This document shows, one piece after another, positions 1-63,605 of a stretch of DNA of 63,605 nucleotides. Below the pieces are notes generated by a model. The model saw only the letters and a list, made by a program, of their open reading frames with translations, searched no databases and was not told the DNA's origin. Position numbers and translations under genes: made by a program. Source of the DNA: Solirubrobacterales bacterium (GTDB taxonomy: Bacteria > Actinomycetota > Thermoleophilia > Solirubrobacterales > Thermoleophilaceae); contig JBBREO010000001.1 of the NCBI GenBank assembly GCA_038202855.1, positions 1-63,605 of the forward strand, in the 5' to 3' direction. Numbering within the stretch: the stretch's first letter is position 1; the number at the start of each line of letters is the position of its first letter.

Positions 1-1077
1 CACTTCTACCCGCCCGACCCGTCCAGCCAGATCGTCTGCTCGATCGGGGGCAACGTGGCCGAGAACTCCGGCGGCGCGCACTGCTTCAAGTACGGGTTCA
101 CCACCAACTACGTGACCGGCCTCGAGGTGGTCCTGGCCGACGGCGAGGTCGTGCAGCTCGGCGGCAAGGGCCTCGACCTGCCCGGATACGACCTCGTCGG
201 CGCCTTCGTCGGGTCCGAGGGAACGCTTGGCGTGTGCACCAAGGTCACGCTGCGCGTCGTGCCGACGCCGTTCGCCGTACGCACGCTCGTCGCCTTCTTC
301 GACTCCACCTCCGAGGCCGGCGAGGTGGTGTCCGAGATCGTGTCCGAGGGCATCGTGCCGGCCGCCATCGAGATGATGGACAACCTCTCGATACGCGCCG
401 CCGAGGGCGCCACGAACGCGGGCTACCCCCAAGACGCAGGCGCCGCACTGGTTGTCGAGCTCGACGGCTCCGAACACGAGTGCGAGGCACGCTTCGACAA
501 GATCGTGGCGCTGTGCGAGGACGGCGGCGCCTGGGACGTGCGCGTGGCCCAGGACGACGCGGAGCGGGCGCTCATCTGGAAGACCCGCAAGGCGGCGTTT
601 GCCGCGATGGGCCGGATCGCCCCCAACTACTACGTGCAGGACTCGGTCATACCGCGCACGCGGATGGCCGGCGTGCTGCGAAAGATCGAGGAGCTGGCCG
701 GCGAGTACGACCTCAAGGTGGCCAACGTCTTCCACGCCGGTGACGGCAACCTGCACCCGCTGGTGTGTTACGACGGCGCCGTGGAGGGCGAGCCCGAGCG
801 GGCCGAGGAGCTGGCTGGCAAGATCGTCAAGGCGTGCGTGGACGAGGGCGGCTCGATCACCGGCGAGCACGGCGTGGGCGTGGACAAGAAGCGCTACATG
901 CCTTCGATGTTCGAGGAGGACGACCTGGCTACGTTCCAGCGGCTGCGCTGCGCCTTCGACCCAGACGGCCTGGCCAACCCCGGCAAGCTGATGCCCACGC
1001 CGCGGCTATGCGGTGAGGTGCCGGGCCCGTACCGGCAGCATCCGCTCGAGGCCGCCGGCCTCGCGGAGCGCATGTGA
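1..1077 (+). CDS. glcD: Glycolate oxidase subunit GlcD (FAD-linked oxidase), 5'-truncated by the window edge
   Basis: Frame 1 is open from base 1 (HFYPPDPSSQIVCSIGGNVAENSGGAHCFKYG...). It has the FAD-oxidase C-terminal signature GSITGEHGVGVDK. It is followed by glcE and glcF. Confidence 0.85.
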   Translation, partial: HFYPPDPSSQIVCSIGGNVAENSGGAHCFKYGFTTNYVTGLEVVLADGEVVQLGGKGLDLPGYDLVGAFVGSEGTLGVCTKVTLRVVPTPFAVRTLVAFFDSTSEAGEVVSEIVSEGIVPAAIEMMDNLSIRAAEGATNAGYPQDAGAALVVELDGSEHECEARFDKIVALCEDGGAWDVRVAQDDAERALIWKTRKAAFAAMGRIAPNYYVQDSVIPRTRMAGVLRKIEELAGEYDLKVANVFHAGDGNLHPLVCYDGAVEGEPERAEELAGKIVKACVDEGGSITGEHGVGVDKKRYMPSMFEEDDLATFQRLRCAFDPDGLANPGKLMPTPRLCGEVPGPYRQHPLEAAGLAERM

Positions 1078-2204
1078 GCGTCTGCCCGGCCTCCGTGGAG
1101 GAGCTCGCCGCCGCAATCAAGGAGGCCTCGCGGGGTGGCCAGTCGGTCCGCTTCTCGGGCGGCCAAACCAAATGGGGCTGGGGCGCACCGGCCCCGGAGC
1201 CCGACCTCGAGCTCTCGACCCTCGCGCTGGACCAGATCGTCGAGCACAACGAGGGTGACCTGACGGCGGTGCTCGATGCCGGCGTGCCGCTGGCCGCGCT
1301 GGCCGACAGGGTTGGCGCCGCCGACCAGATGCTGGCCCTCGACCCGCCGTGGGGCGAGTCGGCTGCCGCCACGGTGGGCGGCGCCATCGCCACCGCCGAC
1401 AGTGGCCCCCTGCGCCACCGCTACGGGTCGGTTCGCGATCTCGTCCTGGGCATGACCGTCGTGCTGTCCGACGGCACGGTGTCGAAGTCGGGCGGCAAGG
1501 TGATCAAGAACGTGGCCGGGTACGACCTCGCGAAGCTGTTCGCCGGCTCCTATGGCAGCCTCGGGACGATCGTGCGAGTGGCCGTGAGGCTGCATCCGCT
1601 GGCGCCGGCCACCGCGACCGCCGTGGGCCACTCCGACGACCCGCTCTCACTGGCCGATGCCGCCTCCGCCCTCAGCCACGCCCAGCTCGAGCTGCAGAGC
1701 CTCGACGTGCGATGGGAGGATGGCCGCGGCACAGTGCTTGGGCGCTTCGGTGGCGTCACCGCCTCTGACCCCGCAGCCGAGGTGGCCGAGTTGCTCGAAC
1801 AACGTGGGCTCGAGACAGAAGTCGAAGCCGACGACACCCCTCTATGGGACGCCCAGCGCGCCGCACAGCGCTCGACCGACGGCATCGTGGTGCGCGTGTC
1901 CGGCGTCCAGGACCAGACCGGTGCCCTGCTCGCGTTCGCGCAGGAGCACGGCGCACGGGTGGTCGGCCGAGCTGCGCTCGGCCTCTCCTGGGTGACCCTG
2001 CCCGAGCCCGGCCTTCTCGAGGCCCTGCGCACCCTGCTCGCGCCGTCGCCCTGTGTCGTGCTCGACGCGCCCGCTGCGGTCCGCGACGACCTCGATGCGT
2101 GGGGACCGCTCGATCCGGGCAGCACCGCTCTGATGGAGCGCGTGCGCGAGCGATTCGACCCCACCAGAACGTGCGCGCCGGGCATCCTCGCGGGAGGCAT
2201 CTGA
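1074..2204 (+). CDS. glcE: Glycolate oxidase FAD-binding subunit GlcE
   Basis: 376 aa FAD-binding PCMH-type protein (VIKNVAGYDLAKLF motif). There are 4-nt ATGA overlaps with glcD upstream and glcF downstream. Confidence 0.8.
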   Translation: MSVCPASVEELAAAIKEASRGGQSVRFSGGQTKWGWGAPAPEPDLELSTLALDQIVEHNEGDLTAVLDAGVPLAALADRVGAADQMLALDPPWGESAAATVGGAIATADSGPLRHRYGSVRDLVLGMTVVLSDGTVSKSGGKVIKNVAGYDLAKLFAGSYGSLGTIVRVAVRLHPLAPATATAVGHSDDPLSLADAASALSHAQLELQSLDVRWEDGRGTVLGRFGGVTASDPAAEVAELLEQRGLETEVEADDTPLWDAQRAAQRSTDGIVVRVSGVQDQTGALLAFAQEHGARVVGRAALGLSWVTLPEPGLLEALRTLLAPSPCVVLDAPAAVRDDLDAWGPLDPGSTALMERVRERFDPTRTCAPGILAGGI

Positions 2205-3522
2205 TGGAGGCCGGCCCCGGGAAGGATCTGGCAGGGATGCCAGATCCTTCGAATCCAATCCAGATCGGCATCTGGGACGACGACAAGCCGCCCGAGACGA
2301 CGCTGATCGACGACTGCGTGCACTGCGGCTTCTGCCTGCCCACATGTCCGACCTACCAGCTCTGGGGCGAGGAGGCCGACTCTCCGCGCGGGCGGATCGT
2401 GCTCATGCGCGCCGGCCACGAGGAGGACACCGAGCTGTCGGCCCCGATGGTCAACCACTTCGACAACTGCCTGGGCTGCATGGCCTGCGTGACCGCCTGC
2501 CCGTCGGGAGTGCAGTACGACAAGCTGATCGAGGACACGCGCGCCCAGGTGGAGCGCAAGTGGGAGCGAACGGGCGCAGACAAGTGGACGCGCCGGGTGG
2601 TGTTCGCGCTCGCGCCCCACCCCGAACGGCTGAGGTGGCTGATGCCGCTGATGCGCTTCGGCCACGCCACGCGCCTGGACCGGCTGACCGCGCGACTGCC
2701 GCTGGGACGCCTGTCGGAGGTGGCCAAGCTGGCGCCCGATCCGCCGGTGCGAAAGCACCTGCCCGAGCACGTGCCCGCCGTCGGCGAGTCGCGCGGAACC
2801 GTGGCCGTGCTGCGCGGCTGCGTGCAGCGGGTGATGTTCTCGGGCGTGAACGCCGACACCGCCGCGGTGCTCGCCGCCGAGGGCTGGGACGTGGCCGCCC
2901 CCCACGACCCGCGCTGCTGCGGCGCCCTGCAGCTGCACTCGGGCGCCGGCACCGACGCAAGCGACAACGCGAAGACGACGATCGCGGCGCTGGAGGGCTA
3001 CGAGCGAATCGTGGCCAACGCCGCCGGCTGCGGCTCGGCCATGAAGGACTACGGCCACGTGATGCGCGACGATCCCGACTGGGCCGAGCGCGCCCAGGCC
3101 TTCGCCGACAAGGTCTGCGACGTGACCGAGATCCTGGCCGAGGGCGAGCCGCGCGCGCGGCGCCACCCGGTGGAGATGAAGGTGGCCTATCACGACGCCT
3201 GCCACCTGGCCCACGCACAGGGCGTGCGCCAGCCCCCGCGCGAGCTGCTGCGCGGCATACCCGGCGTGGAGATCATGGAGCCGGCCGACTGGGAGATCTG
3301 CTGCGGCTCGGCCGGGATCTACAACGTGGTCAAGCCCGACGCGGCGGCCGAGCTGGGGCGCATGAAGGCCCAGAACCTCTTGGACACGGGCGCCGAGGCC
3401 GTGGTGGCGGCCAACCCCGGCTGCGCGCTGCAGATAACCGCACACACCCGCGGGTTGGGCAAGGAGCTCCCGGTGATCCACCCGGTCGAGCTGCTGGCCC
3501 GCTCGCTGAGAGGAGCAGGCTG

Positions 3523-3523
<1 letters not shown>
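2204..3523 (+). CDS. glcF: Glycolate oxidase iron-sulfur subunit GlcF
   Basis: Two ferredoxin-type Cys clusters (CVHCGFCLPTCP and CLGCMACVTACP) plus CCG domains (CCGA, CCGSAG). I trimmed the track ORF 1844..3523 to the ATG at 2204, which overlaps the glcE stop. An alternative in-frame ATG lies at 2237. Confidence 0.85.
2221..2250. repeat. 30-bp perfect palindromic element (13-bp stem, GGGA loop) inside the glcF 5' coding region
   Basis: The sequence is GAAGGATCTGGCA-GGGA-TGCCAGATCCTTC. It shares the 12-mer GGCAGGGATGCC with the repeats at 15118..15187 and matches 23/30 positions of the element at 30801..30830. Confidence 0.85.
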
Positions 3524-5142
<1,619 letters not shown>

Positions 5143-5170
5143 TGGCGGCGCCTAAGCCGACGAGCTAGCC

Positions 5171-5773
5171 TCAGGCCGCGTCCTCGCGCCGCTCCTCGGC
5201 CTCGCGGATCTCGCGCATGGCCTGCTTGCGCTGCTCGCGGCTGCCGCGGTCGAGGATGAGGACGCCGTCGAGGTGGTCCAGCTCGTGCTGGATCACCCGC
5301 GCCTCGAGGCCGGAGGCCTCGACGGTGCGCCCCTCGCCGCGCTCGTCGCGGGCGCGCACGCGGACGTGCAGCGGACGCTCGATGTCCATCTGGACTCCCG
5401 GGAGCGACAGGCAGCCCTCCTCGAGCACGTCCTCCTCGTCGCTGTGCCACTCGATCTCCGGGTTGGCCAGGGCGATCACCGGCGCATCGGGCCCGACGCG
5501 ATAGACCAGCAGTCGCTGGGAGATTCCGAGCTGGGGGGCGGCCAGGCCGATGCCGAGCGCGTCGTTCATGAGCCCGGCCATCCGCGCGACCTGGCTGCGC
5601 AGGGCGTCGTCGAAGCGGTCCACCTGGGTGGCGCGGCTCTTGAGCACCGGGTCGCCCAGGCGACGGATGAACGACATGGCGGCAGCCCGACGGGCCTCGA
5701 CCTCGGGGTCGAGGCGCGGCTGTTCGGCGTCCTCCTCGGGCTTCTCCGCCACCTCGACGGGCTCGTCGGCCAT
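5171..5773 (-). CDS. def: Peptide deformylase
   Basis: It carries the motifs GIGLAAPQ, EGCLSLPG and QHELDHLDG. The ATG at 5773 gives a 32-aa acidic N-terminal extension, and an alternative ATG lies at 5677. A TACAAT hexamer ends 6 nt upstream of ATG 5773, so the transcript may be leaderless. Confidence 0.9.
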   Translation of the reverse strand: MADEPVEVAEKPEEDAEQPRLDPEVEARRAAAMSFIRRLGDPVLKSRATQVDRFDDALRSQVARMAGLMNDALGIGLAAPQLGISQRLLVYRVGPDAPVIALANPEIEWHSDEEDVLEEGCLSLPGVQMDIERPLHVRVRARDERGEGRTVEASGLEARVIQHELDHLDGVLILDRGSREQRKQAMREIREAEERREDAA

Positions 5774-5804
5774 GACTCGATTGTACGTGCGCCGGATCGG
5801 TGGC

Positions 5805-6764
5805 TCAGGCCAGCCTGGCCGCGGTCGGCGCGCGCTCGTCCGCCGGCTCCTCCTCGGGCTCTCGGAGCGCCTCGCCCGCCCTGACGGGAGCGGGGATGAG
5901 CGCAGCGCCGACCAGGATCAGCGCGAAGGCGGCGAGGCGCACGCCGACCTGGAGGGGATCGGCGCCCAGGCGGTCCCCGAACACCACCAGGCCCGCGACG
6001 ATGGCCGACAGGTTCGCGGCCACGGAGGTGACCGCGATCACGGCCACGCCGTCGCCGATCTGGAGGCTGCGGGCGGAGGCGAAGAAGGAGCCGACCGCCG
6101 CGAGCACGATCAGCGCGGTCCAGGGGCTGAGCAGACCCGCGGGGCCGCCCGAGACGTCACCCGAGAGGGCCTTCACCGCCACGTCGGAGATGCCGAAGCC
6201 CAGGCCGGCGGCGATCCCGAGCAGTACCCCGCGCTGACCCCGCAGGCGCTCGACCCGGTAGGAGCAGACGAGCAGCAGGCTGAGGACGACGGCCACGGCC
6301 TCGAAGGCGATGAGCTGTCCGTAGCTGTAGCCCGACCGCGCGCCTCCCCCACCCCCGCCTCCCGTGATCGTGAGCAGCGCGAGCGAGCCCGCCACCAGGG
6401 CGATCCCGGTCCACTGGCGCCGGCCCAGGGTGAAGCCGAAGAAGCGCTCGGCCAGCACGGCGAGGAAGACCAGGCCGCCGGCCAGAACGGCCTGGCCGAT
6501 GGAGATCGGGGTGAGGCTGAGGGCGGCCACGTGGAGGGCGAAGGCGATTCCCGCGACCCCCCACCCGATGCTGAACCACTTGGACCGAAACAGGTCGGCC
6601 GCGCTGTGCAGCGGCCGGTGCATGTCCACGTCGGGCGCCGCCACGGCGCCGCGGTGTTTGAACAAGAAGCTCAGGTTCGTGCCCAGGGCCGACAGCAGCG
6701 CGCAGACCAACCCGAGACCCACCGTCAGCGAGACATCACTCACAAGCCACTCGTTACCCGGCAC
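5805..6764 (-). CDS. Polytopic membrane protein (DMT/EamA-like fold suspected)
   Basis: 319 aa with about 9-10 hydrophobic helices and a poly-Gly stretch (TGGGGGGGAR). I recognised no catalytic motif. Confidence 0.6.
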   Translation of the reverse strand: MPGNEWLVSDVSLTVGLGLVCALLSALGTNLSFLFKHRGAVAAPDVDMHRPLHSAADLFRSKWFSIGWGVAGIAFALHVAALSLTPISIGQAVLAGGLVFLAVLAERFFGFTLGRRQWTGIALVAGSLALLTITGGGGGGGARSGYSYGQLIAFEAVAVVLSLLLVCSYRVERLRGQRGVLLGIAAGLGFGISDVAVKALSGDVSGGPAGLLSPWTALIVLAAVGSFFASARSLQIGDGVAVIAVTSVAANLSAIVAGLVVFGDRLGADPLQVGVRLAAFALILVGAALIPAPVRAGEALREPEEEPADERAPTAARLA

Positions 6765-6840
6765 GGCCGCGTATCACTCCCCTCCCCGCGCGAGCCCCAC
6801 TATGGTCGGGCGCCCGGCGACGGCGAGACAGAGGAGAGAC

Positions 6841-8502
6841 ATGGCGGCGATGAAGTGGTGGGGCTGGGGACACGAGGAGACCTCCTTCTCCCACGAGGAC
6901 AGGCCCGACCTGGCTCCCTTCATCGCGGACAGGCTCGGGCTGGACGTGACCACGCCGGGCACCGCAGCTCCCGTGCCGCTCGCCGAGCTGGACCTGGCCG
7001 AGCCCGTGCTGCCCTCCGCACTGCGCGACGCGCTGGAGGCCGCCGTAGGGGCCGAGCGGGTGTCCACGGATGCCCTGGACCGCGTCGTCCACGCCCGCGG
7101 CAAGAGCCTGCGCGACCTGGTGCGCCAGCGCCGCGGCGACTTTCCCCGCCTTCCCGACGTCGTCGCGCGCCCCAGCGCCGAGGCCGAGGTGGAGGCGATC
7201 GTGCGCGCCGCGCTCGAAGCCGACGCGGTTGTCATCCCCTTCGGGGGCGGGTCGAGCATCTCGGGCAGCATCGAGCCCCCCGCCACGGAAACGCGCCCGG
7301 TGATCTCGGTCGACCTCGCGCGGCTCGACCGGGTCCTCGAGGTCGACCGCACCTCCCGCCTGGCGCGGGTGCAGGCCGGGGTGTTCGGGCCCGAGCTGGA
7401 GCGCCAGCTCAACGCGCGTGGCTACACCTTCGGCCACTTCCCCGACTCGTTCACCCACTCCACGCTGGGCGGCTGGATCGCCACACGCTCCTCGGGCATG
7501 CAGTCCGACCGCTACGGCGACATCGCCGACCTGACGCGCGGCCTGCGGGTGGTCACGCCGACCGGCGTCCTGGCGGTGCGCCCGGTGCCCAGCACGTCGA
7601 CCGGGCCCAGCGTGCGTGAGATGGTGCTGGGCAGCGAAGGACGGCTGGGCATCATCACCGAGGCCACCGTGCACGTCAGCCGGATCCCGGCGAAGCGGAC
7701 GATCCTGGGGTACCTGTTTCCCACCTGGGGCGAGGGACTGGCCGCCATGCGCGACATCGCCGCCAGCGAGGCCGCGCCGTCGGTGACCCGCGTCTCCGAC
7801 GCCCCCGAGACCCAGTTCTCCTTCGCCACGGGCAAGCATCCGTCGCTGACCGACCGACTGAAGTCAGGCGCGCTGAAGTCCTACCTGCACCGCCGGCGCA
7901 AGTTCGACCTCGACTCGATGTGCCTGTCATTCGTCGGCTACGAGGGCGACGAGGCGAGCGTCGCGACGAACAAGAAGCTGGCGGAGCGGATCGTCAAGAG
8001 CCACGGCGGCCTGGGGATCGGCAGCAGCCCCGGCGAGCTCTACGACCAGAAGAAGTTCGACACCCCCTACATCCGCGACTTCCTGCTCGACCGCGGCGCG
8101 CTGGCCGACGTATCCGAGACCTCGGCGCCGTGGAGCGAGCTGTCGCGCGTCCACGCCGGGGTGACCGCCGCCGCACGCGGCGCCTTCGCGCAACTCGGCG
8201 TGCCGGGCTACCTGATGTGCCACCTGTCGCACTCCTACCACGCCGGCGCCTGCCTCTACTTCACGTTCGCGATCGTGCCGTCGGGCGACCGCGACGAGCT
8301 AGAGGAGTACGGCGTGGTCAAGTCGGCGATCCAGCAGGCGTTCATGGACTGCGGCGCCACCCTGTCGCATCACCACGCGGTCGGGACCGAGCACGCGCGG
8401 TGGCTGGAGCAGGACATATCCGCGCCGGGTGTGCGGATGCTGACGGCCCTCTTCGCGGGCACCGACCCTCACGGGAACCTGAACCCCGGCAAGATCGTCT
8501 AG
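6841..8502 (+). CDS. FAD-linked oxidase of the alkyl-dihydroxyacetonephosphate synthase (AGPS)-like family
   Basis: 553 aa. The N-terminal MKWWGWGHEE resembles the W-x-GWG start typical of AGPS-family proteins. It has an FAD-binding PCMH domain (VIPFGGGSSISG) and a C-terminal HHHAVG motif. I trimmed it from track ORF 6364..8502 to the ATG at 6841. Confidence 0.8.
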   Translation: MAAMKWWGWGHEETSFSHEDRPDLAPFIADRLGLDVTTPGTAAPVPLAELDLAEPVLPSALRDALEAAVGAERVSTDALDRVVHARGKSLRDLVRQRRGDFPRLPDVVARPSAEAEVEAIVRAALEADAVVIPFGGGSSISGSIEPPATETRPVISVDLARLDRVLEVDRTSRLARVQAGVFGPELERQLNARGYTFGHFPDSFTHSTLGGWIATRSSGMQSDRYGDIADLTRGLRVVTPTGVLAVRPVPSTSTGPSVREMVLGSEGRLGIITEATVHVSRIPAKRTILGYLFPTWGEGLAAMRDIAASEAAPSVTRVSDAPETQFSFATGKHPSLTDRLKSGALKSYLHRRRKFDLDSMCLSFVGYEGDEASVATNKKLAERIVKSHGGLGIGSSPGELYDQKKFDTPYIRDFLLDRGALADVSETSAPWSELSRVHAGVTAAARGAFAQLGVPGYLMCHLSHSYHAGACLYFTFAIVPSGDRDELEEYGVVKSAIQQAFMDCGATLSHHHAVGTEHARWLEQDISAPGVRMLTALFAGTDPHGNLNPGKIV

Positions 8503-8560
8503 ACGTAAGCGGAGTTGGTCTCCGCGAAACCGCCGGGGCCCGGCCGGGTAGTGAAGGGTT

Positions 8561-9304
8561 GTGGCCGACCCCGCCGACCTAGACCTCCCCTGGACCCGGT
8601 CGGTTCCGGCCGCCCGGCTGCGCGAGGCCCTGATCTGCGGCGTGCTCGGGCCGCTCATGGACCTCTACACGCGGCGGAGGGTCGTGGGTCGCGATCACCT
8701 CGAGACCCTCCCCGGGCCGGTGCTGTTCGTGGCCAATCACCACTCGCACATGGACACCCCGGCGATCCTGCGGGCGCTGCCCGGGCACTGGCGCAGGCGC
8801 ACGGCAGTGGCCGCTGCCGTGGACTACTTCTTCACCAGCCGGCGCAACGCGGTGTCGACCTCCCTGGCCTTCGGCACGGTGCCCATGGACCGCTCGGGCG
8901 GCGGCCTGGGCCCCGAGGCGACGGCCCACATCGATCGCCTGTTCGCCGGCGGCCACAGCCTGCTCATGTTCGCCGAGGGCACCCGCTCGCACGACGGGTC
9001 GGCTTCGCGGTTGCGCTCGGGTGCGGCCGTGCTGGCGGCCCAGCACGGGCTGCCGATCGTGCCGATCTACGTCGACGGCACCGGCGTCGCGATGCCGCGT
9101 GGCCACCACTGGATGGTCTTCAAGCGCGGCCGGCCGGGGCCCCGCCACCGGATCGAGATCCGCTTCGGCGAGCCGATCGCGCCCACCGAGGCCCAGGCTC
9201 GCGATGAGGTGATGGAGCGCATCCGGCTCTTTTTGACCGCGTGCGGAGCCGACCTCCAGCCCGCGCCCGAGCGCCGGCGCCAGCGCCAGCGCCAGACCGT
9301 CTGA
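8561..9304 (+). CDS. PlsC-family (lysophospholipid/glycerol-phosphate type) acyltransferase
   Basis: It has the HX4D block NHHSHMDTPA and the FAEGTRS block. The start is GTG. Confidence 0.8.
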   Translation: MADPADLDLPWTRSVPAARLREALICGVLGPLMDLYTRRRVVGRDHLETLPGPVLFVANHHSHMDTPAILRALPGHWRRRTAVAAAVDYFFTSRRNAVSTSLAFGTVPMDRSGGGLGPEATAHIDRLFAGGHSLLMFAEGTRSHDGSASRLRSGAAVLAAQHGLPIVPIYVDGTGVAMPRGHHWMVFKRGRPGPRHRIEIRFGEPIAPTEAQARDEVMERIRLFLTACGADLQPAPERRRQRQRQTV

Positions 9305-9305
9305 C

Positions 9306-10322
9306 ATGGGGCGCGTCTTCGTCACCGGCGGCAGTGGGTTCATCGGCGGCGCGCTGATCGACTCGCTGCGCGAGCGCGGCGACGAGGTGTGGGCGCTGGC
9401 CCGCTCGGACGCGGCGGCGCGGAAGGTGAGCGCGCGGGGCGCTCGGGTGGTGCGCGGCCACGTGCTGGAGGAGGACGTGCTGGCGACCGGGATGGGGGGC
9501 TGCGACCTGGCCTTCCACGTGGCGGGAATCAACTCACATTGCCCCGAGGATCCGGAGGCGATGCTGCGGGTGAACGTCGAGGGCGCCGCCGCGGCGGTGC
9601 GCGCGGCCGCCCACGTGGGCGTGCCCCGGCTGGTCTACACCTCGTCGGCCGCATCGGTGGGCGAGGCCGAGGGCACCGTCGGGCGCGAGGACTCGCCCCA
9701 CCGCGGCTCCTACCTGTCGGTATACGACCGCTCCAAGCACGAGGGCGAGCGGGCCGTGTTCGCGGCGGCCGAGGAGCTCGGGATCGAGGTCGTGGCCGTG
9801 AACCCGTCGTCGGTGCAGGGACCCGGGCGCTCGTCGGGCAACGGCAAGATCGCCATCGACTACCTCAACGGCAAGCTGCCGGTGTTCGTGGACACCCACC
9901 TGAGCCTGGTCGACATCGCCGACTGCGTTCGCGGGCACCTGCTCGCCGCCGAGCGCGGGCGGCCCGGTCGGCGCTACCTGCTCAACGGGGCCACGATCAC
10001 CTCGCAGGAGGCGCTGGACATCGTCTCCGGCCTGTCCGGGGTCCGCGAGCGGGTGCGGATCCTGCCCGCGCCGGTGGCTCGCAGCGCCGCCGCGGTGGTG
10101 GAGAGCGCGTACAAGGTGCGCGGGCGCACGCCGTCGCTGTGCCGGGCCCGGGTGCGCACGATCCTGCACGGCCATCGCTACGACGGCACGCTCGCCTGCC
10201 GCGAGCTCGGCCTGCGGTACACCTCCGTCGAGGACACCTTCGCCCGCGTGATCGACTGGGCCCAGGACGAGGGACTGGTCGCACGGCCGCCCGGGGGCGC
10301 GGGTGACCGACTGCCTGCTTAG
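9306..10322 (+). CDS. NAD(P)-dependent epimerase/dehydratase-family (extended SDR) reductase
   Basis: It has the Rossmann motif VTGGSGFIGG and the catalytic YDRSK (YxxxK). It starts 2 nt after the acyltransferase stop. Confidence 0.8.
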   Translation: MGRVFVTGGSGFIGGALIDSLRERGDEVWALARSDAAARKVSARGARVVRGHVLEEDVLATGMGGCDLAFHVAGINSHCPEDPEAMLRVNVEGAAAAVRAAAHVGVPRLVYTSSAASVGEAEGTVGREDSPHRGSYLSVYDRSKHEGERAVFAAAEELGIEVVAVNPSSVQGPGRSSGNGKIAIDYLNGKLPVFVDTHLSLVDIADCVRGHLLAAERGRPGRRYLLNGATITSQEALDIVSGLSGVRERVRILPAPVARSAAAVVESAYKVRGRTPSLCRARVRTILHGHRYDGTLACRELGLRYTSVEDTFARVIDWAQDEGLVARPPGGAGDRLPA

Positions 10323-10938
10323 AGCCTCCCAGACCCTCGCCACCCCCCACGGCCCGGCCCGGGTCCACATCCGCCCCGCCGCACGTGCACGCGGCACCCT
10401 GATGCTCGGGCACGGGGCCGGCGGCGGGGTCGCGGCGCCCGACCTGACCGCGGTGGCGGACGTGGCCGCTTCCGAGGGCTTCGCGGTCGCCCTGGTCGAG
10501 CAGCCCTACCGCGTGGCCGGGCGCCGCTCCCCCGCTCCCGCGCACCAGCTCGACGCCGCCTGGAGGGCGGTGGCCGAGCAGCTGCTCGCCGGCGAGCTCC
10601 GCGGGCTCCCGCTCGTAGCCGGTGGCCGATCCTCGGGCGCCCGGGTGGCGTGTCGCACCGCCGCTGCCACCGGGGCCGTGGGCGTGCTCTGCCTCGCCTT
10701 CCCGCTCCAGCCGCCCGCACGCAAGGCGGCCAAGGCTCCGGCGCCGAGCCGCCAGACCGAGCTCGACGAGGTGGCCGTCCCCACCCTGGTCGTGCAGGGC
10801 GCGCGCGACCGCTTCGGGGTGCCCGCGCCCGGCCCACGCCGGACCGTGGTCAGAGTGGCCGGCGATCACGGGCTCAAGAAGGACCTGGCGGCGGTCGCCG
10901 AGGCCGTCCGGGCCTGGCTTGCCGGCGTGGTTGCCTGA
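10303..10938 (+). CDS. Alpha/beta hydrolase family protein
   Basis: It has HGAGGG near the N-terminus, a nucleophile-elbow-like GGRSSGARV and a C-terminal GDHGL. It overlaps the SDR 3' end by 20 nt, and the start codon is uncertain. Confidence 0.65.
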   Translation: MTDCLLRASQTLATPHGPARVHIRPAARARGTLMLGHGAGGGVAAPDLTAVADVAASEGFAVALVEQPYRVAGRRSPAPAHQLDAAWRAVAEQLLAGELRGLPLVAGGRSSGARVACRTAAATGAVGVLCLAFPLQPPARKAAKAPAPSRQTELDEVAVPTLVVQGARDRFGVPAPGPRRTVVRVAGDHGLKKDLAAVAEAVRAWLAGVVA

Positions 10939-10950
10939 CTGATACCGCGG

Positions 10951-10976
10951 CCGGATGGGGCATCGTGCCCATCCGG
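10951..10976. terminator. Hairpin between the convergent hydrolase and priA genes (candidate bidirectional terminator)
   Basis: CCGGATGGGGCA-TCG-TGCCCATCCGG forms an 11-bp stem with one bulged G. It lies in the 40-nt gap between the two stop codons. Confidence 0.5.
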
Positions 10977-10978
10977 AA

Positions 10979-13150
10979 CTACTGGGGATCTACGTCCACG
11001 GCCACGGCCACGCCCTGCTTGGCCAGCTGGGGTGCCATCGCCTCCACCGCCTCGCGGACCGCCGCGATCCCCGACTCGCGCTCGGGCCCGCGGACCACCA
11101 GCTGGGCCCGGTCCTTGCCCTGACGCCGAAACAGCGCGACAGGCCCCAGCACGCTGGAGCCCGGCGGATGCAGGCGATCGGCCAGGGCCTGCGCGGCATC
11201 GTGCTCGGGCCCGGGCTCCGGAGACGAGCACACGACCCGGACCAGGTGCCCGTGGGGCGGGTAGCCAAGCGCCGCCCGGCGCCCGAGCTCGCCGCGCAGG
11301 AAGCCGACCGAGTCGTGGTGTGCGGCGTACTTCAGCGCCCGCGCGCCGGGATCCAGGGCCTGCACCACCACTCGCCCCTCCCGGCCGCCGCGGCCGCTGC
11401 GTCCTGCGAGCTGGGCCACCAGGGCGAACGTGCGCTCCTCGGCGCGAAAGTCGGGAAAGCGCAGCGTGGCGTCCGCGTCGAGCACCACGCCGAGGGTCAC
11501 GTCGGCGAAGTCGTGGCCCTTGGCCACCATCTGGGTGCCCACCAGCACCCCGGAGTCGGAGGCCTCGAAGCGCTCCAGGGTGGCGGCCACGCCCTCGCCG
11601 GCGACGGTGTCGGCGTCCAGGCGGAACACCGGCAGCGGCGCCACCAGCCGCTCCAGCTCGGCCCCGAGCTGCTCGGTGCCCATCCCGTGTCGCTTGACCG
11701 TGACCGACTGGCAGTCAGGGCAGGAGTCGGGAACGCGCTCGGAGTGGCCGCAGTGGTGGCAGGAGACCCGTCCGGCCCCGCGATGGAGGACCAGCGTCAC
11801 GTCGCACTCCGGGCACTCCCACACGCGCCCGCACTCGGCGCAGGTGAGGAAGTTCGACCAGCCGCGGCGGTTCAGGAGCACCATCGCCTTCTCCCCCCGC
11901 TCGGCCACGCCGGCCAGCGCCTCGGCCGTGCGCGGGTGCAGCGCGCCCCTCACCCCGGCCATTCCCACCAGCTCCACGGGCGGCAGCGGACTGCCGTCCA
12001 CGCGCTGGGAGAGCTCCAGGCGGCGGTAGCGCTCGGCGCTCTCGGGGCGGGGCGTGGCGCTGCCGGCCAGGAGCACGGCTCCGGCGGTGGCGGCGCGGCG
12101 CTCGGCCACGTGGCGGGCGTCGTAGCGGGGATCGCCGTCCTGCTTGTAGGAGCCGTCGTGCTCCTCGTCGACCACCAGCAGCCCGACGTCGGACAGCGGC
12201 GCGAACACGGCCGAGCGCGGGCCCACGCACACCTTGGCGGCGCCCGAGCGCAGGCGCGCCCACTCGTCGTAGCGCTCGCGCGCGGTCAGCTGGGAATGGA
12301 GGATGGCCACCGTGTCCCCGAAGCGGCGGACGAAGCGCCCAGCCGTCTGGGGCGTGAGGGCGATCTCGGGTACGAGCACGATCGCCGTCTTGCCGCGCTC
12401 CAGCGCCGCGGCCACGGCGCGCAGGTAGACCTCGGTCTTGCCGCTGCCCGTCACACCGTGCAGCAGCAGCCGGCGATCGCTCCGGGCCGGGGCGTCCATG
12501 GCTCCGACCACCTCTTCCAGCGCGGCCGCCTGCTCCCCGGTCAGGGCCCCGATCTCCGGACACGCCCCCACCACCGAGGTGCGGGGACGCTGGGGAGCCT
12601 GGTCGGCCCACTCCAGCGCGATCAGCCCACGCGCCTCGAGCCGGCGCGCCCCGGCGTGGTCGCAACCCGTGCCCGCGACCAGATCGCTTACCCGCGCGGG
12701 GGCCTCGGCGAGGGCGGCGAGCGCCGCCTGCTGGCGCGATCCGAGCCGCTCGGCCCCCTCCAGGGCCGCGCGCCCGGAGTCGGTGAGCGATGCGCGCAGC
12801 GAGCGCCGCGGCCCCGTGCGCCGGCCGCTGCCCGTTCCGGTGCCCGGCGGGAGCACCAGGGCGAGGCCGCGGGCCGGAGTGGACACGTACTCCCGGGCGA
12901 CCCACAGCCCCAGGTTCACCAAATCGGCCGGAACGTCGGCCTCGAGCGCCGACAGCGGCTCGGCCAGCTTCTCGGGCGCCACCTCACTCTCCTCGGCCAC
13001 CCCCACCACCACGCCGAGGATGCGCCGGTTGGCGAAGGGCACCATCAGCATCGAGCCCACCCCCACGCCGTCCAGGCCGGCCCCGAGCAGGTAGTCGAAC
13101 GGGCCGCGTAGCGCGCGGGCCGTGGTCAGGGGCTCGACCTTGGCGATCAC
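10979..13150 (-). CDS. priA: Primosomal protein N' (replication restart helicase PriA)
   Basis: It has Walker A GVTGSGKTEVY, a DEEHD box and the Cys-rich zinc region CAECGRVWECPECD...CHHCGH...CPDCQS. I trimmed it to the GTG at 13150 (VIAKVEPLT...). The 155 codons upstream in the track ORF are Arg/Pro/Ala noise. Confidence 0.9.
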   Translation of the reverse strand: MIAKVEPLTTARALRGPFDYLLGAGLDGVGVGSMLMVPFANRRILGVVVGVAEESEVAPEKLAEPLSALEADVPADLVNLGLWVAREYVSTPARGLALVLPPGTGTGSGRRTGPRRSLRASLTDSGRAALEGAERLGSRQQAALAALAEAPARVSDLVAGTGCDHAGARRLEARGLIALEWADQAPQRPRTSVVGACPEIGALTGEQAAALEEVVGAMDAPARSDRRLLLHGVTGSGKTEVYLRAVAAALERGKTAIVLVPEIALTPQTAGRFVRRFGDTVAILHSQLTARERYDEWARLRSGAAKVCVGPRSAVFAPLSDVGLLVVDEEHDGSYKQDGDPRYDARHVAERRAATAGAVLLAGSATPRPESAERYRRLELSQRVDGSPLPPVELVGMAGVRGALHPRTAEALAGVAERGEKAMVLLNRRGWSNFLTCAECGRVWECPECDVTLVLHRGAGRVSCHHCGHSERVPDSCPDCQSVTVKRHGMGTEQLGAELERLVAPLPVFRLDADTVAGEGVAATLERFEASDSGVLVGTQMVAKGHDFADVTLGVVLDADATLRFPDFRAEERTFALVAQLAGRSGRGGREGRVVVQALDPGARALKYAAHHDSVGFLRGELGRRAALGYPPHGHLVRVVCSSPEPGPEHDAAQALADRLHPPGSSVLGPVALFRRQGKDRAQLVVRGPERESGIAAVREAVEAMAPQLAKQGVAVAVDVDPQ

Positions 13151-13199
13151 AAGCCGGAATCTAGGTGGCGAAGCGGAAGGAGCGCCGGTCCGAGCCGGC

Positions 13200-13952
13200 T
13201 CAGGCCGGCGTCGCCAGGCAGGCGTAGTGCACGGTGAAGGCACGCTCGGCCAGTGCGGGCGAGGCAGTGAACAGCGACCAGCGCAGCCCCGCCTTCGCGG
13301 TCGCCTTGGCGCGCGCGGCCGGCGTGTCGGCGAAGAAGGCGTGTACGGCCAGGGGAAGCGGATCGGCCAGCTCGCCGGCCAGCGCCAGGCCGGCGGCCGC
13401 ACACAGCGCGTGCACGTCGGGGCGGCTGAAGCGGTGCAGATGCCCGATCGCCTCGCTGGCCCGCCGCGCCGAGGGCCGCGAGGCGCTGCGGTTGTCCTCC
13501 AGCGGCACCTCCACCACCACGGCGCGGGCCGCGCGCGCGGTCTCACGCAGCAGCGGCAGCGGGTCGCGGACGTGCTCGAGCACGTGGGAGAGCACGCCGA
13601 GGTCGAAGGCGCCATCGGCGACCGGCAGCGACAGCCCGTCGAAGCGCTCGACCGACGCCAGGTCCGGCCGCCCGCGAGCGATCTCCACCGCCCGGTCGGA
13701 GATCTCGAAGCCGTGGTGGATCTCCCCCACGCCCCGCTCGGCCAGCGTCTGGAGCAACACGCCGTCGCCGCAGCCCACCTCGATGACCGTCCGCGGGGGA
13801 GCCGGCAGCCGCGCGGCGAGGCGCTCGACGTGGGCGGCCTTGCCTTGGGCGCCGAGGGCGCGCCAGCGCCCGTAGAGCATGCCCTCCTCCTCCGGGGAGG
13901 AGTACTGGCCCTCGTAGACGTCGCGCAGCTCGGCCGAGCCCGGGGCCTCCAT
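13200..13952 (-). CDS. Class I SAM-dependent methyltransferase
   Basis: It has SAM motif I VIEVGCGDGVL and later LSHVLEHV. The start is set at ATG 13952, with 13976 as an alternative. Confidence 0.75.
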   Translation of the reverse strand: MEAPGSAELRDVYEGQYSSPEEEGMLYGRWRALGAQGKAAHVERLAARLPAPPRTVIEVGCGDGVLLQTLAERGVGEIHHGFEISDRAVEIARGRPDLASVERFDGLSLPVADGAFDLGVLSHVLEHVRDPLPLLRETARAARAVVVEVPLEDNRSASRPSARRASEAIGHLHRFSRPDVHALCAAAGLALAGELADPLPLAVHAFFADTPAARAKATAKAGLRWSLFTASPALAERAFTVHYACLATPA

Positions 13953-13974
13953 GGCCCGTAGGCTAGTCGCGTCC

Positions 13975-15108
13975 ATGGCCACAGACTTCGAAGCCGAGGG
14001 CCTCCTGGAAGGCCTCGACGACCAGGCCAAGGAGGCCCGCGTGCGCCTGCTCGAGCAGCTCGAGGGCGACGGCGTGGGGCTGGACGAGCTGCGCGGCGCC
14101 TCCGAGGAGGGGCGGCTGGCGCTGGTGCCGGTGGAGCGGATCCTGGTGGGCGACCAGGACCGGCACACGCTCGCGGAGGTAGCCGAGTGCAGCGGCGTGG
14201 AGGCCGAGTTGCTCGAGCGCTACTGGCGCGCGATCGGGCTCGCGGTGGCCGACCCGGACGACGCGATGTTCCTGGACGCCGACATCGAGGCCGCCCGGCG
14301 CGTGGGGCAGCTGCGCGAGGCCGGCATGGACGATGAGTCGATCATCGAGATCGCCCGCGTGATGAGCAGCGGGCTCAACCCCGTGGCGGTGACCATCGCG
14401 GGCGCGTTCGCCTCCAACTACCTGCGGGAGGGCGACGACGAGGAGCGCCTGGCGCTGCGAATGGCCGAAGCGTCACGCGAGCTGCTGCCGCTGCTTGGCC
14501 CGGCGCTGGAGCACGGCTTGATGGTCCAGCAGCGTGCCCTGGTGCGCCAGGCCTCGGCGCTGGGCTCCTCGCTGGAGGAAGGCCGGTTGCCCGACGCGCA
14601 GGAGGTGGCGATCTGCTTCGCCGACCTGGTCGGCTTCACGCGCATGGGCGAGGGCGTGGACGCCAGCCAGCTTGGCGCCGTGGCCGCCCGACTCGAGGAC
14701 CTGGCCCGCGACGTGGCCGAGCCGCCGGTGCGGCTGGTCAAGATGATCGGCGACGAGGTGATGCTCCAGTCCAACGACACCAAGGCGCTGCTCGAGGCCG
14801 CGCTCTCGCTGCTCGAGGTCGCCGAGGCGGCGGACGAGGAGGAGGACTTCCCCGCGCTGACCATCGGTCTGGCCCAGGGCGAGGCGATCCAGCGCGGCGG
14901 CGACTGGTTCGGGCGCCCCGTGAACCTGGCCAGCCGCGTGACCGATCGCGCCCGCCCCGACAGCATCCTGGTCACCGAGGAGGTCAAGGACGCCGCCGGC
15001 GAGGACGACTACCGCTACTCCTTCGCCGGCGACCGCAAGCTCAAGGGCGTGGAAGGGCCGGTGAAGCTGTTCCGCGCTCGCCGCGCTTCAGACGACGAGG
15101 CGGAATAG
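13975..15108 (+). CDS. Class III adenylate/guanylate cyclase with an approx. 200-aa N-terminal domain
   Basis: The C-terminal cyclase blocks are ICFADLVGFT, KMIGDEVM and GDWFGRPVNLASRV. The start is either ATG 13975 or ATG 13951, and the latter would overlap the divergent methyltransferase start. Confidence 0.8.
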   Translation: MATDFEAEGLLEGLDDQAKEARVRLLEQLEGDGVGLDELRGASEEGRLALVPVERILVGDQDRHTLAEVAECSGVEAELLERYWRAIGLAVADPDDAMFLDADIEAARRVGQLREAGMDDESIIEIARVMSSGLNPVAVTIAGAFASNYLREGDDEERLALRMAEASRELLPLLGPALEHGLMVQQRALVRQASALGSSLEEGRLPDAQEVAICFADLVGFTRMGEGVDASQLGAVAARLEDLARDVAEPPVRLVKMIGDEVMLQSNDTKALLEAALSLLEVAEAADEEEDFPALTIGLAQGEAIQRGGDWFGRPVNLASRVTDRARPDSILVTEEVKDAAGEDDYRYSFAGDRKLKGVEGPVKLFRARRASDDEAE

Positions 15109-15117
15109 CCGTTTACC

Positions 15118-15187
15118 GACCGGCAGGGATGCCGGTCTGGTCGAGGGCGTCAGACCGGCAGGGATGCCGGTCTGGTCGAGGGCGTCA
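15118..15187. repeat. Two tandem 35-bp copies, each containing an 8-bp-stem hairpin (candidate bidirectional terminator)
   Basis: The unit GACCGGCAGGGATGCCGGTCTGGTCGAGGGCGTCA occurs at 15118..15152 and 15153..15187, and the two copies are identical. The stem is GACCGGCA/TGCCGGTC with a GGGA loop. The second copy contains the metK stop codon (15185-15187). Confidence 0.85.
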
Positions 15188-16429
15188 GACCGCGGCGCCC
15201 TCGGCGAGGCCGGCGGCCTCGCGCAGGGCGTCGGCCTTGTCCGTGTTCTCCCAGGTGAAGTCCTCGTCCTCGCGGCCGAAGTGGCCGTAGGCGGCGGTCT
15301 TCTGGTAGATCGGCCGGTGCAGGTCGAGCTCCTTGCGGAACGAGCCCGGGCGTAGGTCGAAGTGCTCGGACACCAGCTCGGCGATGCGCACCCGCGAGAT
15401 CTTCTCCGTGCCGAACGTCTCCGCGGTCACCGACACCGGGTGCGCGACGCCGATGGCGTAGGCCACCTGCACCTCGCAGCGGTCGGCCAGGCCGGCGGCC
15501 ACCACGTTCTTGGCCACCCAGCGGGCGGCGTAGGCGGCCGACCGGTCGACCTTCGACGGGTCCTTGCCCGAGAAGGCGCCACCGCCGTGGCGGGCCGAGC
15601 CGCCGTAGGTGTCGACGATGATCTTGCGCCCGGTCAGGCCGCAGTCGCCCACGGGACCCCCGATCACGAACTTGCCGGTCGGGTTGACCAGGAAGTTGGC
15701 CGCGCTGAACAGCTCGCCCTCGTCGTAGAGCTCCTCGGGCAGCGTGGGCTTGACCACGTGCTCCCACAGGTCGTCGCGGATAGTGGTGGCCGAGTCGACG
15801 CCCTCCGCGTGCTGGGTGGAGATCAGGACCTTCTCGACCTTGACCGGCACGCCGTCGCGGTAGCGGACGGTGACCTGGGTCTTGCCGTCGGGTCGCAGGT
15901 AGTCCACGACCTTCTGGCGGCGGATCTCGGCCAGGCGGTGGGAGAGCTTGTGGGCCAGAGCGATCGGCAGCGGCATCAGCTCGGGCGTCTCGCGCGTGGC
16001 GTAGCCGAACATCATGCCCTGGTCGCCGGCGCCGGCGATGTCCAGATCGTCGTCGTCGCCGGGGTCCGTGCGGTGCTCGAAGGCCTCGTTCACGCCCTGG
16101 GCGATGTCGGGGGACTGCTCGTCCACCGCGGTGATCACGGCGCAGGCGTCGCAGTCGAAGCCGTAGGCGGCGTCGTCGTAGCCGATCTTGCGGATCGTCT
16201 CGCGCGCGATCTTGGGGATGTCCACGTAGGCCTTGGTGCTGATCTCACCAGAGACCACCACGAGTCCCGTGTTCACCAGGGTCTCGCAGGCCACCCGGCT
16301 CTCGGGGTCCTCGGCCAGCACGGCGTCGAGGACGCCGTCGGAGATCTGGTCGGCCATCTTGTCGGGGTGGCCCTCGGTGACCGACTCTGAGGTGAACAGG
16401 TACTCGTTGTCTTGAAGATCGTTAGCCAT
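15185..16429 (-). CDS. metK: S-adenosylmethionine synthetase
   Basis: 414 aa, with the motifs [24 protein letters not shown] and [16 protein letters not shown]. Confidence 0.97.
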
Positions 16430-16478
16430 GAAGGGCGGAAGGGTAATGGATACCGCCGGAGTCGGGAATCCCGGCCGA

Positions 16479-17795
16479 CTATCCCCCCTTGCGCTTGTCT
16501 GCGCTCACCCGGAAGTCGATCACCAGCGGTACCCCCTCCAGGCCGAAGCGCTCGCGCAGCCGGTTCTCGAGAAAGTAGGCGTAGTCGCGGGTGATCAGCG
16601 AGCGGTCGTTGATCTGGACCGCAAAGCGCGGCGGGGAGACCTCGAACTGGGCCATGTAGTACATCCGCAGGCGCTTGCCGCGGGTGGCGGGAGGCTGGCG
16701 CGTCCCCTGCAGATCGGACAGGAAGGAGTTGAGCTCGGGGGTGGAGATGCGCTCGGCGGCGCGGTCGGCGATCGTCAGGGCCTCGGCCACCAGCCGCCGT
16801 AGCCCACGACCCGACTGGGCCGACACGGCCATCAGCCGCGGGCGCTGGCGCAGCCGCTTGGTCACGCGGGCGCGGGCGTCCTCCAGGTCGGTGTCGGTGG
16901 CGTCCCACTTGTTCAGCGCAATCACCGTCGCGCAGTCGTTCTTCATCGCCATCTCGGCGATCTTGAAGTCCTCGGTGGTCACCCCCTCGGTGGCGTCGCA
17001 CAGCACGACCGCCACCTGGGCGCGCTCTGCCGCGCGCTCCGAGCGCAGCTGGGCGTAGTAGTCGACGGTGCCCGCGACCTTGGTACGCCGGCGCAGCCCG
17101 GCGGTGTCCACCAGCACCACCGGCCGGCCGTCCACGTCGATCAGGGTGTCCACCGAGTCGCGCGTGGTGCCGGCGAAGTCGGCCACCACCACCCGCTCCT
17201 CGCCCAGCAGCTTGTTGACTAGCGAGGACTTGCCCACGTTGGGACGCCCGATCACCGCCAGGCGCACCGCCGGGTCCTCCTCCACCTCCGCTGGCGCGTC
17301 GGCCAGCGCGCCCACCACCCGGTCGAGCAGGTCCCCCGTGCCCAGTCCGTGCACCGCGCTCACGGCCACCGGGTCGCCCAGGCCGAGCGAGTAGAACTCC
17401 GCTGCTCCGGGGGTCAGGCGCACGTCGTCGACCTTGTTGGCGGCCACCACCACCGGCACCTTCGACGCCCGCAGCTCGGCGGCCAGCTCGCTGTCCCCAG
17501 GTCGCAGGCCGGCCACCGCGTCGACCACGAACACCGCCGCCTCGGCCTCGGCCAGCGCCGCCCGGGCCTGGGCCTGGACGGACTTGGCCAGGTCGGTCTC
17601 CTCGTCCATGTCCACGCCGCCGGTGTCCACGAGCAGGAAGTCGCGCCCGTTCCAGTCGGCGGCGATCTCCTTGCGGTCGCGGGTCACCCCCGCGGTCTCG
17701 TGCACCACCGCCTCGCGGGTGCCCGACAGGCGGTTGACCAGCGTCGACTTGCCCACGTTGGGGTAGCCGACGACGGCTACCTTGGGAGGCGCCAC
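16479..17795 (-). CDS. der: Ribosome-associated GTPase Der (EngA)
   Basis: It has two G domains (GYPNVGKST and GRPNVGKSS) and a KH-like C-terminus. The start is GTG. Confidence 0.95.
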
Positions 17796-17796
17796 G

Positions 17797-18630
17797 TCAG
17801 CCCGAGCCGGTCAGCTGCGTGCTCAGGTCCCAGAGCCGTCGCCGGGCCTCGTGGTCGTAGGCCTGGGGATGGGCCTCGGCCTCGCGCTGGCGGTCGAAGA
17901 AGCGCCCCGTCACGTCCTCCAGCTCGGGGGAGGTGACCAGCCGCGTGGTGGCCTCCACACCGGCCTCGAGCGTGTCCACCGAGCGGCCCCTCTCGTCGAG
18001 CACGATCTTCGTGGGCATGTAAGTGGCCGGGTGCAGGCTGTTCACGGTCACGCCTTGGCCGTCCAGGCGCTCGGCCAGCTCCATGCTCCATGTGATCTGG
18101 GCCAGCTTGGACTGGCTGTAGGCGCGCCCGCCGTCGTAGTCCTCGAGCAGGTTCGGGTCGTCGAAGTCGATCGGCGCCTGGCCCAGCGAGGCGACGTTGA
18201 CGATCCGGGAGGGCGCCGACTCGATCAGCAGGTCGAGCAGCTCGTTCGTGAGCGCGAAGCCGGCCAGGTAGTTGACGGCCAAGCGCAGCTCGAGCCCGTC
18301 GCGGCTCTCCTCGCGCTCGGTGGAGTCGGGTCTGCCCGAGCCAATTCCGGCGTTGTTGACCAGGACGTGCAGCTCGGGCTCGTCGCGGCGCACCTGGGCG
18401 GCCAGCTCGCGCACCTCGGCCAGCGAGGACAGGTCGGCCCGGTAGGTGCGGACGCGGTCGGCGCCGGCCAGCATCTCCACGTCGGCCTCGGCAGCGGCCA
18501 GGCGGTCGGGGTCGCGGCCGTGCATGAGCACGGTGGCGCCCTCGACGGCCAGGCGCTCGGCCACGGCGCGGCCCAGGCCGTCGGTGGCGCCGGTGACCAG
18601 GACGGTGGTGTTCTCAGGCGGTCGAATCAC
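17797..18630 (-). CDS. Short-chain dehydrogenase/reductase
   Basis: It has [12 protein letters not shown] and YSQSK motifs. The GTG start overlaps the cmk stop (GTGA). Confidence 0.85.
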
Positions 18631-19238
18631 GTCCTCGATCCAACCAGCTCGACGATCCGGCCGACCACTTCCTCGACGGCCAGCCCACTGGTGTCCAGCT
18701 CCACGGCGTCGGGGGCGGCGAGCAGCGGCGAGTGCTCGCGCTCGGAGTCCTGGGCGTCGCGCAGCGCCTGGTCGCGCATCACGGTGTCCACGTCGGCGCC
18801 CAGCTCTGCGGCCCGGCGGCGGGCCCGCTCGGCGGGGTCGGCGTTCAGGAAGACCTTCAGCGCGGCGTCGGGGGCCACCACGGTGCCGATGTCGCGGCCT
18901 TCGGCCACCCAGTCGCCCTCGGACATCAGCTCGCGCTGCTTGCGCACCAGGGCCGCGCGGACCTTGGGGTTGGTCGCCACCCGCGAGGCCGCCTCGGACA
19001 CCTCCGGGGCACGGATGGCGTCGGTCACGTCCTCGCCGTCGACCTCGACGCGATCGCCCAGCTCGACCTGCAGTGCCTCGGCGGCGTCGGAGGCGGCGCC
19101 CCCATCGCGCAGGAGCTTGAGGCCCACGGCGCGGTACATCGCCCCGGAGTCCAGGTAGGTGAAGCCGAGCGCCTGGGCCACGGCCCGGGCCACGGTGCTC
19201 TTGCCCGCGCCGGCGGGCCCGTCTATGGCGACGACCAT
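18627..19238 (-). CDS. cmk: Cytidylate kinase
   Basis: The N-terminus reads MVVAIDGPAGAGKSTVARAVA...LDSGAMYR. I trimmed track ORF 18627..19946 to the ATG at 19238, just downstream of the preceding gene's stop at 19259. Confidence 0.9.
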   Translation of the reverse strand: MVVAIDGPAGAGKSTVARAVAQALGFTYLDSGAMYRAVGLKLLRDGGAASDAAEALQVELGDRVEVDGEDVTDAIRAPEVSEAASRVATNPKVRAALVRKQRELMSEGDWVAEGRDIGTVVAPDAALKVFLNADPAERARRRAAELGADVDTVMRDQALRDAQDSEREHSPLLAAPDAVELDTSGLAVEEVVGRIVELVGSRT

Positions 19239-19258
19239 GGCGGTGAGGCTACTGGCGG

Positions 19259-20167
19259 TCAGCGCGGCGCCCAGGCCGGGTTCGAGCCGTCGAAGCTCTC
19301 CCCCCCGCCCGACACGTCGTCCACCAGGGTGGCGACGGTCCTGCCGTCCTGTGCCCGCGCCACGGTCACGCCGGGGCGGTCGTAGGCGATCAGCTTGCCG
19401 TCCGGCGAGTACACCGGGCTCGTGCAGCGCGAGCAGCGCACGATCCGGCGGGCGTGGCCCCCGTCGGCGTCCGCCGTGTAGATGCCACCGCGGCGGGCGA
19501 AGACGATCGCCTTCGCGCTGGCCGAGAAGCCGGGGTCGCGCCCGCCGGCACGGGTGATCCGCTTCAGCCCGCGGCCGGTGGCGGAGATCGTGTAGAGGTT
19601 GCCGGCGCGCTCGAAGGCGATCCGGTTGCGCGAGCCCCAGTCGGGGTCCGCTCCGCTTTTCACCAGGCGCCGCGCCTTGCGGGTGGCCAGGTCGTAGACG
19701 TACAGGCTGGTGCGCCCGCCCCTGCGCCCGGCGAAGACCACCTTGCGCCCCGACGGGGCGAACGAGGGCTGCGAGTCGTCGGAGGTCACGGCCGGCAGGG
19801 CTCGGTAGCCCGCGCCCGTCGAGCCGATCAGGGCCAGCGCGCGGCCGCTGTCGAACACCAGCTCGCGCCCGTCCCTGCGCCACGACGGGGTGCGGAAGTC
19901 GATCGTGCAGTCGCCGCTGATCGTCTTGCCGCCGCTGAGCTGGCACTCGCGCAGGAAGCGATCGGCCCGGCCGTCGGGCTGGACGGTGGCCAGCGCCCGG
20001 TACGAGGTCTTGGATCCGTCGTCGCCTATCCCCCGGCTGTGCAGGTCATAGGCCACGCGGCCGTTTCCCCCCTTGAACGTGGCCTGGGCCACCGAGGCGG
20101 GCAGGCAGAGGACGGCGGCCAAGGCCAGGAGGATCGGAGCGCGGCGGGTCATCGAAGCGGATAACAA
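19259..20167 (-). CDS. Secreted TolB-like beta-propeller (PD40/WD40-like repeat) protein
   Basis: It has a signal peptide (APILLALAAVLCLPASVAQA) and repeated P-x-W/F-S-P-D/S-G-R..I.F blocks. Confidence 0.7.
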   Translation of the reverse strand: MLSASMTRRAPILLALAAVLCLPASVAQATFKGGNGRVAYDLHSRGIGDDGSKTSYRALATVQPDGRADRFLRECQLSGGKTISGDCTIDFRTPSWRRDGRELVFDSGRALALIGSTGAGYRALPAVTSDDSQPSFAPSGRKVVFAGRRGGRTSLYVYDLATRKARRLVKSGADPDWGSRNRIAFERAGNLYTISATGRGLKRITRAGGRDPGFSASAKAIVFARRGGIYTADADGGHARRIVRCSRCTSPVYSPDGKLIAYDRPGVTVARAQDGRTVATLVDDVSGGGESFDGSNPAWAPR

Positions 20168-20194
20168 CGCATGGAGGCGATCGGTGCGGCGCCC

Positions 20195-21496
20195 TCAGCT
20201 CAAGAGAGCGCGCAGGTCGTCCTCGAAGTCGGGATAGGAGACGGCGGCGGCCTCCATGCCCCGCACCTCGACGCCGTCTCGGGAGGCCAGCCCCGCCACG
20301 GCGCCGAGCATGGCCAGGCGGTGATCTCCCCCGGAATCCATCGTGCCCCCGCGCAGCGGCTCGCCCGTGCCCCGCACCACGAAGCCGTCGCCCACGTCCT
20401 CGATGTCGGCCCCGAGCGCCGTCAGGGCGCCGACCACCGCCGCGATCCGGTCGGACTCCTTGTGGCGCAGCTCGGCCGCCCCCCGGACCACCGTCTCACC
20501 GTCCGCGAAGGCGCCCAGCAGGGCGACCAGGGTCAGCTCGTCGATGGCCAGCGGCACCTCGTCGGGCGTGACCTCGGTGCCCTCCAGGGGCGCGTGGGCC
20601 ACGTCGAGGTCGCCGACCGGCTCGGCGTCGGCCTCGGTGTGCGGCGGCTCGAGGTCGCCCACGATCACCGCGCCCATGCGCCGGGCGATGCGGAAGAAGG
20701 CGGTGCGCGTCCAGTTGAGCCCGAGGCCGCCGATCAGCAGCCGCGAGTGGGGCACCAGGCAGGCCGCGGCAGCCAGGAAGGCGGCCGAGGAGGGGTCACC
20801 GGGCACGGTGATCGTGTCCAGCTCCAGCTCGTCGACCTGGCTCACGGTGGCGCGCAGGCCGTCGCGCTGGAAGGGCACGCGCGCGTTTCGCATCAGACGC
20901 TCGGTGTGGTCGCGGCTCATCGTCGCCTCGGTGATCGAGGTGCTGCCCGAGGCGAGCATGCCCGCGATCAGCACGCAGGACTTGACCTGGGCGCTGGGCA
21001 CGGGCAGCTCGTAGTCGATGCCGGTCAGGTCGCGACCCTGAACCACCAGCGGGGTGAAGCGCTCCTCGCGGGCGCTCACGGCGGCCCCCATCATCCGCAG
21101 CGGCTGGACCACGCGATCCACGGGCCGGCGGCGGATCGACTCGTCGCCGTCCAGGCTCCAGTTGCCACCGGTCTGCCCGGCCAGCCAGCCCGGCAGCAGC
21201 CGCAGCAGGGTGCCCGAGTTGCCCACGTCGATGTGGCCGCCGGTGGCCTCGAGCGCCGCGTGGAGGCCGACCCCGCGGATGGTCAGGTCGGCGCCGGACT
21301 CGTCGATGCCGGCGCCCAGGCTGAGCAGCGCGGCGAGGGTGGACAGGGTGTCGGCCGAGCGCAGGTAGTTGCGGATCGTCACGGGCTGGTCGGCCATCGC
21401 GCCGAACAGCGCCGCCCGGTGCGAGATCGACTTGTCCGGGGGCGCGAGGTACTCGCCCCGCAGCGCGCCCGAGGGCTCGAAGCGGACGCCGCTCAC
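20195..21496 (-). CDS. aroA: 3-phosphoshikimate 1-carboxyvinyltransferase (EPSP synthase)
   Basis: 433 aa with PPDKSISHRA, GNSGTLLRLL and the HRLAM region. The start is GTG at 21496. Confidence 0.95.
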   Translation of the reverse strand: MSGVRFEPSGALRGEYLAPPDKSISHRAALFGAMADQPVTIRNYLRSADTLSTLAALLSLGAGIDESGADLTIRGVGLHAALEATGGHIDVGNSGTLLRLLPGWLAGQTGGNWSLDGDESIRRRPVDRVVQPLRMMGAAVSAREERFTPLVVQGRDLTGIDYELPVPSAQVKSCVLIAGMLASGSTSITEATMSRDHTERLMRNARVPFQRDGLRATVSQVDELELDTITVPGDPSSAAFLAAAACLVPHSRLLIGGLGLNWTRTAFFRIARRMGAVIVGDLEPPHTEADAEPVGDLDVAHAPLEGTEVTPDEVPLAIDELTLVALLGAFADGETVVRGAAELRHKESDRIAAVVGALTALGADIEDVGDGFVVRGTGEPLRGGTMDSGGDHRLAMLGAVAGLASRDGVEVRGMEAAAVSYPDFEDDLRALLS

Positions 21497-21524
21497 GGAA
21501 GAACCTCGCTCACGGGAGAACCTC
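21491..21524 (-). repeat. Tandem 17-nt duplication of the aroA translation-initiation region
   Basis: The copies are GCTCACGGAAGAACCTC (21491..21507) and GCTCACGGGAGAACCTC (21508..21524), differing at 1 position. On the minus strand each copy reads GAGGTTCTyCCGTGAGC, which is an SD followed by GTG. Confidence 0.8.
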
Positions 21525-21556
21525 GCTGCGCACCCGGCCGAGCCGGCTGCTTGCGC

Positions 21557-22615
21557 TCACGACTCGGCCACGGCGAAGCCCAGGGCGCCGATCAACCCGC
21601 GCGCACGCTCGGCCTCCTCGTCCCCGGCGATCCACAGCGTGATCGCCCCCGAGCGCATGTCGGGCGCCGGCGCCAGCGCCAGATCGACGATGTTCACCCC
21701 GGCCTTGCCGAGCTCGAGCGCCACCTCGGCGACGATACCGGGCCGGTTGGGCACCGTTAGGCGCAACTCGTGAACCCTTCCCACGCGCGACTCGGCGGCC
21801 AGCAGGCGGGCGCGCTGGGCCGCCGCCTCGTCCTGCCAGGCGGCCAAGCCGGCGCGGTCGCCGGCGCGCAGATCGGCCCCCACGGCGCGCAGGCGCTCCC
21901 CTGCCGCGTCGATCTCGTCGGCCAGCGCCAGCCGGTTGGCCATGTAGATGTCGGTCCAGATCGAGGGGTTGGCCCCCGCCACCCGGGTGGCGTCGCGAAA
22001 GCTCGGCCCGATCCGGGGCGGCTCGCCCTCGGCGGCAACCTGGGCCACCAGCACGTTGGCCAGCACGTGGGGCAGGTGGCTCACCGCGGCAAGCAACCGG
22101 TCGTGGGCCGCGGCCTCGATGGCCACGGGACCGGCCCCGAGGCTCACTATCAGCCGGTGCAGGCGCTCGTAGAGCACGCCCGAGGAGCCGGGCGTGGGGG
22201 TCAGGTACCAGACGGCGCCCTGGAACAGGTCGGCGCGGGCGTGCTCCACGCCCGAGGTCTCCGCCCCGGCGATCGGGTGGCCGCCCACGAAGCGCTCGTC
22301 GGCCACCGAGTCGACCAGCCGCTCCTTCACCGACCCCACATCGGTGACCACGCAGTCGGCCGCCGCGGCTGCCAACGCGGCCACCACCTGTTCGGGCACG
22401 GCACCGACGGGTGCGCAGCAGAAGCAGGCCTGGGCGCCCTCCAGCGCCTCGTCCAGCGAGCCGGCGGCGTGGTCGATCGCCCCCAGCGCCCGCGCGGCCT
22501 CCAGCCGCTCGGGGCTGCGCCCGAAGCCCGTCACGGTCACGTCCTCGAGCTGCTCGCGGGCGGCCAGGCCGATCGAGCCGCCGATCAGCCCGACCCCGAG
22601 CACGGCGATCCTCAC
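21557..22615 (-). CDS. tyrA: Prephenate dehydrogenase with a C-terminal ACT domain
   Basis: It has an N-terminal Rossmann fold (VRIAVLGVGLIGGSIG), a HPIAG motif and an ACT-like tail (LRLTVPNRPGIVAEVALELG). I trimmed it to the GTG at 22615, which overlaps the upstream stop (GTGA). Confidence 0.85.
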   Translation of the reverse strand: MRIAVLGVGLIGGSIGLAAREQLEDVTVTGFGRSPERLEAARALGAIDHAAGSLDEALEGAQACFCCAPVGAVPEQVVAALAAAAADCVVTDVGSVKERLVDSVADERFVGGHPIAGAETSGVEHARADLFQGAVWYLTPTPGSSGVLYERLHRLIVSLGAGPVAIEAAAHDRLLAAVSHLPHVLANVLVAQVAAEGEPPRIGPSFRDATRVAGANPSIWTDIYMANRLALADEIDAAGERLRAVGADLRAGDRAGLAAWQDEAAAQRARLLAAESRVGRVHELRLTVPNRPGIVAEVALELGKAGVNIVDLALAPAPDMRSGAITLWIAGDEEAERARGLIGALGFAVAES

Positions 22616-23688
22616 GGGGAGTCGCGGCGTGCGCGCACGGCCGCGGCCAGGCCGTCGAGCACCTCGACCGTGGTGTCCCAGTCCATGCAGGCGTCGGTGA
22701 TCGACTGCCCGTAGGTGAGCGGGCCGCCGAGGTCCTGGCGCCCACCGACCAGGAAGGACTCGAGCATCGTGCCCACGACCGCGCGGCTGCCCGCCGAGAT
22801 CTGGCCGGCCACGTCGCCCGCCACCTCGCGCTGGCGGGCGGGGTCCTTGCCCGAGTTGTCGTGCGACGCGTCGATCACCACCCGTTCGGGCAGCCCGGCC
22901 GCCCGCAGCTGGGCCAGCGCGTCGCCCACCGGGCCCGAGCCGTAGTTCTGCAGGTTGCGTCCGCCGCGCAGGATGATGTGGCCGTCGGGGTTGCCCGTGG
23001 TGCGCAGGATGGCCGGGGTGCCGGTGCGATCGACGCCGGTGAAGGCGTGCGGCGCGGCGGCCGCGCGAACGGCGTCGACGGCCACCTGGACGTTGCCGTC
23101 CGTGCCGTTCTTGAAGCCGACCGGCATCGACAGCCCCGAGCCCAGCTGGCGATGGATCTGGCTCTCGGTCGTGCGCGCTCCGATGGCTCCCCACACCACC
23201 GTGTCGGAGATGTACTGCGGGATGATCGGGTCGAGGAACTCGCAGCCCACCGGCAGGCCCAGCTCGAGCACCTCGAGGAGCAGCGTGCGGGCCATCTTCA
23301 GACCCGTGTTCACGTCGCCGGAGTCGTCCAGGTGGGGGTCGTTGATCATCCCCTTCCACCCCGTCGTGGTGCGCGGCTTCTCGAAGTAGACCCGCATGGC
23401 CACGAGCAGATCCGATTCCAGCTCGGCCGCTCGCGCGGCCAGCCGGGCGGCGTAGTCGCGCGCGGCCTCCACATCGTGGACGCTGCAGGGGCCGACCACG
23501 ACGAGCAGGCGGTCGTCCTCGCGGTCGAGGATTCGCGTGACCCCCTCGCGGCCCCGGACCACCACCTCGGCATGGGCCGGGGTCAGCGGTAGCCGCGCCT
23601 GGAGGTCGGAGGGGCGATCGAGCGCCTCGATGCGCTCGATCCGCAGGTCACGGATCGCGCCCAGGTCGGTGGAGGGCGGCACGGTCAC
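22612..23688 (-). CDS. aroG: DAHP synthase, class I-alpha (AroF/G/H type)
   Basis: 358 aa with GPCSVHD, RVYFEKPRTTTGWKGMINDP, MPVGFKNGTDG and IDASHDNS blocks. The GTG at 23688 comes directly after the upstream stop. Confidence 0.9.
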   Translation of the reverse strand: MTVPPSTDLGAIRDLRIERIEALDRPSDLQARLPLTPAHAEVVVRGREGVTRILDREDDRLLVVVGPCSVHDVEAARDYAARLAARAAELESDLLVAMRVYFEKPRTTTGWKGMINDPHLDDSGDVNTGLKMARTLLLEVLELGLPVGCEFLDPIIPQYISDTVVWGAIGARTTESQIHRQLGSGLSMPVGFKNGTDGNVQVAVDAVRAAAAPHAFTGVDRTGTPAILRTTGNPDGHIILRGGRNLQNYGSGPVGDALAQLRAAGLPERVVIDASHDNSGKDPARQREVAGDVAGQISAGSRAVVGTMLESFLVGGRQDLGGPLTYGQSITDACMDWDTTVEVLDGLAAAVRARRDSP

Positions 23689-23689
23689 C

Positions 23690-24463
23690 TCAGGCCGCCG
23701 CCGCCACCGGCTCGCGTTCGGCCGCCGCCCGGGCCACCGCCTCGACCCTGCGCAGGTAGTCGGCGAACCCGGCCGTGGGCAGCTGCTGGGCGCCGTCGCA
23801 GATGGCGCTCTCCGGGTCGGGATGCACCTCCACGATGATGCCGTCCGCGCCCGCCGCAGCGGCGGCCATCGACATGGCCGGCACCAGCGACCGGTCACCC
23901 GCGGCGTGACTGGGATCGACGATCACCGGCAGGCCGGTGCGCTGCTTGAGCACGGGCACGGCCATCAGGTCGAGCGTGAAGCGGTAGCCGGTCTCGAAGG
24001 TGCGGATTCCGCGCTCGCACAGGATCACGTCCGTATTGCCCTCCTTGAGCACGTACTCGGCGGCCATCAGCAGCTCGTCGAGGGTGGCCGATATGCCGCG
24101 CTTGATCACCACGGGCAGCCCCGCTCGGCCGATCTCGGTGAGCAGTCCGTAGTTCTGCATGTTGCGCGCGCCCACCTGCACCACGTCGGCCACCGCGGCC
24201 ACCGCGTCGAGGTCGCGCACGTCGAGCAGCTCGGTGACGACGGGCAAGCCGGTCTCGGCCTTGGCCTCGGCGAGCAGGCGCAGGCCCTCCTCTCCCAGAC
24301 CCTGGAACGAGTAGGGCGAGGTGCGTGGCTTGTAGGCGCCGCCGCGCAGCATGGCGGCGCCGGCCGCCCTCACGGCCCGCGCGGTCTCGAGCAGCGTGTC
24401 GCGCGACTCGACGGTGCACGGCCCGGCGATGGTGGTGAAGCCGGTGGTTCTCAGTGATCCCAT
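23690..24463 (-). CDS. DAHP synthase, class I-beta (KDO8PS-like, core-only form)
   Basis: About 257 aa with [34 protein letters not shown] and VDPSHA blocks. It has no fused regulatory or chorismate mutase domain. I chose the ATG at 24463 because of the SD GAGGAAAG. The track start is TTG at 24475. Confidence 0.85.
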
Positions 24464-24567
24464 TGCTTTCCTCAAGCTAGACGTTGGCGATGCGGTGCTG
24501 CGGGGGTCGGCGCCCGGACGGGACTCGGATGTCGGTCGGCGGCAGGAGCGCTGCCGTGGCCGGACGC

Positions 24568-24663
24568 CTAGCTAAATCGCCAATACGCCGCGAAGGCACG
24601 CCAGGAGTCGCCGCGGAGGGCGCTCGTGCGAGGGGCGTGCGTGGTGCTGCGCGGCATCGGCAT
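24568..24663 (-). promoter_or_regulatory. Candidate attenuator leader peptide rich in Trp/Phe/Tyr codons
   Basis: The 31 codons read [31 protein letters not shown] followed by TAG. It ends 105 nt upstream of the first DAHP synthase start. The ORF is too short to appear in the track. Confidence 0.55.
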
Positions 24664-24731
24664 GACTTCTAGCACGGATCGGCGGTCGGGGCCAGCGCTT
24701 GAGCGGCGGCGCGGCGGGTACAGGGGCGTCC

Positions 24732-25598
24732 ATGATCGCCATGCTCGGCACGGGAACGATGGGCGCGCCGATGGCGCGCAACCTGAAGGCGGCGGGCCTG
24801 GACGTGCGCGTCTGGAACCGCACGCCGGAGAAGGCGCAACCGCTGGCCGACGACGGGATCGAGGTGGTCGGCTCGGCCGAGGAGGCGGTGCGCGGCGCCG
24901 ACATCGTGATCACGGTGCTCTCCGACGGCGACGCGGTGACCGAAGCGATGGAGGACGGCGGCGCCCTGGCCGCGATGGCCGACGACGCCCTCTGGGTGCA
25001 GATGTCCACCGTCGGCATCGCCGCCACCGAGGCGCTCGCCGCGCTGGCCGAGGAGCGCGCGGTGCCCTTCGTCGACGCCCCGGTGCTGGGCACCAAGGCC
25101 CCCGCCGAGCAGGGCAAGCTGCAGGTGCTGGCCTCCGGACCCGAGGACCAGCGAGAGCGCTGCGCGCCCGTGTTCGACGCCGTGGGCGCCTCCACCCGTT
25201 GGCTCGGCGAGGCCGGCGCCGGCACGCGCGCCAAGCTGGTGCTCAACTCCTGGCTGCTCTCCCTCACCGAGAGCGTGGCCGAGACCGTGGCCTTCGCCGA
25301 GGCCATCGACGTCGACCCGAAGATCTTCCTGGAGACCATCGAGGCCGGCCCGCTCGACTCGGCCTACGCCCAGACGAAGGGCGGGGCGATGCTCGAGCGC
25401 TCCTTCGACCCCTCCTTCTCCCTGTCGCTTGCGCGCAAGGACGCCGGCCTGGTGCTCGAGGCGGCCGAGCGCCACGACCAGGAGATGCCCCTGGTCGAGG
25501 TGACCGAGCGTCAGATGAGCCGCGCCGTCGGCGACGGCCACGGCGACGAGGACATGGCGGCCACCTACTGGGCCAGCGCGCCGGAGCGCCAGGGCTAG
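24732..25598 (+). CDS. NAD(P)-dependent oxidoreductase, 3-hydroxyisobutyrate/6-phosphogluconate dehydrogenase-like
   Basis: The N-terminus is MIAMLGTGTMGAPMARNL. The length and helical C-terminal domain are typical of the family. I trimmed it to the ATG at 24732. Confidence 0.85.
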   Translation: MIAMLGTGTMGAPMARNLKAAGLDVRVWNRTPEKAQPLADDGIEVVGSAEEAVRGADIVITVLSDGDAVTEAMEDGGALAAMADDALWVQMSTVGIAATEALAALAEERAVPFVDAPVLGTKAPAEQGKLQVLASGPEDQRERCAPVFDAVGASTRWLGEAGAGTRAKLVLNSWLLSLTESVAETVAFAEAIDVDPKIFLETIEAGPLDSAYAQTKGGAMLERSFDPSFSLSLARKDAGLVLEAAERHDQEMPLVEVTERQMSRAVGDGHGDEDMAATYWASAPERQG

Positions 25599-26674
25599 AG
25601 CAGCGCGTCCAGCGCCGTCAGGAAGGCGTCGTTCTCGGCGCGGGTGCCGTATGTCACCCGCAGCCTCCCCTCCTCGCCGAGCGCCGAGCCCGCCCGCACG
25701 ATCACGCCGCGCTCGGCCAGGCCGTCCACCACCGCGTGCTCGTCGCGGTCGCCCAGGGAGATCCACGAGAAGTTGGCCTGGCTCTCGGTGGACTCCAGCC
25801 CGCGCTCGGCCAGCTCGGTCTCCATGTGCACACGCTCGATCACCGTGGCCTCCACCCGGCGGGCGATCTCGTCGCCGTGGCGGAGCGCCTCGACGGCCGC
25901 GGCCTGGGCCAGGGTGTTCACCGAGAAGGGCTGACGCACGTGGTCGATCGCGCGCCGGAAGCGCTCGGGGCCCAGCGCGTAGCCCGCGCGCAGGCCACAC
26001 AGCCCGTAGATCTTGGAGAACGTGCGCAGCACGATCAGGTTGGAGTGGCGGCCGGCCAGCTCGACCGAGTCGGCCGGGTCCTGGAGCAGGTTGAACTCCA
26101 CGTAGGCCTCGTCGAGGATCACCGCCACGTGGTCTGGCACTCCGGCCACGAAGGCGGCGATTTCGTCCGGGGGCAGCGCGGTGGCCGTCGGGTTGTTGGG
26201 GTTGCAGACCAGCACGAGGCGGGTGGCGGCGGTGATCTCGCGGGCCATGGCGTCGAGGTCGTGGCGGCCCTCGGAGTCCAGCGGAACGCGGATCTCGGTG
26301 GCGCCCGACTGGGCGGCGAGCATCGGATAGACCGAGAAGGAGGGCCAGGCGTAGACCAGCTCGGCGCCCGGCTCGAGCAGGGCGTCGGCGGCGGCGAGCA
26401 GGATCTCGCAGGAGCCGTTGCCGACGGTCACGCGATCGGCGCCCACGCCCGTGCGGTCCGAGATCGCCTTGCGCAGCGCCGCCTTGTCGGGGTCGGGGTA
26501 GCGGTTGAGAGTCTCGAGCTGGCCCTGGATCGCTCCCACCACGGCGGCCGGGGGGCCGAACGGGCTCTCGTTGGAGGCCAGCTTGACCAGCTCACCGCCG
26601 TGCGCGTAGGAGCTCGCCTGGGGGTAGGCGGGAATGTCCTCCAGCCTGCGGTTGAACTCGATTCCCGGGCTCAC
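25595..26674 (-). CDS. hisC: Histidinol-phosphate/aromatic aminotransferase (class II PLP)
   Basis: It has KLASNESPFGPP, NPNNPT and the FSKIYGLCGLRAGY lysine block. The GTG at 26674 overlaps the aroH stop. Its context next to chorismate mutase suggests an aromatic role. Confidence 0.85.
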   Translation of the reverse strand: MSPGIEFNRRLEDIPAYPQASSYAHGGELVKLASNESPFGPPAAVVGAIQGQLETLNRYPDPDKAALRKAISDRTGVGADRVTVGNGSCEILLAAADALLEPGAELVYAWPSFSVYPMLAAQSGATEIRVPLDSEGRHDLDAMAREITAATRLVLVCNPNNPTATALPPDEIAAFVAGVPDHVAVILDEAYVEFNLLQDPADSVELAGRHSNLIVLRTFSKIYGLCGLRAGYALGPERFRRAIDHVRQPFSVNTLAQAAAVEALRHGDEIARRVEATVIERVHMETELAERGLESTESQANFSWISLGDRDEHAVVDGLAERGVIVRAGSALGEEGRLRVTYGTRAENDAFLTALDALL

Positions 26675-27036
26675 TGGGCCCCCTCCAGGTCGCGGCGCAG
26701 GGCCACGGCCTCGCGCAGATAGACGTGGCGGGCCGGCGTGTCCGGCTCGGCGTAGGCGTGCAGCATCATCCGGATCACCCGCGGCAGCGAGCCGGGCACG
26801 GGCATCTCGCGCGTGCACAGCAGCGGCACGGCGCTCAGCCCCATCCGGCGCGCGGCCACGGCGGGGAACTCGGCGTCCAGGTCGTCGGTGCAGGTGAAGA
26901 TGCAGGAGACCATGTCCTCGACGCGCAGGCCGTTTCGGTCGATCACCTCGCGCATGAGCTCGTCCGTCGCCTCCAGGATGGCGTCCGCCTCGTTCGCGGC
27001 GACCGTCGTCGCCCCTCTCAGTGCCCGCAGCCTCAC
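26671..27036 (-). CDS. aroH: Chorismate mutase, AroH (monofunctional) type
   Basis: 121 aa. It reads VRLRALRGATTV...SCIFTCTDDL...PLLCTREM, typical of AroH. The GTG at 27036 overlaps the rluB stop. Confidence 0.85.
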   Translation of the reverse strand: MRLRALRGATTVAANEADAILEATDELMREVIDRNGLRVEDMVSCIFTCTDDLDAEFPAVAARRMGLSAVPLLCTREMPVPGSLPRVIRMMLHAYAEPDTPARHVYLREAVALRRDLEGAQ

Positions 27037-27746
27037 GCGGCGGGATTGTTCCAGCCCGCCGCCGCGCGCAGGCGATCGACCTCTTCCTCGTCCAGCCGGC
27101 GCGACTCGCCCTCGGGCAGCCGGTCGAGGGTGAGGGGCCCGAAGGCCACGCGCTCCAGGGCGATCACGCGGTGGCCGACGGCCTCGATCATGCGCCGCAC
27201 CTGGCGCTTGCGCCCCTCGGAGATCACCACCTCCAGCGACCCGGGCTCGATCATCCGCACCCTGGCCGGGTAGGTCTTGCCGTCCTCCAACTCCACCCCG
27301 CCGCGCAGCCGGTCCAGCGCCGATGGGGAGACGTCGGCGGGCAAGACGATGGCGCGGTAGACCTTCTCCACGCCGTAGCGGGGATGGGTCAGGCGGTCGG
27401 CCAGCTCGCCGTCGTTGGTCAAGAGGATCAGGCCGGTGGTGTCCGCGTCCAGGCGCCCGACGGGGTAGAGGCGGCGTTGGGAGGCGACGTACTCGACCAC
27501 CGTGCGCCGCCCGTGGGTGTCCGCGGCGGTGGACACCACCCCCGCCGGCTTGTGCAGCGCGTGCACCTCGCGCGGCTCGGGCCCCACCGGCCGCCCGTCC
27601 ACCTCCACGCCGCTCGACTCGTCCACGTCGCGGGCCGGGTCGTCGATCGGCTGGCCGGCCACGCTCACCCGCCCCTCGGCGATCATCCGCTCCGAGGCGC
27701 GCCGTGAGGCGACGCCGGAGTGGGCCAGGAACTTGGCGAGGCGCAT
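27033..27746 (-). CDS. rluB: Pseudouridine synthase, RluB/RsuA family
   Basis: It has an S4 domain (MRLAKFLAHSGVASRR) and the catalytic GRLDADTTGL motif. Confidence 0.9.
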   Translation of the reverse strand: MRLAKFLAHSGVASRRASERMIAEGRVSVAGQPIDDPARDVDESSGVEVDGRPVGPEPREVHALHKPAGVVSTAADTHGRRTVVEYVASQRRLYPVGRLDADTTGLILLTNDGELADRLTHPRYGVEKVYRAIVLPADVSPSALDRLRGGVELEDGKTYPARVRMIEPGSLEVVISEGRKRQVRRMIEAVGHRVIALERVAFGPLTLDRLPEGESRRLDEEEVDRLRAAAGWNNPAA

Positions 27747-27773
27747 GGGCCAAGGCTGGCACAGCCGGGTCGG

Positions 27774-28037
27774 TCAGCCCGCGGCCGCGCCCCGAACCAC
27801 CGCGATCTGCTCCTCGCGCCGGCCCGGAGCCAGCAGGCCGGCTCGCTCCAGCTCCCCCGCGCGGGCCAGCACCAGCGGCCCCAGCGGCCCGGTGCGGCTG
27901 TCGACCACCTGTGCGTCCAAGCCCGCGGTCTCCATATCCGCGATCGTCTGCTCGATGTCGCAGAGAGACGACTGGACGATCAGCAGCGCGCCCCCGGGGG
28001 CGAGCCGCGCCGGGGCCGCGTCGATCCCGATGCCACG
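27774..28037 (-). pseudogene. C-terminal remnant of a HemK/small-domain type methyltransferase, with no N-terminal half present
   Basis: The last approx. 87 codons of track ORF 27774..29123 read RGIGIDAAPARLAPGGALLIVQSS...EEQIAVVRG, which looks like a methyltransferase C-terminus. Everything upstream is occupied by the well-supported plus-strand ybdK. Confidence 0.4.
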
Positions 28038-28049
28038 CGCGGGAAACCG

Positions 28050-29174
28050 ATGAGCGACGAGCAGCACGACGCCGACCGCCTGCGCACGGTCCTGGACCAG
28101 CCCGCCGCGCTCAGCGTGGGCCTCGAGGAGGAGGTGATGCTGCTCGACCGCGAGACGCTCGACCTCGCCCCGGTGGCCGCGCAGGTCCTGGCCCGCCTGG
28201 ACGGCGACGGGCGCTTCAAGCCCGAGCTGCCCGCCGCCCAGGTCGAGCTGATCACCCCGCCCAGCGAGGGCGTCGCGCAAGCCGGGCAGTCGCTGGCCGG
28301 GGCCCGCGCCGACCTGGAGGCGGCCGCTGCCGGGCTGGCGCTGCCCGCCGCGGCCGGGGTGCACCCGTTCACCCCGGCCGAAGGGGTGCTCAACCCCGAC
28401 GAGCGCTACCGCCACACGCGCGAGGAGTACGGCCCCGTGGCCCGCCGCCAGCTCGTCTTCGGACTTCACGTGCACGTCCGCGTCAACGGGGCCGAACGCG
28501 CCCTGGCCGTGTACAACGCGCTGCGCTCCTACCTCCCCGATCTGGCCGCCCTGGGAGCCAACGCGCCCTTCATCGCCGGGCGCGACTCCGGGATGGCCTC
28601 CGTGCGCCCCAAGATCTCCGAGTTGCTGCCCCGACAGGGGGTGCCGCCCGCCTTCGCCGACCTGGAGGAGTTGGTGGCCGCCCTCGAGTGGGGCGCGGCA
28701 GCGGGCGCGCTGCGCCACCGCGGGATGTGGTGGTGGGAGCTGCGGCTGCACCCGGAGTTCGGCACCGTGGAGGTGCGCGTGCCCGACCAGCAGACCACCG
28801 TGAATGACAGCGAGGCCGTCGCCGCGCTGACCCAATGCCTCGTGCGCCGGCTGGCCGATCGCCACGACGCGGGCCAGCCGCTGCCCGCGCATCCCACCTG
28901 GCGGATCGCCGAGAACCGCTGGTCGGCGGCCCGCCACGGCCTCGACGGGCAGATGGCCGACCTGGACAGCGGCGAGCCGCGCCCGACCCGCGAACGGCTG
29001 CGCGGGCTCGTCGACTCGCTCGCGCCCGAAGCCGACGCGCTGGACGCGCGTGCGGCCCTCGATCACGCGCGCGAGCTCGTGGAGCGAAACGGGGCCGAAC
29101 GCCAGCGCGAGGTGGCCGAGCACGGCGATCTGAGCGGCGTGGTACGGGACCTGGCCGAGCGATTCCGCGCCTGA
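28050..29174 (+). CDS. ybdK: Carboxylate-amine ligase, glutamate-cysteine ligase family 2 (YbdK type)
   Basis: 374 aa with an N-terminal LSVGLEEEVMLLD block, GVHPF, HVHV and WWELRLHPEFGTVEVRVPD. I trimmed it to the ATG at 28050. Confidence 0.85.
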   Translation: MSDEQHDADRLRTVLDQPAALSVGLEEEVMLLDRETLDLAPVAAQVLARLDGDGRFKPELPAAQVELITPPSEGVAQAGQSLAGARADLEAAAAGLALPAAAGVHPFTPAEGVLNPDERYRHTREEYGPVARRQLVFGLHVHVRVNGAERALAVYNALRSYLPDLAALGANAPFIAGRDSGMASVRPKISELLPRQGVPPAFADLEELVAALEWGAAAGALRHRGMWWWELRLHPEFGTVEVRVPDQQTTVNDSEAVAALTQCLVRRLADRHDAGQPLPAHPTWRIAENRWSAARHGLDGQMADLDSGEPRPTRERLRGLVDSLAPEADALDARAALDHARELVERNGAERQREVAEHGDLSGVVRDLAERFRA

Positions 29175-29220
29175 CCCGCCAGCGCGGATTAGAAGCGCTC
29201 GAACCGGGAATGAGCCAGCC

Positions 29221-30225
29221 GTGCCCCCCCTGCCCGCATCCCGGGGACCCCTCAGCGAGGGCCTACTGGAGGAGCTGCGGGAGCGCCCCCACGCGCTCTC
29301 GCTCGCCGTGTCCCCCAGCGCTGATCCGCTCGCCGACGAGGACGCGCAGCTGGCTCTGTACCTCTGCTATGAGCTGCACTACCGCGGGCTGGACGGAGTC
29401 GACGAGCGCTGGGAGTGGGAGCCGTCGCTGCTGGCGCTGCGCGCCCGGCTGGAGAACGAATTCGAGCGGGCCGTGCGCGAGGCGGCGCCGGTATCGCGAG
29501 GCTGCCCGCCGCCGTCGGAGTCGGACACCGCCCTGCGGGCGATCGCGGACGCCGACACCGGCCCTTCGCTCTCCCTCTTCCTCGCCCGCGAGGGCAGCGA
29601 CGAGCAGGTGCTCGAGTTCATGGTGCACCGGTCGGCGTACCAGCTCAAGGAGGCCGATCCACACACCTGGGCGCTGCCCCGCCTGAGTGGCCAGCCCAAG
29701 GCCGCGATGGTCGAGATCCAGGCCGACGAGTACGGCGGCGGTCGCTCCGACCGCATCCACGCGGAGCTGTACGCCCGGTCGCTGGAGGCCGTCGGCCTGA
29801 GCTCGGAGTACGGCTTCTACCTCGATCACATCCCCGCCCCGACCCTGGCCACGGTCAACCTGATGTCGATGTTCGGGCTGCACCGCCGCCTGCGGGGGGC
29901 GCTCGTGGGCCATCTGGCCCTGTTCGAGATGACCTCGTCGATTCCCAACCGCCGCTACGGCGACGCGCTGCGCCGGCTGGGGCGCACGGAGGCGACCGAG
30001 TTCTTCGACGAGCACGTGGAGGCCGACGCCGTGCACGAGAACATCGCGGCCGTCGACCTGGCCGGCGGCCTGATGCGCCAGGAGCCCACGCTGGGCCCCG
30101 ACGTGATGTTCGGGGCCGCGGCCCTCGGTGAGCTGGATCGGCGCTGGGCCGACCACCTGCTGGAGCGCTGGGCGGCGGGCGTGAGCTCGCTGCTCAGGCC
30201 GCTGCGCGAGCCCGCGACCGCCTAG
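29221..30225 (+). CDS. Iron-containing redox enzyme family protein (heme-oxygenase-like fold)
   Basis: 334 aa and all-helical. It has spaced acidic/His motifs (EFMVHRS, EIQADEYGGG, HAELY, LFEMTS, EHVEADAVHEN) as expected for the Haem_oxygenas_2 / HO-like di-iron family. The assignment is made from memory of that family. Confidence 0.7.
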   Translation: MPPLPASRGPLSEGLLEELRERPHALSLAVSPSADPLADEDAQLALYLCYELHYRGLDGVDERWEWEPSLLALRARLENEFERAVREAAPVSRGCPPPSESDTALRAIADADTGPSLSLFLAREGSDEQVLEFMVHRSAYQLKEADPHTWALPRLSGQPKAAMVEIQADEYGGGRSDRIHAELYARSLEAVGLSSEYGFYLDHIPAPTLATVNLMSMFGLHRRLRGALVGHLALFEMTSSIPNRRYGDALRRLGRTEATEFFDEHVEADAVHENIAAVDLAGGLMRQEPTLGPDVMFGAAALGELDRRWADHLLERWAAGVSSLLRPLREPATA

Positions 30226-30458
30226 ACGGGCCCCTCGCTGCCCCGGGCCTCGCGCCCGCTGGGCGCGCGGAAGTCGACCAGCTTGTGGCTGCCGTCGCAG
30301 AAGGGGCGCATGCGCGACTTGCCGCAGCGACAGAGGGCCACGACCTCGCGGCCGGCGTCGATCGCCTCTCCGTCCTGGTCCTCGATCCGGAAGGGACCGC
30401 GGACCAGCAGCGGGCCGTCGCGGTAGGGGGTGATCAGGGTCTCGTTCGGATCGGCCAT
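30222..30458 (-). CDS. CDGSH iron-sulfur domain protein
   Basis: 78 aa containing CRCGKSRMRPFCDGSH. It converges on the previous gene with a 4-nt overlap. Confidence 0.85.
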   Translation of the reverse strand: MADPNETLITPYRDGPLLVRGPFRIEDQDGEAIDAGREVVALCRCGKSRMRPFCDGSHKLVDFRAPSGREARGSEGPV

Positions 30459-30522
30459 TGTCGGCGCTTACCCGTCTGGGCGCGCTTCATCCGCGACGCG
30501 CGGCGCTGCGACACTTGGCGGC

Positions 30523-31557
30523 GTGGACCTCGCACTGCTCGACTCCGTGCTGGCCGACCTCGGCCAGCCTTCCTTCCGCGCCGCCCAGGTGTGGGAGTGG
30601 ACCGCCCGCGGGGTCGCCTCCTACGAGGAGATGACCAACCTGCCGGTCGCGCTGCGGGCCCAGCTCGCCGAGCGGGTGCCCTTGTCGTCGCTGACCGTCG
30701 AGCGCGAGGCGCTGGCCTCCGACGGCACGGAGAAGGCGCTGTTCCACACGGGTGACGGCCGGCCCCTGGAGGCCGTGCTGATGCGCTATCGAGGAGGTTC
30801 GAAGCATTCGGCATCCATGCCAAATCCTTCCCCCGGCCGGCGCTCGGTGTGCCTGTCCAGCCAGTCGGGCTGTCCGCTCACCTGCACCTTCTGCGCCACG
30901 GGCACGATGAAGTTCGGCCGCAACCTCACCCACTCCGAGATCCTCGATCAGGCGCTGCACTTCCGGCGCAAGGAGGGGATCGACCACTGCGTGTTCATGG
31001 GCATGGGCGAGCCGCTGCTCAACCTGGACAACGTGCTCGCGGCCTGCGAGCGGCTGCCCGACGTGGGCATCCACCCCTCCTCCACCACGATCTCGACGGT
31101 CGGCTGGCTTCCGGGCATCGAGCGGCTGACCGAGCGCGACGGGCCCACCATCCGCCTCGCCCTCTCCCTGCACGCCCCCGACGACGCGCTGCGCTCGGAG
31201 CTGATGCCGGTCAACGACCGCTATCCACTGGCCGACGTCCTGGCCGCCTGCCGGCGCTGGCACGAGGTGCGCCGGCGGCGGGTCTACATCGAGTATCTGA
31301 TGCTGGCCGGCGTGAACGACTCCTACGGGCAGGCGATCCAGCTGGCAAAGCTGCTCAGCCCGCACGAGGCCTTCAAGGTCAACCTGATCCCCTACAACCC
31401 CACTTCGTCGGGATTGTCCGGCTCCAGCCCGGAGGCCATCGCCGCCTTCCAGACCGCCCTGCACGACAGCGGCGTGCCAGCCACCGTGCGCCTGACGCGC
31501 GGACGTGACATCGACGCCGCCTGCGGTCAGCTGGCGGTGTCCACCGCCGCCGCCTGA
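30523..31557 (+). CDS. rlmN: 23S rRNA/tRNA adenine-C2 methyltransferase RlmN (radical SAM)
   Basis: It has FRAAQVWEW, the radical SAM cluster CPLTCTFCATG, GMGEPL and the C-terminal DIDAACGQL. I trimmed it to the GTG at 30523. Confidence 0.9.
   Translation: MDLALLDSVLADLGQPSFRAAQVWEWTARGVASYEEMTNLPVALRAQLAERVPLSSLTVEREALASDGTEKALFHTGDGRPLEAVLMRYRGGSKHSASMPNPSPGRRSVCLSSQSGCPLTCTFCATGTMKFGRNLTHSEILDQALHFRRKEGIDHCVFMGMGEPLLNLDNVLAACERLPDVGIHPSSTTISTVGWLPGIERLTERDGPTIRLALSLHAPDDALRSELMPVNDRYPLADVLAACRRWHEVRRRRVYIEYLMLAGVNDSYGQAIQLAKLLSPHEAFKVNLIPYNPTSSGLSGSSPEAIAAFQTALHDSGVPATVRLTRGRDIDAACGQLAVSTAAA
30801..30830. repeat. 30-bp imperfect palindromic element inserted in-frame in rlmN
   Basis: The sequence is GAAGCATTCGGCAT-CC-ATGCCAAATCCTTC, with 12 of 14 stem positions paired. 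It is locally AT-rich. It encodes part of an extra loop (GGSKHSASMPNPSPG) just before the radical SAM cysteines. Confidence 0.75.
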
Positions 31558-32453
31558 CCCGCGGCCACCGGCACCGGCCGGCGCTGCCAGGGCCAGCGCT
31601 CGTTGGCCGCCAGGTAGGAGCCGAGCAGGATCGCCACCAGTCCGGCGAGCGTGGCCAGCGTGAAGTCCTCGCCGAGCAGCGCCACTCCGTAGATCACGGC
31701 GAAGCCCGGAGCCACGTAGGCGACGAGTGTCGCCCGCGCGGGTCCGATGGTCACGATCAGGTCGTAGAAGAAGACGAACGCGATGCCGGTGCCGAACACA
31801 CCGAGCGCCAGCAGCGAGCCGACCGCCTGCAGGCTGGGTGTCGCCGTGGGCGGGTCGAGAGCGGCCAGCGGGGCGGACATCAGCGCGCTGGCGCCCATGG
31901 TGGCCGCCACGATCAGCAGTGGAGGCAGGCCGGGCGCCGCGCGGCGCAGGTAGTAGGCGCCGACCGCATACCCGACCGCGGCGGCGACCACCATCAGTCC
32001 GCCGGCCAGGGCGGCGGAGTCGCCGCCGGTGTCCAGGCCCAGCAGCAGCACCACGCCGGCGATGCCCAGCGCCACCCCGGCAAAGCCGAGGGCGTGCACG
32101 TCCTGGTCGCGACCGACGACGAGGCTCAGGAGGAAGGTGAACACCGGCGCCATCGCCACGAGGATCCCGGCCAGCGAGGAGTGGATGTGGTTCTCGCCGT
32201 AGGAGATGAGCATGAACGGGGCGGCCACCTGGACCAGCCCGAGCAGGAAGATCGGGCCGACCAGCGGCCGCAACTCGCCCGCCCGGCCCGTCCGGAGGGC
32301 CAGCGGCGTGAGCACCAGCGAGGCCAGCGCCGTCCGCACGAACACGATCATCGGCGGCGAGAACACGTCCTCCAGCGCCACCTTGATGAACAGGTAGGAG
32401 GCGCCCCAGAAGGCCGCCACGACGGCGAACTGCATCAGGCTCCGGCGGCTCAC
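31527..32453 (-). CDS. EamA/DMT-family transporter
   Basis: 308 aa with 10 predicted helices and two EamA-like halves. Its 3' end overlaps the rlmN 3' end by 31 nt (convergent). Confidence 0.8.
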   Translation of the reverse strand: MSRRSLMQFAVVAAFWGASYLFIKVALEDVFSPPMIVFVRTALASLVLTPLALRTGRAGELRPLVGPIFLLGLVQVAAPFMLISYGENHIHSSLAGILVAMAPVFTFLLSLVVGRDQDVHALGFAGVALGIAGVVLLLGLDTGGDSAALAGGLMVVAAAVGYAVGAYYLRRAAPGLPPLLIVAATMGASALMSAPLAALDPPTATPSLQAVGSLLALGVFGTGIAFVFFYDLIVTIGPARATLVAYVAPGFAVIYGVALLGEDFTLATLAGLVAILLGSYLAANERWPWQRRPVPVAAGQAAAVDTAS

Positions 32454-32525
32454 GCCGCCGAGGATGGCAGTGGGAGGGCCATCAGTTCAAATTACGGTTG
32501 TGAGGGGCTACGATCACTTCTGCTT

Positions 32526-33461
32526 ATGCTCGACGTGAAGCGGATGAAGGTGTTCAGGGAGGTCGCGGCCCGCGGATCGTTCTCGGCCGCGGCGGAGTCG
32601 CTGTCGTTCACGCAGTCCGCAGTCAGTCAACAGGTGGCGGCGCTGGAACGTGAGGTCGGCACCAAGCTTCTCGACCGCACGCCGCGCGGCGTGCGCCTGA
32701 CCGACTCCGGGCGGGCGCTGGTCTCACACGCCGACGCCATCCTCGCCCGCCTGGAGAGCGCCGAGGACGAGCTGGCCGAGCTCGCGGGAGTCCGCGGCGG
32801 ACGGCTGCGCCTGGCCTGCTTCCAGAGCGCGGGCGCCACGCTCGTCCCGCGCGCAGTGGCCGCCTTCCACGGCCGCCACCCCAAGGTGGAGCTGAGCATG
32901 GTCGACGCCGAGCCCGACGAGGCGCGCACCCTCCTGCGCTCGGGTGACATCGACCTGGCGCTGGTCTACGACTACGCCGCCGTCCCCGGCACGCTGGGCG
33001 AGGATCTCGAGCTCCAGCACCTGATCGACGACATCTACGACGCCGTGCTCCAGCGCGACCACCCGCTCGCCCGCAAGGCCGAGCTGCGGATGAAAGACCT
33101 GGGCTCAGAGCCCTGGATCGGCCCCACCGACCGCTCGGGTTGCCGGCTGATCGTCAACCGCGCCTGCCAGGACGCGGGCTATGAGGCCCGGATCGCCTTC
33201 GAGGCCGACGAGACGATGGCCGCCCAGGCGCTGGTGGCCGCCGGCATGGGCGTGACCATCTATCCGCGGCTGGCGCTCAGCCCGCTGCACCCCGGAGTGG
33301 TGGCCCGTCCGTTGGGGCCCGACGCGCCCGTGCGCCGCATATGGGCCGCCCGGCTCCAGGGCGGCTACCGGTCGCCGGCCTGCGAGGCGATGCTGCAGAT
33401 CCTGCACGACGTGGCCGAGGACTTCCGCCAGGGCGAGCCCGCGCTGGCCGCGGTTTCTTAG
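32526..33461 (+). CDS. LysR-family transcriptional regulator
   Basis: It has an N-terminal wHTH (MKVFREVAARGSFSAAAESLSFTQSAVSQQVAALE) and is divergent from the EamA transporter. I trimmed it to the ATG at 32526. Confidence 0.9.
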   Translation: MLDVKRMKVFREVAARGSFSAAAESLSFTQSAVSQQVAALEREVGTKLLDRTPRGVRLTDSGRALVSHADAILARLESAEDELAELAGVRGGRLRLACFQSAGATLVPRAVAAFHGRHPKVELSMVDAEPDEARTLLRSGDIDLALVYDYAAVPGTLGEDLELQHLIDDIYDAVLQRDHPLARKAELRMKDLGSEPWIGPTDRSGCRLIVNRACQDAGYEARIAFEADETMAAQALVAAGMGVTIYPRLALSPLHPGVVARPLGPDAPVRRIWAARLQGGYRSPACEAMLQILHDVAEDFRQGEPALAAVS

Positions 33462-33501
33462 ACACGTCAGCAAGCCTGCGACCGAGCAGACCAAGGACGC
33501 A

Positions 33502-33534
33502 GGGCCGAAGGCTTGGTGGGCCAAGCCGAGGCCC
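33502..33534. terminator. Hairpin between the convergent LysR and scpB genes
   Basis: GGGCC-GAA-GGCTTGG-TGGG-CCAAGCC-GA-GGCCC forms 7-bp and 5-bp stems. Confidence 0.5.
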
Positions 33535-33558
33535 GAGGACACAGGTATGCGACGGTCG

Positions 33559-34140
33559 TCAGGCTTGGTGGGGTTCGGCGCGGGCCTCGCCGGCCTTGAG
33601 CAGCCGCTCACGCAGGTCGCGCTCGTCCTCGGGCGTGGGATCGAAGCGCGAGACGTCGGGCAGCGCGTCGAGCGCTTCGAGCCCGAACAGCTTCTGAAAC
33701 AGCTCGGTGGTGCGGTAGAGCACCGCGCCGAAGCGCGAGCGGCCCGACTCCTCGACCAGACCCCGCTCCAGCAGCGTGGCGGTGGCCGACTCCGAGGCCA
33801 CGCCGCGGATGCGGGCGATCTCCGGGCGCGATACGGGCTGGAGGTAGCCCACGATCGCCAGGCACTCTGCCTGGGCCTGGGTGAGCGGCGGGGTGCGAGG
33901 GCGGGCCAGGAGGCGCCGGGCGGCCTTCTCGGCCACCGGATCCGTGGCCAGCGTGAACCCGCCGGCCACCTCGCGCAGGACCACTCCGCGGTAGCCGTCG
34001 GCGTAGTGCTCGCGCAGGCGCGCCAGCGCCTCGAGCACCTCGCCCTCCCCGGACTCCGTGGCGTCGGCCAGCCGCTCGAGCGACACGGGCTCCGGGGACA
34101 GGAACAGCAGCGCCTCGGTGATCCGGGCCAGCTCGTTCAC
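33559..34140 (-). CDS. scpB: Segregation and condensation protein B
   Basis: It has ITEALLFLSPEPVSLERLA and two wHTH repeats. The GTG start overlaps the scpA stop. Confidence 0.9.
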   Translation of the reverse strand: MNELARITEALLFLSPEPVSLERLADATESGEGEVLEALARLREHYADGYRGVVLREVAGGFTLATDPVAEKAARRLLARPRTPPLTQAQAECLAIVGYLQPVSRPEIARIRGVASESATATLLERGLVEESGRSRFGAVLYRTTELFQKLFGLEALDALPDVSRFDPTPEDERDLRERLLKAGEARAEPHQA

Positions 34141-34916
34141 GGAGAGCCTGGTCCGGTGCTCGCGCGGCCGGCGCCCGCGCTGCGCTCCTCCCCTGCGGGG
34201 GCCCTGACGGTGATCGGGCCGAAGGGCTCGCTCTGGTCCCAGCTGGCCTCGCCGGACTTGAACAGCTCCAGCAGGGCGAACAGGGTCACGGCCTCGGTCA
34301 TGCGGTCGGCGCCCTGGACGGCGTCGTCGAAGGAGAAGGACGCCTGCTTCCTCAACAGCGTGCGCACGTGGGCCAGGCGCTGCTCCAGCGACACGCGCGG
34401 GCGGGCGAGGTGGTGCAGGTCGATCTGGGGTGGCAAGCGCAGCAGCCCGCCCAGGGCCTCGGCGAGGCGGTCGGGCTCGTAGACGGCCTCGGCCACCTCC
34501 AGGGAGGCGCGGCGCAGGTGCGCGGGCAGCGGAGCGGAGCGATAGCGATAGCCCTGCTCGGCCGTCAGGCGCTCGCGCAGGAAAGCGGCCGCATCGCGGT
34601 AGCGGCGGTACTCGAGCATCCGGGCCAGGAGCTCATCGGCCGCCTCGGAGGGCTCGAGCTCCAGGCCGTCGGTCTCCTCGACGGGGAGCATCATGCGCGA
34701 CTTGAGCTCCAGCAGCGCGGCGATCAGCACCAGGAACTCGGTAGCCGCCTCGAGGTCGATCTCCCCCCTGTCCTGGAGGAAGTCCACGTAGGTCACGACC
34801 ACGTCGGCCAGCTCCACCTCGAGCAGATCGACCTCCTCGCGCAGCACGAGGGTGAGCAGCAGGTCGAAGGGACCCTGGAAGACCTCGAGGTCGAGGTCGA
34901 GCGAGGCGACGGACAT
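34137..34916 (-). CDS. scpA: Segregation and condensation protein A (kleisin)
   Basis: It has FQGPFDLLLTLV near the N-terminus. The C-terminal tail is extended by the repeat element at 34142..34193. Confidence 0.9.
   Translation of the reverse strand: MSVASLDLDLEVFQGPFDLLLTLVLREEVDLLEVELADVVVTYVDFLQDRGEIDLEAATEFLVLIAALLELKSRMMLPVEETDGLELEPSEAADELLARMLEYRRYRDAAAFLRERLTAEQGYRYRSAPLPAHLRRASLEVAEAVYEPDRLAEALGGLLRLPPQIDLHHLARPRVSLEQRLAHVRTLLRKQASFSFDDAVQGADRMTEAVTLFALLELFKSGEASWDQSEPFGPITVRAPAGEERSAGAGRASTGPGSP
34142..34193 (-). repeat. Family-1 palindrome-containing element, copy A (in the scpA 3' end, abutting the scpB start)
   Basis: The minus-strand sense reads GGGGAGGAGCGCAGC-GCGGGCGCCGGCCGC-GCGAGCACCGGACCAGGCTCTC. 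Its flanks are near-identical to copy B. Confidence 0.8.
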
Positions 34917-34981
34917 CGGCGTGAAGCCTAGGGGCAGGCTCGGAGGGCAGCACCGCCGGCCGGACCTGAGAGACTCGCGCC

Positions 34982-35842
34982 ATGGCGACCTATCCAGTGG
35001 CCGGCAAGGTCGCGCTCGTGACCGGCGCGGCGCGCGGCATCGGCTTGGCGACCGCGCACGAGCTCACCCGACGCGGTGCCCGCGTGGTGGTGGTCGACCT
35101 CGACCAGACCGCCGCCGAGGAGGCCGCCGAGCGTCTGGGAGCCGACGCGATGGGCATGAGCTGCGACGTGACCGACGCCGGCGCCCTTCGCGCCGCCGTG
35201 GCCGCGACCGTGGACCGCTACGGCCGGCTGGACGTGGTGGTGGCCAACGCGGGCATCGCCTCGCGGGCGGCCACGGTGAACGCCATGTCCGGCGAGGCGG
35301 CGAACCGCGTGCTGGACGTGAACCTGAACGGCGTCTACAACACGGTGGCGGCCGCCTTGCCGCAGATCGTCGCCAACCGCGGGCACGTGGTGGTCATCGC
35401 CTCGATCTACGCCTTCGCCAACGGCGTCGGCACCGCGCCGTACGCCATGGCCAAGGCCGGCGTGGAGCAGCTGGGCCGCGCGCTGCGGGTGGAGTTGGCC
35501 CAGCACGGGGCGGGCGCCAGCGTCGCCTACTTCGGCTTCATCGACACGGAGATGGTGCACCGCGGCATCGACCAGGACCCGGCCGCCGAGCGGCTGCACA
35601 AGGCCGTGCCGAAGGTCCTCCAGAAGCGGCTCGAGCCTTCCCAGGCGGGCAAGGGCATCGTGGACGGCATCGAGAAGCGCGCGCCGCGCATCATCCGCCC
35701 CCACCGCTGGGTCGCGTTCTCGCTGCTTCGCGGGCTGGTGAACCCGCTGCTGGACACGGCCATGGTCAAGGACGCGGACACCCAGGCCTTGGCCGCCGAG
35801 CTCGACAGGCGCGGCGACCAGGAGCAGCCGACCACGGCCTAG
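34982..35842 (+). CDS. Short-chain dehydrogenase/reductase
   Basis: It has the motifs TGAARGIG, NAGI and YAMAK. Confidence 0.85.
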   Translation: MATYPVAGKVALVTGAARGIGLATAHELTRRGARVVVVDLDQTAAEEAAERLGADAMGMSCDVTDAGALRAAVAATVDRYGRLDVVVANAGIASRAATVNAMSGEAANRVLDVNLNGVYNTVAAALPQIVANRGHVVVIASIYAFANGVGTAPYAMAKAGVEQLGRALRVELAQHGAGASVAYFGFIDTEMVHRGIDQDPAAERLHKAVPKVLQKRLEPSQAGKGIVDGIEKRAPRIIRPHRWVAFSLLRGLVNPLLDTAMVKDADTQALAAELDRRGDQEQPTTA

Positions 35843-35848
35843 CGGCCG

Positions 35849-36841
35849 CTAGGCGGGCTTGCCCACGCCCATCGCGGCGCGCACGTCGACCATCGTCGCC
35901 GCCGCCAGCTCGCGGGCCCGCTCGGCGCCCCGATCCAGGGCGGCCTCGAGCGCCTGCTCGTCGGGGCGCAGCTCGGCGTAGCGCTCGCGCACGGGGCGCA
36001 GGTAGGCCACCAGCGCCTCGGCCACGGCGCCCTTGAACGTGCCGTACTGCTGGCCCTCGAACTCGGCCTCGACTGCCTCGGGGCCGACGCCGCGGACCAC
36101 CGAGAGGATGTCGATCAGGTTTGTGATGCCCTCCTTGCCCGGGCCGCGGCGGACCTCGCCCCCGGAGTCGGTCACCGCGCTCTTCACCTTCTTGACGATC
36201 CGCTGCTCCTCGTCGTCGATGTAGATCAGGCCCTTCTCCTCCGAGCTCGTCGTGCTCATCTTCGACGTGGGGTCCTGCAGATCCATTATCCGAGCCCCGA
36301 CCGTGGGTATGCGGGGCTCGGGCACCACCAGCGTGCCCTCTCCGTAGGCCGCGTTGAAGCGGATGGCGATGTCGCGCATCAGCTCGACGTGCTGGCGCTG
36401 GTCGTCGCCCACCGGGACCTCGTGGGCGCGGTAGACGAGCACGTCGGCGGCCATCAGAACCGGGTAGAAGAACAGGCCGGCGGAGACCAGCTCCCGCTGG
36501 CGCGCCGACTTCTCCTTGAACTGGGTCATCCGGTTCAGGTCTCCGTGCGCGGTGACCGAGCTCAGCAGCCACGACAGCTCCGTGTGCTCGCGCACGTCGG
36601 ACTGGCGAAAGAGGACGCAGCGTTCGGGGTCCAGGCCGGCCGCCATCAGCATGGCGGCGGTGTCGTAGAGGTAGCGGCGCAGCTCCGCCGGCTCGTAGGG
36701 AACGGTCGTGGCGTGCAGGTCCACGATGCAGTAGATGGCGGGATCGCCGCGCTCCTGACCCTCCAGGTAGCCGCGCACGGCCCCGATGTAGTTGCCCAGG
36801 TGCTTGCGCCCGGTGGGCTGGATGCCGCTGAAGATGCGCAC
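35849..36841 (-). CDS. trpS: Tryptophan--tRNA ligase
   Basis: It has GIQPTGRKHLGNYIG (HIGH-type) and a KMSTT (KMSKS-type) loop. 330 aa. Confidence 0.95.
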   Translation of the reverse strand: MRIFSGIQPTGRKHLGNYIGAVRGYLEGQERGDPAIYCIVDLHATTVPYEPAELRRYLYDTAAMLMAAGLDPERCVLFRQSDVREHTELSWLLSSVTAHGDLNRMTQFKEKSARQRELVSAGLFFYPVLMAADVLVYRAHEVPVGDDQRQHVELMRDIAIRFNAAYGEGTLVVPEPRIPTVGARIMDLQDPTSKMSTTSSEEKGLIYIDDEEQRIVKKVKSAVTDSGGEVRRGPGKEGITNLIDILSVVRGVGPEAVEAEFEGQQYGTFKGAVAEALVAYLRPVRERYAELRPDEQALEAALDRGAERARELAAATMVDVRAAMGVGKPA

Positions 36842-36872
36842 GGCGGGGCAGTCTACGGGCGCCCGCTGCCCC

Positions 36873-37115
36873 CTACTCGATCAGCCCACCGCCATCACCC
36901 GACCCGAGCCCGAAGGCCAGCACCACGGCGCACGCGGCCAGCGCCACGATCGCCGCCCACCGTGCCGCCGGGTCGCCCGCGCGATGGGCGACGGCGATGC
37001 CCGCCGCGCCGAAGGCCAGGCCCACCACCGGAAGGGTGAGCAGCGCGAGGACGGCCGCGGCTACGAACGCCCAGGCCTGGAAGCGGTCCAGGCGCGCCTT
37101 GCGGTCGGGGCCCAC
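36873..37115 (-). CDS. Small two-helix membrane protein, hypothetical
   Basis: 80 aa with two hydrophobic segments. It fits the gap between gcvPB and trpS, and I recognised no motif. Confidence 0.4.
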   Translation of the reverse strand: MGPDRKARLDRFQAWAFVAAAVLALLTLPVVGLAFGAAGIAVAHRAGDPAARWAAIVALAACAVVLAFGLGSGDGGGLIE

Positions 37116-37121
37116 GGGGCG

Positions 37122-38750
37122 CTAGAGCGCGCCGGAGGTCTCGCCGTCGGCGTCGCCCGCCCGGTCGGCCTCGCCCGGATTGGGGTCCTCCGGAGTCCAG
37201 CGCACGACCGGGTGCTTGGCCGCGCCGGCCTCGTCGAGCCGCCGCACCGATGTGGTGTAGGGCGCGTTCTGGGCGATCGAGGGATCCTCGGCCGCCTCTT
37301 CGAGGATGGAGCGCACCACGTCGGCGAAGTGGTCCAGGCGCTCCTTGGGCTCGGTCTCGGTGGGCTCGATCATCAGCGCCTCGTCCACCAGGAGCGGGAA
37401 GTAGACCGTGGGCGGGTGCACCTCGTGGTCGAGCATCCGCTTGGCGATGTCCAGCGTCTTGATCCCCAGCTTGTCGCGCGCCCCCTTGCCCGAGAGCACG
37501 AACTCGTGCATGCACAGGCGGTCGAAGTCCACCGGCAGGTACTCCGCGATCCCCTCCTCGGCCAGCCGGGCCTTGAGGTAGTTGGCGTTCAGCACGGCGG
37601 TCTCGGACACCTCGCGCAGACCCTCCCCGCCCAGCGAGCAGATGTAGGCGTAGGAGCGCACGAACACGCCGAAGTTGCCCTGGAAGCCGCGCATCTTGCC
37701 GATCGACTTGGGCCGGTCGACGTCGAGCGTGAAGTGCGGTCCGTCGCCGTTGAGAGCCGGGTCCGGTGCTCGCCCGACCGACGATCGGGCTGCGCTCCTC
37801 CCAGCCGACTCCGACGAGCGCACGACCTGCGGCCGCGGCAGGAACGGCTCGATCCGGTCTGAGCAGGCGATCGGCCCAGCTCCCGGCCCGCCGCCGCCGT
37901 GGGGCTGGGTGAAGGTCTTGTGCAGGTTGTAGTGAACGATGTCGAAGCCCATGTCTCCGGGGCGGGAGATGCCCATCACGGCGTTCAGGTTCGCCCCGTC
38001 GTAGTACAGGGTGCCGCCCACCTCGTGCACGATCGAGGCGATCTCCTCGATGTTGCGGTCGAACAGCCCCAGCGTGTTGGGGTTGGTGAGCATCAGGCAC
38101 GCGACCTGGTCGTCGGCCTTGGCGCGCAGGTCGTCGATGTCCACGCCGCCGTGCTCGTCGGTGCCCACCTTCACGACCTCGTAGCCGGCCATCGTCACCG
38201 TTGCCGGGTTCGTGCCGTGAGCGGTGTCGGGCGTGAGCACCTTGGTGCGGTGCTCGCCGCGATCCTCGTGGTAGGCGCGGGTGAGCAGCAGCCCGGCCAG
38301 CTCGCCGTGCGACCCGGCGGAGGGCTGCAGCGACACGTGCGGTAGCCCGGCCACCTCGCCGAGGGCCCCCTGCAGGCGCCACATCAGCTCGAGCGCGCCC
38401 TGGGCCAGCTCGGGGTCCTGCAGCGGGTGCAGGCGGGCGTGGCCGGGCAGCGCGGCCACGCGCTCGTGCAGCTTGGGGTTGTGCTTCATCGTGCACGACC
38501 CGAGCGGGTAGAAGCCGGTGTCCAGGTCGAAGTTCTTCTTGGACAGGCCGTTGTAGTGGCGCACGATCTCGGGCTCGGCCACCTCGGGCAGCTCGGCCGG
38601 CTGCGAGCGCCGCGCCCAGTCGGGCAGCAGGTCGCCCACCGGCACCTCGGGAACGTCGAGTGCTGGACCCACGAACGCGCGCCGGCCCTCGCGCGAGCGC
38701 TCGTAGATGGTCACCGTCTGGTCGTCCGCGCGGGGGTCCAGGGCCGCCAT
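37122..38750 (-). CDS. gcvPB: Glycine dehydrogenase (decarboxylating) subunit 2
   Basis: It has YPLGSCTMKHNP, TPDTAHGTNPA and NLHKTF (PLP lysine). I trimmed it to the ATG at 38750, which overlaps the gcvPA stop. It carries the in-frame repeat insertion at 37752..37802. Confidence 0.95.
   Translation of the reverse strand: MAALDPRADDQTVTIYERSREGRRAFVGPALDVPEVPVGDLLPDWARRSQPAELPEVAEPEIVRHYNGLSKKNFDLDTGFYPLGSCTMKHNPKLHERVAALPGHARLHPLQDPELAQGALELMWRLQGALGEVAGLPHVSLQPSAGSHGELAGLLLTRAYHEDRGEHRTKVLTPDTAHGTNPATVTMAGYEVVKVGTDEHGGVDIDDLRAKADDQVACLMLTNPNTLGLFDRNIEEIASIVHEVGGTLYYDGANLNAVMGISRPGDMGFDIVHYNLHKTFTQPHGGGGPGAGPIACSDRIEPFLPRPQVVRSSESAGRSAARSSVGRAPDPALNGDGPHFTLDVDRPKSIGKMRGFQGNFGVFVRSYAYICSLGGEGLREVSETAVLNANYLKARLAEEGIAEYLPVDFDRLCMHEFVLSGKGARDKLGIKTLDIAKRMLDHEVHPPTVYFPLLVDEALMIEPTETEPKERLDHFADVVRSILEEAAEDPSIAQNAPYTTSVRRLDEAGAAKHPVVRWTPEDPNPGEADRAGDADGETSGAL
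37752..37802 (-). repeat. Family-1 palindrome-containing element, copy B (in-frame inside gcvPB)
   Basis: The minus-strand sense reads GGGAGGAGCGCAGC-CCGATCGTCGGTCGG-GCGAGCACCGGACCCGGCTCTC. Its 51 nt encode GRSAARSSVGRAPDPAL in a loop that I recall as roughly 20 residues shorter in other GcvPB proteins. Confidence 0.8.
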
Positions 38751-40096
38751 CAGACGCGCACCTCCTCGCGTGCGCCCGACACGACGGCGGCCAGGCGGTC
38801 TATGTCGGCGCGCGAGCGGCGCTCGGTGAGCGCGATCAGCAAGCCGTCCCCGTACTCGGGGTAGCTCTCGCCCAGCCGGTAGCCGGGATTGATGCCGGCG
38901 GCACGGGCGCGCTCGAACAGACCGTCGAGGTCGGGCACGCGCACGGCGAACTCGCGCACCACCGGCCCGGGGTTGATCGCCTCCAGGCCCAGCGCCTCGC
39001 GGGCGTAGTGGGTGCGCCGGAGCATCAGCTCGCCCAGCTCCACCAGGCCCTTGCGGCCGAGCCACGACAGGTAGACCACGCCGGCCAGGGCGTTCAGCGC
39101 CTGGGCCGTGCAGATGTTGTGCGTGGCCTTCTCGCGACGGATGTGCTGCTCGCGCGTCTGCAGGGTGAGCACGAAGCCGCGCTTGCCGTCCATGTCGCGG
39201 GTCTCGCCGGCGATCCGGCCCGGCATCTTTCGAATGAAGCGGTCAGAGGCGGCGAAGAAGCCAAAGGACGGCCCGCCGTAGTCGAGGCGATTGCCCAGCG
39301 ACTGGCCCTCGCCCACGACGATGTCGGCGCCCTGGCGGCCGGGGGCCTCGAGGATGCCCAGCGGCAGCGGGTCGGCGGCGACCACGAACAGCGCGCCGGT
39401 GGCCTTGGCGGCCTCGCCCAGGCGCTCGATCTCCTCGACCGTGCCCAGGAAGTTGGGCTGCTGCACGAAGACCGCGGCGGTGTCGTCGTCCACGAGGGCG
39501 GCAAGGGCCTCGAGGTCGGTGGCGCCGTCCTCGGTGAGCGACGCCTCCACGACGGTCATGCCGTAGCCGGCCGCGTGGGTGGCCAGCGCCTCGCGCGAGT
39601 GCGGGTGCAGCCCGCGGGAGGTGACCAGCTTGGAGCGCTTGGTCTCGAGCTTGGCCAGGTACCCGGCGGCGGCCACGGCGCTCGGGCCCTCGTACACCGA
39701 GGCGTTGGAAACCGGCAGGCCCGTGAGCTCGGAGATCGCCGTTTGGAACTCGAACATCACCTGCAGCCCGCCCTGCGAGATCTCGGGCTGGTACGGCGTG
39801 TACGGCGTGAGGAACTCCGACCGGCCCAGAATCGAGTCGATGATCGCCGGCACGTAGTGGTCGTACATCCCGGCGCCGAGGAACGTGGTCTCGGCGTCGG
39901 CGTGCACGTTGCGCGCCGCCAGTGAGGACAGGTGGTCGAACACCTCGGTCTCCGACATGCCCGCGGGGATGTCCAGCGGCCGGTCCAACCGCACGGCAGC
40001 CGGGATCTCGGCGAACAGCTCGTCCAGCGACCCGACGCCGATGGCGTCCAGCATCGCCTTGCGGTCGGCGTCGGTTGCGGAGGTGTAGGTGGACAT
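38750..40096 (-). CDS. gcvPA: Glycine dehydrogenase (decarboxylating) subunit 1
   Basis: 448 aa with FLGAGMYDHY and TPYQPEISQG blocks. Confidence 0.95.
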   Translation of the reverse strand: MSTYTSATDADRKAMLDAIGVGSLDELFAEIPAAVRLDRPLDIPAGMSETEVFDHLSSLAARNVHADAETTFLGAGMYDHYVPAIIDSILGRSEFLTPYTPYQPEISQGGLQVMFEFQTAISELTGLPVSNASVYEGPSAVAAAGYLAKLETKRSKLVTSRGLHPHSREALATHAAGYGMTVVEASLTEDGATDLEALAALVDDDTAAVFVQQPNFLGTVEEIERLGEAAKATGALFVVAADPLPLGILEAPGRQGADIVVGEGQSLGNRLDYGGPSFGFFAASDRFIRKMPGRIAGETRDMDGKRGFVLTLQTREQHIRREKATHNICTAQALNALAGVVYLSWLGRKGLVELGELMLRRTHYAREALGLEAINPGPVVREFAVRVPDLDGLFERARAAGINPGYRLGESYPEYGDGLLIALTERRSRADIDRLAAVVSGAREEVRV

Positions 40097-40140
40097 GGTT
40101 CGCTGGTTCGCTGGTGCGCTGGCTTGCTGGTTCTGGTTCT
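40097..40140. repeat. Tandem octamer/hexamer microsatellite filling the gcvH-gcvPA spacer
   Basis: The array reads GGTTCGCT GGTTCGCT GGTGCGCT GGCTTGCT GGTTCT GGTTCT. It runs from the gcvH stop codon to the base before the gcvPA ATG. Confidence 0.85.
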
Positions 40141-40525
40141 ACGACTGAAGCAGGTTCTTGTACGCGTCCACGTCGAGCAGGGATTCCACCTCGCTCGGGT
40201 CGCTCAGCTTCACCTTGACCAGCCAGCCGTCGCCGTAGGGGTCGTCGTTGATCGCGTCGGGCGACTCCGACAGCGCCTCGTTGATCTCGGTCACCTCGCC
40301 GGACAGGGGCGCGAACACGTCGGACACGGCCTTGACCGACTCGACCTCGGTGTAGGGCTGGTCCTTGGTCACCGTCGCGCCGACCTCGGGCGGGTCGTAG
40401 AAGACCACCTCGCCCAGCGCGTCCTGGGCATACCAAGTCACGCCGAAGACGGCCTCCTCACCCTCGATCCGGGCCCAGTCGTGCTCGGGGTGGTACTTCA
40501 GGTCATCGGGATAGCTCTCCGCCAC
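40139..40525 (-). CDS. gcvH: Glycine cleavage system H protein
   Basis: 128 aa with the lipoyl-lysine block VESVKAVSD. The GTG at 40525 is preceded by AGGAG. I trimmed it from track ORF 40139..40642. Confidence 0.95.
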   Translation of the reverse strand: MAESYPDDLKYHPEHDWARIEGEEAVFGVTWYAQDALGEVVFYDPPEVGATVTKDQPYTEVESVKAVSDVFAPLSGEVTEINEALSESPDAINDDPYGDGWLVKVKLSDPSEVESLLDVDAYKNLLQS

Positions 40526-40532
40526 TTCGCTC

Positions 40533-41669
40533 CTATTCCTTCGATGTTCTCGGTGCGGTGCTCGGCCGATCGACGATCGGCCTGTGCTCCTCCCGCTTAT
40601 AAAGGGGCTTGGCGCGCACCTCGGCGGCACGCGCCCTTCCACGTACGTCGACCTCGATCTTCGTGCCCGGCTCCGCGGACTCCTCGGGCACGTAGCCCAT
40701 CCCGATCCCGTAGCCCAGGCACGGCGACATGGTCCCGCTGGTCACCACGCCCTCCCCGGCGTCCGAGTGGATCGTGTTGCCCTGACGCGGTATTCCCGGG
40801 CCCGTGAAGGCGAACGGCACCAGCTTGCCGCCCGTGTCGACGCCACGCAGGGCGTCGGAGCCGATGAAGCCGGTGTCGAGCTTCACCGCCCAGCCCAACC
40901 CGGCCTCGAGCGGGTTGTGGTCGAGGGTGAGGTCGTTGCCGTAGAGGTGGAAGCACACTTCGGTGCGCAGCGTGTCGCGCGCCGCCAGTCCGGCGGGTAC
41001 CACGCCCTCGTCGAGCAGCGCGTCCCAGATCGCCGGCGCCGCGCTGGGGGGCATCAGCAGCTCCACGCCGTCCTCGCCGGTGTAGCCCGTTCCACAGGCC
41101 AGCACCTGCGAGCCGGCCACGCCCACCGTGGCGGTGCGCATCCGGGCCGGCAGCTCGCCGCGGGTCAGCCGGGCCACGATCTCGCGCGCCTCGGGACCCT
41201 GGACGGCCAGCATCGCGTACTTCTCGGCGGCGTCGGAGACGGTCACGTCGAAGTCACCGGCGTGACCGGCGAACCAGGCGTAGTCGCTCTCGTGGTTCGA
41301 CGCGTTGGTCACCGTCAGGAAGCGCTCCCGGTCTCCGAAGCGCAGCCGGTAGGTGAACAGGTCGTCGATCACGCCGCCGTCCTCGCGACAGAGCACGGAG
41401 TACTGCGCTCCGCCATCGGCCAGCGTGGTCAGGTCGTTGGACAACAGGTGCTGGAGGAAGGCCTCGGCATCGGGGCCCTCGGTCTCGATCTCGCCCATGT
41501 GGGAGACGTCGAAGACCCCGGCGCCCTGCCGGACGGCCAGGTGCTCCTGGCGCACGCCTTCGTACTGCACGGGCATCTCCCAGCCCGCGAAGGGGACGAG
41601 CTTGGCGCCGGCCGCCTCGTGGCGGCCATAGAGCGACGTACGCCGCAGGGTGTCCAGGGCTTCGGACAA
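40533..41669 (-). CDS. gcvT: Glycine cleavage system aminomethyltransferase T
   Basis: It has [10 protein letters not shown] and FDVSHMGE blocks. The start is uncertain because there is no ATG, and I chose TTG at 41669. The C-terminus is extended by the repeat element at 40546..40594. Confidence 0.85.
40546..40594 (-). repeat. Family-1 palindrome-containing element, copy C (in the gcvT 3' end, 20 nt upstream of the gcvH start)
   Basis: The minus-strand sense reads GGGAGGAGCACAG-GCCGATCGTCGATCGGC-CGAGCACCGCACCGAGAAC. The central palindrome resembles copy B. It is read in a different frame from copy B. Confidence 0.75.
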
Positions 41670-41746
41670 GGACGGGAGGTTACCGGCGGGATCGCGTTCG
41701 CCGTGCGTCCATCCCGCCCTGGCTCTGCAGTGCGCGCAGGTTTGGG

Positions 41747-42085
41747 CTAGGAGTCCGCGACAGCCGGCTCGTCGCCCTGAGCTCGGAGCGCCAGGGCGCT
41801 CAGGAAGGCGCCGGTGAGTGCCGCGACAGTGACCGCCACGCCCCCGTACGGCGAGACTTCCCGGCGGCGTGCGGCCCGCAGGCCGGCGACCGTGTCGAGG
41901 ACATCGCACCCGAGGCCGCCGCGGACCCAGCGCTGCTGGGCATCCCCGTCGCTGGTGAGCGTGCCCCATCCGAGGGCCGCGTCACGCGCGGCGAACAGCC
42001 GCCCCATGTACGGCAACTGCGGGTTGCCGTCGATGTCCAGGCCGAAGAGGCGGCACACCCGTCGCGGCGCGAGCCATGCCGACAC
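41747..42085 (-). CDS. Hypothetical small protein with a hydrophobic C-terminal segment
   Basis: 112 aa. The composition is plausible, and it occupies the gap between ftsZ and the gcv operon. I recognised no motif. Confidence 0.4.
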   Translation of the reverse strand: MSAWLAPRRVCRLFGLDIDGNPQLPYMGRLFAARDAALGWGTLTSDGDAQQRWVRGGLGCDVLDTVAGLRAARRREVSPYGGVAVTVAALTGAFLSALALRAQGDEPAVADS

Positions 42086-42126
42086 GCCGACCGCGATGCG
42101 CAGGCCGCCCAGGAGGCGGAGGGGCG

Positions 42127-43215
42127 TCAGTCCTTCAGGAACGATGGGATGTCGATCTCGTCGTCTGAGATCTCCAGCGAGGAGCGCTGGCGGTCGTCCA
42201 TCGAGACGTCGCGGCGGCGCGGCTCGCGCCGCCGGCCGGTCGAGTCCTCGGTGAACAGCGATCCGCCGCTGGCACCGTCGAAGCCTGTGGCGATCACCGT
42301 GACCCGGACGCCGTCGCCGATCCCCTCGTCCACCACGGCGCCGAAGATGATGTTCGAGTTCTGGTCGGCGGCCTGTTGGATGATCTCGGCCGCCTCGTTG
42401 ACCTCGAACAGGCCCAGGTCCTGGCCGCCGGTGATGTTCAGCAGGATGCCGGTGGCGCCCTCCACCGACTGCTCGAGCAGCGGGCTGGAGATGGCCGCCT
42501 TGGCCGCCTCGCCGGCGCGGTTCTCGCCGTTGGCCTCGCCGATGCCCATCAGGGCGGACCCGGCGTCGGCCATGATCGTGCGCACGTCTGCGAAGTCCAG
42601 GTTGATCAGCCCGGGGATCGTGATCAGGTCGGTGATGCCCTGGACGCCCTGGCGCAGCACGTTGTCGGCCTCGCGGAAGGCCTCGAGGATCGAGGTGCGC
42701 CGCTCCACGACCGCGAGAAGCTTCTCGTTGGGGATGACGATCAGGGTGTCCACCTGGTCGCGCAGGCGGTCGATGCCCTCGTCGGACTGACGCCGGCGCT
42801 GGGAGCCCTCGAAGTCGAACGGCCGGGTGACCACACCGACGGTCAGGGCGCCGATCTCCTGCTTGGACACCTCGGCGATCACGGGAGCCGCACCGGTGCC
42901 GGTGCCGCCGCCCTCGCCCGCGGTGACGAAGACCATGTCCGCGCCCTTGAGCGCCTCCTTGAGCTCGTCGCGGCTCTCGTTGGCCGCGCCGTAGCCCGTC
43001 TCGGGGTCAGCGCCCGCGCCCAGGCCCCGCGTGAGCTGGTCGCCGATCTGGAGCTTGATGTCGGCGTCGCACATCTGCAACGCCTGCGCATCGGTGTTCA
43101 CGGCGATGAACTCGACGCCCTTGAGGCCCGCGTCGACCATGCGGTTGACGGCGTTTGTGCCGCCTCCGCCAACGCCAACGACCTTTATGACCGCCAGGTA
43201 ACTGCCCGTGTCCAT
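42127..43215 (-). CDS. ftsZ: Cell division protein FtsZ
   Basis: It has the tubulin signature [18 protein letters not shown], and a C-terminal DIPSFLK peptide. Confidence 0.97.
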
Positions 43216-43424
43216 CTCAGTGAGTCCTCGCCTCGTGTGCTGGGGATACGTCCGGACGTCAAGCGATCATCGAGGGTTTTCGTCGACTACCGAAGACCGC
43301 TGCAATCCGGGACTGTAGGCGGCATCTCGCGCCGGTGTCAACATAGCGCGCAATGAATCCTGCATTCTAGACCTGTATCCGACATCGAGGGTTGGCCCAA
43401 CCATCGACTTCAGGTCGAAGGTTC

Positions 43425-44384
43425 TCATGGTTGCGTCTGGGAGGTCGGCGGCTGGGTCGCTGGGGCCGGACTTGCGGCCGGCGGCGACGCGGCCGATGGC
43501 GTCGTCGCCGGCGGGGTCACAGGCTGCGCGCCCTGCACCGGATCCTGGCTGGAACCCGCGGGGGCGACGGGCTGCATCGTCTGCACGGGCAGGCCGCCCG
43601 CGGCCGGGCGGCCGGGCAGCCGCACGTCTATGTAGTCCGCACCCGCGGCGTCGCGATCGGCGAGCACGCGGGTGACCGCGGCCCACTTCTCCCCGAGGCG
43701 GGTGGCGGGGCCGAACTCCAGCAGCGGTCCGTCGGTCACCTGCACGACCCAGCCCTTCCCTGGCCGGCGGGCGACGTTCTCGAGCTTCCCGGTCAGCGCG
43801 GCGGGCGCTCCGCCGGCCACGCGGACGGCGTCAAGCGTGCCGCTGGGGGTGAGCCGCTTGGCCGGTAGGGCACCGGCCTTGACCTTCACCTCGGGCAGCG
43901 ACCCCCGCAGCGGGAGGCCGGTGAGCACCGACCCGTCGCCGGCCACGGGTATCCGCCGCGCGCCCACCACGAGCATGGCCGCGGGCCGCTGCTCGGTCAC
44001 GAGGATCCGCATGCCGGACGGGAACTCGGTCTGCACGCGCACCGACCGGATCGTCGGGAAGCGGTCGGTGGCCGCACCGATGGCGCCGTGGTCCACGTGG
44101 AGGGTGGTCGAGTCGCGCGCAGCGTGCTCGAGCGCGGCGGTGGCGCGGGCGCCATCCCGACCGCCGCTCAGCCCCGTGACGGCCACCCGGTCGACCGCGA
44201 ACACCCCGAGGTCGCGCAGGACGAGCATGTAGGCCGCGAACAGGATTCCGGCCACCACCGCCAGGACGACCGCGCGCCGGCGCAGGTGGCGGGGCACGGC
44301 GAGCACCAGGTGGCCGGGCAGGCGCAGCGCGCGGGCCGGGGAGACGCCCCCGAGGCGGCGGACGGCGGCCAGGGCCGCGCTCAC
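43425..44384 (-). CDS. ftsQ: Cell division protein FtsQ/DivIB with a Pro/Thr/Ala-rich C-terminal tail
   Basis: It has a single TM segment, a POTRA-like region (FAVDRVAVTGL) and a PT-rich tail. The GTG at 44384 overlaps the murB stop. I trimmed it from track ORF 43425..45023. Confidence 0.8.
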   Translation of the reverse strand: MSAALAAVRRLGGVSPARALRLPGHLVLAVPRHLRRRAVVLAVVAGILFAAYMLVLRDLGVFAVDRVAVTGLSGGRDGARATAALEHAARDSTTLHVDHGAIGAATDRFPTIRSVRVQTEFPSGMRILVTEQRPAAMLVVGARRIPVAGDGSVLTGLPLRGSLPEVKVKAGALPAKRLTPSGTLDAVRVAGGAPAALTGKLENVARRPGKGWVVQVTDGPLLEFGPATRLGEKWAAVTRVLADRDAAGADYIDVRLPGRPAAGGLPVQTMQPVAPAGSSQDPVQGAQPVTPPATTPSAASPPAASPAPATQPPTSQTQP

Positions 44385-45289
44385 GCCTGGGCCTCGCCAG
44401 GGTCGACGTCGCCGAGCGTCTGCACCTCGGCCTCGAGCTCGATGCCGAAGCGCTCCTGCACCCGGCGACGGGCCTCGTTCATGAGGGCCACCACGTCGGC
44501 GGTGGTCGCCTCGCCGGCGTTCTCCACGAAGTTGGCGTGCACCAGGGACAGGCGCGCGCCGCCCACCTCCAGGCCTCGACAGCCCGCCTCGTCGAGCAGA
44601 ACGCCGGCGGTGCGGCCCTCGGCGCGGGGGTCGTCGGGGTTCTTGAACGTGCTGCCGAAGGTCTTGATGCCCGCGGGCTGGGCGGCGCGACGCTTTCCGC
44701 GCTTGTCGGCCAGGGTGGCCTTGACGGCGGCCGGGTCGGCGGGCTCGAGCAGGAAGGAGGCCCGCGCCACCACCTCGCGCGGGCCGAGGTTCGAGCGCCG
44801 GTAGGAGAAGGCGAAGTCCGCCGGGACGCGGCGGTCCGTGCCCGCCGGTGTGGCCACATCGGCCCACTCCAGGGCCCGCGACAGGTCGCCGCCGTAGGCG
44901 TTGGCGTTCATCTTCACGGCCCCGCCCACCGTCCCGGGGATGTTCACGCCGAACTCCAGGCCGGTCAGGCCCTCGCGGGCGGCGCGGGCGGAGACCGAGG
45001 GCAGCCGGGCGCCCCCGCCGCACAGCAGCCGGGGGCCGTCGCGCTCGGCCTGGGCGAGCGGACCGTCGAGCTTCATGGCGAGTCCGCGAAAGCCGGCATC
45101 AGCTACGAGCAGATTCGAGCCCGATCCGATCACTCCTACCTGCAGATCCTCCGACTCGGCCCAGCGCAGCAGCTCCACCAGGCGCTCCTCGCCGTCGGGC
45201 CGGGCGTAATAGTCAGCCGGACCGCCGGTGCGCACGGTGGTCAGCCGCGCGAGCGGGAAGTCCCGCTGGACGCCGTCGGGGATCGTCAC
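44381..45289 (-). CDS. murB: UDP-N-acetylenolpyruvoylglucosamine reductase
   Basis: It has an FAD-binding domain (GSGSNLLV) and a C-terminal MurB domain (AGSTFKNP-like GSTFKNP). Confidence 0.9.
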   Translation of the reverse strand: MTIPDGVQRDFPLARLTTVRTGGPADYYARPDGEERLVELLRWAESEDLQVGVIGSGSNLLVADAGFRGLAMKLDGPLAQAERDGPRLLCGGGARLPSVSARAAREGLTGLEFGVNIPGTVGGAVKMNANAYGGDLSRALEWADVATPAGTDRRVPADFAFSYRRSNLGPREVVARASFLLEPADPAAVKATLADKRGKRRAAQPAGIKTFGSTFKNPDDPRAEGRTAGVLLDEAGCRGLEVGGARLSLVHANFVENAGEATTADVVALMNEARRRVQERFGIELEAEVQTLGDVDPGEAQA

Positions 45290-46608
45290 GTGAGCTCCCG
45301 GGCCAGGCCGTCGACGTCCCCCGCCCCCAGGGTGAGCAGCACGTCACCGTCGCCGAGCTCGGCGCCTAGCCGCTCGGCGGCCTCCGCCAGCGTCGGGGTC
45401 CACATCACCCGGCGCCCGCCCGCGGCATCGGCTGCCGCCTGGGCCACGAGCAGGCCCGACACCCCGGGGAAGTCCTCGGGCCGCTCGCGGGCCGGGTAGA
45501 CGTCCACGACCACGACCACGTCGGCGACGGCCAGAGCGCGGCCAAAGCCGCGGGCCAGCTCCTTGGTCCGCGAGTAGAGGTGGGGCTGGAAGCAGGCGAC
45601 CAGGCGGTGTGCGCCCAGCGTGCGGGCCGCCTCCAGCGTGGCCCGCACCTCGGTTGGATGGTGGGCGTAGTCGTCGAACACCCGCGCGCCGGTCACGGTG
45701 TGGCCGTGCTCCTCGAAGCGCCGGCCGGTCCCCGTGTATCCCGCCAGGGCGGGCGCGGCCTCCTCGAGCGCCACGCCCGCCTCGCGGCAGGCGGCCAGGG
45801 CAGCGAGGGCGTTGGCCACGTTGTGGCGCCCCGGCACCGACAGCTCGACGTCGACCCCCTCCACGGAGAAGCGGGCACCCAGCGGCCGCAGCTCCACTTC
45901 CTCGGCGGTCAGGTCCTCGCCGTCGAACCCGTAGGTCAGCGCGGCGGCGATCTGGGCGCCGGGCCCGGCGATCCGCACCTGCGCCGGGGCCACGAACTCC
46001 TCGAACGCGGTGCGAAGCTCGCCCAGGGAGGCGTAGGTGTGGTGGTGGTCGAGCTCGACGTTGGTGACCACGGCCACGTCGCGCTCCAACTCGAGGAAGG
46101 AGCCGTCGGACTCGTCGGCCTCCACCACGATCCACTCCCCCTCCCCCCAGGCGGCGTTGGTGCCGCGCGAGCGCAGCTCGCCGCCGATCACGAACGCCGG
46201 CTCGCGGCCACACTCGCCCAGTGCGTGGGCGATCATCCCGCAGGTGGTGGTCTTGCCGTGGGTGCCGGCCACGGCGATCGATCGCTTGAGGCCCGACAGC
46301 TCGCCCAGCAGCCGTCCGCGATGCAGCACCGTCGCTCCGGCGTCGCGGGCGGCGGCCAGCTCCGGGTTGTCCTCGGGGATGGCGGTGGAGACGATTACCT
46401 CGGCGCCGGCGGGCAGGTTGGCGGCGTCGTGGCCGATCGCCGGCTCGATGCCGGCGGCCCGCAGGCGGGCCGTGTAGGAGGACTCGGCGCGGTCCGAGCC
46501 TGTGACCGTCGCGCCGAGCTGGGCGCACACCAGCGCCAGGCCGCTCATGCCTGCCCCGCCGATACCCACGAAGTGCAGGCGGCGATCGCTGAGGGGCCGA
46601 GCGCTCAT
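45286..46608 (-). CDS. murC: UDP-N-acetylmuramate--L-alanine ligase
   Basis: It has HFVGIGGAGMSGLA, the GTHGKTTT P-loop and the Mur ligase C-terminal domain. Confidence 0.95.
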   Translation of the reverse strand: MSARPLSDRRLHFVGIGGAGMSGLALVCAQLGATVTGSDRAESSYTARLRAAGIEPAIGHDAANLPAGAEVIVSTAIPEDNPELAAARDAGATVLHRGRLLGELSGLKRSIAVAGTHGKTTTCGMIAHALGECGREPAFVIGGELRSRGTNAAWGEGEWIVVEADESDGSFLELERDVAVVTNVELDHHHTYASLGELRTAFEEFVAPAQVRIAGPGAQIAAALTYGFDGEDLTAEEVELRPLGARFSVEGVDVELSVPGRHNVANALAALAACREAGVALEEAAPALAGYTGTGRRFEEHGHTVTGARVFDDYAHHPTEVRATLEAARTLGAHRLVACFQPHLYSRTKELARGFGRALAVADVVVVVDVYPARERPEDFPGVSGLLVAQAAADAAGGRRVMWTPTLAEAAERLGAELGDGDVLLTLGAGDVDGLARELT

Positions 46609-46681
46609 CCTGGGGGCAGATTACGGTCGCGGGGCGACGATGTGAGGGCGCACGCCGAGCTTTTCGCCATCATGGGCTGTT

Positions 46682-47845
46682 GTGGCCCGTATGCCTGCAC
46701 GTCTCACCCTGCTCCTGATCGCCCTGACGGCGACGGTCCTGCTTGCCCTGCCAGGGGTGGCACTGGCCGACAGCTTCGACCCAGATCCCGGCTCGATCCT
46801 CGCCCCAAGTGCCCCAAGCCCGCCGCCGTCGATCCCCAATCAGAGCCAGGAGGGCGACACCCTCGACGGGTACGAGGGAGCATGGGATTCGGGAACCATC
46901 CTCACCTACAAATGGCTCCGATGCGAGAGCGACAAGTCAACATGCGTCGCCACGGGCGACACAGACCTGAGCTACACGCTCGCGTCCGCAGATGTGGGCA
47001 AAATCGTGAAGCTCCGGGTGACGGGCACCAACGGCTTGGACTCCCGCCAAGCCGACTCGAACGAGATCGGCCCCATCGTCCAAGCCCCGGTCCCGCCATC
47101 GCCGCCCACCGCGCCTCCCTCGATCACGGGGACTGCGCAGGAGAACGAAGTGCTGACCGGCGACCGGGGCGCGTGGGACGCGACCGCCGTCTCCTTCACC
47201 TACGAGTGGTTCCGGTGTGACCTCGCCACCTGTGAGACCACCGGCGACACCGATCTGAGCCACACGCTCACCGCCGACGACGTGGGCAAGACCATCAAGC
47301 TGCGGGTGACCGGTCGGAGTGCCACAAACGGCACAACCGAAGCCGACTCGGACAGCTTCGGCCCCATCGCCCCAGCCCCTCCAGGCCCCACGCCGACACC
47401 GACTCCCGCGACCAGCCCGCCGGCAAGCACCGGACCGCCGGCCACGACGAGCCCGCCCCCCGCGAAACAGTCAAAGCCCGCTCCGACGCTCAAGCGGCTG
47501 TCGCCCTTCCCCCTGCTGGTGATCGGCGGCCGGGTGTCGGGCTCGGTGACCGTCTTCTCCAGCGTCAGCCTCAACCGGATGCCCCGCGGAGCCACCGTCC
47601 GGATCAGCTGCACCGGCCGCAGCTGCCCCTTCGCGCGGTCGGCCACCACCCTGCGCAAGGGCTCGAAGATGACGCTCGTGAGCCTGCAGCGCAGCCTGAG
47701 CGCCGGAACGGTGATCACCATCACCGTGCGCAAGGGCAAGACGCTTGGCAAGTACACGCGGCTGCGGATCCGTCGCGGCACCGCCCCCGCCCGGGTCGAC
47801 CGCTGCGTGCGTCCGGGCTCGTCGAAGCCGGTGGCCTGCAAGTGA
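46682..47845 (+). CDS. Secreted protein: signal peptide, two approx. 85-aa Ig-like repeats, a PT-rich linker and a conserved Cys-containing basic C-terminal domain
   Basis: The signal peptide is LLLIALTATVLLALPGVALA. The repeats carry G-x-W...Y-x-W-x-RC...C...TGDTDL-x-YTL...DVGK-x-I-KLRVTG (about 46820..47071 and 47090..47341). The C-terminal domain begins LSPFPLLVIGGR and ends DRCVRPGSSKPVAC. Many A/T-ending codons are visible. Confidence 0.75.
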   Translation: MARMPARLTLLLIALTATVLLALPGVALADSFDPDPGSILAPSAPSPPPSIPNQSQEGDTLDGYEGAWDSGTILTYKWLRCESDKSTCVATGDTDLSYTLASADVGKIVKLRVTGTNGLDSRQADSNEIGPIVQAPVPPSPPTAPPSITGTAQENEVLTGDRGAWDATAVSFTYEWFRCDLATCETTGDTDLSHTLTADDVGKTIKLRVTGRSATNGTTEADSDSFGPIAPAPPGPTPTPTPATSPPASTGPPATTSPPPAKQSKPAPTLKRLSPFPLLVIGGRVSGSVTVFSSVSLNRMPRGATVRISCTGRSCPFARSATTLRKGSKMTLVSLQRSLSAGTVITITVRKGKTLGKYTRLRIRRGTAPARVDRCVRPGSSKPVACK

Positions 47846-48615
47846 AGGCGCGACGCCGGTCCTTCGTCGCGGTCGCCGGGATGGCCCTCTTGGCCGCGTT
47901 CGGCGCCTCCGACGCCCGCGCCGCGGGCGAGCCGGTCAACCGCCAGCCGCCCACGCTCAGCCAGTCCGGGACGACGCTGTCGACCACCGACGGCACCTGG
48001 GTGGGCGTCACGCGGCCCTTCTCCTACTCGTGGTTTCGCTGCGCCGACGCCAGCGTGGACAGCTGCCTGCAGGTGCCGGGACAGACCTCCAACACGTACG
48101 CCATCACCGGCCTGGACGCCGGCAACCGGATCCGCTCGCGGGTGACCGGCTCCAACCCCTTCGGCTCGACCAGCGCCTTCTCCGCCCCCACCGCCGCCTT
48201 CCCGGTCGCCGCGCCGGGTCCCGTACGCCCCACGGATCCAAGCACCCCCAGGGCGCCCGCCTCGCTTCCGCGCCTGTCGCCCTTCCCAGTGGTGGTGATC
48301 ACCGGCCGCACCCGCGGCGCGCACACGCGCATCACCGGGCTGCTGGTTCGCGGCCCGGCGGGGGCCAAGGTCGCCACGACTTGCAAGCTCCGCTGCCACG
48401 TGCGCGCACGGTCGACCACGATCGGCTCCACGCGGCGGGTGCGCCTGCACCGCGCCGAGCGGCTCTACCGCGCCGGGGCCGTGCTGGAGTTGCGCGTGAC
48501 CGGCCGCGGCCGGGTGGGCAAGTACACCCGGCTTCGCATCCGGGACGGGCTGGCGCCGGCGCGGATGGACCGCTGCCTGCGACCGGGCTCGACCGCGCCC
48601 GTGCGCTGCTCCTAG
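47842..48615 (+). CDS. Secreted paralogue: signal peptide, one Ig-like repeat, a Pro-rich linker and the same C-terminal domain
   Basis: The GTG start overlaps the previous stop (GTGA). It shares the motifs YSWFRC, LSPFPVVVITGR, GKYTRLRIR and DRCLRPGSTAPVRC with the preceding gene. Confidence 0.75.
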   Translation: MKARRRSFVAVAGMALLAAFGASDARAAGEPVNRQPPTLSQSGTTLSTTDGTWVGVTRPFSYSWFRCADASVDSCLQVPGQTSNTYAITGLDAGNRIRSRVTGSNPFGSTSAFSAPTAAFPVAAPGPVRPTDPSTPRAPASLPRLSPFPVVVITGRTRGAHTRITGLLVRGPAGAKVATTCKLRCHVRARSTTIGSTRRVRLHRAERLYRAGAVLELRVTGRGRVGKYTRLRIRDGLAPARMDRCLRPGSTAPVRCS

Positions 48616-49688
48616 CGCTCCGCCGCCAGCTCCAGTAGCTCGTCGGCCACCCGACGGGCCGCGTCCGGGCGCGCCGCGTCGGCCGCCGCACGGCCCATGG
48701 CCGCCATGCGATCGGGGGCGCCCAGCAGGGCCGCCACCTCGCGGGCCAGCCGGGGACCGTCGAGCTCGGCGTCGAGCACCACCACGGCCGCGCCGGCCCG
48801 CTCCATGTGGCGCGCGTTGAGCGTCTGGTGGTCGGCGCTGGCGTGCGGGTAGGGCACGAGGATCGACGGCAGCCCCGCTGCGGCCACCTCCAGGACCGAT
48901 CCCCCCGAGCGGGCCACCACCAGGTCGGCCGCGGCCAGCGCATCGGCAAACGGATCGATGTAATCGTGCAGGTGGTAGTGGGGCGGCGAGCCGAGCGCGG
49001 CCAGGCGCGCGGCCAGCTCCGCGTGGTCGCGGCGCCCGCTCGCGTGCAGCACGACGAACGGCGCATCCGCCCCGAATGCCTCGACCGCCGCGTCGTTGAC
49101 CCGCCTGGCGCCCAGCGATCCGCCGAACACCAGCACGCAGCGCTCCTCGGCGCCGATCCCGAACCGCTCGCGGGCGCCGGCCCGATCGGCGTGACCGGTC
49201 ACCGCGGGACTGGGCCGACCGATGACCTCGTAGCGCTCCCCCCCTCGTCCCTCGATCGGGAAGGCGAGGAAGACCCGTCGAGCGAAGCGCGCCAGCAGCC
49301 GGTTGGTGATGCCCAGGTGGCTGTCGGCCTCGGTGGCGACCACCGGAAGTCCCAGCGACCGGGCCGCGACCCCCACCGGGGCCGCCACGTAGCCGCCCCC
49401 GCCCATCACCGCGTCGGCGCCCAGCTCGCGCAGCAGCCGGCGCGCGCGTACGGTCGCGGTGGCGGCCAGCCCCACCGCGCGGGCGGCGCGCAGGGGGTTG
49501 CGGCGGTCGATGCCCGCCACGCGCAGCTCGTGGAACGGGTAGCCCGCGGCGGGGACCAGCTCGGCCTCGGCCCGCTCGCCGCCCGCGAACTCGACTCGGG
49601 CGCCGCTAGCCCGCAGCTCGGCCGCGACGGCCAGTGCCGGCACCACGTGCCCGGCCGTCCCGCCGGCCGCGATCACGATCGTCGGCAC
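48612..49688 (-). CDS. murG: UDP-GlcNAc:lipid I GlcNAc transferase
   Basis: It has an N-terminal AAGGTAGHVVPALAV motif and a GT28 C-terminal domain. The start is GTG. Confidence 0.92.
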   Translation of the reverse strand: MPTIVIAAGGTAGHVVPALAVAAELRASGARVEFAGGERAEAELVPAAGYPFHELRVAGIDRRNPLRAARAVGLAATATVRARRLLRELGADAVMGGGGYVAAPVGVAARSLGLPVVATEADSHLGITNRLLARFARRVFLAFPIEGRGGERYEVIGRPSPAVTGHADRAGARERFGIGAEERCVLVFGGSLGARRVNDAAVEAFGADAPFVVLHASGRRDHAELAARLAALGSPPHYHLHDYIDPFADALAAADLVVARSGGSVLEVAAAGLPSILVPYPHASADHQTLNARHMERAGAAVVVLDAELDGPRLAREVAALLGAPDRMAAMGRAAADAARPDAARRVADELLELAAER

Positions 49689-50880
49689 GCGCGCCTCCCT
49701 CCACCGACTGCAGCCGCGGCTTGCGCTGGGCGATCCCGCCCGTGGCGGCCACGTTGAGCAACAGCCCCATCCCCGCGAGCAGCACGATCAGGTTGGTGGA
49801 GCCGTAGGAGATGAACGGCAAAGGCACCCCGGTGAGCGGGGCCATGCCCAGCACTGCGAAGAAGTTGAGCGTGGCCTGGCACAGGATGAGCGAGGTGATT
49901 CCGGTGGCCAGCAGCTTGGAGTAGCGATCGCGCGCGGCCTTGGCGGCGCGCAGGCCGGCGTAGCCGATCATGCCGTAGAGAACCGCCACGCCGGTCATGC
50001 CCACCACGCCCAGCTCCTCGCCGATGATCGCCAGGATCATGTCCGTGTGAGCCTCGGGCAGGTAGAAGATCTTCTGCACCGACTCCCCCAGGCCCACGCC
50101 GAACAGGCCGCCCGAGCCGATCGCCGTGAGCGCCTGGACGGCCTGGAAGCCGGTGTCCCCCGCGTCCTTGAAGGGGTGGATGAACGCCGTCAGGCGCGCC
50201 ATCCGGTAGGGCTCGACCACGGCCAGCAGCCCGGCGATCGCGGCCAGCGAGCCGGCCAGCACGCCCAGGTGGCGCATCGGCGTGCCGGCGGCCACCAGCA
50301 GCGCGCCCATGGAGAAGCAGATGACCATCGCCGTGCCCATGTCCGGTTGCTTGAGAAGCAGCACGCAGGCCGCGCCCACCACGAGCAGCAGCGGCTTGCA
50401 CAGCGTGCCCATCGCCTTCACCGACTCCGGCCGATCGGCCAGCAGGTGCGCTGCGTAGAGCACCATCGACACCTTCAACAGCTCGGAGGGCTGGAACTGC
50501 AGCGGCCCGGCCCCCAGCCAGCGCGTCGCGCCGTTCACGGTCACGCCGATGCCGGGCAGCATCACCGCCACCGTCAGGACGAACGAGGCGCCGAGCAGCA
50601 TCGGCGTGGCCCGGCGCACGACGGCCAGGCCGTGGCGCGAGAGGTAGTGCAGGGCGAGCAGGCCGATCAGGCCCAGGAAGACGTAGCGCTTGAGGAACGC
50701 GGCCGGGTCGCCTCCCGCCCCCTGCAGCAGCGACTCCGCCGAGCTTGACGAATAGACCATCACCGCCCCCACCGCCAGCGTGCACAGCGTCGCGGTGTAG
50801 AGAATCGAGTACTCGATCGGGCGCTTTGGCCGCGGCCCGCCGCTGCCGAACCGAAATGACGAGCGACTCGGCGGCGGCAT
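49606..50880 (-). CDS. ftsW: Peptidoglycan glycosyltransferase FtsW (SEDS family)
   Basis: It has ten TM helices and the motifs KPLLLV, QPDMGT and LPFISYGSTN. Its Arg/Gly-rich tail overlaps the murG 5' end by 83 nt. Confidence 0.92.
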   Translation of the reverse strand: MPPPSRSSFRFGSGGPRPKRPIEYSILYTATLCTLAVGAVMVYSSSSAESLLQGAGGDPAAFLKRYVFLGLIGLLALHYLSRHGLAVVRRATPMLLGASFVLTVAVMLPGIGVTVNGATRWLGAGPLQFQPSELLKVSMVLYAAHLLADRPESVKAMGTLCKPLLLVVGAACVLLLKQPDMGTAMVICFSMGALLVAAGTPMRHLGVLAGSLAAIAGLLAVVEPYRMARLTAFIHPFKDAGDTGFQAVQALTAIGSGGLFGVGLGESVQKIFYLPEAHTDMILAIIGEELGVVGMTGVAVLYGMIGYAGLRAAKAARDRYSKLLATGITSLILCQATLNFFAVLGMAPLTGVPLPFISYGSTNLIVLLAGMGLLLNVAATGGIAQRKPRLQSVEGGARADDRDRGRRDGRARGAGTGRRGRAAG

Positions 50881-50910
50881 CAGGGGCTCTTTCGACGCCC
50901 CGGGCGCGAA

Positions 50911-52209
50911 TCATCCAAGGTCCGCCACGAGCTCCCCGAAGCGTCGCCCGCGGTGCTCGTAGTCCTGGAAGGCGTCGAAGCTGGCGCAGGCCGGCGAGAG
51001 GAGCACCACCTCCCCGGAGACGGCGGCGGCGGCGGCCAGCGCGACCGCGTGATCCAGCGTCTCGGCCCGCACCAGCGGAACTGTCGCGTCCAGGTCGGAC
51101 GCCAGCTGGTCGGCGGCCGGGCCGATCAGGTAGGCCGCGCGACAGCGCTCGGCCACGGCGGGGCGAAGCGCCCGGAAGTCACCCCCCTTCAGGCTGCCGC
51201 CTAGGATCACGTGGACGCCGTCGGGGAAGGCCTCGATGCCCCGCAGCGCCGACGCCGGGTTGGTGGCCTTCGAGTCGTTCACGTACAGCACCCCGGCACG
51301 GGTGGCCACCTCCTCGAGGCGGTGGGGCACGCCCGCGAAGGTGGACAGGCCCTCGACCACCGCCGCGGCGGGCAGCTCGAGGCTGAGCGCCACCGCGGCC
51401 GCGCCCAGCGCGTTGTCCACGTTGTGGGCGCCGCGCAGGCTCAGGTCGGCCACCGCCATCAGCGGCTCCCCGCGCCAGCGCAGGGCGCCGTCGCGCGCGT
51501 CCATGTCCGCGCCCGTAGGCCCGAATGTGATCCGCCGGGCGTGGCCGGGGAGGTCGAACTCCGGTGGGGCCACCGCGACGGCCTCGGCGTCCTGGTTCGC
51601 GAATGCGCGCAGCTTCGCCTCGGTGTAGGCCTCCAGCGTGCCGTGGCGGTCGAGGTGGTCCTCTTCCACGTTGAGCAGCAGCGCGGCCTCGGGGGCAAAG
51701 GAGGATGTGTCCTCGAGCTGGAAGGACGACGCCTCGCAGATCACGGTGGCGCCCGGCTGGACGACGTCGACCAGCGCCGCCACCGGCCGGCCGACGTTCC
51801 CGGCCACCTCCGCCCGTCGCCCCGCCGCCCGCCAGATCGCGCCCAGCAGCTCGACCGTGGTTGTCTTGCCGTTGGTGCCGGTCACGGCCACGAACGGGTT
51901 GAGGGGCAGGCAGCGCCAGGCCAGCTCGAGCTCGCCGGTGACCTCCAGGCCCCGCCGCACCGCCTCCTCGATCACCGGCGCGCTCCAGGGCACGCCGGGG
52001 CTCTTGACCACGGTGGCCACCCGGTCGAGCAGGTCGACCCCGTCGGATCCGGCGTGCACCTCGAAGGGCGGGTCGTCCAGCTCGGGCGCCCCCAGGTCGA
52101 CTCCGATCACCTCCCCGTGGGTGGCCAGCATCTCCGCCGCGGCGAGCCCCGACCGCGCCAGCCCTACGACCAGGTAGGGACCGGGCGGAAGTGGCGGGCG
52201 GTCAGGCAA
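50911..52209 (-). CDS. murD: UDP-N-acetylmuramoylalanine--D-glutamate ligase
   Basis: It has GLARSG, the GTNGKTTT P-loop and NDSKATN. Confidence 0.92.
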   Translation of the reverse strand: MPDRPPLPPGPYLVVGLARSGLAAAEMLATHGEVIGVDLGAPELDDPPFEVHAGSDGVDLLDRVATVVKSPGVPWSAPVIEEAVRRGLEVTGELELAWRCLPLNPFVAVTGTNGKTTTVELLGAIWRAAGRRAEVAGNVGRPVAALVDVVQPGATVICEASSFQLEDTSSFAPEAALLLNVEEDHLDRHGTLEAYTEAKLRAFANQDAEAVAVAPPEFDLPGHARRITFGPTGADMDARDGALRWRGEPLMAVADLSLRGAHNVDNALGAAAVALSLELPAAAVVEGLSTFAGVPHRLEEVATRAGVLYVNDSKATNPASALRGIEAFPDGVHVILGGSLKGGDFRALRPAVAERCRAAYLIGPAADQLASDLDATVPLVRAETLDHAVALAAAAAVSGEVVLLSPACASFDAFQDYEHRGRRFGELVADLG

Positions 52210-53176
52210 TGGACTGCTGATACAGGGTGAAGCCGATCGCCGAGCAGATCGCGGCGACGATCCAGAAGCGCAGGATGATCTTGGTCTCCGACCAGGCCAT
52301 CATCTCGAAGTGGTGGTGGATCGGGGCCATCAGGAACACCCGCCGCCGGAAGCGCTGGAAGGCGAACACCTGGATCAGAACGGACAGCGCCTCGATCACG
52401 AAGATGCCGCCGATCAGCAGGAGCAGCACCTCGGTCTTGGTCATCACGGCCAGGCCGGCGATGGCGCCGCCCAGGCCCAGGGAGCCCGTGTCGCCCATGA
52501 ACACCGAGGCGGGGAACGAGTTGAACCACAAGAAGCCCACGCACGCCCCGACGAGGCACGCGCACAGCAGCGCGAGGTCTGTCTGGCCGGGCCCGGCGGT
52601 GATGAAGGTCATGGCCGTGAAGGCCAGCAGCACGATCGCGCAGCAGCCGGCGGCCAGGCCGTCCAGGCCGTCGGTGAGGTTCACCCCGTTGGTGGCGCCC
52701 ATCAGCACCAGCAGGATCAGCACGGGGTAGAAGTAGCCCAGGTCCACCGAGGCGTCGACCACCCGTAGCCGCAGCGTGTCGGACAGCCCGACGTAGCGCG
52801 TGGCCACCAGCCATAGCGCGATCGCGATCAGCGCCTGCGCGGCCAGCTTGGTCCGCCCCGACACCCCCAGCGAGCGCTTCTTGCGCACCTTGGCCAGATC
52901 GTCGGCCAGGCCCAGGCCGGCGGTGGCGAGAGCTGTGCCGAACACGGCCAGGCTCACCGCCCGGTAGTCGGTGAGGATCAGGAAGGGCACCGACACGGCG
53001 ACGAAGATCACGATGCCGCCCATCGTCGGCGTGCCCGCCTTCTCGTGGTGTCCCTCGGGGCCCTCCTCGCGGATGTGCTGGCCGAACTCCTGCGCGCGCA
53101 GCCAGGAGATGAACTCCGGGCCGAGGAACATGCAGATGAGCAGGGAGGCCACGCCCCCGATCAGGATCTCGCCCAC
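52202..53176 (-). CDS. mraY: Phospho-N-acetylmuramoyl-pentapeptide transferase
   Basis: It has KAGTPTMGG, NLTDGLDGLA, MGDTGSL and the APIHHHFE region. I trimmed it to the GTG at 53176, which shares one base with the murF TAG. Confidence 0.95.
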   Translation of the reverse strand: MGEILIGGVASLLICMFLGPEFISWLRAQEFGQHIREEGPEGHHEKAGTPTMGGIVIFVAVSVPFLILTDYRAVSLAVFGTALATAGLGLADDLAKVRKKRSLGVSGRTKLAAQALIAIALWLVATRYVGLSDTLRLRVVDASVDLGYFYPVLILLVLMGATNGVNLTDGLDGLAAGCCAIVLLAFTAMTFITAGPGQTDLALLCACLVGACVGFLWFNSFPASVFMGDTGSLGLGGAIAGLAVMTKTEVLLLLIGGIFVIEALSVLIQVFAFQRFRRRVFLMAPIHHHFEMMAWSETKIILRFWIVAAICSAIGFTLYQQSIA

Positions 53177-54498
53177 TACGCCAGCACCCTCTCGAGCCCC
53201 ACCGAGCGCGAGCCCTTGATCAGCACGCGATCGCCCGGCAGCGCCACCTCGGACAGCAGCGCGCCCGCCTCCTCGGGCTCGGCCGTCGAGTAGGACTCGC
53301 CGTCGAAGGCGTCGGCGTACGCGGTGGCGGGCTCGCCCACGGTGATCAGGACGTCGATGCCAAGCTCCGCGACCTCGCGGCCGATCTCGCGGTGGAAGCG
53401 CTGCGAGTCGGGGCCCAGCTCCGCCATCGTGCCGAGCACCGCCACGCGCCGGTCGGCGGGCGTCTCGGCGAGGTGCATGAGAGCCGCCCGCATCGACATC
53501 GGGTTGGCGTTGTAGCAGTCGTTGACGACCGTCACCCCGCCGCCGAGCTCCACCACCTCGCCGCGCATGGCCGAGAAGGCGGGTTCCACGCGCCCACCGG
53601 GGGTCACCCCGGCGGCCTGCGCGGCGGCCACGGCGGCGAGCGTGTTGAGCAGGTTGTGCGGCTCGGAGTAGACGAGCTCGAGGGTCACGAGCTCGCCGCG
53701 GGCGTCGATCTCGGCGCGGCCGGAGCCGTCGATCGAGCGCAGGCTCACCTGGCCGCCGGGACCGAAGGTGATCGTGTCCAGGTCGGCGCGCAGGTGCGAG
53801 TCCAGCAGCGACTCCGCGGCGGGCACCACGCACGCAGCGCCCGGAGCCAGGTCGCGCACGAGCTCGGCCTTGGCCGCGGCAACCCGCTCGACCGTGCCCA
53901 GCAGCTCGAGGTGAACGGGGCCCACGTTCACGATCACGCCCACGTCGGGCTCGGCGATGGCGGTCAGCTCGGCGATCTGGCCCTCGCCGCGCATCGCCAT
54001 CTCGAGCACGAGCACCTCCGTCGCCGGGGGTGCCGCGAGGATCGTGAGCGGCAGCCCGATCTCCGTGTTCAGGTTCTCGAGGTTGAAGTGGGTCCGCCGG
54101 TGGGGCGCAAGCAGCGCGGCGAGGATGTCCTTGGTCGAGGTCTTGCCCGTCGAGCCGGTGACCCCGATCACGGTGGCTCCGAGCTCGTGGCGCCAGGCGC
54201 GGGCGAGCGCCTGGAGAGCGGCCAGCGGATCCTCGGCGGCGAGGACCATGCCCCCGTCGGCGGCGGCGCGCTCGGCGTGCTCGGGCGCCACCAGCACCCC
54301 CCAGGCGCCGGCGTCGAGGGCGTCGGAGGCGAAGCGCCCGCCGTCCACCCGATCGCCCCGCAACCCCACGAACAGGTCGCCGGCGCCGGCGAGGCGGGTG
54401 TCGATCTCGGCCTTCCGCGGCCCCGCGGTCGAGGGCTCACCGGTCACGATAGTCGCGCCCGCCGCGCGCGCGACCCATTCCGCGTCTCGCTCCCTCAC
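53176..54498 (-). CDS. murF: UDP-MurNAc-tripeptide--D-alanyl-D-alanine ligase
   Basis: It has the GVTGSTGKTSTK P-loop and DCYNANP. I trimmed it to the GTG at 54498, which overlaps the murE stop. Confidence 0.9.
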   Translation of the reverse strand: MRERDAEWVARAAGATIVTGEPSTAGPRKAEIDTRLAGAGDLFVGLRGDRVDGGRFASDALDAGAWGVLVAPEHAERAAADGGMVLAAEDPLAALQALARAWRHELGATVIGVTGSTGKTSTKDILAALLAPHRRTHFNLENLNTEIGLPLTILAAPPATEVLVLEMAMRGEGQIAELTAIAEPDVGVIVNVGPVHLELLGTVERVAAAKAELVRDLAPGAACVVPAAESLLDSHLRADLDTITFGPGGQVSLRSIDGSGRAEIDARGELVTLELVYSEPHNLLNTLAAVAAAQAAGVTPGGRVEPAFSAMRGEVVELGGGVTVVNDCYNANPMSMRAALMHLAETPADRRVAVLGTMAELGPDSQRFHREIGREVAELGIDVLITVGEPATAYADAFDGESYSTAEPEEAGALLSEVALPGDRVLIKGSRSVGLERVLA

Positions 54499-55910
54499 GC
54501 GCGCGCCCTCAGCGCCTCGCGCGCCACCTGCACGTCGTCGAAGGGCTCCTTGCGACCGCCCTCGAACTCCTGGCCCTGCTCGTGCCCCTTGCCGGCGATC
54601 ACCACCACGTCGCCCGCCTGCGCCGACTGCACGGCCAGGGCGATCGCCCGCCGCCGATCCACCTCGCGGTGGGCGTCCGGGCCCGCCCCCTCCATCACCT
54701 GGTCGACGATGGCGTCGGGGTCCTCGGAGCGCGGGTTGTCGGAGGTCACGATCAGGCGGTCGGCGTTCTGGGCGGCGGCCCGGCCCATCAGCGGTCGCTT
54801 GGCCCGGTCGCGGTCGCCGCCGGCGCCGAAGACCACGTGGACGGCGCCCCGACACACCTCGCGGGCGGCCCGTAGCACGTTCTCCAGCGAGTCGGGTGTG
54901 TGCGCGTAGTCGACCAGCACGCCGAAGGGCTGGCCCTCCTCGACCGGCTCGAAGCGACCCGGCACGCGCCCGGCTGCGGCCAGCGCCGCGACGGCCACCG
55001 AGGCCTCGACCCCAATCAGCCGGGCGGCGGCGAAGGCGGCCAGGGCATTGGACACGTTGAACAGCCCGGGCAGGCGGGTGGTGAGCGCCAGTGGTCCGTC
55101 CGGGGTGTCGGCGGTGAACGCGGCGCCGGTCACGTCGAAGGAGACGTCGCGGGCGCGGAAGTCCCCGCCGTCGAGGCCGAAGGTCGTGGCATCGCCCAGC
55201 TCGGCGGCCAGGCGCCGGCCGTAGGCATCGTCGGCGTTGACCACCGCCGGACCGGGACGGTCGAACAGGCGCCGCTTGGCCAGGAAGTAGGCCTCCATGT
55301 CCGGGTGGAAGTCGAGGTGGTCCTGGGTCAGGTTGGTGAACACCTTTACCGCGAAGTCGGTCCCTTCCGCGCGGCCCAACTCGAGCGCGTGGGAGGACAC
55401 CTCCATCGCACAGGCCCGATCACCGGCTGCGAGCATCCGGACGAACGTGGCCTGCAGATCGATCGCCTCGGCCGTGGTGCGCACGGCCTCCTCCTCCACC
55501 CCCCCCACGACCTGCTTGACCGTGCCCAGCAGGCCGGTCTGCAGCCCGGCGCGCTCGAGCACCTCGCGCAGGAGGAAGGCGGTCGTGGTCTTGCCGTTGG
55601 TGCCGGTGATCCCGGCCACCCGCAGCTCGGCCGTTGGGTGGCCGTAGAAGCGGGCGGCGGCGGGGCCCATGGCCGCGCGGACGTCGTCGAGCACCACCTC
55701 GGGCACGCCGAGTCCCAGCGGGCGCTGGCACACGAGCGCCGCGGCGCCGCGCGCGACGGCATCGGGGGCGAAGTCGTGGCCGTCGCTGGTGAACCCGGGC
55801 ACGCAGAAGAAGAGCGTCCCCTCGGAGACGCTCCTGCTCGAGTACGCCAGCCCCGTGACCTCGACCTCGGGGGCCCCATTCCCCATCAGGTCGCGAAGGG
55901 TCATGGTCAC
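54495..55910 (-). CDS. murE: UDP-MurNAc-L-Ala-D-Glu--2,6-diaminopimelate ligase
   Basis: It has the GITGTNGKTTT P-loop, DYAHTPDS and the DNPR motif. The start is GTG 55910 or ATG 55904. Confidence 0.93.
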   Translation of the reverse strand: MTMTLRDLMGNGAPEVEVTGLAYSSRSVSEGTLFFCVPGFTSDGHDFAPDAVARGAAALVCQRPLGLGVPEVVLDDVRAAMGPAAARFYGHPTAELRVAGITGTNGKTTTAFLLREVLERAGLQTGLLGTVKQVVGGVEEEAVRTTAEAIDLQATFVRMLAAGDRACAMEVSSHALELGRAEGTDFAVKVFTNLTQDHLDFHPDMEAYFLAKRRLFDRPGPAVVNADDAYGRRLAAELGDATTFGLDGGDFRARDVSFDVTGAAFTADTPDGPLALTTRLPGLFNVSNALAAFAAARLIGVEASVAVAALAAAGRVPGRFEPVEEGQPFGVLVDYAHTPDSLENVLRAAREVCRGAVHVVFGAGGDRDRAKRPLMGRAAAQNADRLIVTSDNPRSEDPDAIVDQVMEGAGPDAHREVDRRRAIALAVQSAQAGDVVVIAGKGHEQGQEFEGGRKEPFDDVQVAREALRARA

Positions 55911-55996
55911 CCGAAGGATGCCATAGACGGAATCGGCATCCCTGCCGATCCGTACACGGCGGCGCTCCGCCGACCGGCCACGGTCACGGGCCGTTC

Positions 55997-56024
55997 ACGG
56001 GATAGCCATGGATGGCTATCCCGT
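55997..56024. terminator. Perfect 13-bp-stem palindrome spanning the ftsI stop codon
   Basis: The sequence is ACGGGATAGCCAT-GG-ATGGCTATCCCGT. The ftsI TAG (56016-56018) lies in the right arm. The element is AT-rich relative to its surroundings. Confidence 0.6.
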
Positions 56025-57665
56025 CGGGGGTATCCGCATGTACGGCAGCGCGAAGGAGACGATCTTCTCGAACGCGGGCGCGGCCACCTCGCCGCCGTAG
56101 TAGCCGCCCTGGGGCTCGTCGACCATCACGGCGATCATCAGCCGCGGGTGCCGGGCGGGGGCGAAGCCGATGAAGGAGGAGAAGAACTTGAAGGTTGAGT
56201 AGCCGCCGGTCTTGGGGTCCGGCTTCTGGGCGGTGCCCGTCTTGCCGGCGAGCTCGTAGCCGGGCACCGACGCCTCCTGCGCCGTGCCGCCGGCGGCCAG
56301 CACTCCCTCCAGCATCTTGGCCACCTGCCCCGCCGTGGAGGGCGACACGATCCGACGCCCCGGGTCGCGCTGGCCCGCCAGCACGTGCGGGCGGTGCATG
56401 ACGCCGCCGTTGGCCAGCGCGGAGTAGGCCGCCGCCATCTGCACGGGGGTGACGGCCAGGCCCTGGCCGATAGGCAGGTTCCCCAGCGAGGAGCCCGAGT
56501 AGGCCTTCGGGGCGGGCACGATGCCGCCGCCCTCACCCGGGAGGCCGATGCCGGTGCTGTGGCCGAAGCCGAACCGGCGCACCCACTTGTCGAAGCGGTC
56601 CTTGCCGAGCTTCTGCCCGATCGTCACCGCTCCGACGTTGGAGGACTCGGCCAGGATCTGGGCGGTGGTGAGCGTCACGGGGCCGCGGGCGTGGGCCTCG
56701 CCGATGGTGCGGTCGGCAACCTGGATCTGGGAAGGCAGGTTGAACTGGGTGTTGGGCGTGATCAGCTTCTCCTGGAGCGCCCCGGCCACGGTGAAGGCCT
56801 TGAAGGTGGACCCCGGCTCGAAGGCCGAGGACACCGACCGGTTCTCCAGCGCGTCCTTGGGGGCGGCGCTCAGGTCGTTGGGGTCGACCCGCGGCCAGTT
56901 GGCCATGGCCAACAGCTCGCCGTTGCGCGGGTCCATCACCAGGGCGGTCGCCCCGCGCGGGCTGTGCGCGCGCGCCACGTCGCCCAGCACGGCCTCCACG
57001 CGCTCCTGCAGGGCGGCGTCGATCGTGAGCTTGAGGTCCTCGCCCGGCGCGGCGCGCTTGGTGTCGGCCAAGCTGACCGTCTCGCCGGTGGCGTCCTTGA
57101 CCAGCCTGCGCTTGCCGTCGGTGCCGTGCAGCTCGGACTCGTACTCCTGCTCGATTCCCGACAGGCCGTTGTTGTCGGTGCCCGTCGCGCCGATCAGCTG
57201 ACCGGCCAGGGCGCCCTGCGGGTAGGTGCGCTTGGGCTCGGAGACGGTGCCGATGCCCTCGATGCGCATGCGCGCCACCTTGTCCCCCAGCGTCGGGTCC
57301 ATCTTGCGGCGCAGGTACACGAAGCCGGTCTTCTTGTTCGCCAGCAGAGGCAGCAGCTGGGCCGGGTCGCGACCCAGCAGGGGCGCCAGGCGGGCGGCCA
57401 CGCGGTTGGGGTCCTTGAGCAGGAAGGGGTTGGCGTAGACGGTGGTGGCCTCCTCTGAGACCGCCAGCTCGACCCCCTTGCGGTCGGTGATCGTGCCCCG
57501 GTTGGCGGGCACGGTGAGGTCCTCGACCTGCTGGGTGGCGGCCCGGCTCTGGAGCGAGCCGGCTCTCACGGTGCCCAGCCAGGTGGCGCGCAGCGTCGCG
57601 GCGCACAACAGGAGGAGAAAGAAGGCGAAGAGCAGGCCGATCCGGCGGTCGACGAGCTGCTTCAC
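56016..57665 (-). CDS. ftsI: Penicillin-binding protein transpeptidase (FtsI-type class B PBP)
   Basis: It has an N-terminal TM segment, a PBP dimer domain, and the active-site STFK, SSN and KTGT motifs. Confidence 0.92.
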   Translation of the reverse strand: MKQLVDRRIGLLFAFFLLLLCAATLRATWLGTVRAGSLQSRAATQQVEDLTVPANRGTITDRKGVELAVSEEATTVYANPFLLKDPNRVAARLAPLLGRDPAQLLPLLANKKTGFVYLRRKMDPTLGDKVARMRIEGIGTVSEPKRTYPQGALAGQLIGATGTDNNGLSGIEQEYESELHGTDGKRRLVKDATGETVSLADTKRAAPGEDLKLTIDAALQERVEAVLGDVARAHSPRGATALVMDPRNGELLAMANWPRVDPNDLSAAPKDALENRSVSSAFEPGSTFKAFTVAGALQEKLITPNTQFNLPSQIQVADRTIGEAHARGPVTLTTAQILAESSNVGAVTIGQKLGKDRFDKWVRRFGFGHSTGIGLPGEGGGIVPAPKAYSGSSLGNLPIGQGLAVTPVQMAAAYSALANGGVMHRPHVLAGQRDPGRRIVSPSTAGQVAKMLEGVLAAGGTAQEASVPGYELAGKTGTAQKPDPKTGGYSTFKFFSSFIGFAPARHPRLMIAVMVDEPQGGYYGGEVAAPAFEKIVSFALPYMRIPPTG

Positions 57666-57668
57666 GCG

Positions 57669-58325
57669 CTAGCGGACCACCTGCTGGCCCGCCGGCGCGG
57701 CCGCGGCGCCGGGTGGGGTAGTCGTCGGCGCCGGGGTGGCGGCCGGAGCCTGCGGGGGCGTCGCAGCCTGGGGTGTGGTGGCCGTGGGAGCGGGCTGGGC
57801 GGCGACGGGCGCGGTCTGCGGCGTGGTGGTCGGCGCGCTCACCTGCGGGCTGGCTCCCTGACCGACCGGGGGTGTCGCCTCGGGGGTGGCGGTCGACGGG
57901 CCGGCCTGGAGGCGCTTCAAGGCGCCGGCGGCGTCGGCGCGGCCGTGGGTCTTGAGGTAGCGGACCTCGCCCGGGGCGGGCAGCACGAGGCCGCTCTGGG
58001 CGGCCACCTTCTGGATCCGCTCGCTCGAGCCCAGCCGGGCGAGGTCGCCGCGCAGACGGGCGTTCTGGCGCTTGACCGTCTCCGACTTCTCGGCGGTGAC
58101 CGCGATGTCGCGGTTCATCCGCAGCAGGTCGACGTTGAAGAACACGATCCCCACGAGCAGCAGGAACACCAGGCCGATCCAGAGCCGCCCGGACAGCAGC
58201 CGGTCGAGCAGGATCGCGCCCCGGGGGCGCACGGGGGCACGGGCGGGCGCGGTCCGCCGGCGGGGCGGTGCGACGGGACGGGCGGGCCTCGCGGGCGCGT
58301 GGCGACGGAGGGGAGCGGCCGACAT
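57669..58325 (-). CDS. ftsL: FtsL/DivIC-type septation protein with a long Pro/Thr/Ala-rich C-terminal tail
   Basis: It has a single TM segment (LWIGLVFLLLVGIVFF) followed by a coiled-coil and occupies the canonical position between rsmH and ftsI. The ATG at 58325 overlaps the rsmH stop. Confidence 0.7.
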   Translation of the reverse strand: MSAAPLRRHAPARPARPVAPPRRRTAPARAPVRPRGAILLDRLLSGRLWIGLVFLLLVGIVFFNVDLLRMNRDIAVTAEKSETVKRQNARLRGDLARLGSSERIQKVAAQSGLVLPAPGEVRYLKTHGRADAAGALKRLQAGPSTATPEATPPVGQGASPQVSAPTTTPQTAPVAAQPAPTATTPQAATPPQAPAATPAPTTTPPGAAAAPAGQQVVR

Positions 58326-59278
58326 CAGGCCTGGCCCCCGGCGATGCGGCGGGCGGCGCGCAGGCGGGCGGAGCTGGCGCGCGGGTTGTCGCCCACCTCG
58401 CCCGGACTCGGGACGACGCCGCCGCGCGGGATCAGCTCCGCCTCCGGCGTGCGCCCGCAGGCGCACACGGGCAGGTCGGGCGGGCAGATGCACCCGAGCG
58501 CACGGTCGGCCAGGAAGCGCTTCACGCGTCGGTCCTCGAGCGAGTGGAAGGAGATGGCGGCAAGGCGACCGTCCTTGGCGAGCAGCGACCAGGCCTCGGG
58601 CAGGGCCCGCTCCAGGTCGCCGAGCTCATCATTCACGAGGATCCGGATGGCCTGGAATACGCGCTTTGCAGGGGAACTCCCTCCGAAGCGGCGCCGCACG
58701 GCGGCGGGCAGCGCCGCCTCGACGGCGGCAACGAGCTCGCCGGTGGTCTCGATCGGGGCGCGCTGGCGGCGCCGCGCGATCTCCCGCGCGATGATGCGCG
58801 CGTTGCGCTCCTCGCCGTAGGTCGAGAGCACCTTGGCCAGCTGGCGCTCCTCCATGGTGTTGACCACCTCGCGCGCGTCCAGCTCCTGTCCGGGGTCCAT
58901 GCGCATGTCCAGCGGCGCGTCGAAGGAGTAGGAGAAGCCGCGCTCGCGGGCGTCGATCTGCATCGAGGAGACGCCGAGGTCGAAGTAGACGAGGTCGCCG
59001 CGAAAGCCTTCCTCCTCCAGAAGCGCAAGGGCGTCCGCGTAGTCCATGCGCAGGAAGCGGGTCTCGCAGGAGACCTCGGCGGCCATCTCCTCGAAGCGCT
59101 CCTCGGCGGCGGGGTCGCGATCGATGCACACCAGCGTGCCGGTGGGTCCGATCCGGTCGGCCATCAGTCGCGCGTGGCCGCCAGCGCCGAAGGTGCAGTC
59201 GACCACGTTGTCTCCGTCACCCGGCTGGGTCAGGTCGATCAGCTCGCCGGCGAGGACGGGTACGTGGGAGCGCGTCAT
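58325..59278 (-). CDS. rsmH: 16S rRNA (cytosine1402-N4)-methyltransferase
   Basis: It has HVPVL, DCTFGAGGH, DLGVSS and SFHSLEDR. I chose the ATG at 59278, 1 nt after the mraZ stop. Confidence 0.93.
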   Translation of the reverse strand: MTRSHVPVLAGELIDLTQPGDGDNVVDCTFGAGGHARLMADRIGPTGTLVCIDRDPAAEERFEEMAAEVSCETRFLRMDYADALALLEEEGFRGDLVYFDLGVSSMQIDARERGFSYSFDAPLDMRMDPGQELDAREVVNTMEERQLAKVLSTYGEERNARIIAREIARRRQRAPIETTGELVAAVEAALPAAVRRRFGGSSPAKRVFQAIRILVNDELGDLERALPEAWSLLAKDGRLAAISFHSLEDRRVKRFLADRALGCICPPDLPVCACGRTPEAELIPRGGVVPSPGEVGDNPRASSARLRAARRIAGGQA

Positions 59279-59279
59279 G

Positions 59280-59714
59280 TCAAGAAGGATCGCCAAGGGA
59301 GTCCGTCACCTCCCCCATCACCTGGTCGAGCAGGGCCTGCTGGTCGGTCCAGCCTTGGCTGGACCAAAGCTCGAGGTGGTCGTCCACGCCGGTGACCACG
59401 ACCTCCTTCTCGATACCCGCGTGCGCGAGCAGCGGGGAGGGCAGGACCACGCGGCCGGCGGAGTCCAGCTCCATCTCGAACGAGTTGCCCTGGAAGTAGC
59501 GCTGGATCTGCTTGAACTGCGAGCCGAGCGGGTTCTTGCCCTCGAGCGCGGCCTTGACGCGCGCCTCGTGCGCGGAGGGCGCGGAGACCGTGATGCAGGC
59601 GTCGGTGTCCTTGGAGAGGACGAGGCCGTCGGCGAAGGCGGCGCGGAACTTCGAGGGAATGCTCAAACGGTGCTTCGCGTCGAGCGAATGTTCGTAGTGG
59701 CCTCTGAATGCCAT
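59280..59714 (-). CDS. mraZ: Transcriptional regulator MraZ
   Basis: 144 aa with two SpoVT/AbrB-like halves, each carrying the DxxxR motif (LDAKHRLSIP and LDSAGRVVLP). I trimmed it to the ATG at 59714. Confidence 0.93.
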   Translation of the reverse strand: MAFRGHYEHSLDAKHRLSIPSKFRAAFADGLVLSKDTDACITVSAPSAHEARVKAALEGKNPLGSQFKQIQRYFQGNSFEMELDSAGRVVLPSPLLAHAGIEKEVVVTGVDDHLELWSSQGWTDQQALLDQVMGEVTDSLGDPS

Positions 59715-59743
59715 AAGGCAGGTGTCCCGCGGGGTGCTGACTC

Positions 59744-59786
59744 GGACCGGAGTGGCGGAGTGGGAGGAGCCCCGCCACTCCGGTCC
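59744..59786 (-). promoter_or_regulatory. 15-bp perfect-stem hairpin in the predicted mraZ 5' leader
   Basis: The plus strand reads GGACCGGAGTGGCGG-AGTGGGAGGAGCC-CCGCCACTCCGGTCC. In the mRNA sense the 13-nt loop contains CUCCUCCC. Confidence 0.6.
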
Positions 59787-59801
59787 TCGTGAGCTGGCGC
59801 C

Positions 59802-59843
59802 ACAGTACCCCACCTGCTCCCACCCTGCAACACATCACCCCAC
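59802..59843 (-). promoter_or_regulatory. Candidate dcw promoter (-35 TTGCAG, 17-nt spacer, -10 TACTGT) overlapped by four 10-bp-phased GTGGG-type direct repeats (candidate MraZ operator)
   Basis: The minus strand reads GTGGGG-tgat-GTGTTG-cagg-GTGGGA-gcag-GTGGGG-TACTGT. The repeats are at 59838-43, 59828-33, 59818-23 and 59808-13. The -35 is at 59825-30 and the -10 at 59802-07. Confidence 0.5.
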
Positions 59844-60025
59844 TTCTCTGCGCGGAGTGGCCGGATGGTGGACGCGCAAGGGCCGAAAAGTCGTCTCTCA
59901 GCAGGGAAAACAGCGGGTGGGAGGCGGTGGCTTTGGGACGCGGCAGGCCTGGGCCGCACCGTGCATCGCCCGGCGGTGGGCGATCGCTTGCAGCGAGGCC
60001 GCTCGGAATGCAAGGGATCTTGCGC

Positions 60026-60868
60026 CTACACCCCCGAGATCCCTCCCGAGTCGAGCATCGCCGCGGCCAGCGCCGCCGCCACCAGCAACAGGACGGAGGG
60101 CACGAGCAGGAGGGCCACCACCAGCTGGATCTTCGGACCGGCCTTGGCGGCGTCCTCGGCCACGCGCCGGCGCAGGGCCAGGCGGGCGTCGCGCGCCTGC
60201 GCCGCGAGCGTGTCGGCCAGCGGGGCGCCGTGGCGCCGGGCCCGCTCCAACGCGGCGCACAGCGCGGTGACCTCGGCTTGGGGCAAGCGCTCGGACATCT
60301 CTTTGAGGGCGGCGGCCAGGGGCACGCCGAGCGCCACCTCGCGTCCCACCGCGCTCCACTCCGCCGCGAGCGGCCCGTTGGCGCTGGCCCCCACCTCGGC
60401 CAGCGCGGTCGCGAGCGAGGAACCGGCCGCCACCGACACGCGCAGGAGGTCGAGCAGGGCGGGCAGCTCTCGCCGGACTCGCCGCGCCCGCTGTGCGGCG
60501 CGGCGCGCCAGCCAGGCATCGGGGGCCATGAACCCCGCGGCCGGCCCGGCCAGCACGATCAGCACGCCCAGCCGCCCCGGCGCCAGCGCGCCGAGCATGG
60601 CCCCCACCACCCCGCCGGCCAGCGCGCAGGCGAGCTTGGCGGCCAGCAGCTCGCGCGCCTCCATCCCGGCCGGGCGCCCGGCCGCGGCGATCCGCCGCTC
60701 CAGCTCTCGCGGCGCATGCCGCCCCCCAGCGGCGCGCGCCCCCAGCGCCGCCAGGAGCCGCAGCGCCCGCGGAGCTGGGGCGCGTCGGACCCGGCCGGGG
60801 GGAGCGAAGGCCCCCAGGCCGGCCACGGCCAGCGCGGCGGCGGCAAAAGCCAGCGCAGCGGCGATCAC
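60026..60868 (-). CDS. tadC: Tad/type II secretion F-family membrane protein (TadC-like)
   Basis: It has a T2SSF-type helical domain flanked by TM segments. The GTG start overlaps the tadB stop. I trimmed it from track ORF 60026..61876. Confidence 0.75.
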   Translation of the reverse strand: MIAAALAFAAAALAVAGLGAFAPPGRVRRAPAPRALRLLAALGARAAGGRHAPRELERRIAAAGRPAGMEARELLAAKLACALAGGVVGAMLGALAPGRLGVLIVLAGPAAGFMAPDAWLARRAAQRARRVRRELPALLDLLRVSVAAGSSLATALAEVGASANGPLAAEWSAVGREVALGVPLAAALKEMSERLPQAEVTALCAALERARRHGAPLADTLAAQARDARLALRRRVAEDAAKAGPKIQLVVALLLVPSVLLLVAAALAAAMLDSGGISGV

Positions 60869-61731
60869 CACCGCACCCGGCCCAGCCGGCGAATGGCCAC
60901 CGCTGCCACGATCTGGAGCACCAGCGCGATCCCCACCAGCCAGGCCGTCAGGAACGAGCTCCACAGCCCGACCAGGAAGCCCGGTCGGGCCAGCTCGGTG
61001 AGCAGCGCGCCGCCGAGCGGCATCAGGACCACGATCACCCCCGTGAAGCGGGCCTGCGCCGTCGCGCTCTTGACCTCGTCCTCCAGCCGCGCCTGGTCGC
61101 CGAACGCCTCCGCGCATTCGCGCAGGAGCAGCGCCAGATCGCCACCCGCCCGTCGTTGGACCAGGCAGGCCGCCACCAGCGCGTCCACCCTGCTCGAGCG
61201 CACACGCGCGCGCATCGACTCCAGGGCGTCGTCGGTGCGTGCTCCCGCCGCCAGCTCGGCCGCTACCCGGCCCAGCTCGTGGCCAGCCGGTCCCGTGAGA
61301 CCCTCGGCGGCCTCGGCCACCGCCGCCCGCAGCGAGTGACCGCCGCTGAGCGCGCCCGCCAACGCGATCGCCACTCTCGCGGCCCCGGCGTCGACCGCGC
61401 GCCGATACCGGTCGCGCCTCGCGCGAAGCAGCCGGCCTGCCGACCACGGCCCACCCGCTCCCAGGAGCGCGGCGGCCAGGGGGCCGGCCACCAGCAGACC
61501 GGTGGCGAAGGCCAGCACGCCGCCCGCCCACAGCAGCCGCCGGCGCTCCCGAGCGCCCGGGTCGCGCCCCTCGCGGCCGGCGGCCAGCACCGACTCGGCC
61601 ACGGCGGTCGCCTCTCGGAGGAGCCGGGGAAGGCGGCGGCGGACGGCGGCGGCGAGCAGTGCTCCGCCGTCCGCCGCCGCGACCGCGCCGAGCGCGGCGC
61701 CCGCGAAGGCGATCGCGCCCGCCTCCCTCAC
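60865..61731 (-). CDS. tadB: Tad/type II secretion F-family membrane protein (TadB-like)
   Basis: It has the T2SSF domain architecture. The GTG at 61731 overlaps the cpaF stop. I trimmed it from track ORF 60865..62994. Confidence 0.75.
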   Translation of the reverse strand: MREAGAIAFAGAALGAVAAADGGALLAAAVRRRLPRLLREATAVAESVLAAGREGRDPGARERRRLLWAGGVLAFATGLLVAGPLAAALLGAGGPWSAGRLLRARRDRYRRAVDAGAARVAIALAGALSGGHSLRAAVAEAAEGLTGPAGHELGRVAAELAAGARTDDALESMRARVRSSRVDALVAACLVQRRAGGDLALLLRECAEAFGDQARLEDEVKSATAQARFTGVIVVLMPLGGALLTELARPGFLVGLWSSFLTAWLVGIALVLQIVAAVAIRRLGRVRW

Positions 61732-62933
61732 CTGACCACCTCGGGGCGCGGCCGCGCGACCCCCGGCGGGGACGACCCGGCCCGCATCCCCAGGAGCCGG
61801 CGCGCCAGCGACCCGTCCGTGGCTGTGGCGACCTCCTCCCCCCGCAGCAGCTCGCGCGTGGCGGCCCCGCCGGCAACGCGCGTGACCTCGCAGATCGACA
61901 CGACCCGGCGCAAGCCGTCGGGCCGGCGGGTCTGGTGCACCACGAGGTCCAGCGCGCCCGCCACCTGCTCCCGTACGGCCGCGTGGGGCAACCCCACGCC
62001 GGCCATCAGCGCCAAGGTCTCCAGACGCCGCAGCGCATCCTCGGGCGAGTTGGCGTGAACCGTGCTCAGCGAGCCGTCGTGACCGGTGTTCAGGGCCTGG
62101 AGCAGGTCTAGCGCCTCCGGGCCGCGCACCTCCCCGACCACGATCCGGTCGGGGCGCATGCGCAACGCGTTGACCACCAGCCGGCGGATGGTCACCTCTC
62201 CCCTCCCCTCCAGGTTCGGCGGCCGCGACTCCAGCCGCACCACATGGTCCTGGCGCAGCGACAGCTCGGCCGCGTCCTCGATCGTCACCACCCGCTCGCC
62301 CGCGGGGATCGCCCCCGACAGCGCGTTCAGCGTCGTGGTCTTGCCCGACCCCGTCCCGCCGCTGACCAATATCGACGCCCGGCCCGCCACGGCCAGCGCC
62401 AGCAGCTCGGCCGCTGAGGTGGGCAGCGTGGCGTTGCCCACCAGGTCGCGCAGGGAGAAGCCCTCGCGGCGAAAGCGACGGATGGTCAGGCAGGGACCGA
62501 CCAGGGACAGCGGCGGCACCACGACGTTGACCCGCGAGCCGTCCGCCAGCCGGGCGTCGCACATCGGCGAGGCCTCGTCCACGCGCCGGCCCAGCGGCGC
62601 GAGGATGCGCTCGATCGCGTGGGTGAGGTCGCTCTCCGAGTCGAAGCGCACGGGAGTCGGCTCGACCTTGCCCGCGCGCTCCACGTACACGTGGTCGGGG
62701 CCGTTGACCATCACCTCGTCCACGAGCGGGTCCGCGAGCAGCGGCTCGAGCGGACCCAGGCCGCCGGCCAGGCGCAGCACACGTTCGCACAGCCCCTCGC
62801 GCTCGAAGTCCGGCAGCGCCGGCGCCTCGGAGTCCACGAGCGCGCGCACCTGGCCGCCCACGTCGCCCGCGGCCCCGCCCGAGCGCGCCCGCTCGATCAG
62901 CCGCCCCCGCAGGGCCTCGGCCAGATCGTCCAT
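61728..62933 (-). CDS. cpaF: Tad pilus/secretion ATPase CpaF (TadA family)
   Basis: It has Walker A SGGTGSGKTTTLNAL, an Asp box, Walker B RIVVGEVRG and a His box (TGHDGSLSTVHAN). The start is ATG 62933 or GTG 62942. Confidence 0.9.
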   Translation of the reverse strand: MDDLAEALRGRLIERARSGGAAGDVGGQVRALVDSEAPALPDFEREGLCERVLRLAGGLGPLEPLLADPLVDEVMVNGPDHVYVERAGKVEPTPVRFDSESDLTHAIERILAPLGRRVDEASPMCDARLADGSRVNVVVPPLSLVGPCLTIRRFRREGFSLRDLVGNATLPTSAAELLALAVAGRASILVSGGTGSGKTTTLNALSGAIPAGERVVTIEDAAELSLRQDHVVRLESRPPNLEGRGEVTIRRLVVNALRMRPDRIVVGEVRGPEALDLLQALNTGHDGSLSTVHANSPEDALRRLETLALMAGVGLPHAAVREQVAGALDLVVHQTRRPDGLRRVVSICEVTRVAGGAATRELLRGEEVATATDGSLARRLLGMRAGSSPPGVARPRPEVVR

Positions 62934-62996
62934 CGGGTCCACGTCCCGTGAAGTCCCGACGCGGCCGCTTCTCGCCCCCCCTGCCAACCTGCACAC

Positions 62997-63605
62997 GTGC
63001 GCCGCCTGTTCCTGCTCGTCTCGGCCACCGTGCTGGTGGACACGATGTTCTTCGCGGCGATCACGCCGCTGCTGCCCACCTACCGCGACGAGCTCGGGCT
63101 CTCCAAGACGGCCGCCGGGGTGCTCAGCGGGGCCTACCCCGCCGGGACGCTGCTCGCATCGCTGCCCGCGGGCTGGCTGGCCGGGAGGGTCGGGCCCAAG
63201 GCGACCACGGCGACCGGCCTCGTCCTGATCGCCGCGACCAGCCTCGTCTTCGGCCACGCCCATGGCATCGAGCTGCTCGACGCGGCGCGCTTCGTCCAGG
63301 GGGCCGGCGGGGCGTGCGCATGGGCCGGCGGACTGGCCTGGCTGATCGGCGCGACGCCCCCCGCGCGCCGTGGCCAGACGATCGGCGCGGCGCTGGGGGC
63401 GGCGCTGTTCGGCGTGCTGCTGGGACCGGTGATCGGCGGCGCGGCCACGGCCACGAGCCCGGAGCTGGTGTTCTCGCTGGTGGCCGTCGCGGCCCTGGCG
63501 CTGCTGGCCTGGGCCGCGACAAACCCCGGCTTCGCGCCGCCACGCCACAGCTCGTGGGGGCACCAGGGCAGGGCGATGTGGACACCGTCGATGCGGATAG
63601 CGGTA
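62997..63605 (+). CDS. MFS-type transporter, 3'-truncated by the window edge (not in the supplied ORF track)
   Basis: From the GTG at 62997 the frame stays open to the end of the window: VRRLFLLVSATVLVDTMFFAAITPLLPTYRDELGLSKTAAGVLSGAYPAGTLLASLPAGWLAGRVGPK... It shows successive TM helices and an MFS-like G-x-L-x-x-R-x-G-P/R-K loop. It is divergent from cpaF. Confidence 0.7.
   Translation, partial: MRRLFLLVSATVLVDTMFFAAITPLLPTYRDELGLSKTAAGVLSGAYPAGTLLASLPAGWLAGRVGPKATTATGLVLIAATSLVFGHAHGIELLDAARFVQGAGGACAWAGGLAWLIGATPPARRGQTIGAALGAALFGVLLGPVIGGAATATSPELVFSLVAVAALALLAWAATNPGFAPPRHSSWGHQGRAMWTPSMRIAV

What the first reader, a model, noticed from the sequence alone, without database searches (positions are those of the whole stretch)
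2221..2250. Second palindromic element family (GAAGGAT...GGCA-GGGA-TGCC...ATCCTTC) inserted in the glcF and rlmN coding sequences and in intergenic spacers
2221..2250 is a perfect 30-bp palindrome, GAAGGATCTGGCA-GGGA-TGCCAGATCCTTC, inside the first 16 codons of glcF. It encodes GKDLAGMPDPS.

30801..30830 in rlmN reads GAAGCATTCGGCAT-CC-ATGCCAAATCCTTC. It matches 23/30 positions of the glcF element, or 25/30 as reverse complement. It encodes a similar SKHSASMPNPS loop immediately before the radical-SAM CxxxCxxC. My recollection is that Bacillus and E. coli RlmN are about 12 residues shorter at this point.

The inner 12-mer GGCAGGGATGCC recurs exactly in both tandem copies at 15118..15187. A GAAGGATGCC...GGCATCC hairpin sits at 55916..55941, directly upstream of murE. 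All of these are visibly AT-richer than their surroundings.

The arms are SD-like (GAAGGA) and anti-SD-like (TCCTTC). Together with the first family, this suggests the genome tolerates REP/MITE-like palindromes inside ORFs.
Basis: partly seen in the sequence, partly recalled or inferred. Interest (0 to 1): 0.65.

Follow-up and report, generated by a model that had tools for sequence, protein, structure and literature searches.

The report
39-base hairpin repeat inserted inside genes
A previously undescribed 39-base palindromic repeat, found only in soil actinobacteria of the Thermoleophilaceae group, has landed in frame inside the glcF and rlmN genes of this genome. It adds a 13-residue loop to each protein without breaking it, a small free-living-bacterium counterpart of the Rickettsia and mycobacterial repeat elements.

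Summary
At 2221-2250 two 13-bp arms flank a 4-nt centre, and the 12-mer core GGCAGGGATGCC occurs 4 times in the window against 0.02 expected.

Both coding copies are clean 39-nt (13-codon) insertions relative to orthologues:
- GlcF relatives start MEA-GPIQI, so the true start is the ATG at 2204, not 2237. None of 120 homologues carries the insert. A roughly 96%-identical strain in a metagenome has the empty site.
- In RlmN, 102 of 120 close homologues are empty and 18 carry one to 2.5 tandem copies. Their monophyly is rejected (AU p = 2e-37).

A scan of about 185,000 species genomes with only the 5' half of the element found 38 loci, all in Thermoleophilaceae/Solirubrobacterales. Every one also had the unspecified 3' half. 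Twelve chance hits in other taxa lacked it.

The unit is SSG-GGAAGGATTYGGCA-NGGA-TGCCGAATSCTTC-GMRYC. About 22 independent coding sites (PolA, DnaE2, BipA, CarA, BioB, NuoG and others) use the one frame per strand that reads K-D/H-S-A-x-M-P-N-P-S. Other copies form 39-nt tandem arrays in operon spacers.

It is best read as a small non-autonomous palindromic repeat, like RPE, MIRU and REP. How it moves is unknown. The intergenic hairpins at 15118 and in the ftsI-murE spacer share only the apex.

The parts
2217..2255 (+). 39-nt element inserted in frame after codon 5 of glcF. It encodes (P)GKDLAGMPDPSN. The boundaries are ambiguous by 2-3 nt because CC flanks both ends. The hairpin proper is 2221-2250.
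   Evidence: nhmmer E = 1e-11 against the family profile. Orthologue DNA lacks exactly 39 nt. None of 120 GlcF homologues has it. The empty site is seen in a ~96%-identical metagenome contig, and the filled site in 99%-identical ones. The RNA fold is -24.8 kcal/mol, z = -4.5.
2204..3523 (+). glcF coding sequence. The true start is the ATG at 2204, which overlaps the glcE stop (TGATG).
   Evidence: The N-terminus MEA-GPIQI is conserved in relatives. The DNA alignment of the glcE-glcF junction agrees. Translation.
30796..30834 (-). 39-nt element in reverse orientation inside rlmN. On the gene strand it encodes GSKHSASMPNPSP, between the strand ending LMRY and the strand RRSVCLSSQ that precedes CxxxCxxC.
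   Evidence: nhmmer E = 1e-13. There is a 13-14-residue gap in PDB RlmN and Cfr. Empty and filled orthologue DNA were compared. The AlphaFold model puts it in a coil with pLDDT < 50 between strands 81-88 and 107-112. The metagenome depth pile-up at 30792-30839 shows many copies in the community.
15118..15187 (+). Two tandem 35-nt units, each with a hairpin (CA)GACCGGCA-GGGA-TGCCGGTC(TG), between a + strand gene (end 15108) and the convergent metK. They share only the apical 14-mer CGGCAGGGATGCCG with the family.
   Evidence: nhmmer matches only profile columns 12-25, E = 2.7. There is no depth pile-up, and the spacer is replaced in a related strain. Membership is uncertain.
55912..55953 (-). 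Degenerate family-like hairpin CGGA-TCGGCA-GGGA-TGCCGA-TTCCG in the ftsI-murE spacer, followed by GGCATCCTTCG. Its internal ATG opens a 10-codon mini-ORF (MPIPSMASFG) whose TGA overlaps the murE GTG.
   Evidence: nhmmer E = 0.011 with a 13-nt internal insertion. The fold is -22.6 kcal/mol. It is unique to the window's strain in the metagenomes.
55997..56024 (+). A 12-bp-stem hairpin ACGGGATAGCCA-TGGA-TGGCTATCCCGT spanning the ftsI stop codon. It shares the generalised apex GGAT-N-CA-NGGA-TG-N-ATCC with the glcF element.
   Evidence: The generalised pattern has 2 matches in the window against 0.00 expected.

Best explanation
The glcF and rlmN sequences are two copies of a dispersed 39-nt palindromic repeat family confined to Thermoleophilaceae/Solirubrobacterales. 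The unit is SSG-GGAAGGATTYGGCA-NGGA-TGCCGAATSCTTC-GMRYC: a 13-bp imperfect stem, a 4-nt loop whose first base is free, and a short 3' tail.

Shown:
- Each copy is an insertion of exactly 13 codons relative to orthologues.
- All six frames of the unit are free of stop codons.
- In coding DNA almost every independent copy lies in the one frame per strand that reads [G/A]K[D/H]SA[S/G][M/V/L]PNPS. This is a hydrophilic, Pro/Ser-rich peptide that sits in a loop or near a terminus.
- Copies amplify locally into 39-nt tandem arrays.
- The glcF copy is recent. It is present in 99%-identical strains and absent in a ~96%-identical strain and in all other orthologues.
- The rlmN site has been filled several times independently.

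Inferred:
- The element is a non-autonomous, selfish or near-neutral mobile sequence.
- Its hairpin is the structure recognised by a still unidentified mobilising enzyme.
- Selection removes copies that fall in other frames or in buried positions.
- Arrays grow and shrink by replication slippage.
- In operon spacers (rplN-rplX, the rpsC leader, and possibly ftsI-murE here) copies persist where the mini-ORF starting at the element's own ATG ends at or overlaps the next start codon, which would keep translational coupling.
For: - Core enrichment in the window: 4 against 0.02 expected.
- A scan of genome contigs with only the 5' 22 nt specified gave 50 loci. The 38 from 18 Thermoleophilaceae/Solirubrobacterales genomes all carry the unspecified GAATSCTTCG 3' half; the 12 from other phyla do not.
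- nhmmer finds 61 copies at E < 1e-6 in about 470 kb of fetched DNA.
- Empty and filled sites:
  - rlmN: L001 empty, L003 single copy, L002 double copy.
  - glcF: L054 and L055 empty.
  - A metagenome contig is 39 nt shorter and reads MEAGPIKIG.
  - dnaE2: L021 empty against L007 and L004 filled.
- Frame use: about 22 independent coding sites lie in the KDSA.MPNPS frame in either orientation, against 2 in other frames.
- Hosts are housekeeping enzymes.
- Conservation is at the DNA level, not the peptide level. Third codon positions in the element are fixed as A/T (GAT, GCA, AAT, CCT) in a genome with about 92% GC3. The variable sites (positions 8, 9, 14, 26) are first or second codon positions.
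- The stem is maintained. At pair 8-23, C pairs with G in 6 of 8 copies and T pairs with A in 42 of 44. The murE-spacer copy has compensatory AAGG/CCTT to ACGG/CCGT changes and a symmetric 1-nt deletion in each arm.
- The RlmN insert lies in a low-confidence coil between two strands and is missing in solved RlmN and Cfr structures.
- RlmN insert state needs at least 13 changes on the gene tree, at least 8 of them across well-supported branches. Monophyly is rejected at p-AU = 2e-37. There are five different junction types, while all 102 empty sites keep the same R-DGRRS-type junction with only conservative substitutions (R-EGRRS, K-/G-/N-DGRRS).
- Tandem joints and a 650-1300x depth pile-up on the element in metagenomes.
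Against: - No mobilising enzyme, parent insertion sequence or clear target-site duplication was found. There is only an ambiguous CC at glcF and nothing at rlmN.
- Copy number per genome looks low, at 1-9 exact-pattern matches. That is unlike classical REP or MITE bursts.
- The patchy rlmN pattern could also come from homologous recombination between lineages rather than repeated insertion.
- Copies shared by orthologues diverge about as fast as the flanking coding DNA, so neither activity nor selection on the DNA is demonstrated.
- The translational-coupling idea for spacer copies rests on a handful of loci read by eye.
Confidence: 0.75

Rival explanations
1. The hairpin is a functional cis-acting site that has been spread or retained by selection rather than as selfish DNA. 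It could be a binding site for a dimeric DNA-binding protein, or an RNA hairpin that controls translation or mRNA stability.
For: - The apex GGCA-NGGA-TGCC is almost invariant and the stem shows compensatory changes.
- Spacer copies lie exactly at gene junctions of highly expressed operons, with mini-ORFs abutting the next start.
- The window's spacer hairpins keep the apex while changing the stem.
- The hairpins are strong: -20 to -25 kcal/mol, z = -3.7 to -5.8.
Against: - Coding copies occur in both orientations with similar frequency.
- On the rlmN sense strand the RNA hairpin is weak: -11.4 kcal/mol, z = -1.6.
- 37% of copies carry a G-G mismatch in the stem.
- The element is absent from most orthologues of every host gene examined.
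- Rfam has no matching family.
Confidence: 0.15
2. The 13-residue peptide (K-D/H-S-A-x-M-P-N-P-S) is itself the selected unit. It would be a portable loop with a function, such as a modification or recognition site, and the DNA palindrome would be incidental.
For: - The same peptide is produced from both strands, and nearly all coding copies use that frame.
- The peptide is kept across species in RlmN, PolA and DnaE2.
Against: - Third codon positions are fixed as A/T against the host's ~92% GC3, while variation falls on first and second codon positions and changes residues: D/H, S/L/P, G/R/W, P/A.
- The same sequence occurs in non-coding spacers and occasionally in other frames.
- Most orthologues lack it.
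- It is modelled as a disordered loop.
Confidence: 0.05
3. The similarity is coincidental or locally generated. Independent hairpin-forming duplications would have arisen in each gene, with no common origin.
For: - Tandem duplication clearly operates at these loci.
- The 15118 hairpins and the ftsI-murE hairpins share only short cores.
Against: - Copies in unrelated genes and genomes are 85-95% identical over 37-39 nt.
- The 3' half, which was not specified in the scan, is present in all 38 clade hits and in none of the 12 outside hits.
- Shuffles expect 0.02 core matches in the window.
Confidence: 0.03

Closest known systems
Rickettsia palindromic elements (RPE; Ogata et al. 2000, as summarised in PMC10969869 and PMC3184786)
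   Same: - Palindromic repeats inserted in frame into unrelated housekeeping genes.
- Each encodes a conserved extra peptide that the proteins tolerate at surface positions.
- Copies also occur in non-coding DNA.
- No transposase of their own.
   Different: - RPEs are about 105-150 bp, against 39 nt here.
- Their hosts are obligate intracellular alpha-proteobacteria with reduced AT-rich genomes; the hosts here are free-living soil actinobacteria with 73% GC.
- No sequence similarity.
- This element commonly forms tandem arrays and yields the same peptide from either strand.
Mycobacterial interspersed repetitive units (MIRU; Supply et al. 1997, summarised in PMC3184786)
   Same: - An actinobacterial host.
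- Small size (MIRUs are 40-100 bp).
- Tandem, variable-number arrays.
- Location in spacers of polycistronic operons, with small ORFs whose ends overlap the flanking genes.
- Empty and filled sites between related genomes.
   Different: - MIRUs are essentially intergenic; this family is mostly intragenic.
- MIRUs show tetranucleotide direct repeats at filled sites; none was demonstrable here.
- Sequence relatedness was not tested.
REP sequences and their RAYT transposases (PMC3733652, PMC3184786)
   Same: - A 21-65-nt imperfect palindrome forming a stable hairpin.
- Clade-specific consensus.
- No evident target-site duplication.
- Occurs at gene ends and between convergent genes.
   Different: - REPs are extragenic and usually number in the hundreds per genome.
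- REPs carry a GTAG or CGTC tag at one end, which this element lacks.
- An associated RAYT gene could not be looked for.
[quoted passage not shown]
   Same: - Coding repeats with dyad symmetry.
- Tandemly arrayed.
- Similar peptides readable from both strands.
   Different: - PARCELs are 25-residue amphipathic domains in long arrays within membrane or surface proteins of unknown function, and are spread by horizontal transfer.
- Here, single 13-residue hydrophilic inserts sit in cytoplasmic housekeeping enzymes.

Membership tests
REP (repetitive extragenic palindrome) | 20-65-nt imperfect palindrome forming a stable stem-loop | tested here: met
   13-bp stem and 4-nt loop; -24.8 kcal/mol, z = -4.5
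REP (repetitive extragenic palindrome) | Extragenic location | tested here: not met
   About 40 of 61 copies lie inside coding frames
REP (repetitive extragenic palindrome) | Conserved GTAG or CGTC tetranucleotide at one end (PMC3733652) | tested here: not met
   The consensus SSGGGAAGGATT...CTTCGMRYC has neither tag
REP (repetitive extragenic palindrome) | High copy number per genome and an associated RAYT (Y1 transposase) gene | not testable with these tools
Exact-pattern counts in other genomes are only 1-9.
MITE | Terminal inverted repeats | tested here: met
   The element is essentially two 13-nt inverted arms
MITE | Target-site duplication flanking each copy | tested here: inconclusive
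   A 2-3-nt CC(N) is possible at glcF. None is recognisable at rlmN or dnaE2.
MITE | Parent insertion sequence with matching ends and a transposase | not tested
   No genome-wide search was possible. There were no matches in plasmids and only chance matches in viral contigs.
RPE-like in-frame palindromic element | Inserted in frame in unrelated protein-coding genes, adding a conserved peptide | tested here: met
   GlcF, RlmN, PolA, DnaE2, BipA, CarA, BioB, LeuD, NuoG and PutA all carry [GA]K[DH]SA.[MVL]PNPS
RPE-like in-frame palindromic element | Insert lies at a surface or loop position compatible with the fold | tested here: met
   The RlmN insert is a coil with pLDDT < 50 between two strands and is absent from solved homologues. 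The GlcF insert follows residue 5. Only these two hosts were examined.
RPE-like in-frame palindromic element | Sequence homology to Rickettsia RPE families; size 100-150 bp | tested here: not met
   The unit is 39 nt. Homology was not compared directly, but the sizes are incompatible.
MIRU-like minisatellite | Tandem arrays of variable copy number | tested here: met
   1 to 4 or more copies with a 39-nt period (42 nt once) in rlmN, bipA, dnaE2 and the rplN-rplX spacer
MIRU-like minisatellite | Sits in operon spacers with small ORFs overlapping the flanking genes | tested here: inconclusive
   Seen at rplN-rplX (L026, ATGA overlap), miaA (L042), the rpsC leader (L026, L029) and the murE leader here. 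Few loci, and no expression data.

The most novel reading that the evidence does not exclude
The element is actively and site-selectively mobilised by an enzyme not yet linked to such small repeats.

The same codon boundary of rlmN has been filled at least five to eight separate times in closely related lineages, each time with a different junction. The glcF copy arose within a single species-level lineage. At 39 nt this would be the smallest in-frame mobile element described. Its design looks adaptive: a length divisible by three, no stop codon in any frame, and the same benign peptide from either strand. If so, it would be a tractable model for how selfish DNA colonises essential genes in free-living bacteria.
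Probability: 0.2. Interest if true: 0.7.

Novelty: new member of a known kind. Interest (0 to 1): 0.5.

Why it matters
In-frame palindromic repeats in essential genes are best documented in Rickettsia (RPEs), and intragenic MITE/repeat fusions are reported more sporadically elsewhere (PMC10969869, PMC3184786). This finding shows the same phenomenon in abundant, largely uncultured soil actinobacteria with GC-rich genomes, and with a unit only 39 nt long.

Practical consequences:
- Gene callers and orthology pipelines will see unexplained 13-residue (or 26- or 39-residue) loops and length polymorphisms in RlmN, PolA, DnaE2, BipA and other markers.
- The arrays break short-read assemblies (one search shows such a break at a related tandem hairpin).
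- The presence/absence pattern gives a fine-scale strain marker for Thermoleophilaceae.

The recurrent filling of one rlmN site and the strict frame use make target choice and selection on selfish DNA directly testable.

Tried and rejected
- GNRA-tetraloop idea for the GGGA loop: rejected. The first loop base is A, C, G or T across copies.
- Alternative glcF start at ATG 2237 with GAAGGA as its Shine-Dalgarno: rejected by the conserved MEA-GPIQI N-terminus.
- Known RNA family: none at gathering threshold. There are only chance-level hits far below threshold, sX12 and FsrA at E >= 0.03.
- Relation to the window's first repeat family (34142, 37752, 40544): no sequence similarity.
- Carriage on plasmids or phages: no plasmid match. 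The two viral-contig matches lack the 3' half and are chance.
- Strand asymmetry of G-T against A-C mismatches as a sign of a single-strand hairpin: the excess comes from one pair only (9-22), so it is uninformative.
- Extra conservation of shared copies relative to flanks: not seen. The element is 85-95% identical and the flanks 77-93%.
- Target-site motif or duplication: nothing convincing.
- Earlier-findings look-up by sequence: nothing.
- The single metagenome-contig scan was not used. Patterns loose enough to catch the core-only hairpins would be swamped by chance matches.

Full report
**Observation**

The window is 72.8% G+C. At 2221-2250 it reads GAAGGATCTGGCA-GGGA-TGCCAGATCCTTC: two perfectly complementary 13-nt arms around a 4-nt centre. 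At 30801-30830 the sequence matches this at 23/30 positions directly and 25/30 as reverse complement.

The 12-mer GGCAGGGATGCC is exact at 2230, 15122 and 15157 on the + strand and at 55935 on the - strand. That is four matches where dinucleotide-preserving shuffles expect 0.02. The core also sits, reverse-complemented, in the ftsI-murE spacer. And the similarity between the glcF and rlmN copies continues 8 nt past the palindrome, over 38-39 nt, with the rlmN copy in the opposite orientation.

**Both coding copies are 13-codon insertions**

*RlmN.*
- Solved RlmN and Cfr structures lack 13-14 residues exactly here.
- Among the 120 closest homologues, all Thermoleophilaceae-type, 102 have an empty site, nearly all reading ...LMRY-R-DGRRS... 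(conservative variants R-EGRRS and K-/G-/N-DGRRS also occur). The other 18 carry RG[SA]K[HD]SAS[MV]PNPS, and four of these have 2 to 2.5 tandem copies.
- At the DNA level L001 is empty, L003 has one 39-nt unit and L002 has two.

*GlcF.*
- Relatives begin MEA-GPIQI-GIWDD, whereas the window has MEAGP-GKDLAGMPDPSNP-IQI. None of 120 homologues has the segment.
- The aligned glcE-glcF junctions differ by exactly 39 nt.
- The conserved MEA and the TGATG overlap with glcE show that the start is the ATG at 2204, not the ATG at 2237 inside the element.
- Public metagenome contigs that are 99% identical to the window carry the insert. Their elements have a few SNPs, one of which creates the common GATGCTTC variant.
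- A contig about 96% identical is 39 nt shorter and reads MEAGPIKIG. The glcF copy is therefore a recent gain.

**A clade-specific family**

I scanned one genome for each of about 185,000 species with GGAAGGATNNGGCANGGATGCC, which is only the 5' arm and apex. This gave 50 loci.
- The 38 loci from 18 Thermoleophilaceae/Solirubrobacterales genomes all continue with GAAT[C/G]CTTCG, which the pattern did not specify.
- The 12 loci from other phyla do not, and they are about the number expected by chance.

The unit is SSG-GGAAGGATTYGGCA-NGGA-TGCCGAATSCTTC-GMRYC, 39 nt long. The first loop base is free (A, C, G or T), so the GGGA loop is not a conserved GNRA loop.

A profile built from these copies finds 61 copies at E < 1e-6 in about 470 kb of fetched DNA. 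Tandem arrays with a 39-nt period (42 nt once) are frequent. Metagenome contigs pile up 650-1300-fold on the rlmN element and show tandem joints.

Exact-pattern counts per genome are low, at 1-9.

**Coding behaviour**

All six frames of the consensus are free of stop codons. Where flanking GC3 identifies a real gene, about 22 independent sites use the frame that reads [G/A]K[D/H]SA[S/G][M/V/L]PNPS, in either orientation of the element. Only two sites (L015, L043) use another frame.

Hosts identified by Pfam are a DnaE2-like Pol III alpha, BipA, a Ser/Thr kinase, CarA, BioB, PolA, LeuD, a tetrapyrrole methylase, NuoG and PutA.

Conservation is at the DNA level:
- The third codon positions of the insert are fixed as A or T (GAT, GCA, AAT, CCT) in genomes with about 92% GC3.
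- The variable positions are first or second codon positions and change the residue.

An AlphaFold model of the window's RlmN places the insert in a coil with pLDDT < 50 between strands 81-88 and 107-112.

**Hairpin**

On the glcF sense strand the RNA hairpin is -24.8 kcal/mol (z = -4.5). For rlmN the sense strand folds weakly (-11.4, z = -1.6) and the antisense strand folds well at -19.7.

Across 57 distinct copies, pair 8-23 covaries: T pairs with A in 42 of 44 copies and C pairs with G in 6 of 8. Pair 9-22 is C-G or T-G. However, 37% of copies carry a G-G mismatch at pair 5-26. Coding copies occur in both orientations. This argues for a structure that matters to the element itself rather than to the host mRNA.

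**History at rlmN**

With the insert columns removed, the RlmN tree needs at least 13 changes of insert state, and at least 8 of them are forced by well-supported branches. The AU test rejects a single clade of insert-bearing sequences (p = 2e-37).

The filled sites have five different junctions: S-RDG, S-GG, S-RG, S-PG and S-RSG. None of the 102 empty sites shows any of these altered junctions; they keep the R-DGRRS-type junction with only conservative substitutions. The empty sites are therefore ancestral rather than excision products, and the site was filled several times. Alternatively, filled alleles moved between lineages by recombination.

No target-site duplication or target motif could be established.

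**Non-coding copies**

In related genomes, arrays of 2-4 units fill the rplN-rplX spacer and the rpsC leader. The ATG inside the element often opens a mini-ORF (MPNPS...) that ends at or overlaps the next start codon.

In the window, the ftsI-murE spacer holds two hairpins:
- A degenerate copy on the mRNA strand at 55912-55953. It has compensatory stem changes and a 10-codon mini-ORF whose TGA overlaps the murE GTG.
- A second hairpin at 55997-56024 across the ftsI stop. It shares the generalised apex GGAT-N-CA-NGGA-TG-N-ATCC, with 2 hits in the window against 0.00 expected.

The tandem 35-nt hairpins at 15118-15187 share only the 14-mer apex. None of these spacer hairpins is repeated in the source communities. 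They are plausible relatives, not demonstrated members.

**Comparison with known systems**

The element behaves like several known repeats:
- Like RPEs of Rickettsia, it inserts in frame into housekeeping genes and adds a conserved peptide (PMC10969869, PMC3184786).
- Like mycobacterial MIRUs, it is small, forms tandem arrays, and sits in operon spacers with overlapping mini-ORFs (PMC3184786).
- It has the size and shape of a REP, but it is mostly intragenic and lacks the GTAG/CGTC tag (PMC3733652).
- Like PARCELs, its dyad symmetry gives similar peptides from both strands (PMC2996958), but the peptide and its hosts are quite different.

It is unrelated in sequence to the first repeat family of this window. 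It has no match in Rfam, in plasmids or in phage contigs. Text searches found no description of such elements in Thermoleophilia.

**Verdict**

This is a real, previously undescribed member of the class of small palindromic interspersed repeats. It stands out for its 39-nt size, its strict frame use, its recurrent occupation of one rlmN site, and a datable recent insertion in glcF. The mechanism of spread is unknown.

Noticed in passing
L026:5000-5260 (- strand) and L029:1040-1300: At the start of rpsC (ribosomal protein S3), two element copies are flanked by a ~37-nt duplication of the rpsC ribosome-binding site and first 8 codons (ATGGGTCAGAAGGTCCATCCCGA). The upstream copy opens a 33-codon ORF running through the elements, and its TAA overlaps the real rpsC ATG (TAATG).
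   Followed up: partly
L016:1-140, L026:2580-2655, L029:3625-3690: The rplN-rplX spacer of three Thermoleophilaceae genomes is filled by 2-4 tandem 39-nt units. In L026 the last unit abuts the rplX ATG, so the element's mini-ORF (MPNPS*) ends in ATGA on the rplX start, with no obvious Shine-Dalgarno.
   Followed up: partly
window 2240-2246 and 2260-2275: The heptamer CCAGATC of the glcF element's right arm recurs 20 nt downstream in host codons (ATC CAG ATC) that are conserved in orthologues. There it forms a small palindrome, CCAGATCGGCATCTGG. This may be chance, or a hint of microhomology at the insertion site.
   Followed up: no
L021:275-340 against L007:4802 and L004:1075: The empty dnaE2 site in L021 reads GGA AAA GAT CCG (G K D P), which resembles the element's own 5' end GGG AAG GAT. 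Filled orthologues are exactly 39 nt (L007) or more (L004) longer. This could be a target preference, a remnant, or coincidence.
   Followed up: partly
positions +36 to +44 downstream of copies in L004, L007, L010, L011, L026-L029, L035, L041: Many copies are followed by a pyrimidine-rich SGTYTC(C)/CTYTCC tail. T is strongly over-represented at +38 and +40 (49-60% against about 13% background). The glcF and rlmN insertions lack this tail, which suggests a longer subfamily or a target preference.
   Followed up: no
window 55905-55950 (- strand): The element-derived ATG in the murE leader opens MPIPSMASFG*, whose TGA overlaps the murE GTG (GTGA). No purine-rich Shine-Dalgarno precedes murE.
   Followed up: partly
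window 15147-15163: Metagenome contigs 100% identical to the window break inside the 35-nt tandem duplication. The copy number there may therefore be uncertain in the assembly. A related strain has 118 unrelated bases in place of this spacer.
   Followed up: no
L034:4192-4272: One rlmN allele carries two units with a 42-nt period instead of 39. It is still a multiple of three.
   Followed up: no

Follow-up and report, generated by a model that had tools for sequence, protein, structure and literature searches.

A mini-ORF rich in Trp, Phe, and Tyr codons, followed by an invariant nucleotide core and a covarying RNA helix, precedes the DAHP synthase-tyrA-aroA operon in Solirubrobacterales. The mini-gene most likely lets a stalling ribosome report a shortage of aromatic amino acids. 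Judged from sequence comparison, the region is probably the 5' leader of the operon mRNA, in which the stalling of ribosomes for lack of aromatic tRNAs would serve as the sensor and a domain that is either closed or open would be read by Rho. Entry to aromatic amino acid synthesis appears to be tied to the charging of all three aromatic tRNAs via one small ORF, and this link appears to hold for either class of DAHP synthase, with or without an allosteric domain.

With the leader, a regulatory element that is well supported becomes available for Solirubrobacterales, actinobacteria that are abundant in soil and known almost only from metagenomes; to our knowledge, there are no studies of gene regulation in this order. 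Both the family of W/F/Y mini-ORFs and the terminator-less RNA switch appear to be undescribed, whereas the principle itself is known. The large number of distinct leaders (74), their invariant core, and the lack of an intrinsic terminator make the family a clean test case for the read-out of attenuation, a question that concerns high-GC bacteria seemingly without canonical terminators.

The operon and its leader mini-ORF

The window, i.e., the entire stretch of 63,605 nt that was analyzed (contig JBBREO010000001.1 of a Solirubrobacterales-like actinobacterium), contains a divergent intergenic region of 268 nt ahead of the DAHP synthase operon, with a gene for an NAD-binding dehydrogenase as the divergent neighbor (Table 1). 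Pfam and NCBIfam matches bear out the gene order DAHP synthase-DAHP synthase-tyrA given in the preliminary description and add aroA as a fourth gene. The first DAHP synthase had been described as a core-only class I-beta enzyme, which agrees with its alignment to positions 94-334 of PRK08673 (a model of 338 positions); since the match starts only at position 94, the N-terminal domain is missing. The possibility that the intergenic region is a decayed form of the ferredoxin-like N-terminal domain present in the I-beta enzymes of relatives was discarded, as tblastn searches with three such domains against positions 24400-24800 yielded only noise (E >= 0.05 in a 400-nt database).

Table 1. Features of the leader region and the downstream operon in the window (all on the minus strand)
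Feature	Position	Strand	Basis or detail
Candidate -35 element of leader promoter P1, TGGCCC	24689..24694	-	17 nt upstream of the -10-like hexamer
Extended -10-like element, TGC-TAGAAG	24666..24674	-	Family consensus TGn-TACAAM
Leader mini-ORF, 29 codons and UAG	24568..24657	-	Frame and start conserved in close relatives, length nearly so
Regulatory codon run	24580..24603	-	UGG 24603-24601, UUC 24594-24592, UAU 24585-24583, UGG 24582-24580
Nucleotide-invariant leader 3' end, UGG CGA UUU AGC UAG GCG	24565..24582	-	Includes the rare CGA and UUU
Hairpin H1, weak and local	24583-24579 with 24572-24568	-	Loop GAUUUA
Helix B, 5' strand GGCGUCCGG	24560..24568	-	First base is the G of the stop codon; pairs with 24517-24509
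Variable hairpin inside the B domain, CGGCAG-CGCUC-CUGCCG	24540..24556	-	MFE and centroid folds
Helix B', 3' strand CCGGGCGCC	24509..24517	-	Covariation
C-rich, G-poor tract after B', GACCCCCGCAGCACCGC	24492..24508	-	Composition
A', AUCGCCAA(CGUC)	24480..24491	-	Complementary to leader codons UUGGCGAU (24583-24576) and GGCGU (24589-24585)
SD GAGGAAAG and ATG of the first gene	24461..24473 (SD 24473-24466; ATG 24463-24461)	-	Read from the sequence
Presumably regulated operon (four genes)	20195..24463	-	Pfam and NCBIfam matches; genes abutting or overlapping
Core-only class I-beta DAHP synthase, first gene	24463-23690	-	Pfam/NCBIfam
aroFGH-type class I-alpha DAHP synthase	23688-22612	-	Pfam/NCBIfam
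tyrA with ACT domain	22615-21557	-	Pfam/NCBIfam
aroA	21496-20195	-	Pfam/NCBIfam

In relatives, this operon likewise follows the leader, although the two DAHP synthases may be represented by only one of them. Every leader found precedes a DAHP synthase-tyrA-aroA operon, in which an enzyme of either class may be encoded first. The idea that the leader compensates for the absent allosteric domain of the first enzyme did not hold, as it is located equally upstream of I-beta enzymes with a ferredoxin-like domain and of I-alpha enzymes. The presence of the leader also ahead of DAHP synthases that keep their regulatory domain implies that it is not a substitute for that domain.

The mini-ORF had been annotated from ATG 24663 to TAG 24570-24568 on the minus strand. 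The ORF is present, but its conserved start lies two codons later. The upstream ATG follows the conserved -10-like hexamer by only 2 nt and is absent from the closest relatives, so that ATG 24657 was taken as the conserved start, which yields 29 codons. Similarly, the ORF is located upstream of ATG 24463 of the DAHP synthase as described, but the spacer has a length of 104 nt instead of 105 nt. Of the 11 final codons, five specify aromatic residues (W, F, Y, W, F), and the codons TAT and TTT, which had been pointed out as scarce, are rare in the 23 confident ORFs of the window (7 of 156 Tyr codons and 11 of 238 Phe codons, respectively). The window contains 1176 stop-to-stop segments that span 11 codons or more; only two of them have five aromatic residues among the last 11, and the leader is one of these. 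The second (40094-40148) lies antisense to the spacer between gcvH and gcvP; it is an artefact of ACCAG repeats and not a leader.

Among the 36 best-matching DAHP synthase loci of Solirubrobacterales, 34, which were found by protein homology alone, have a mini-ORF of this kind upstream of the gene and on its strand. The absence of the mini-ORF or its aromatic codons from related genomes had been named beforehand as evidence against a leader peptide; the opposite was observed. Including both genomes and metagenomes of related soil actinobacteria, the mini-ORF with its aromatic-rich end is present in at least 74 distinct leaders. The metagenomes were scanned with a 14-base pattern, and about two thirds of the 120 hits were discarded as chance matches (low GC content, no aromatic ORF, weak B:B' pairing). 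More distant DAHP synthase loci of Thermoleophilia (L034, L038, L042, L044, and others) have no such leader upstream, which indicates that the family is clade-restricted.

The reading frame is strongly marked by the aromatic codons. In the 14 codons before the CGA codon of 40 family members, 169 aromatic codons are in frame, whereas the two alternative frames contain 7 and 19. Each of the 40 leaders includes W, F, and Y. Among the 74 distinct leaders, the aromatic codons peak at positions -4 to -11 from the stop codon. The leaders are enriched in the rare codons UAU and UUU (UAU represents 44% of the Tyr codons in leaders vs. 4.5% in the genes of the window), and the rare CGA is invariant. Among the close relatives of the window leader, L081, L082, and L204 share its frame and its length of 29 codons, and L205 and L207 have 28 codons in an unchanged frame. 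In all five, the N-terminal part is variable and the C-terminal part is conserved, with synonymous changes between GCC and GCG and between TTC and TTT.

A candidate promoter emerged solely from the comparison of relatives; a simple sigma-70 consensus scan did not call a canonical promoter in this region. A -35 element, a TGn motif, and a -10-like element are conserved 7-14 nt ahead of the mini-ORF start in the family; in the window group, the distance to the ATG is always 8 nt. The -35 hexamer of relatives reads TTGACT, TCGACT, TGGACT, or TTGCCC, with the TTGACT-like versions at the same distance, and the TGGCCC of the window is aligned with CTTGCC in L081 and L082; the -10-like hexamer is without the usual final T. 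From these elements, we infer a leader promoter with a transcription start site at or beside ATG 24657. There is no SD upstream of the mini-ORF, and its start coincides with the expected transcription start site or is removed from it by no more than about 2 nt, so that the mRNA is probably leaderless. In many relatives, a TAnnnT-like element is conserved about 25-32 nt upstream of the first gene; this element might serve as a second promoter and allow transcription without the leader.

Invariant core, RNA pairing, and base composition

The 3' end of the mini-ORF is conserved at the nucleotide level. The family form of this 18-nt core is UGG CGA UUU NNN UAG GCG, in which CGA and UUU show zero synonymous variation. 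Only the last sense codon varies (AGC, AUC, ACG, CGC, or AAC, always A..C), which changes the encoded residue (S, I, T, R, or N), and some members have S, A, or R in place of the W of the peptide end. Homology of the DAHP synthase led to 39 loci that each contain a single copy of the motif CGATTTNNNTAGGCG, always on the gene strand (in the window, 1 observed vs. 0.05 expected), and these 15 nt represent a simple annotation marker for such operons. No pairing that would account for the invariance of CGAUUU was established. Hairpin H1, whose loop is GAUUUA in the window, comprises 8 bp in most relatives (CGCCUGGC/GCUAGGCG) but is reduced to 5 bp both in the window and in its close relatives; it shows no informative variation. 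Its 3' arm overlaps with the 5' strand of helix B (shared GGCG), which renders H1 and B:B' mutually exclusive.

The preliminary description had proposed three pairings for the region, and all of them exist where it had placed them. The pairing between GGCGUCCGG and CCGGGCGCC (B:B') is confirmed by covariation. It is present in all 28 fully analyzed loci, with RNAduplex energies of -17 to -29 kcal/mol, and lies within the RNAalifold consensus. In an alignment of 46 distinct sequences, which was fitted with RNAduplex, 93.5% of the B:B' cells are paired, compared with 34-43% if the partner is slid. Changes on both sides occur in 26 cells (CUCGG:CCGAG vs. UCCGG:CCGGA), a value reached in none of 500 shuffles. 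The hairpin CGGCAG/CUGCCG is kept at the same place, with a different sequence, in L081 and L082, and other relatives have one or more hairpins inside the B domain.

The evidence for the third pairing, UUGGCGAU:AUCGCCAA (A:A'), is mixed. It is part of the MFE fold of the window, and A' is complementary also in the close relatives L081, L082, L204, and L205, where the changes are one-sided. However, the pairing is not above shuffles (z of -0.7 in the window; family mean of -0.8; below -2 in 4 of 28 loci), and the counterpart is not universal, since the corresponding segment of I-alpha-type loci is not complementary to the leader. For these reasons, A:A' was rejected as a universal helix, and the modelled pairing remains tentative. 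The leader as a whole does not fold better than shuffled sequences (z of +0.49 and -0.07); with a GC content of 73%, folding energy is uninformative.

Signals of intrinsic termination are missing. A consensus scan of the leader region detected no terminator-like site, and all 28 spacers are devoid of visible U-runs. Canonical terminators are absent from 20 kb of the window (0 vs. 2.3 expected by chance). A 3:4 terminator on B' was rejected, as no downstream partner of B' beats shuffles. The classic attenuator layout originally proposed is therefore present with respect to the leader ORF and the mutually exclusive helices but lacks a terminator hairpin with a U-tract.

The leader RNA is rich in C. 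Between B' and the SD of the window, the fractions of C and G are 0.50 and 0.26. In the family, the skew (C-G)/(C+G) is +0.15 for the leader RNA and -0.06 for the coding region, and it is positive in 26 of 28 loci, with an overall range of 24-27 of 28. The skew of the window leader (+0.17) is among the top 5% of 200-nt windows but only moderate, at about 1.4 SD above the mean of gene-upstream regions. In a search of Rfam 15, neither the window nor any of four related loci gave a match at the gathering score, and hits with E up to 10 in 24300-24900 represent only noise.

Proposed mechanism and competing explanations

In the reading that we favor, the promoter would set the start of the transcript at or next to ATG 24657, so that the leader peptide of 29 codons would be translated first. 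The last third of the peptide is packed with Trp, Phe, and Tyr codons, several of which are rare and wobble-read, and a ribosome would stall 4-11 codons before the stop codon when charged aromatic tRNAs are scarce. The invariant CGA-UUU-NNN spacer would set UGG, as the last of the regulatory codons, three codons before the stop. As estimated from typical footprints, a ribosome waiting at this UGG would almost reach, but not cover, the helix beginning with the G of UAG. A stalled ribosome would leave B:B' closed around the inner hairpin, which would represent the ON state, whereas a ribosome at the stop codon would melt and cover the 5' strand of B. After release, H1 could trap this strand in most relatives and keep B' and the surrounding C-rich RNA single-stranded. 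The open C-rich leader would then provide a loading site for Rho, and transcription would stop within the first gene or ahead of it.

A loading site for Rho is proposed because there is neither a terminator with a U-tract nor a partner for B'. This putative read-out is the favored one, but it is the least certain step of the mechanism. Since B:B' should re-form at equilibrium after release of the ribosome, the action of Rho would require a kinetic window. A terminator-less attenuator in which UGG-CGA-UUU-NNN-UAG-GCG positions the stalled or terminating ribosome to the nucleotide, and in which the domain is read either by Rho or by an RNase at the GAUUUA loop, is less likely than not. If true, it would be the first leader-peptide attenuator described in Actinomycetota that senses amino acids and depends on a factor, and it would represent a single sensor for the supply of Trp, Phe, and Tyr at the entry of the shikimate pathway.

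The main rival involves the same sensor but a translational read-out resembling that of Ms5788A. Here, the freed segment of aromatic codons would pair near the ribosome-binding site (UUGGCGAU:AUCGCCAA, stacked on B:B') and lower initiation, whereas a stalled ribosome would cover the segment and keep the site open. We consider this rather unlikely, despite an architecture like that of Ms5788A (a leaderless sORF of 90 nt that has its regulatory codons at the 3' end and is followed by a spacer of about 97 nt, with a long duplex to the peri-SD region), the occurrence of A:A' in the MFE fold of the window, and the fact that no kinetic window is required. The partner also tracks the leader across lineages: it is AUCGCCAA, UCGCCAGU, or UCGCCGAU in the window group; in L035, the partner (GCGAAUAC) is located between SD and AUG; and in L001, L013, L016, and L019, it is CCAGGCG..AGAAAGG, with the SD included. 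These points are offset by the failure of A:A' to exceed shuffles, by the position of A', which ranges from -3 to -55 relative to the AUG, and by the absence of a complementary partner in the I-alpha-type loci and in the group of L024, L027, and L031. Modelling of SD masking gave no consistent change either: in a partition-function model with ribosome footprints at three positions, a stalled ribosome increased SD accessibility in 12 loci and decreased it in 11, with no increase in the window. Classical attenuation, with a GC-rich helix of the spacer as an intrinsic terminator that lacks a U-tract and B:B' as the antiterminator, seems improbable. The alternation of H1 (1:2) and B:B' (2:3) follows the logic of the trp and phe attenuators, the lack of canonical terminators in the window suggests that the lineage may terminate differently, and relatives with long spacers have extra hairpins after B'. 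Yet none of the hairpins downstream of B' is conserved, no partner of B' rises above shuffles, and the 45 nt between B' and the start codon in the window contain no stable hairpin; B:B' itself would have the wrong polarity for a terminator, as it forms upon stalling.

A mini-ORF that is not translated, with aromatic codons that are incidental, is very improbable; the conserved block would then be an RNA that binds a protein or a ligand, or else a DNA operator serving the divergent dehydrogenase gene as well. It would explain why the 3' end is conserved by nucleotide and without synonymous variation, as is typical of RNA or DNA sites, why no SD precedes the ORF, and why the block lies in a divergent promoter region. 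By contrast, it leaves unexplained that the variable part upstream changes freely yet keeps its aromatic codons in one frame, that the ORF is open in relatives (28-29 codons in the window group), and that an in-frame start follows the promoter-like element in the wider family; moreover, the element occurs also without a divergent gene (L206) and has no match among Rfam families. Least credible of all is an arrest peptide like TnaC, in which a free amino acid would cause the conserved C-terminal W-R-F-x-stop to hold the ribosome at the stop codon. Although the peptide end is invariant and at a fixed distance to the stop in all leaders, and the stop codon abuts a C-rich leader as at the rut site in tna, the polarity would be wrong, with a biosynthetic operon being induced by excess. 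Furthermore, the last residue varies and the W may be exchanged (see above); a residue that varies while the nucleotides A..C stay points to a constraint on the RNA and not on the peptide.

Relationship to known leader systems

The leader of the window shares several properties with trpL and pheL of E. coli (Rfam Trp_leader and Phe_leader), which likewise have a short ORF between the promoter and the first biosynthetic gene, a stop codon beside alternative 1:2 and 2:3 helices, and the same presumed signal, i.e., stalling of the ribosome on uncharged tRNA. Unlike these leaders, it possesses neither a 3:4 terminator hairpin nor a U-tract, is probably leaderless and without SD, mixes all three aromatic amino acids, controls the entry enzyme of the common pathway instead of a terminal branch, and has an invariant core of 18 nt but no match to an Rfam model.

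Leaders that do not need an intrinsic terminator, as proposed here, include those of tnaC-tnaA in E. coli and of mgtL-mgtA and corA in Salmonella, where the position of the ribosome on the leader ORF gates the access of Rho to a C-rich stretch. The tnaC leader senses free Trp and the mgt leader senses proline and Mg2+, and all of them are proteobacterial. Different from tnaC and mgtL, the role of Rho in the present case is deduced from base composition and the lack of alternatives.

Among actinobacteria, translational regulation has been shown for the mycobacterial Ms5788A, a leaderless sORF with a polycysteine tract that pairs with the SD region (bioRxiv 10.1101/834739). Like the window leader, whose leaderless status is predicted, it is a leaderless sORF (about 30 codons) with which an operon mRNA begins; in both cases, the regulatory codons lie toward the 3' end of the sORF, the spacer measures about 100 nt, and the long, very stable fold has no intrinsic terminator. 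The systems differ in the amino acid that is sensed and in the pairing with the SD, which is weak and not universal in the leaders described here; the universal element is instead the helix that starts at the stop codon.

The aroR leader of Corynebacterium glutamicum is located upstream of aroF and, according to review accounts, increases expression when ribosomes stall under Phe limitation (Neshat et al. 2014, via PMC11802643 and PMC4046766). It is described as having a contiguous Phe-Tyr-Phe and as not responding to Tyr, and reviews disagree on whether aroR acts at the transcriptional or the translational level. Both aroR and the window leader encode actinobacterial aromatic leader peptides ahead of a DAHP synthase gene. 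As far as the published description allows a comparison, the Phe-Tyr-Phe of aroR contrasts with 4-7 dispersed W/F/Y codons, including Trp, in the present family, and the aroF product is described as a class I-alpha enzyme, whereas the first gene here encodes either a I-beta or a I-alpha enzyme.

Aromatic mini-ORFs occur also outside of the actinobacteria. In a member of Gemmatimonadales (L073) and a member of Planctomycetaceae (L071), the sequences RFFSFAFYF and SWFRYFWFFYF, respectively, are encoded about 80-140 nt upstream of an I-beta DAHP synthase with an FL domain. They lack the CGAUUU..UAGGCG motif and a match in Rfam and differ from the window leader in that both are followed by a clear GC hairpin and a U-run. 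As precedents, aroR and these terminator-bearing leaders were counted in favor of the aromatic leader reading.

Conservation and probable translation of the aromatic leader

At the level of sequence comparison, conservation indicates that the operon mRNA carries at its 5' end a translated leader rich in aromatic codons, with a helix beginning at the leader's stop codon. The mini-ORF, its peptide, and the SD of the first DAHP synthase gene were found in the sequence where the preliminary description had placed them; the spacer between mini-ORF and gene measures 104 nt rather than 105 nt. Five of the last eleven codons are indeed aromatic, and TTT and TAT, which had been called scarce, account for 4.6% of the Phe and 4.5% of the Tyr codons in 23 confident ORFs of the window. 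Comparable aromatic density at the segment end occurs in only 2 of the 1176 stop-to-stop segments of the window, mini-ORF included; the second case lies antisense to the gcvH-gcvP spacer and is an artefact of its ACCAG repeats. About six 8-nt units, each with ACCAG at its end, are repeated there in tandem immediately ahead of the gcvP start, and their complement yields the window's only other aromatic-dense ORF tail.

Among the 36 best Solirubrobacterales DAHP synthase loci, which were collected by protein homology without reference to the leader, 34 carry the mini-ORF upstream of the gene and on the same strand (one of the other two has an upstream sequence too short for judgement). It is present also at several more distant loci of the homology-fetched set, and the addition of a metagenome scan brought the family to 74 distinct leaders. 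In relatives, the mini-ORF closes with a stretch rich in aromatic residues and then (W/S/A)-R-F-x-stop. The closest relatives of the window are uncultured Solirubrobacterales (class Thermoleophilia), whose DAHP synthases are 83–87% identical, likewise core-only, and flanked by the same divergent neighbour. Frame and start of their mini-ORFs are kept, and length nearly so (29 or 28 codons); the N-terminal residues differ, and the C-terminal SWRAFA(A/S)YWRFS is retained, its codons showing the synonymous exchanges GCC/GCG and TTC/TTT.

Over the 14 codons that precede an invariant CGA, 40 loci contain 169 aromatic codons in frame, compared with 7 and 19 in the other frames, and Trp, Phe, and Tyr are all present in each of the 40 leaders. 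Such codons are most frequent at positions -4 to -11, counted from the stop, and are nearly lacking in the N-terminal half. UAU represents 44% of the Tyr codons and UUU 22% of the variable Phe codons in the leaders, as opposed to less than 5% in window genes.

Features of the leader region, the operon, and other loci in the window (73% GC)
Feature	Position	Strand	Remarks
Divergent intergenic region	24464-24731		268 nt; wholly covered by the leader finding
NAD_binding_2-type dehydrogenase gene	start 24732	plus	divergent neighbour of the operon
TGC-TAGAAG	24674-24666	minus	window copy of TGn-TACAAM, from comparison across relatives
UGG CGA UUU NNN UAG GCG	24582-24565	minus	leader ORF 3' end; nucleotide-invariant, including rare codons CGA and UUU
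Helix B:B'	24568-24560 with 24517-24509	minus
Hairpin enclosed by B:B'	24556-24540	minus
TAGCTT	24474-24479		window counterpart of [G/C]TAnnnT
Class I-beta DAHP synthase	23690-24463 (ATG 24463)	minus	257 aa; first operon gene
aroFGH-type class I-alpha DAHP synthase	23688-22612	minus
tyrA	22615-21557	minus	with ACT domain
aroA	21496-20195	minus
Class I tRNA synthetase, Trp/Tyr family	35849-36841	minus	330 aa; 11 kb from the leader
gcvH-gcvP spacer	40097-40147	minus	ACCAG repeats

Putative promoter, start codon, and RNA structure

A TGn-TACAAM element is conserved in the family 7–14 nt upstream of the leader start, with a TTGACT-like hexamer 16–17 nt further upstream; throughout the window group, the spacing between element and ATG is exactly 8 nt. 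The start proposed previously (ATG 24663) lies only 2 nt past the hexamer of this element and lacks conservation, whereas ATG 24657 is the conserved start. Because no SD precedes ATG 24657, the leader mRNA is probably leaderless or nearly so. A different element, [G/C]TAnnnT (GTAGAGT, CTAGAGT, GTACGAT, and others), is conserved in many relatives (e.g., L013, L019, and L113) about 25–32 nt before the ATG of the first gene, where it precedes YUCCAGG and the SD. Its fit to the actinobacterial -10 consensus is closer than that of the putative leader promoter. It is not conserved among the window's closest relatives, and might act as a second promoter whose transcripts would omit the leader.

The sole variable codon at the 3' end of the leader is the last sense codon, in which A..C is retained. 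The three pairings proposed for the region exist in their places. Helix B:B', which begins at the G of UAG, occurs at every one of the 28 loci analysed in full (-17 to -29 kcal/mol) and constitutes the RNAalifold consensus. In an alignment of 46 sequences fitted by RNAduplex, which biases towards pairing, B:B' is 93.5% paired, compared with 34–43% for slid partners; its compensatory changes (CUCGG:CCGAG vs UCCGG:CCGGA) amount to 26 double-change cells, matched by none of 500 shuffles. The helix encloses at least one hairpin of variable sequence, and a local hairpin (H1; CGCCUGGC-GAUUUA-GCUAGGCG) rivals B for GGCG in most members, with just 5 bp in the window. The pairing of leader codons with the region next to the SD (UUGGCGAU:AUCGCCAA) occurs in the MFE fold and is complementary in close relatives, but it does not outperform shuffles, and whole subgroups lack a counterpart.

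Proposed mechanism and read-out

A ribosome stalled at codons -4 to -11 would leave B:B' closed. With the fixed three-codon spacer, a ribosome that waits at UGG should have its leading edge immediately before the first base pair of the helix (estimated from typical footprints). A ribosome reaching the stop would melt and cover strand B. The closed state would have to be the ON state, because the opposite assignment would give a biosynthetic operon the wrong polarity. We favour Rho as the read-out, which would load on the exposed C-rich RNA of the open state and lower expression; this is the weakest step of the scheme. In 24–27 of 28 loci, the leader RNA is rich in C and poor in G (skew about +0.15 vs -0.06 in the coding region), and the window leader (+0.17) is among the highest 5% of 200-nt windows.

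The chief alternative is a read-out at the level of translation as in Ms5788A, a mycobacterial leaderless Cys sORF leader of very similar architecture (bioRxiv 10.1101/834739). No downstream partner for B' was found, and modelled SD accessibility did not change consistently when a stalled ribosome was imposed. An intrinsic terminator without a U-tract is unlikely. The leader region contains no hairpin-plus-U terminator; the same is true of positions 10000-29999 on either strand, where shuffles predict 2.3 by chance, so that its absence from the leader is uninformative on transcriptional control. The genome seems to avoid canonical intrinsic terminators.

The leader shares its principle with trpL and pheL and with aroR, which precedes aroF in Corynebacterium glutamicum. 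The core of the attenuator interpretation is supported and its details are corrected; we withhold the label of a classical attenuator because the terminator sought in the leader is not present. The leader is real and its principle known. It has no match in Rfam, and searches of the literature brought up no account of it for the Solirubrobacterales lineage, nor of actinobacterial DAHP synthase leaders other than aroR.

Associated enzymes and leaders in other phyla

In the NCBIfam model PRK08673 (338 positions), the I-beta enzyme of the window aligns to positions 94-334, and it therefore lacks the N-terminal regulatory domain. The leader had been suggested to stand in for this allosteric domain, but it is no replacement for it: it precedes core-only I-beta enzymes as well as I-beta enzymes with a ferredoxin-like domain (PF18152) and I-alpha enzymes. 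In a small clade (the window, L204, L205, L207, and L208), an I-beta enzyme that has lost its ferredoxin-like domain is directly followed by an I-alpha DAHP synthase; family members outside this tandem clade have a single DAHP synthase class after the leader.

Aromatic leader attenuators of classical appearance, without Rfam match, are located upstream of FL-domain I-beta DAHP synthases in two other phyla. In Gemmatimonadales (L073:3413-3600), leader MHRARFFSFAFYFGSPGGRSRVGVRG* is followed by a GC hairpin and U-run (GGGCUCCCGG..CCGGGGGCCC-GUUUCGUUUU), as is leader MKRSWFRYFWFFYFTGLCPGAGGIS* in Planctomycetaceae (L071:4493-4720; GCCCUGAGA..UCUCGGGGC-UUUUUU).

The first five codons after the leader are nearly identical between FL-domain I-beta (ATGATGATCGTGATG, MMIVM) and unrelated I-alpha enzymes (ATGWTSATCGGSATG, M[MFI]IGM; seen at L003:4719-4733, L113, L143, and L152). 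This match between unrelated enzyme classes suggests either joint movement of leader and first codons in a single cassette or that those bases form part of the regulatory element. At another locus (L083:21-1358, with just 20 nt of upstream sequence), protein P0001 (445 aa) outscores the self-match of the window DAHP synthase when compared with that protein; its FL domain is followed by two DAHP_synth_1 matches, which may represent a partial internal duplication.

Follow-up and report, generated by a model that had tools for sequence, protein, structure and literature searches.

The window analysed here, a stretch of 63,605 nucleotides, carries three copies of a short hairpin-containing repeat, each inside a minus-strand housekeeping gene. 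The gene scpA (34137..34916, 259 aa) hosts copy A, and the GTG start of scpB (33559-34140) overlaps its TGA stop. Copy B is found in gcvPB (37122..38750), which encodes 542 aa, compared to 495-530 aa in typical relatives. The host of copy C is gcvT (40533..41669), whose product has 378 aa as opposed to 364 aa in the element-free relative L119; gcvH (40139-40525) comes after it. A sequence-only reading of this DNA had placed three copies at these positions, all in the orientation of their host genes, and the coordinates and model scores bear this out. With a covariance model trained on 105 element copies, copies B, C, and A scored 70.9, 66.3, and 64.3 bits, respectively (E about 1e-14 to 1e-16). 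The runner-up match in the 63.6-kb window reached 16.9 bits, and the window thus holds exactly three copies, far beyond chance. Further candidates were rejected: arm-like 13-mers at 28521-28533 and 38244-38256 are chance matches within coding sequence, and a model match at 38232-38272 is a chance hit in the conserved HEDRGEHRT region of GcvPB.

All three copies share the same order on the minus strand, namely GGGAGGAGCRCAG, a 17-nt hairpin with a 7-bp stem and a 3-nt loop, CGAGCACCGSACC, and a short tail. In the family as a whole, the left arm is an invariant 13-nt sequence, GGGAGGAGCGCAG, the hairpin is free in sequence but keeps its pairing, the right arm is again an invariant 13 nt, CGAGCACCG(G/C)ACC, and the tail is a loosely conserved, CT-rich stretch of 7-9 nt. 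In scpA, the copy A insert lies at the 3' end and is approximately 57 nt long (34141..34197, boundaries approximate to within about 3 nt). It consists of a 5' extension, the left arm GGGAGGAGCGCAG (34192-34180), the hairpin CGCGGGCGCCGGCCGCG (34179-34163), the right arm CGAGCACCGGACC (34162-34150), and the tail AGGCTCTCC (34149-34141). Copy B is a 54-nt insert (37752..37805) that begins with GCT and continues with the left arm (37802-37790), the hairpin CCCGATCGTCGGTCGGG (37789-37773), the right arm (37772-37760), and the tail CGGCTCTC (37759-37752). The 54-nt insert of copy C (40545..40598), close to the 3' end of gcvT, begins with AAGC and comprises the left arm GGGAGGAGCACAG (40594-40582), the hairpin GCCGATCGTCGATCGGC (40581-40565), the right arm (40564-40552), and the tail GAGAACA (40551-40545). 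The extension ahead of the left arm varies from 3 to 6 nt (AAGC, GCT, CCGCAG). Measured against the empty sites of a relative, all three inserts are in frame.

Since a close relative has empty sites, the three copies are true insertions in scpA, gcvPB, and gcvT. The syntenic locus L119/L120 (GcvPB 87% identical) shows clean empty sites for copies A, B, and C, and L121 (GcvPB 88% identical) is without copies A and C, so that the copy C site is empty in L119, L120, and L121. The scpA empty site in L119 reads GTGAGAGCCCG/GTGAAC, and the closest GcvPB homologue, P0002, reads ...VVRSESENGSGPHFTL at the copy B site. None of the three filled-versus-empty comparisons (scpA, gcvPB, gcvT) revealed a target-site duplication. 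Insertion polymorphism by itself is compatible with gain or precise loss. L119 has copies of its own, at the gcvH-gcvPA junction and within rlmN. In the DNA alignment, the scpA and gcvPB empty sites bear short palindromes. Pre-existing hairpins as a general target were nevertheless rejected, as the flanks of 87 single copies gave 5.39 bp of inverted repeat versus 5.07 bp in shuffled pairings. The same GcvPB loop has been struck independently in two other lineages, at another position and in the same frame in P0001/L121, and in another frame with a different stem in P0075/L139. The remaining GcvPB homologues with an extractable loop contain no recognisable copy.

The earlier suggestion that copies A and C replace the natural 3' ends of their hosts is wrong. 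Both entered in frame, a few codons ahead of the original stop, and extend the C-termini. Downstream of copy C the native gcvT end is kept (TCG AAG GAA TAG), and downstream of copy A the native scpA end persists as the GTGA stop/start overlap with scpB. Copy A is read as C-terminal residues of ScpA, in which the Pfam ScpA domain stops at residue 237 of 259. Copy C encodes 18 residues, followed by the native codons SKE and the stop, and the end of Bacillus subtilis GcvT (1YX2, ...PFYKR) aligns to residue 359 of the 378-residue query. The GTG start of gcvH lies 19 nt beyond the copy C tail. Copy B encodes AGRSAARSSVGRAPDPAL in the GcvPB linker that joins the PLP domain to the C-terminal domain. 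Aligned to Thermus thermophilus 1WYT_B, GcvPB has an excess of 25 residues that falls between positions 302 and 304 of that protein; this alignment was used in place of an AlphaFold model of GcvPB, which was poor (mean pLDDT 50.5).

Copy B is read as GRSAARSSVGRAPDPAL, and copies A and C use another frame, a difference which the sequence-only reading had noticed and which the open reading frames confirm. Its conclusion that the similarity lies at the nucleotide and not the protein level also holds, as one 43-nt core occurs in three frames across different proteins. All six frames of the element core are free of stop codons, and in-frame copies would therefore simply be translated. Judged from intact reading frames and coding potential, the inserts appear to be translated, and the three copies probably add approximately 18 amino acids to each host protein without breaking it. 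Each added segment would be hydrophilic, with about 18-19 residues and a high content of Gly, Arg, Ser, Ala, and Pro, and the segments would fall in the surface linker of GcvPB and at the C-termini of GcvT and ScpA.

The element is a previously undescribed 51-57-nt hairpin-containing repeat that is common in soil actinobacteria of the Thermoleophilaceae. A pattern scan found at least 118 loci from at least 31 Thermoleophilaceae/Solirubrobacterales species-level MAGs, and an nhmmer search recovered 158 full-length copies at 143 sites, with approximately one extra site per 22 kb. Many further copies are present across this genome and in its relatives. About 70% of the copies are intergenic, though approximately 90% of the DNA is coding. 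Of the intergenic sites, 34 lie between convergent genes, 24 and 23 are tandem in sense and antisense orientation, respectively, and 10 lie between divergent genes. Approximately 8-10% of copies appear to lie in frame in coding sequences, including genes for an Lhr-like helicase, NucS, ClpB, AspRS-like and PolA-like proteins, TrpD (twice), and RlmN; a NuoM-like gene has an antisense copy. Across genes, all three sense frames are used and antisense occasionally, with about 12-14 sense versus 3-4 antisense copies in coding sequences. The Rickettsia-like in-frame survival in essential genes that had been proposed for the three copies is therefore a general property of the family, seen in many unrelated reading frames. 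Intragenic out-of-frame candidates were ordinary gene junctions in all cases but one. The exception is L077, in which a RecJ-like gene from a long-read-style Microflora Danica (MFD) MAG seems to reflect paired indel errors; ribosomal bypass at out-of-frame copies was rejected.

Beyond the Thermoleophilaceae, the same flanks are found sporadically around different hairpins in MAGs from four other phyla, with assignments to Bacillota, Rhizobacter, Myxococcales, and Acidobacteriota. A metagenome scan for the CAGC right-arm variant gave 17 matches, all high-GC and Thermoleophilia-like, and added no new phyla. A search of viral contigs for the element gave zero matches. The predicted core across phyla consists of GGA, GG, A, GC, and GCA, then any hairpin, then GA, GC, A, CC, and GCAG. 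Outside the Thermoleophilaceae this core lies within a long outer stem, and in the Bacillota variant the L-to-R strand of the outer helix, as read from the sequences and the fold, forms four G-U wobble pairs.

The stem keeps its pairing rather than its sequence: 95.6% of stem cells are paired, compensatory changes are found in five of seven pairs while the flanks are invariant, and none of 500 shuffles reached the observed score. The arms can pair only in short blocks (GG/CC, GC/GC), so a folded single strand is a hairpin on a fixed set of internal loops. Copies also form direct tandem arrays and nested arrays, in which one element lies inside the hairpin of another. The nesting point is constant and lies close to the boundary of loop and 3' arm, with a loss of approximately 4 nt from the outer hairpin. 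Of 29 nested layers, 22 retain the final 5-6 nt of the outer 3' arm, which match the outer 5' arm. At locus L040 the layers alternate as a(b(a(b(a)))), mirrored on both sides, and the composite b(a) unit is found again at several loci. Rfam matched no family over the whole window at gathering score, only an unrelated snoRNA-like chance match at E up to 10 in 33900-40800, and nothing that overlaps the cross-phylum copies.

Copies A, B, and C probably belong to a dispersed, non-autonomous family of DNA repeats in the Thermoleophilaceae, with a unit of 51-57 nt. New copies arise by insertion without target-site duplication, mostly between genes and especially after gene 3' ends, but also beside existing copies to give tandem arrays, or within their hairpins to give nested arrays with left halves followed by right halves. 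Among insertions in genes, selection would spare only those that have a length divisible by three and fall in a tolerant place, and the copies in scpA, gcvPB, and gcvT would be passengers rather than working parts of their operons. A putative trans-acting protein that recognises both invariant arms and the hairpin shape would move the element. No copy contains an open reading frame between its arms that could mark an autonomous version; L-R pairs lying kilobases apart are merely separate copies, and in L005 and L082 the inverted copies enclose ordinary genes such as trpD. An approximate IS608 TnpA query gave no tblastn match to an IS200/IS605-type TnpA in approximately 1 Mb of element loci, which is weak evidence. 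Copies are not preferentially oriented with respect to gene strand (0.54, p=0.11) or to local GC skew (65 versus 57, with skew over 8 kb being a noisy indicator of the direction of replication), which argues against lagging-strand targeting of the IS200/IS605 kind. The absence of terminal inverted repeats and target-site duplication makes a classical cut-and-paste MITE a poor fit. The invariance of the arms across many species, and even phyla, exceeds what is expected of a purely selfish, decaying repeat, and for this reason the element may have a host-level function.

On a rival reading, the element would be a functional cis-acting RNA module, perhaps an mRNA stabiliser, a processing site, or a translational-coupling device acting via the Shine-Dalgarno-like GGGAGGAG arm, and operon junctions such as scpA-scpB and gcvT-gcvH would have recruited it. 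This is consistent with the three window copies, all of which are sense to their operons and two of which are at gene junctions, with the excess of sense copies in coding sequences, with the wobble pairs of the Bacillota helix, and with the invariant flanks and covarying stems, which indicate purifying selection on a folded form. We consider it unlikely, however, since copies between co-directional genes are 24 sense and 23 antisense, the convergent setting is the commonest, and 10 sites are divergent. An ATG, GTG, or TTG never follows GGAGG at 5-10 nt, and the gap to the next start is inconsistent (0 nt, 19 nt, or a copy internal to its gene). Stem mismatches show no clear excess of G-T over A-C (13 versus 8), sense and antisense folding energies are not consistently different, Rfam offers no match, and the same operons are element-free in close relatives. 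The role in translational coupling or mRNA processing once proposed for this arm is therefore unsupported, above all in view of the even orientation between co-directional genes.

Less probable still is a spread through repair, with no dedicated transposase involved. Under this model, hairpin breakage (e.g., SbcCD-type cleavage) is followed by end joining or template switching that captures free element DNA, which predicts that junctions gain a few untemplated bases and that the target suffers small deletions but is not duplicated. Actinomycetota generally possess genes for Ku and LigD, and the missing duplication at three of three sites, the variable 3-6-nt 5' extension, the fixed nesting point with its loss of about 4 nt, and the lack of strand bias all agree with it. 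The model does not supply a source of free copies, however, and leaves the invariance of the 13-nt arms across species and phyla unexplained; the flanks of single copies, moreover, have no excess of inverted repeats. As for the segments being ancestral protein loops or convergent low-complexity sequence whose nucleotide similarity is incidental, the GcvPB linker does vary in relatives, from 44 to 71 residues between fixed motifs. Yet the shared core is read in three frames in different proteins, the closest orthologues are without the segment, and most copies are intergenic; empty sites and frame differences rule this reading out, with a negligible chance of error. The dispersed DNA repeat thus remains the best explanation of copies A, B, and C.

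Rickettsia palindromic elements (RPEs) are multi-copy palindromic repeats found between genes and in frame in unrelated housekeeping genes, where they add a peptide to tolerant parts of the protein (PMC10969869). The element described here is likewise multi-copy, contains a palindrome, and occupies both kinds of site. The likeness is one of behaviour, and the element is outside that family. RPEs are about 100-150 bp, belong to Rickettsia (Alphaproteobacteria), and encode one conserved peptide per family, whereas the present element has 51-57 nt, is found in Actinomycetota, uses all three sense frames and occasionally antisense, has invariant non-complementary arms round a free-sequence hairpin, and nests in its own hairpin. 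REP/BIME sequences resemble it as short hairpin-centred repeats with a conserved single-stranded motif by the stem, hundreds of copies, 3'-end enrichment, and single or clustered occurrence. REPs, however, are marked by a GTAG-type tetranucleotide on the 5' side, occur by definition outside genes, and usually form inverted pairs (REPINs), with a RAYT gene flanked by REPs. The element has the 13-nt arms in place of a GTAG motif, its clusters are direct tandem or nested, copies lie inside genes, and an approximate query found no RAYT in the approximately 1 Mb searched.

MIRUs are approximately 50-nt actinobacterial repeats at intra-operon junctions, sometimes in direct tandem, whose short frames can abut neighbouring stop and start codons. 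The element shares this size, host phylum, placement, tandem arrangement, and contact with stop and start codons, but MIRUs are non-palindromic and oriented with the operon, in contrast to its covarying hairpin and even orientation between co-directional genes. ERIC and RU-1/2/3 are described by Delihas (2007, PMC2759123) as small mobile intergenic repeats of enterobacteria that at times lie within genes and contribute peptide sequence, a trait they share with the element. They are imperfect palindromes of 100-170 bp with MITE-like ends and rare intragenic copies, in contrast to the in-frame share reported above. With attC sites there is only a structural analogy: a folded shape with paired blocks, conserved unpaired bases, and a variable stem-loop, in which structure is kept over sequence. 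The complementary R''/R' core of attC (RYYYAAC, GTTRRRY) and the position at cassette ends near an integrase are both missing from the element. Classical MITEs have terminal inverted repeats and target-site duplications, whereas here the inverted repeat is internal, the arms are non-complementary beyond 2-bp blocks, and no duplication is found. Palindrome-associated elements derived from IS200/IS605 have subterminal hairpins at both ends and a strong replication-linked orientation bias, as opposed to a single hairpin with no bias by the noisy GC-skew proxy.

The family extends the Rickettsia phenomenon of palindromic repeats as translated inserts in essential enzymes to a free-living, high-GC, poorly studied soil lineage, with an element only about one third the size of its Rickettsia counterparts. 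Conserved proteins such as GcvPB, Lhr, ClpB, TrpD, RlmN, and NucS acquire lineage-specific indels from it, which could confound annotation, structure prediction, and phylogenetic markers based on indels. Arms that are invariant yet non-complementary, a hairpin of free sequence, the lack of target duplication, nesting in its own hairpin, and sporadic occurrence across phyla suggest a mobilisation mechanism unlike that of classical MITEs or REPs, and the covariance model built here makes this question directly testable. More tentatively, the arm-hairpin-arm module might act as a structured site for recognition, with its nucleotides conserved from phylum to phylum, and belong to an unrecognised, horizontally spreading mobilisation system or to a ribozyme-like RNA. 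If so, such a module would insert without target duplication, nest recursively in its own hairpin, and remodel proteins in frame.

Read directly, the three minus-strand sites in the window share one layout, in which GGGAGGAGC(G/A)CAG is followed by a 17-nt hairpin (7-bp stem and 3-nt loop), CGAGCACCG(G/C)ACC, and a short CT-rich tail. They are copy A in scpA (34141..34197), copy B in gcvPB (37752..37805), and copy C in gcvT (40545..40598). A covariance model of the element, built from 105 copies that were all gathered outside the window sites, scored copies B, C, and A at 70.9, 66.3, and 64.3 bits, respectively. The common architecture proposed in the sequence-only reading is borne out, and the reading frames it gave for the three copies are correct. 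The identities of the host and neighboring genes (scpA/scpB, gcvT, gcvH, gcvPA, and gcvPB) were likewise confirmed. The model found no further copy in the 63.6-kb window, the rest of which scored at most 17 bits. The 13-mers at 28521 and 38244 that resemble the element lie within coding sequence and match it by chance. A segment of gcvPB coding sequence at 38232-38272 on the minus strand (YHEDRGEHRTKV) bears a weak likeness (16 bits) to a left arm fused directly to a right arm, with the hairpin missing, and was judged a chance match because its peptide is conserved in the Thermus enzyme.

Comparison with homologues indicates what the copies add to their hosts. Window GcvPB has 25 residues more than the P-protein beta subunit of Thermus thermophilus, whose structure is solved, placed exactly between residues 302 and 304. 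Window GcvT extends 19 residues beyond the C-terminus of the structurally solved Bacillus subtilis enzyme, and the Pfam domain of ScpA ends 22 residues ahead of the stop. In the protein collection, the GcvPB homologue nearest to that of the window, P0002 (87% identical), reads ...VVRSESENGSGPHFTL in the linker where the window protein reads ...VVRSSES[AGRSAARSSVGRAPDPAL]NGDGPHFTL; the loop addition suspected in GcvPB is real. P0002 is encoded on contig L119 (duplicate L120), whose gene order follows that of the window through ftsZ, gcvT, gcvH, gcvPA, gcvPB, a class I tRNA synthetase gene, scpA, and scpB, and in which DNA alignment shows none of the three window copies. Measured against these empty sites, the insert is 54 nt long in both gcvT and gcvPB and about 57 nt long in scpA, in every case a length divisible by three. 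An orthologue alignment had been proposed to confirm the insertion boundaries and any target-site duplication; it yielded the boundaries, approximate for scpA, and no duplication at any of the three filled-versus-empty comparisons. A variable extension of 3-6 nt (AAGC, GCT, CCGCAG) precedes the left arm, and a 7-9-nt tail follows the right arm. Downstream of the insert, gcvT and scpA retain their native last codons and stop, so that copies A and C lengthen the 3' ends of these genes and do not, contrary to the earlier claim, replace them.

The GcvPB linker has also received independent insertions in two other lineages. In a second relative (P0001/L121; ...NGTEP[PGRSAARSPNGRAPDQAL]FELD), the copy is read in the window frame, lies several codons more 3', and has a different stem, CCCGTTC/GAACGGG. 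In P0075/L139, a copy with yet another stem is read in another frame (GAQAGRWPAEHRRS). L119, without the three window copies, carries copies elsewhere: at the gcvH-gcvPA junction (L119:5580-5642, plus strand), where the window has no element, and inside rlmN (L119:14594-14665, minus strand). Both belong to a subfamily whose 3' arm is interrupted between GATC and GGG by an additional module of 21 nt, CCCACCTkyGGTAGGACwGGC. Judged from these alignments, the element is a presence/absence polymorphism among close relatives with repeated independent hits, not an inherited ancestral loop.

Other features of these loci were also recorded. The window's gcvH-gcvPA spacer holds an AACCAG(C)-like short-repeat run (40097-40138, minus strand; aaccagaaccagcaagccagcgcaccagcgaaccagcgaacc), at the junction where L119 has the element instead. 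An Rfam scan of the whole window at gathering thresholds found no glycine riboswitch and no other RNA family, the region upstream of gcvT (41670-42126, minus strand) included. Between ftsZ and gcvT, the window has a small ORF (41747-42058) and L121 a FitA-like/PIN toxin-antitoxin pair (L121:3333-3958, plus strand). This pair is absent from L119, and the window gap of about 460 nt is too short for it.

The search for further copies in relatives was productive. A pattern scan across the collection of species-representative genomes gave at least 118 loci, almost all from at least 31 MAGs of Thermoleophilaceae, Solirubrobacterales, or unclassified Actinomycetota, and nhmmer found 158 full-length copies at 143 sites in these loci. 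Not counting the seeded copy, there is one additional site in about every 22 kb, and the window has three in 64 kb; by rough extrapolation, a genome may hold some 100-200 sites. Information content falls off sharply at the left edge, where the left arm's first G marks the drop to background, and decays over about 10 nt past the right arm. In the stem, 95.6% of cells are paired, with compensatory changes in five of seven pairs; since copies for this test were chosen with the outer four pairs required to match, the independent evidence for covariation comes from the inner pairs. None of 500 shuffles matched the covariation observed, any partner offset abolished pairing, and the pairing was confirmed in a less filtered set of 152 copies. 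A single genome can hold different stems, such as CCCGATC/GATCGGG, CCGGAAC/GTTCCGG, CGCGATC/GATCGCG, and GCCGATC/GATCGGC, with both arms invariant. Stem pair 6 (columns 24 and 30 of the element alignment, A1) is a G-G mismatch in 25 of the 152 copies (about 16%), which is not a wobble pair on either strand; examples are CCCGGGC...GGCCGGG and CCCGAGC...GGTCGGG.

Genes at these loci were called with a codon-usage gene caller trained on the same loci, which correctly reproduced the window genes. Approximately 70% of copies are intergenic, against about 90% of the DNA being coding. Intergenic sites lie between convergent genes (34), co-directional genes (24 in sense and 23 in antisense), and divergent genes (10). 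Orientation was unbiased with respect to local GC skew (65 to 57) and did not significantly favor the gene strand. The absence of a strand bias speaks against an IS200/IS605-like route.

A minority of copies are truly intragenic, with the same frame strongly coding on both sides and no intervening stop. Outside the window, host genes were named from flanking peptides, not by database search. In-frame copies occur in genes for an Lhr-like helicase (L017; two tandem copies in L087; a nested pair in L032), NucS (L071), ClpB (L034), and RlmN (the L119 copy with the 21-nt module), and in AspRS-like (L084), PolA-like (L095), and GST-like (L018) genes. TrpD at L082 has an internal antisense copy (1936-1986, minus strand; ERSGARGNDVPAALLP) and a nested array (2779-2900, plus strand), which makes up the protein's C-terminus and extends over the trpC start. 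Antisense copies also occur in NuoM-like and membrane glycosyltransferase-like genes. All three sense frames are in use, and sense copies outnumber antisense ones; we infer that this excess is due to antisense peptides being more hydrophobic and cysteine-rich. In a RecJ-like gene (L077:2328-2375, plus strand), the coding frame shifts at the element and the first frame resumes about 300 nt on. This could reflect an out-of-frame insert or paired indel errors in the contig, which comes from a long-read-style Microflora Danica (MFD) MAG.

Copies also accumulate upon one another. Direct tandem arrays with a period of 47-55 nt occur at L005, L030, L041, L079, and L088. In other arrays, multiple left halves come first and multiple right halves after them, with up to six left and then at least four right halves at L040:3005-3260 (plus strand), L039:4570-4830, L093:1736-1900, and L075:4103-4260. 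These arrays are truly nested: in 22 of 29 layers, the final 5-6 nt of the stem stand directly before the outer right arm, and these retained bases match the 5' arm that follows the outer left arm. Entry of the inner unit is at one fixed position, close to where the loop meets the 3' arm, and the outer hairpin is short of about four bases. At L040, the left side shows two stem types in the alternation a, b, a, b, a, which the right side mirrors. A b-type copy enclosing an a-type copy is found repeatedly, at several loci and in more than one MAG, as though the composite moved as one. Left and right halves often differ in number, so half-units also undergo slippage. Inverted repeats are not enriched in the flanks of single copies, which indicates that hairpins in general are not the target.

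In the predicted fold of the three window copies, the left arm's last G pairs with the right arm's first C, and GC/GC and GG/CC mini-helices, spaced by fixed unpaired bases, then form. This arm pairing rests on folding, as the arms are invariant within the family and give no covariation signal. The same two arms also occur in MAGs assigned to other phyla, where they surround very different hairpins: Rhizobacter (L063:1642-1679, plus strand, 47 nt past a tRNA gene), Myxococcales (L069:2794-2833, plus strand, about 75 nt past a 5S rRNA), Acidobacteriota (L007:4296-4335 and L028:6342-6382, both minus strand), and low-GC Bacillota (L022:5372-5411 and L052:6848-6887, minus strand; L064:135-173, plus strand). 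Every one of these copies has an additional long outer stem, and the predicted core fold is identical in L063, L069, L007, and L028. In the Bacillota copy, the outer stem alone is stable across the ensemble; the minimum-free-energy fold pairs the arms differently, and the centroid fold is the inner hairpin only. The three Bacillota loci share a 150-256-nt repeat that contains the arms, and their neighbors are unrelated housekeeping genes, with no transposase among them. Matches in Pseudonocardia, Streptomyces, Mycobacterium, one Myxococcaceae MAG, and one Actinomycetota MAG (L002) have no hairpin and are probably due to chance. A scan of viral contigs gave no matches, and a metagenome scan with one right-arm variant gave only high-GC, Thermoleophilia-like copies. 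Tentatively, we take the copies in other phyla to reflect sporadic horizontal transfer of one kind of element, the arms of which would be held constant by whatever recognizes them.

The best-supported explanation is that the element is a non-autonomous dispersed repeat spreading by insertion. Less probably, it has a cis-RNA function, for which the remarkable constancy of the arms speaks. The specific version suggested earlier, translational coupling through a Shine-Dalgarno-like arm, is disfavored by the even orientation between co-directional genes (24 to 23) and by the element-free operons of close relatives. If the element is a spreading repeat, a putative trans-acting protein may recognize the arms and hairpin.

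The literature searched contained neither the left-arm sequence in this context nor a description of such repeats. The element departs in at least one tested defining feature from each of the Rickettsia palindromic elements, REP/RAYT, classical MITEs, MIRUs, and IS200/IS605-derived elements. The proposed likeness to the Rickettsia palindromic element (PMC10969869) holds for function, in which it is the closest analogue, but not for family membership; the present element is much smaller, differently built, self-nesting, and found in free-living high-GC actinobacteria. The intragenic ERIC/RU repeats of enterobacteria (PMC2759123) are a weaker parallel, and the element is not a member of those families either. 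Intragenic copies would be tolerated only if they are in frame and in a permissive place, with selection acting as a filter. The three window copies would then be translated passengers that would add 18-19 hydrophilic residues to the GcvPB linker and to the tails of GcvT and ScpA.
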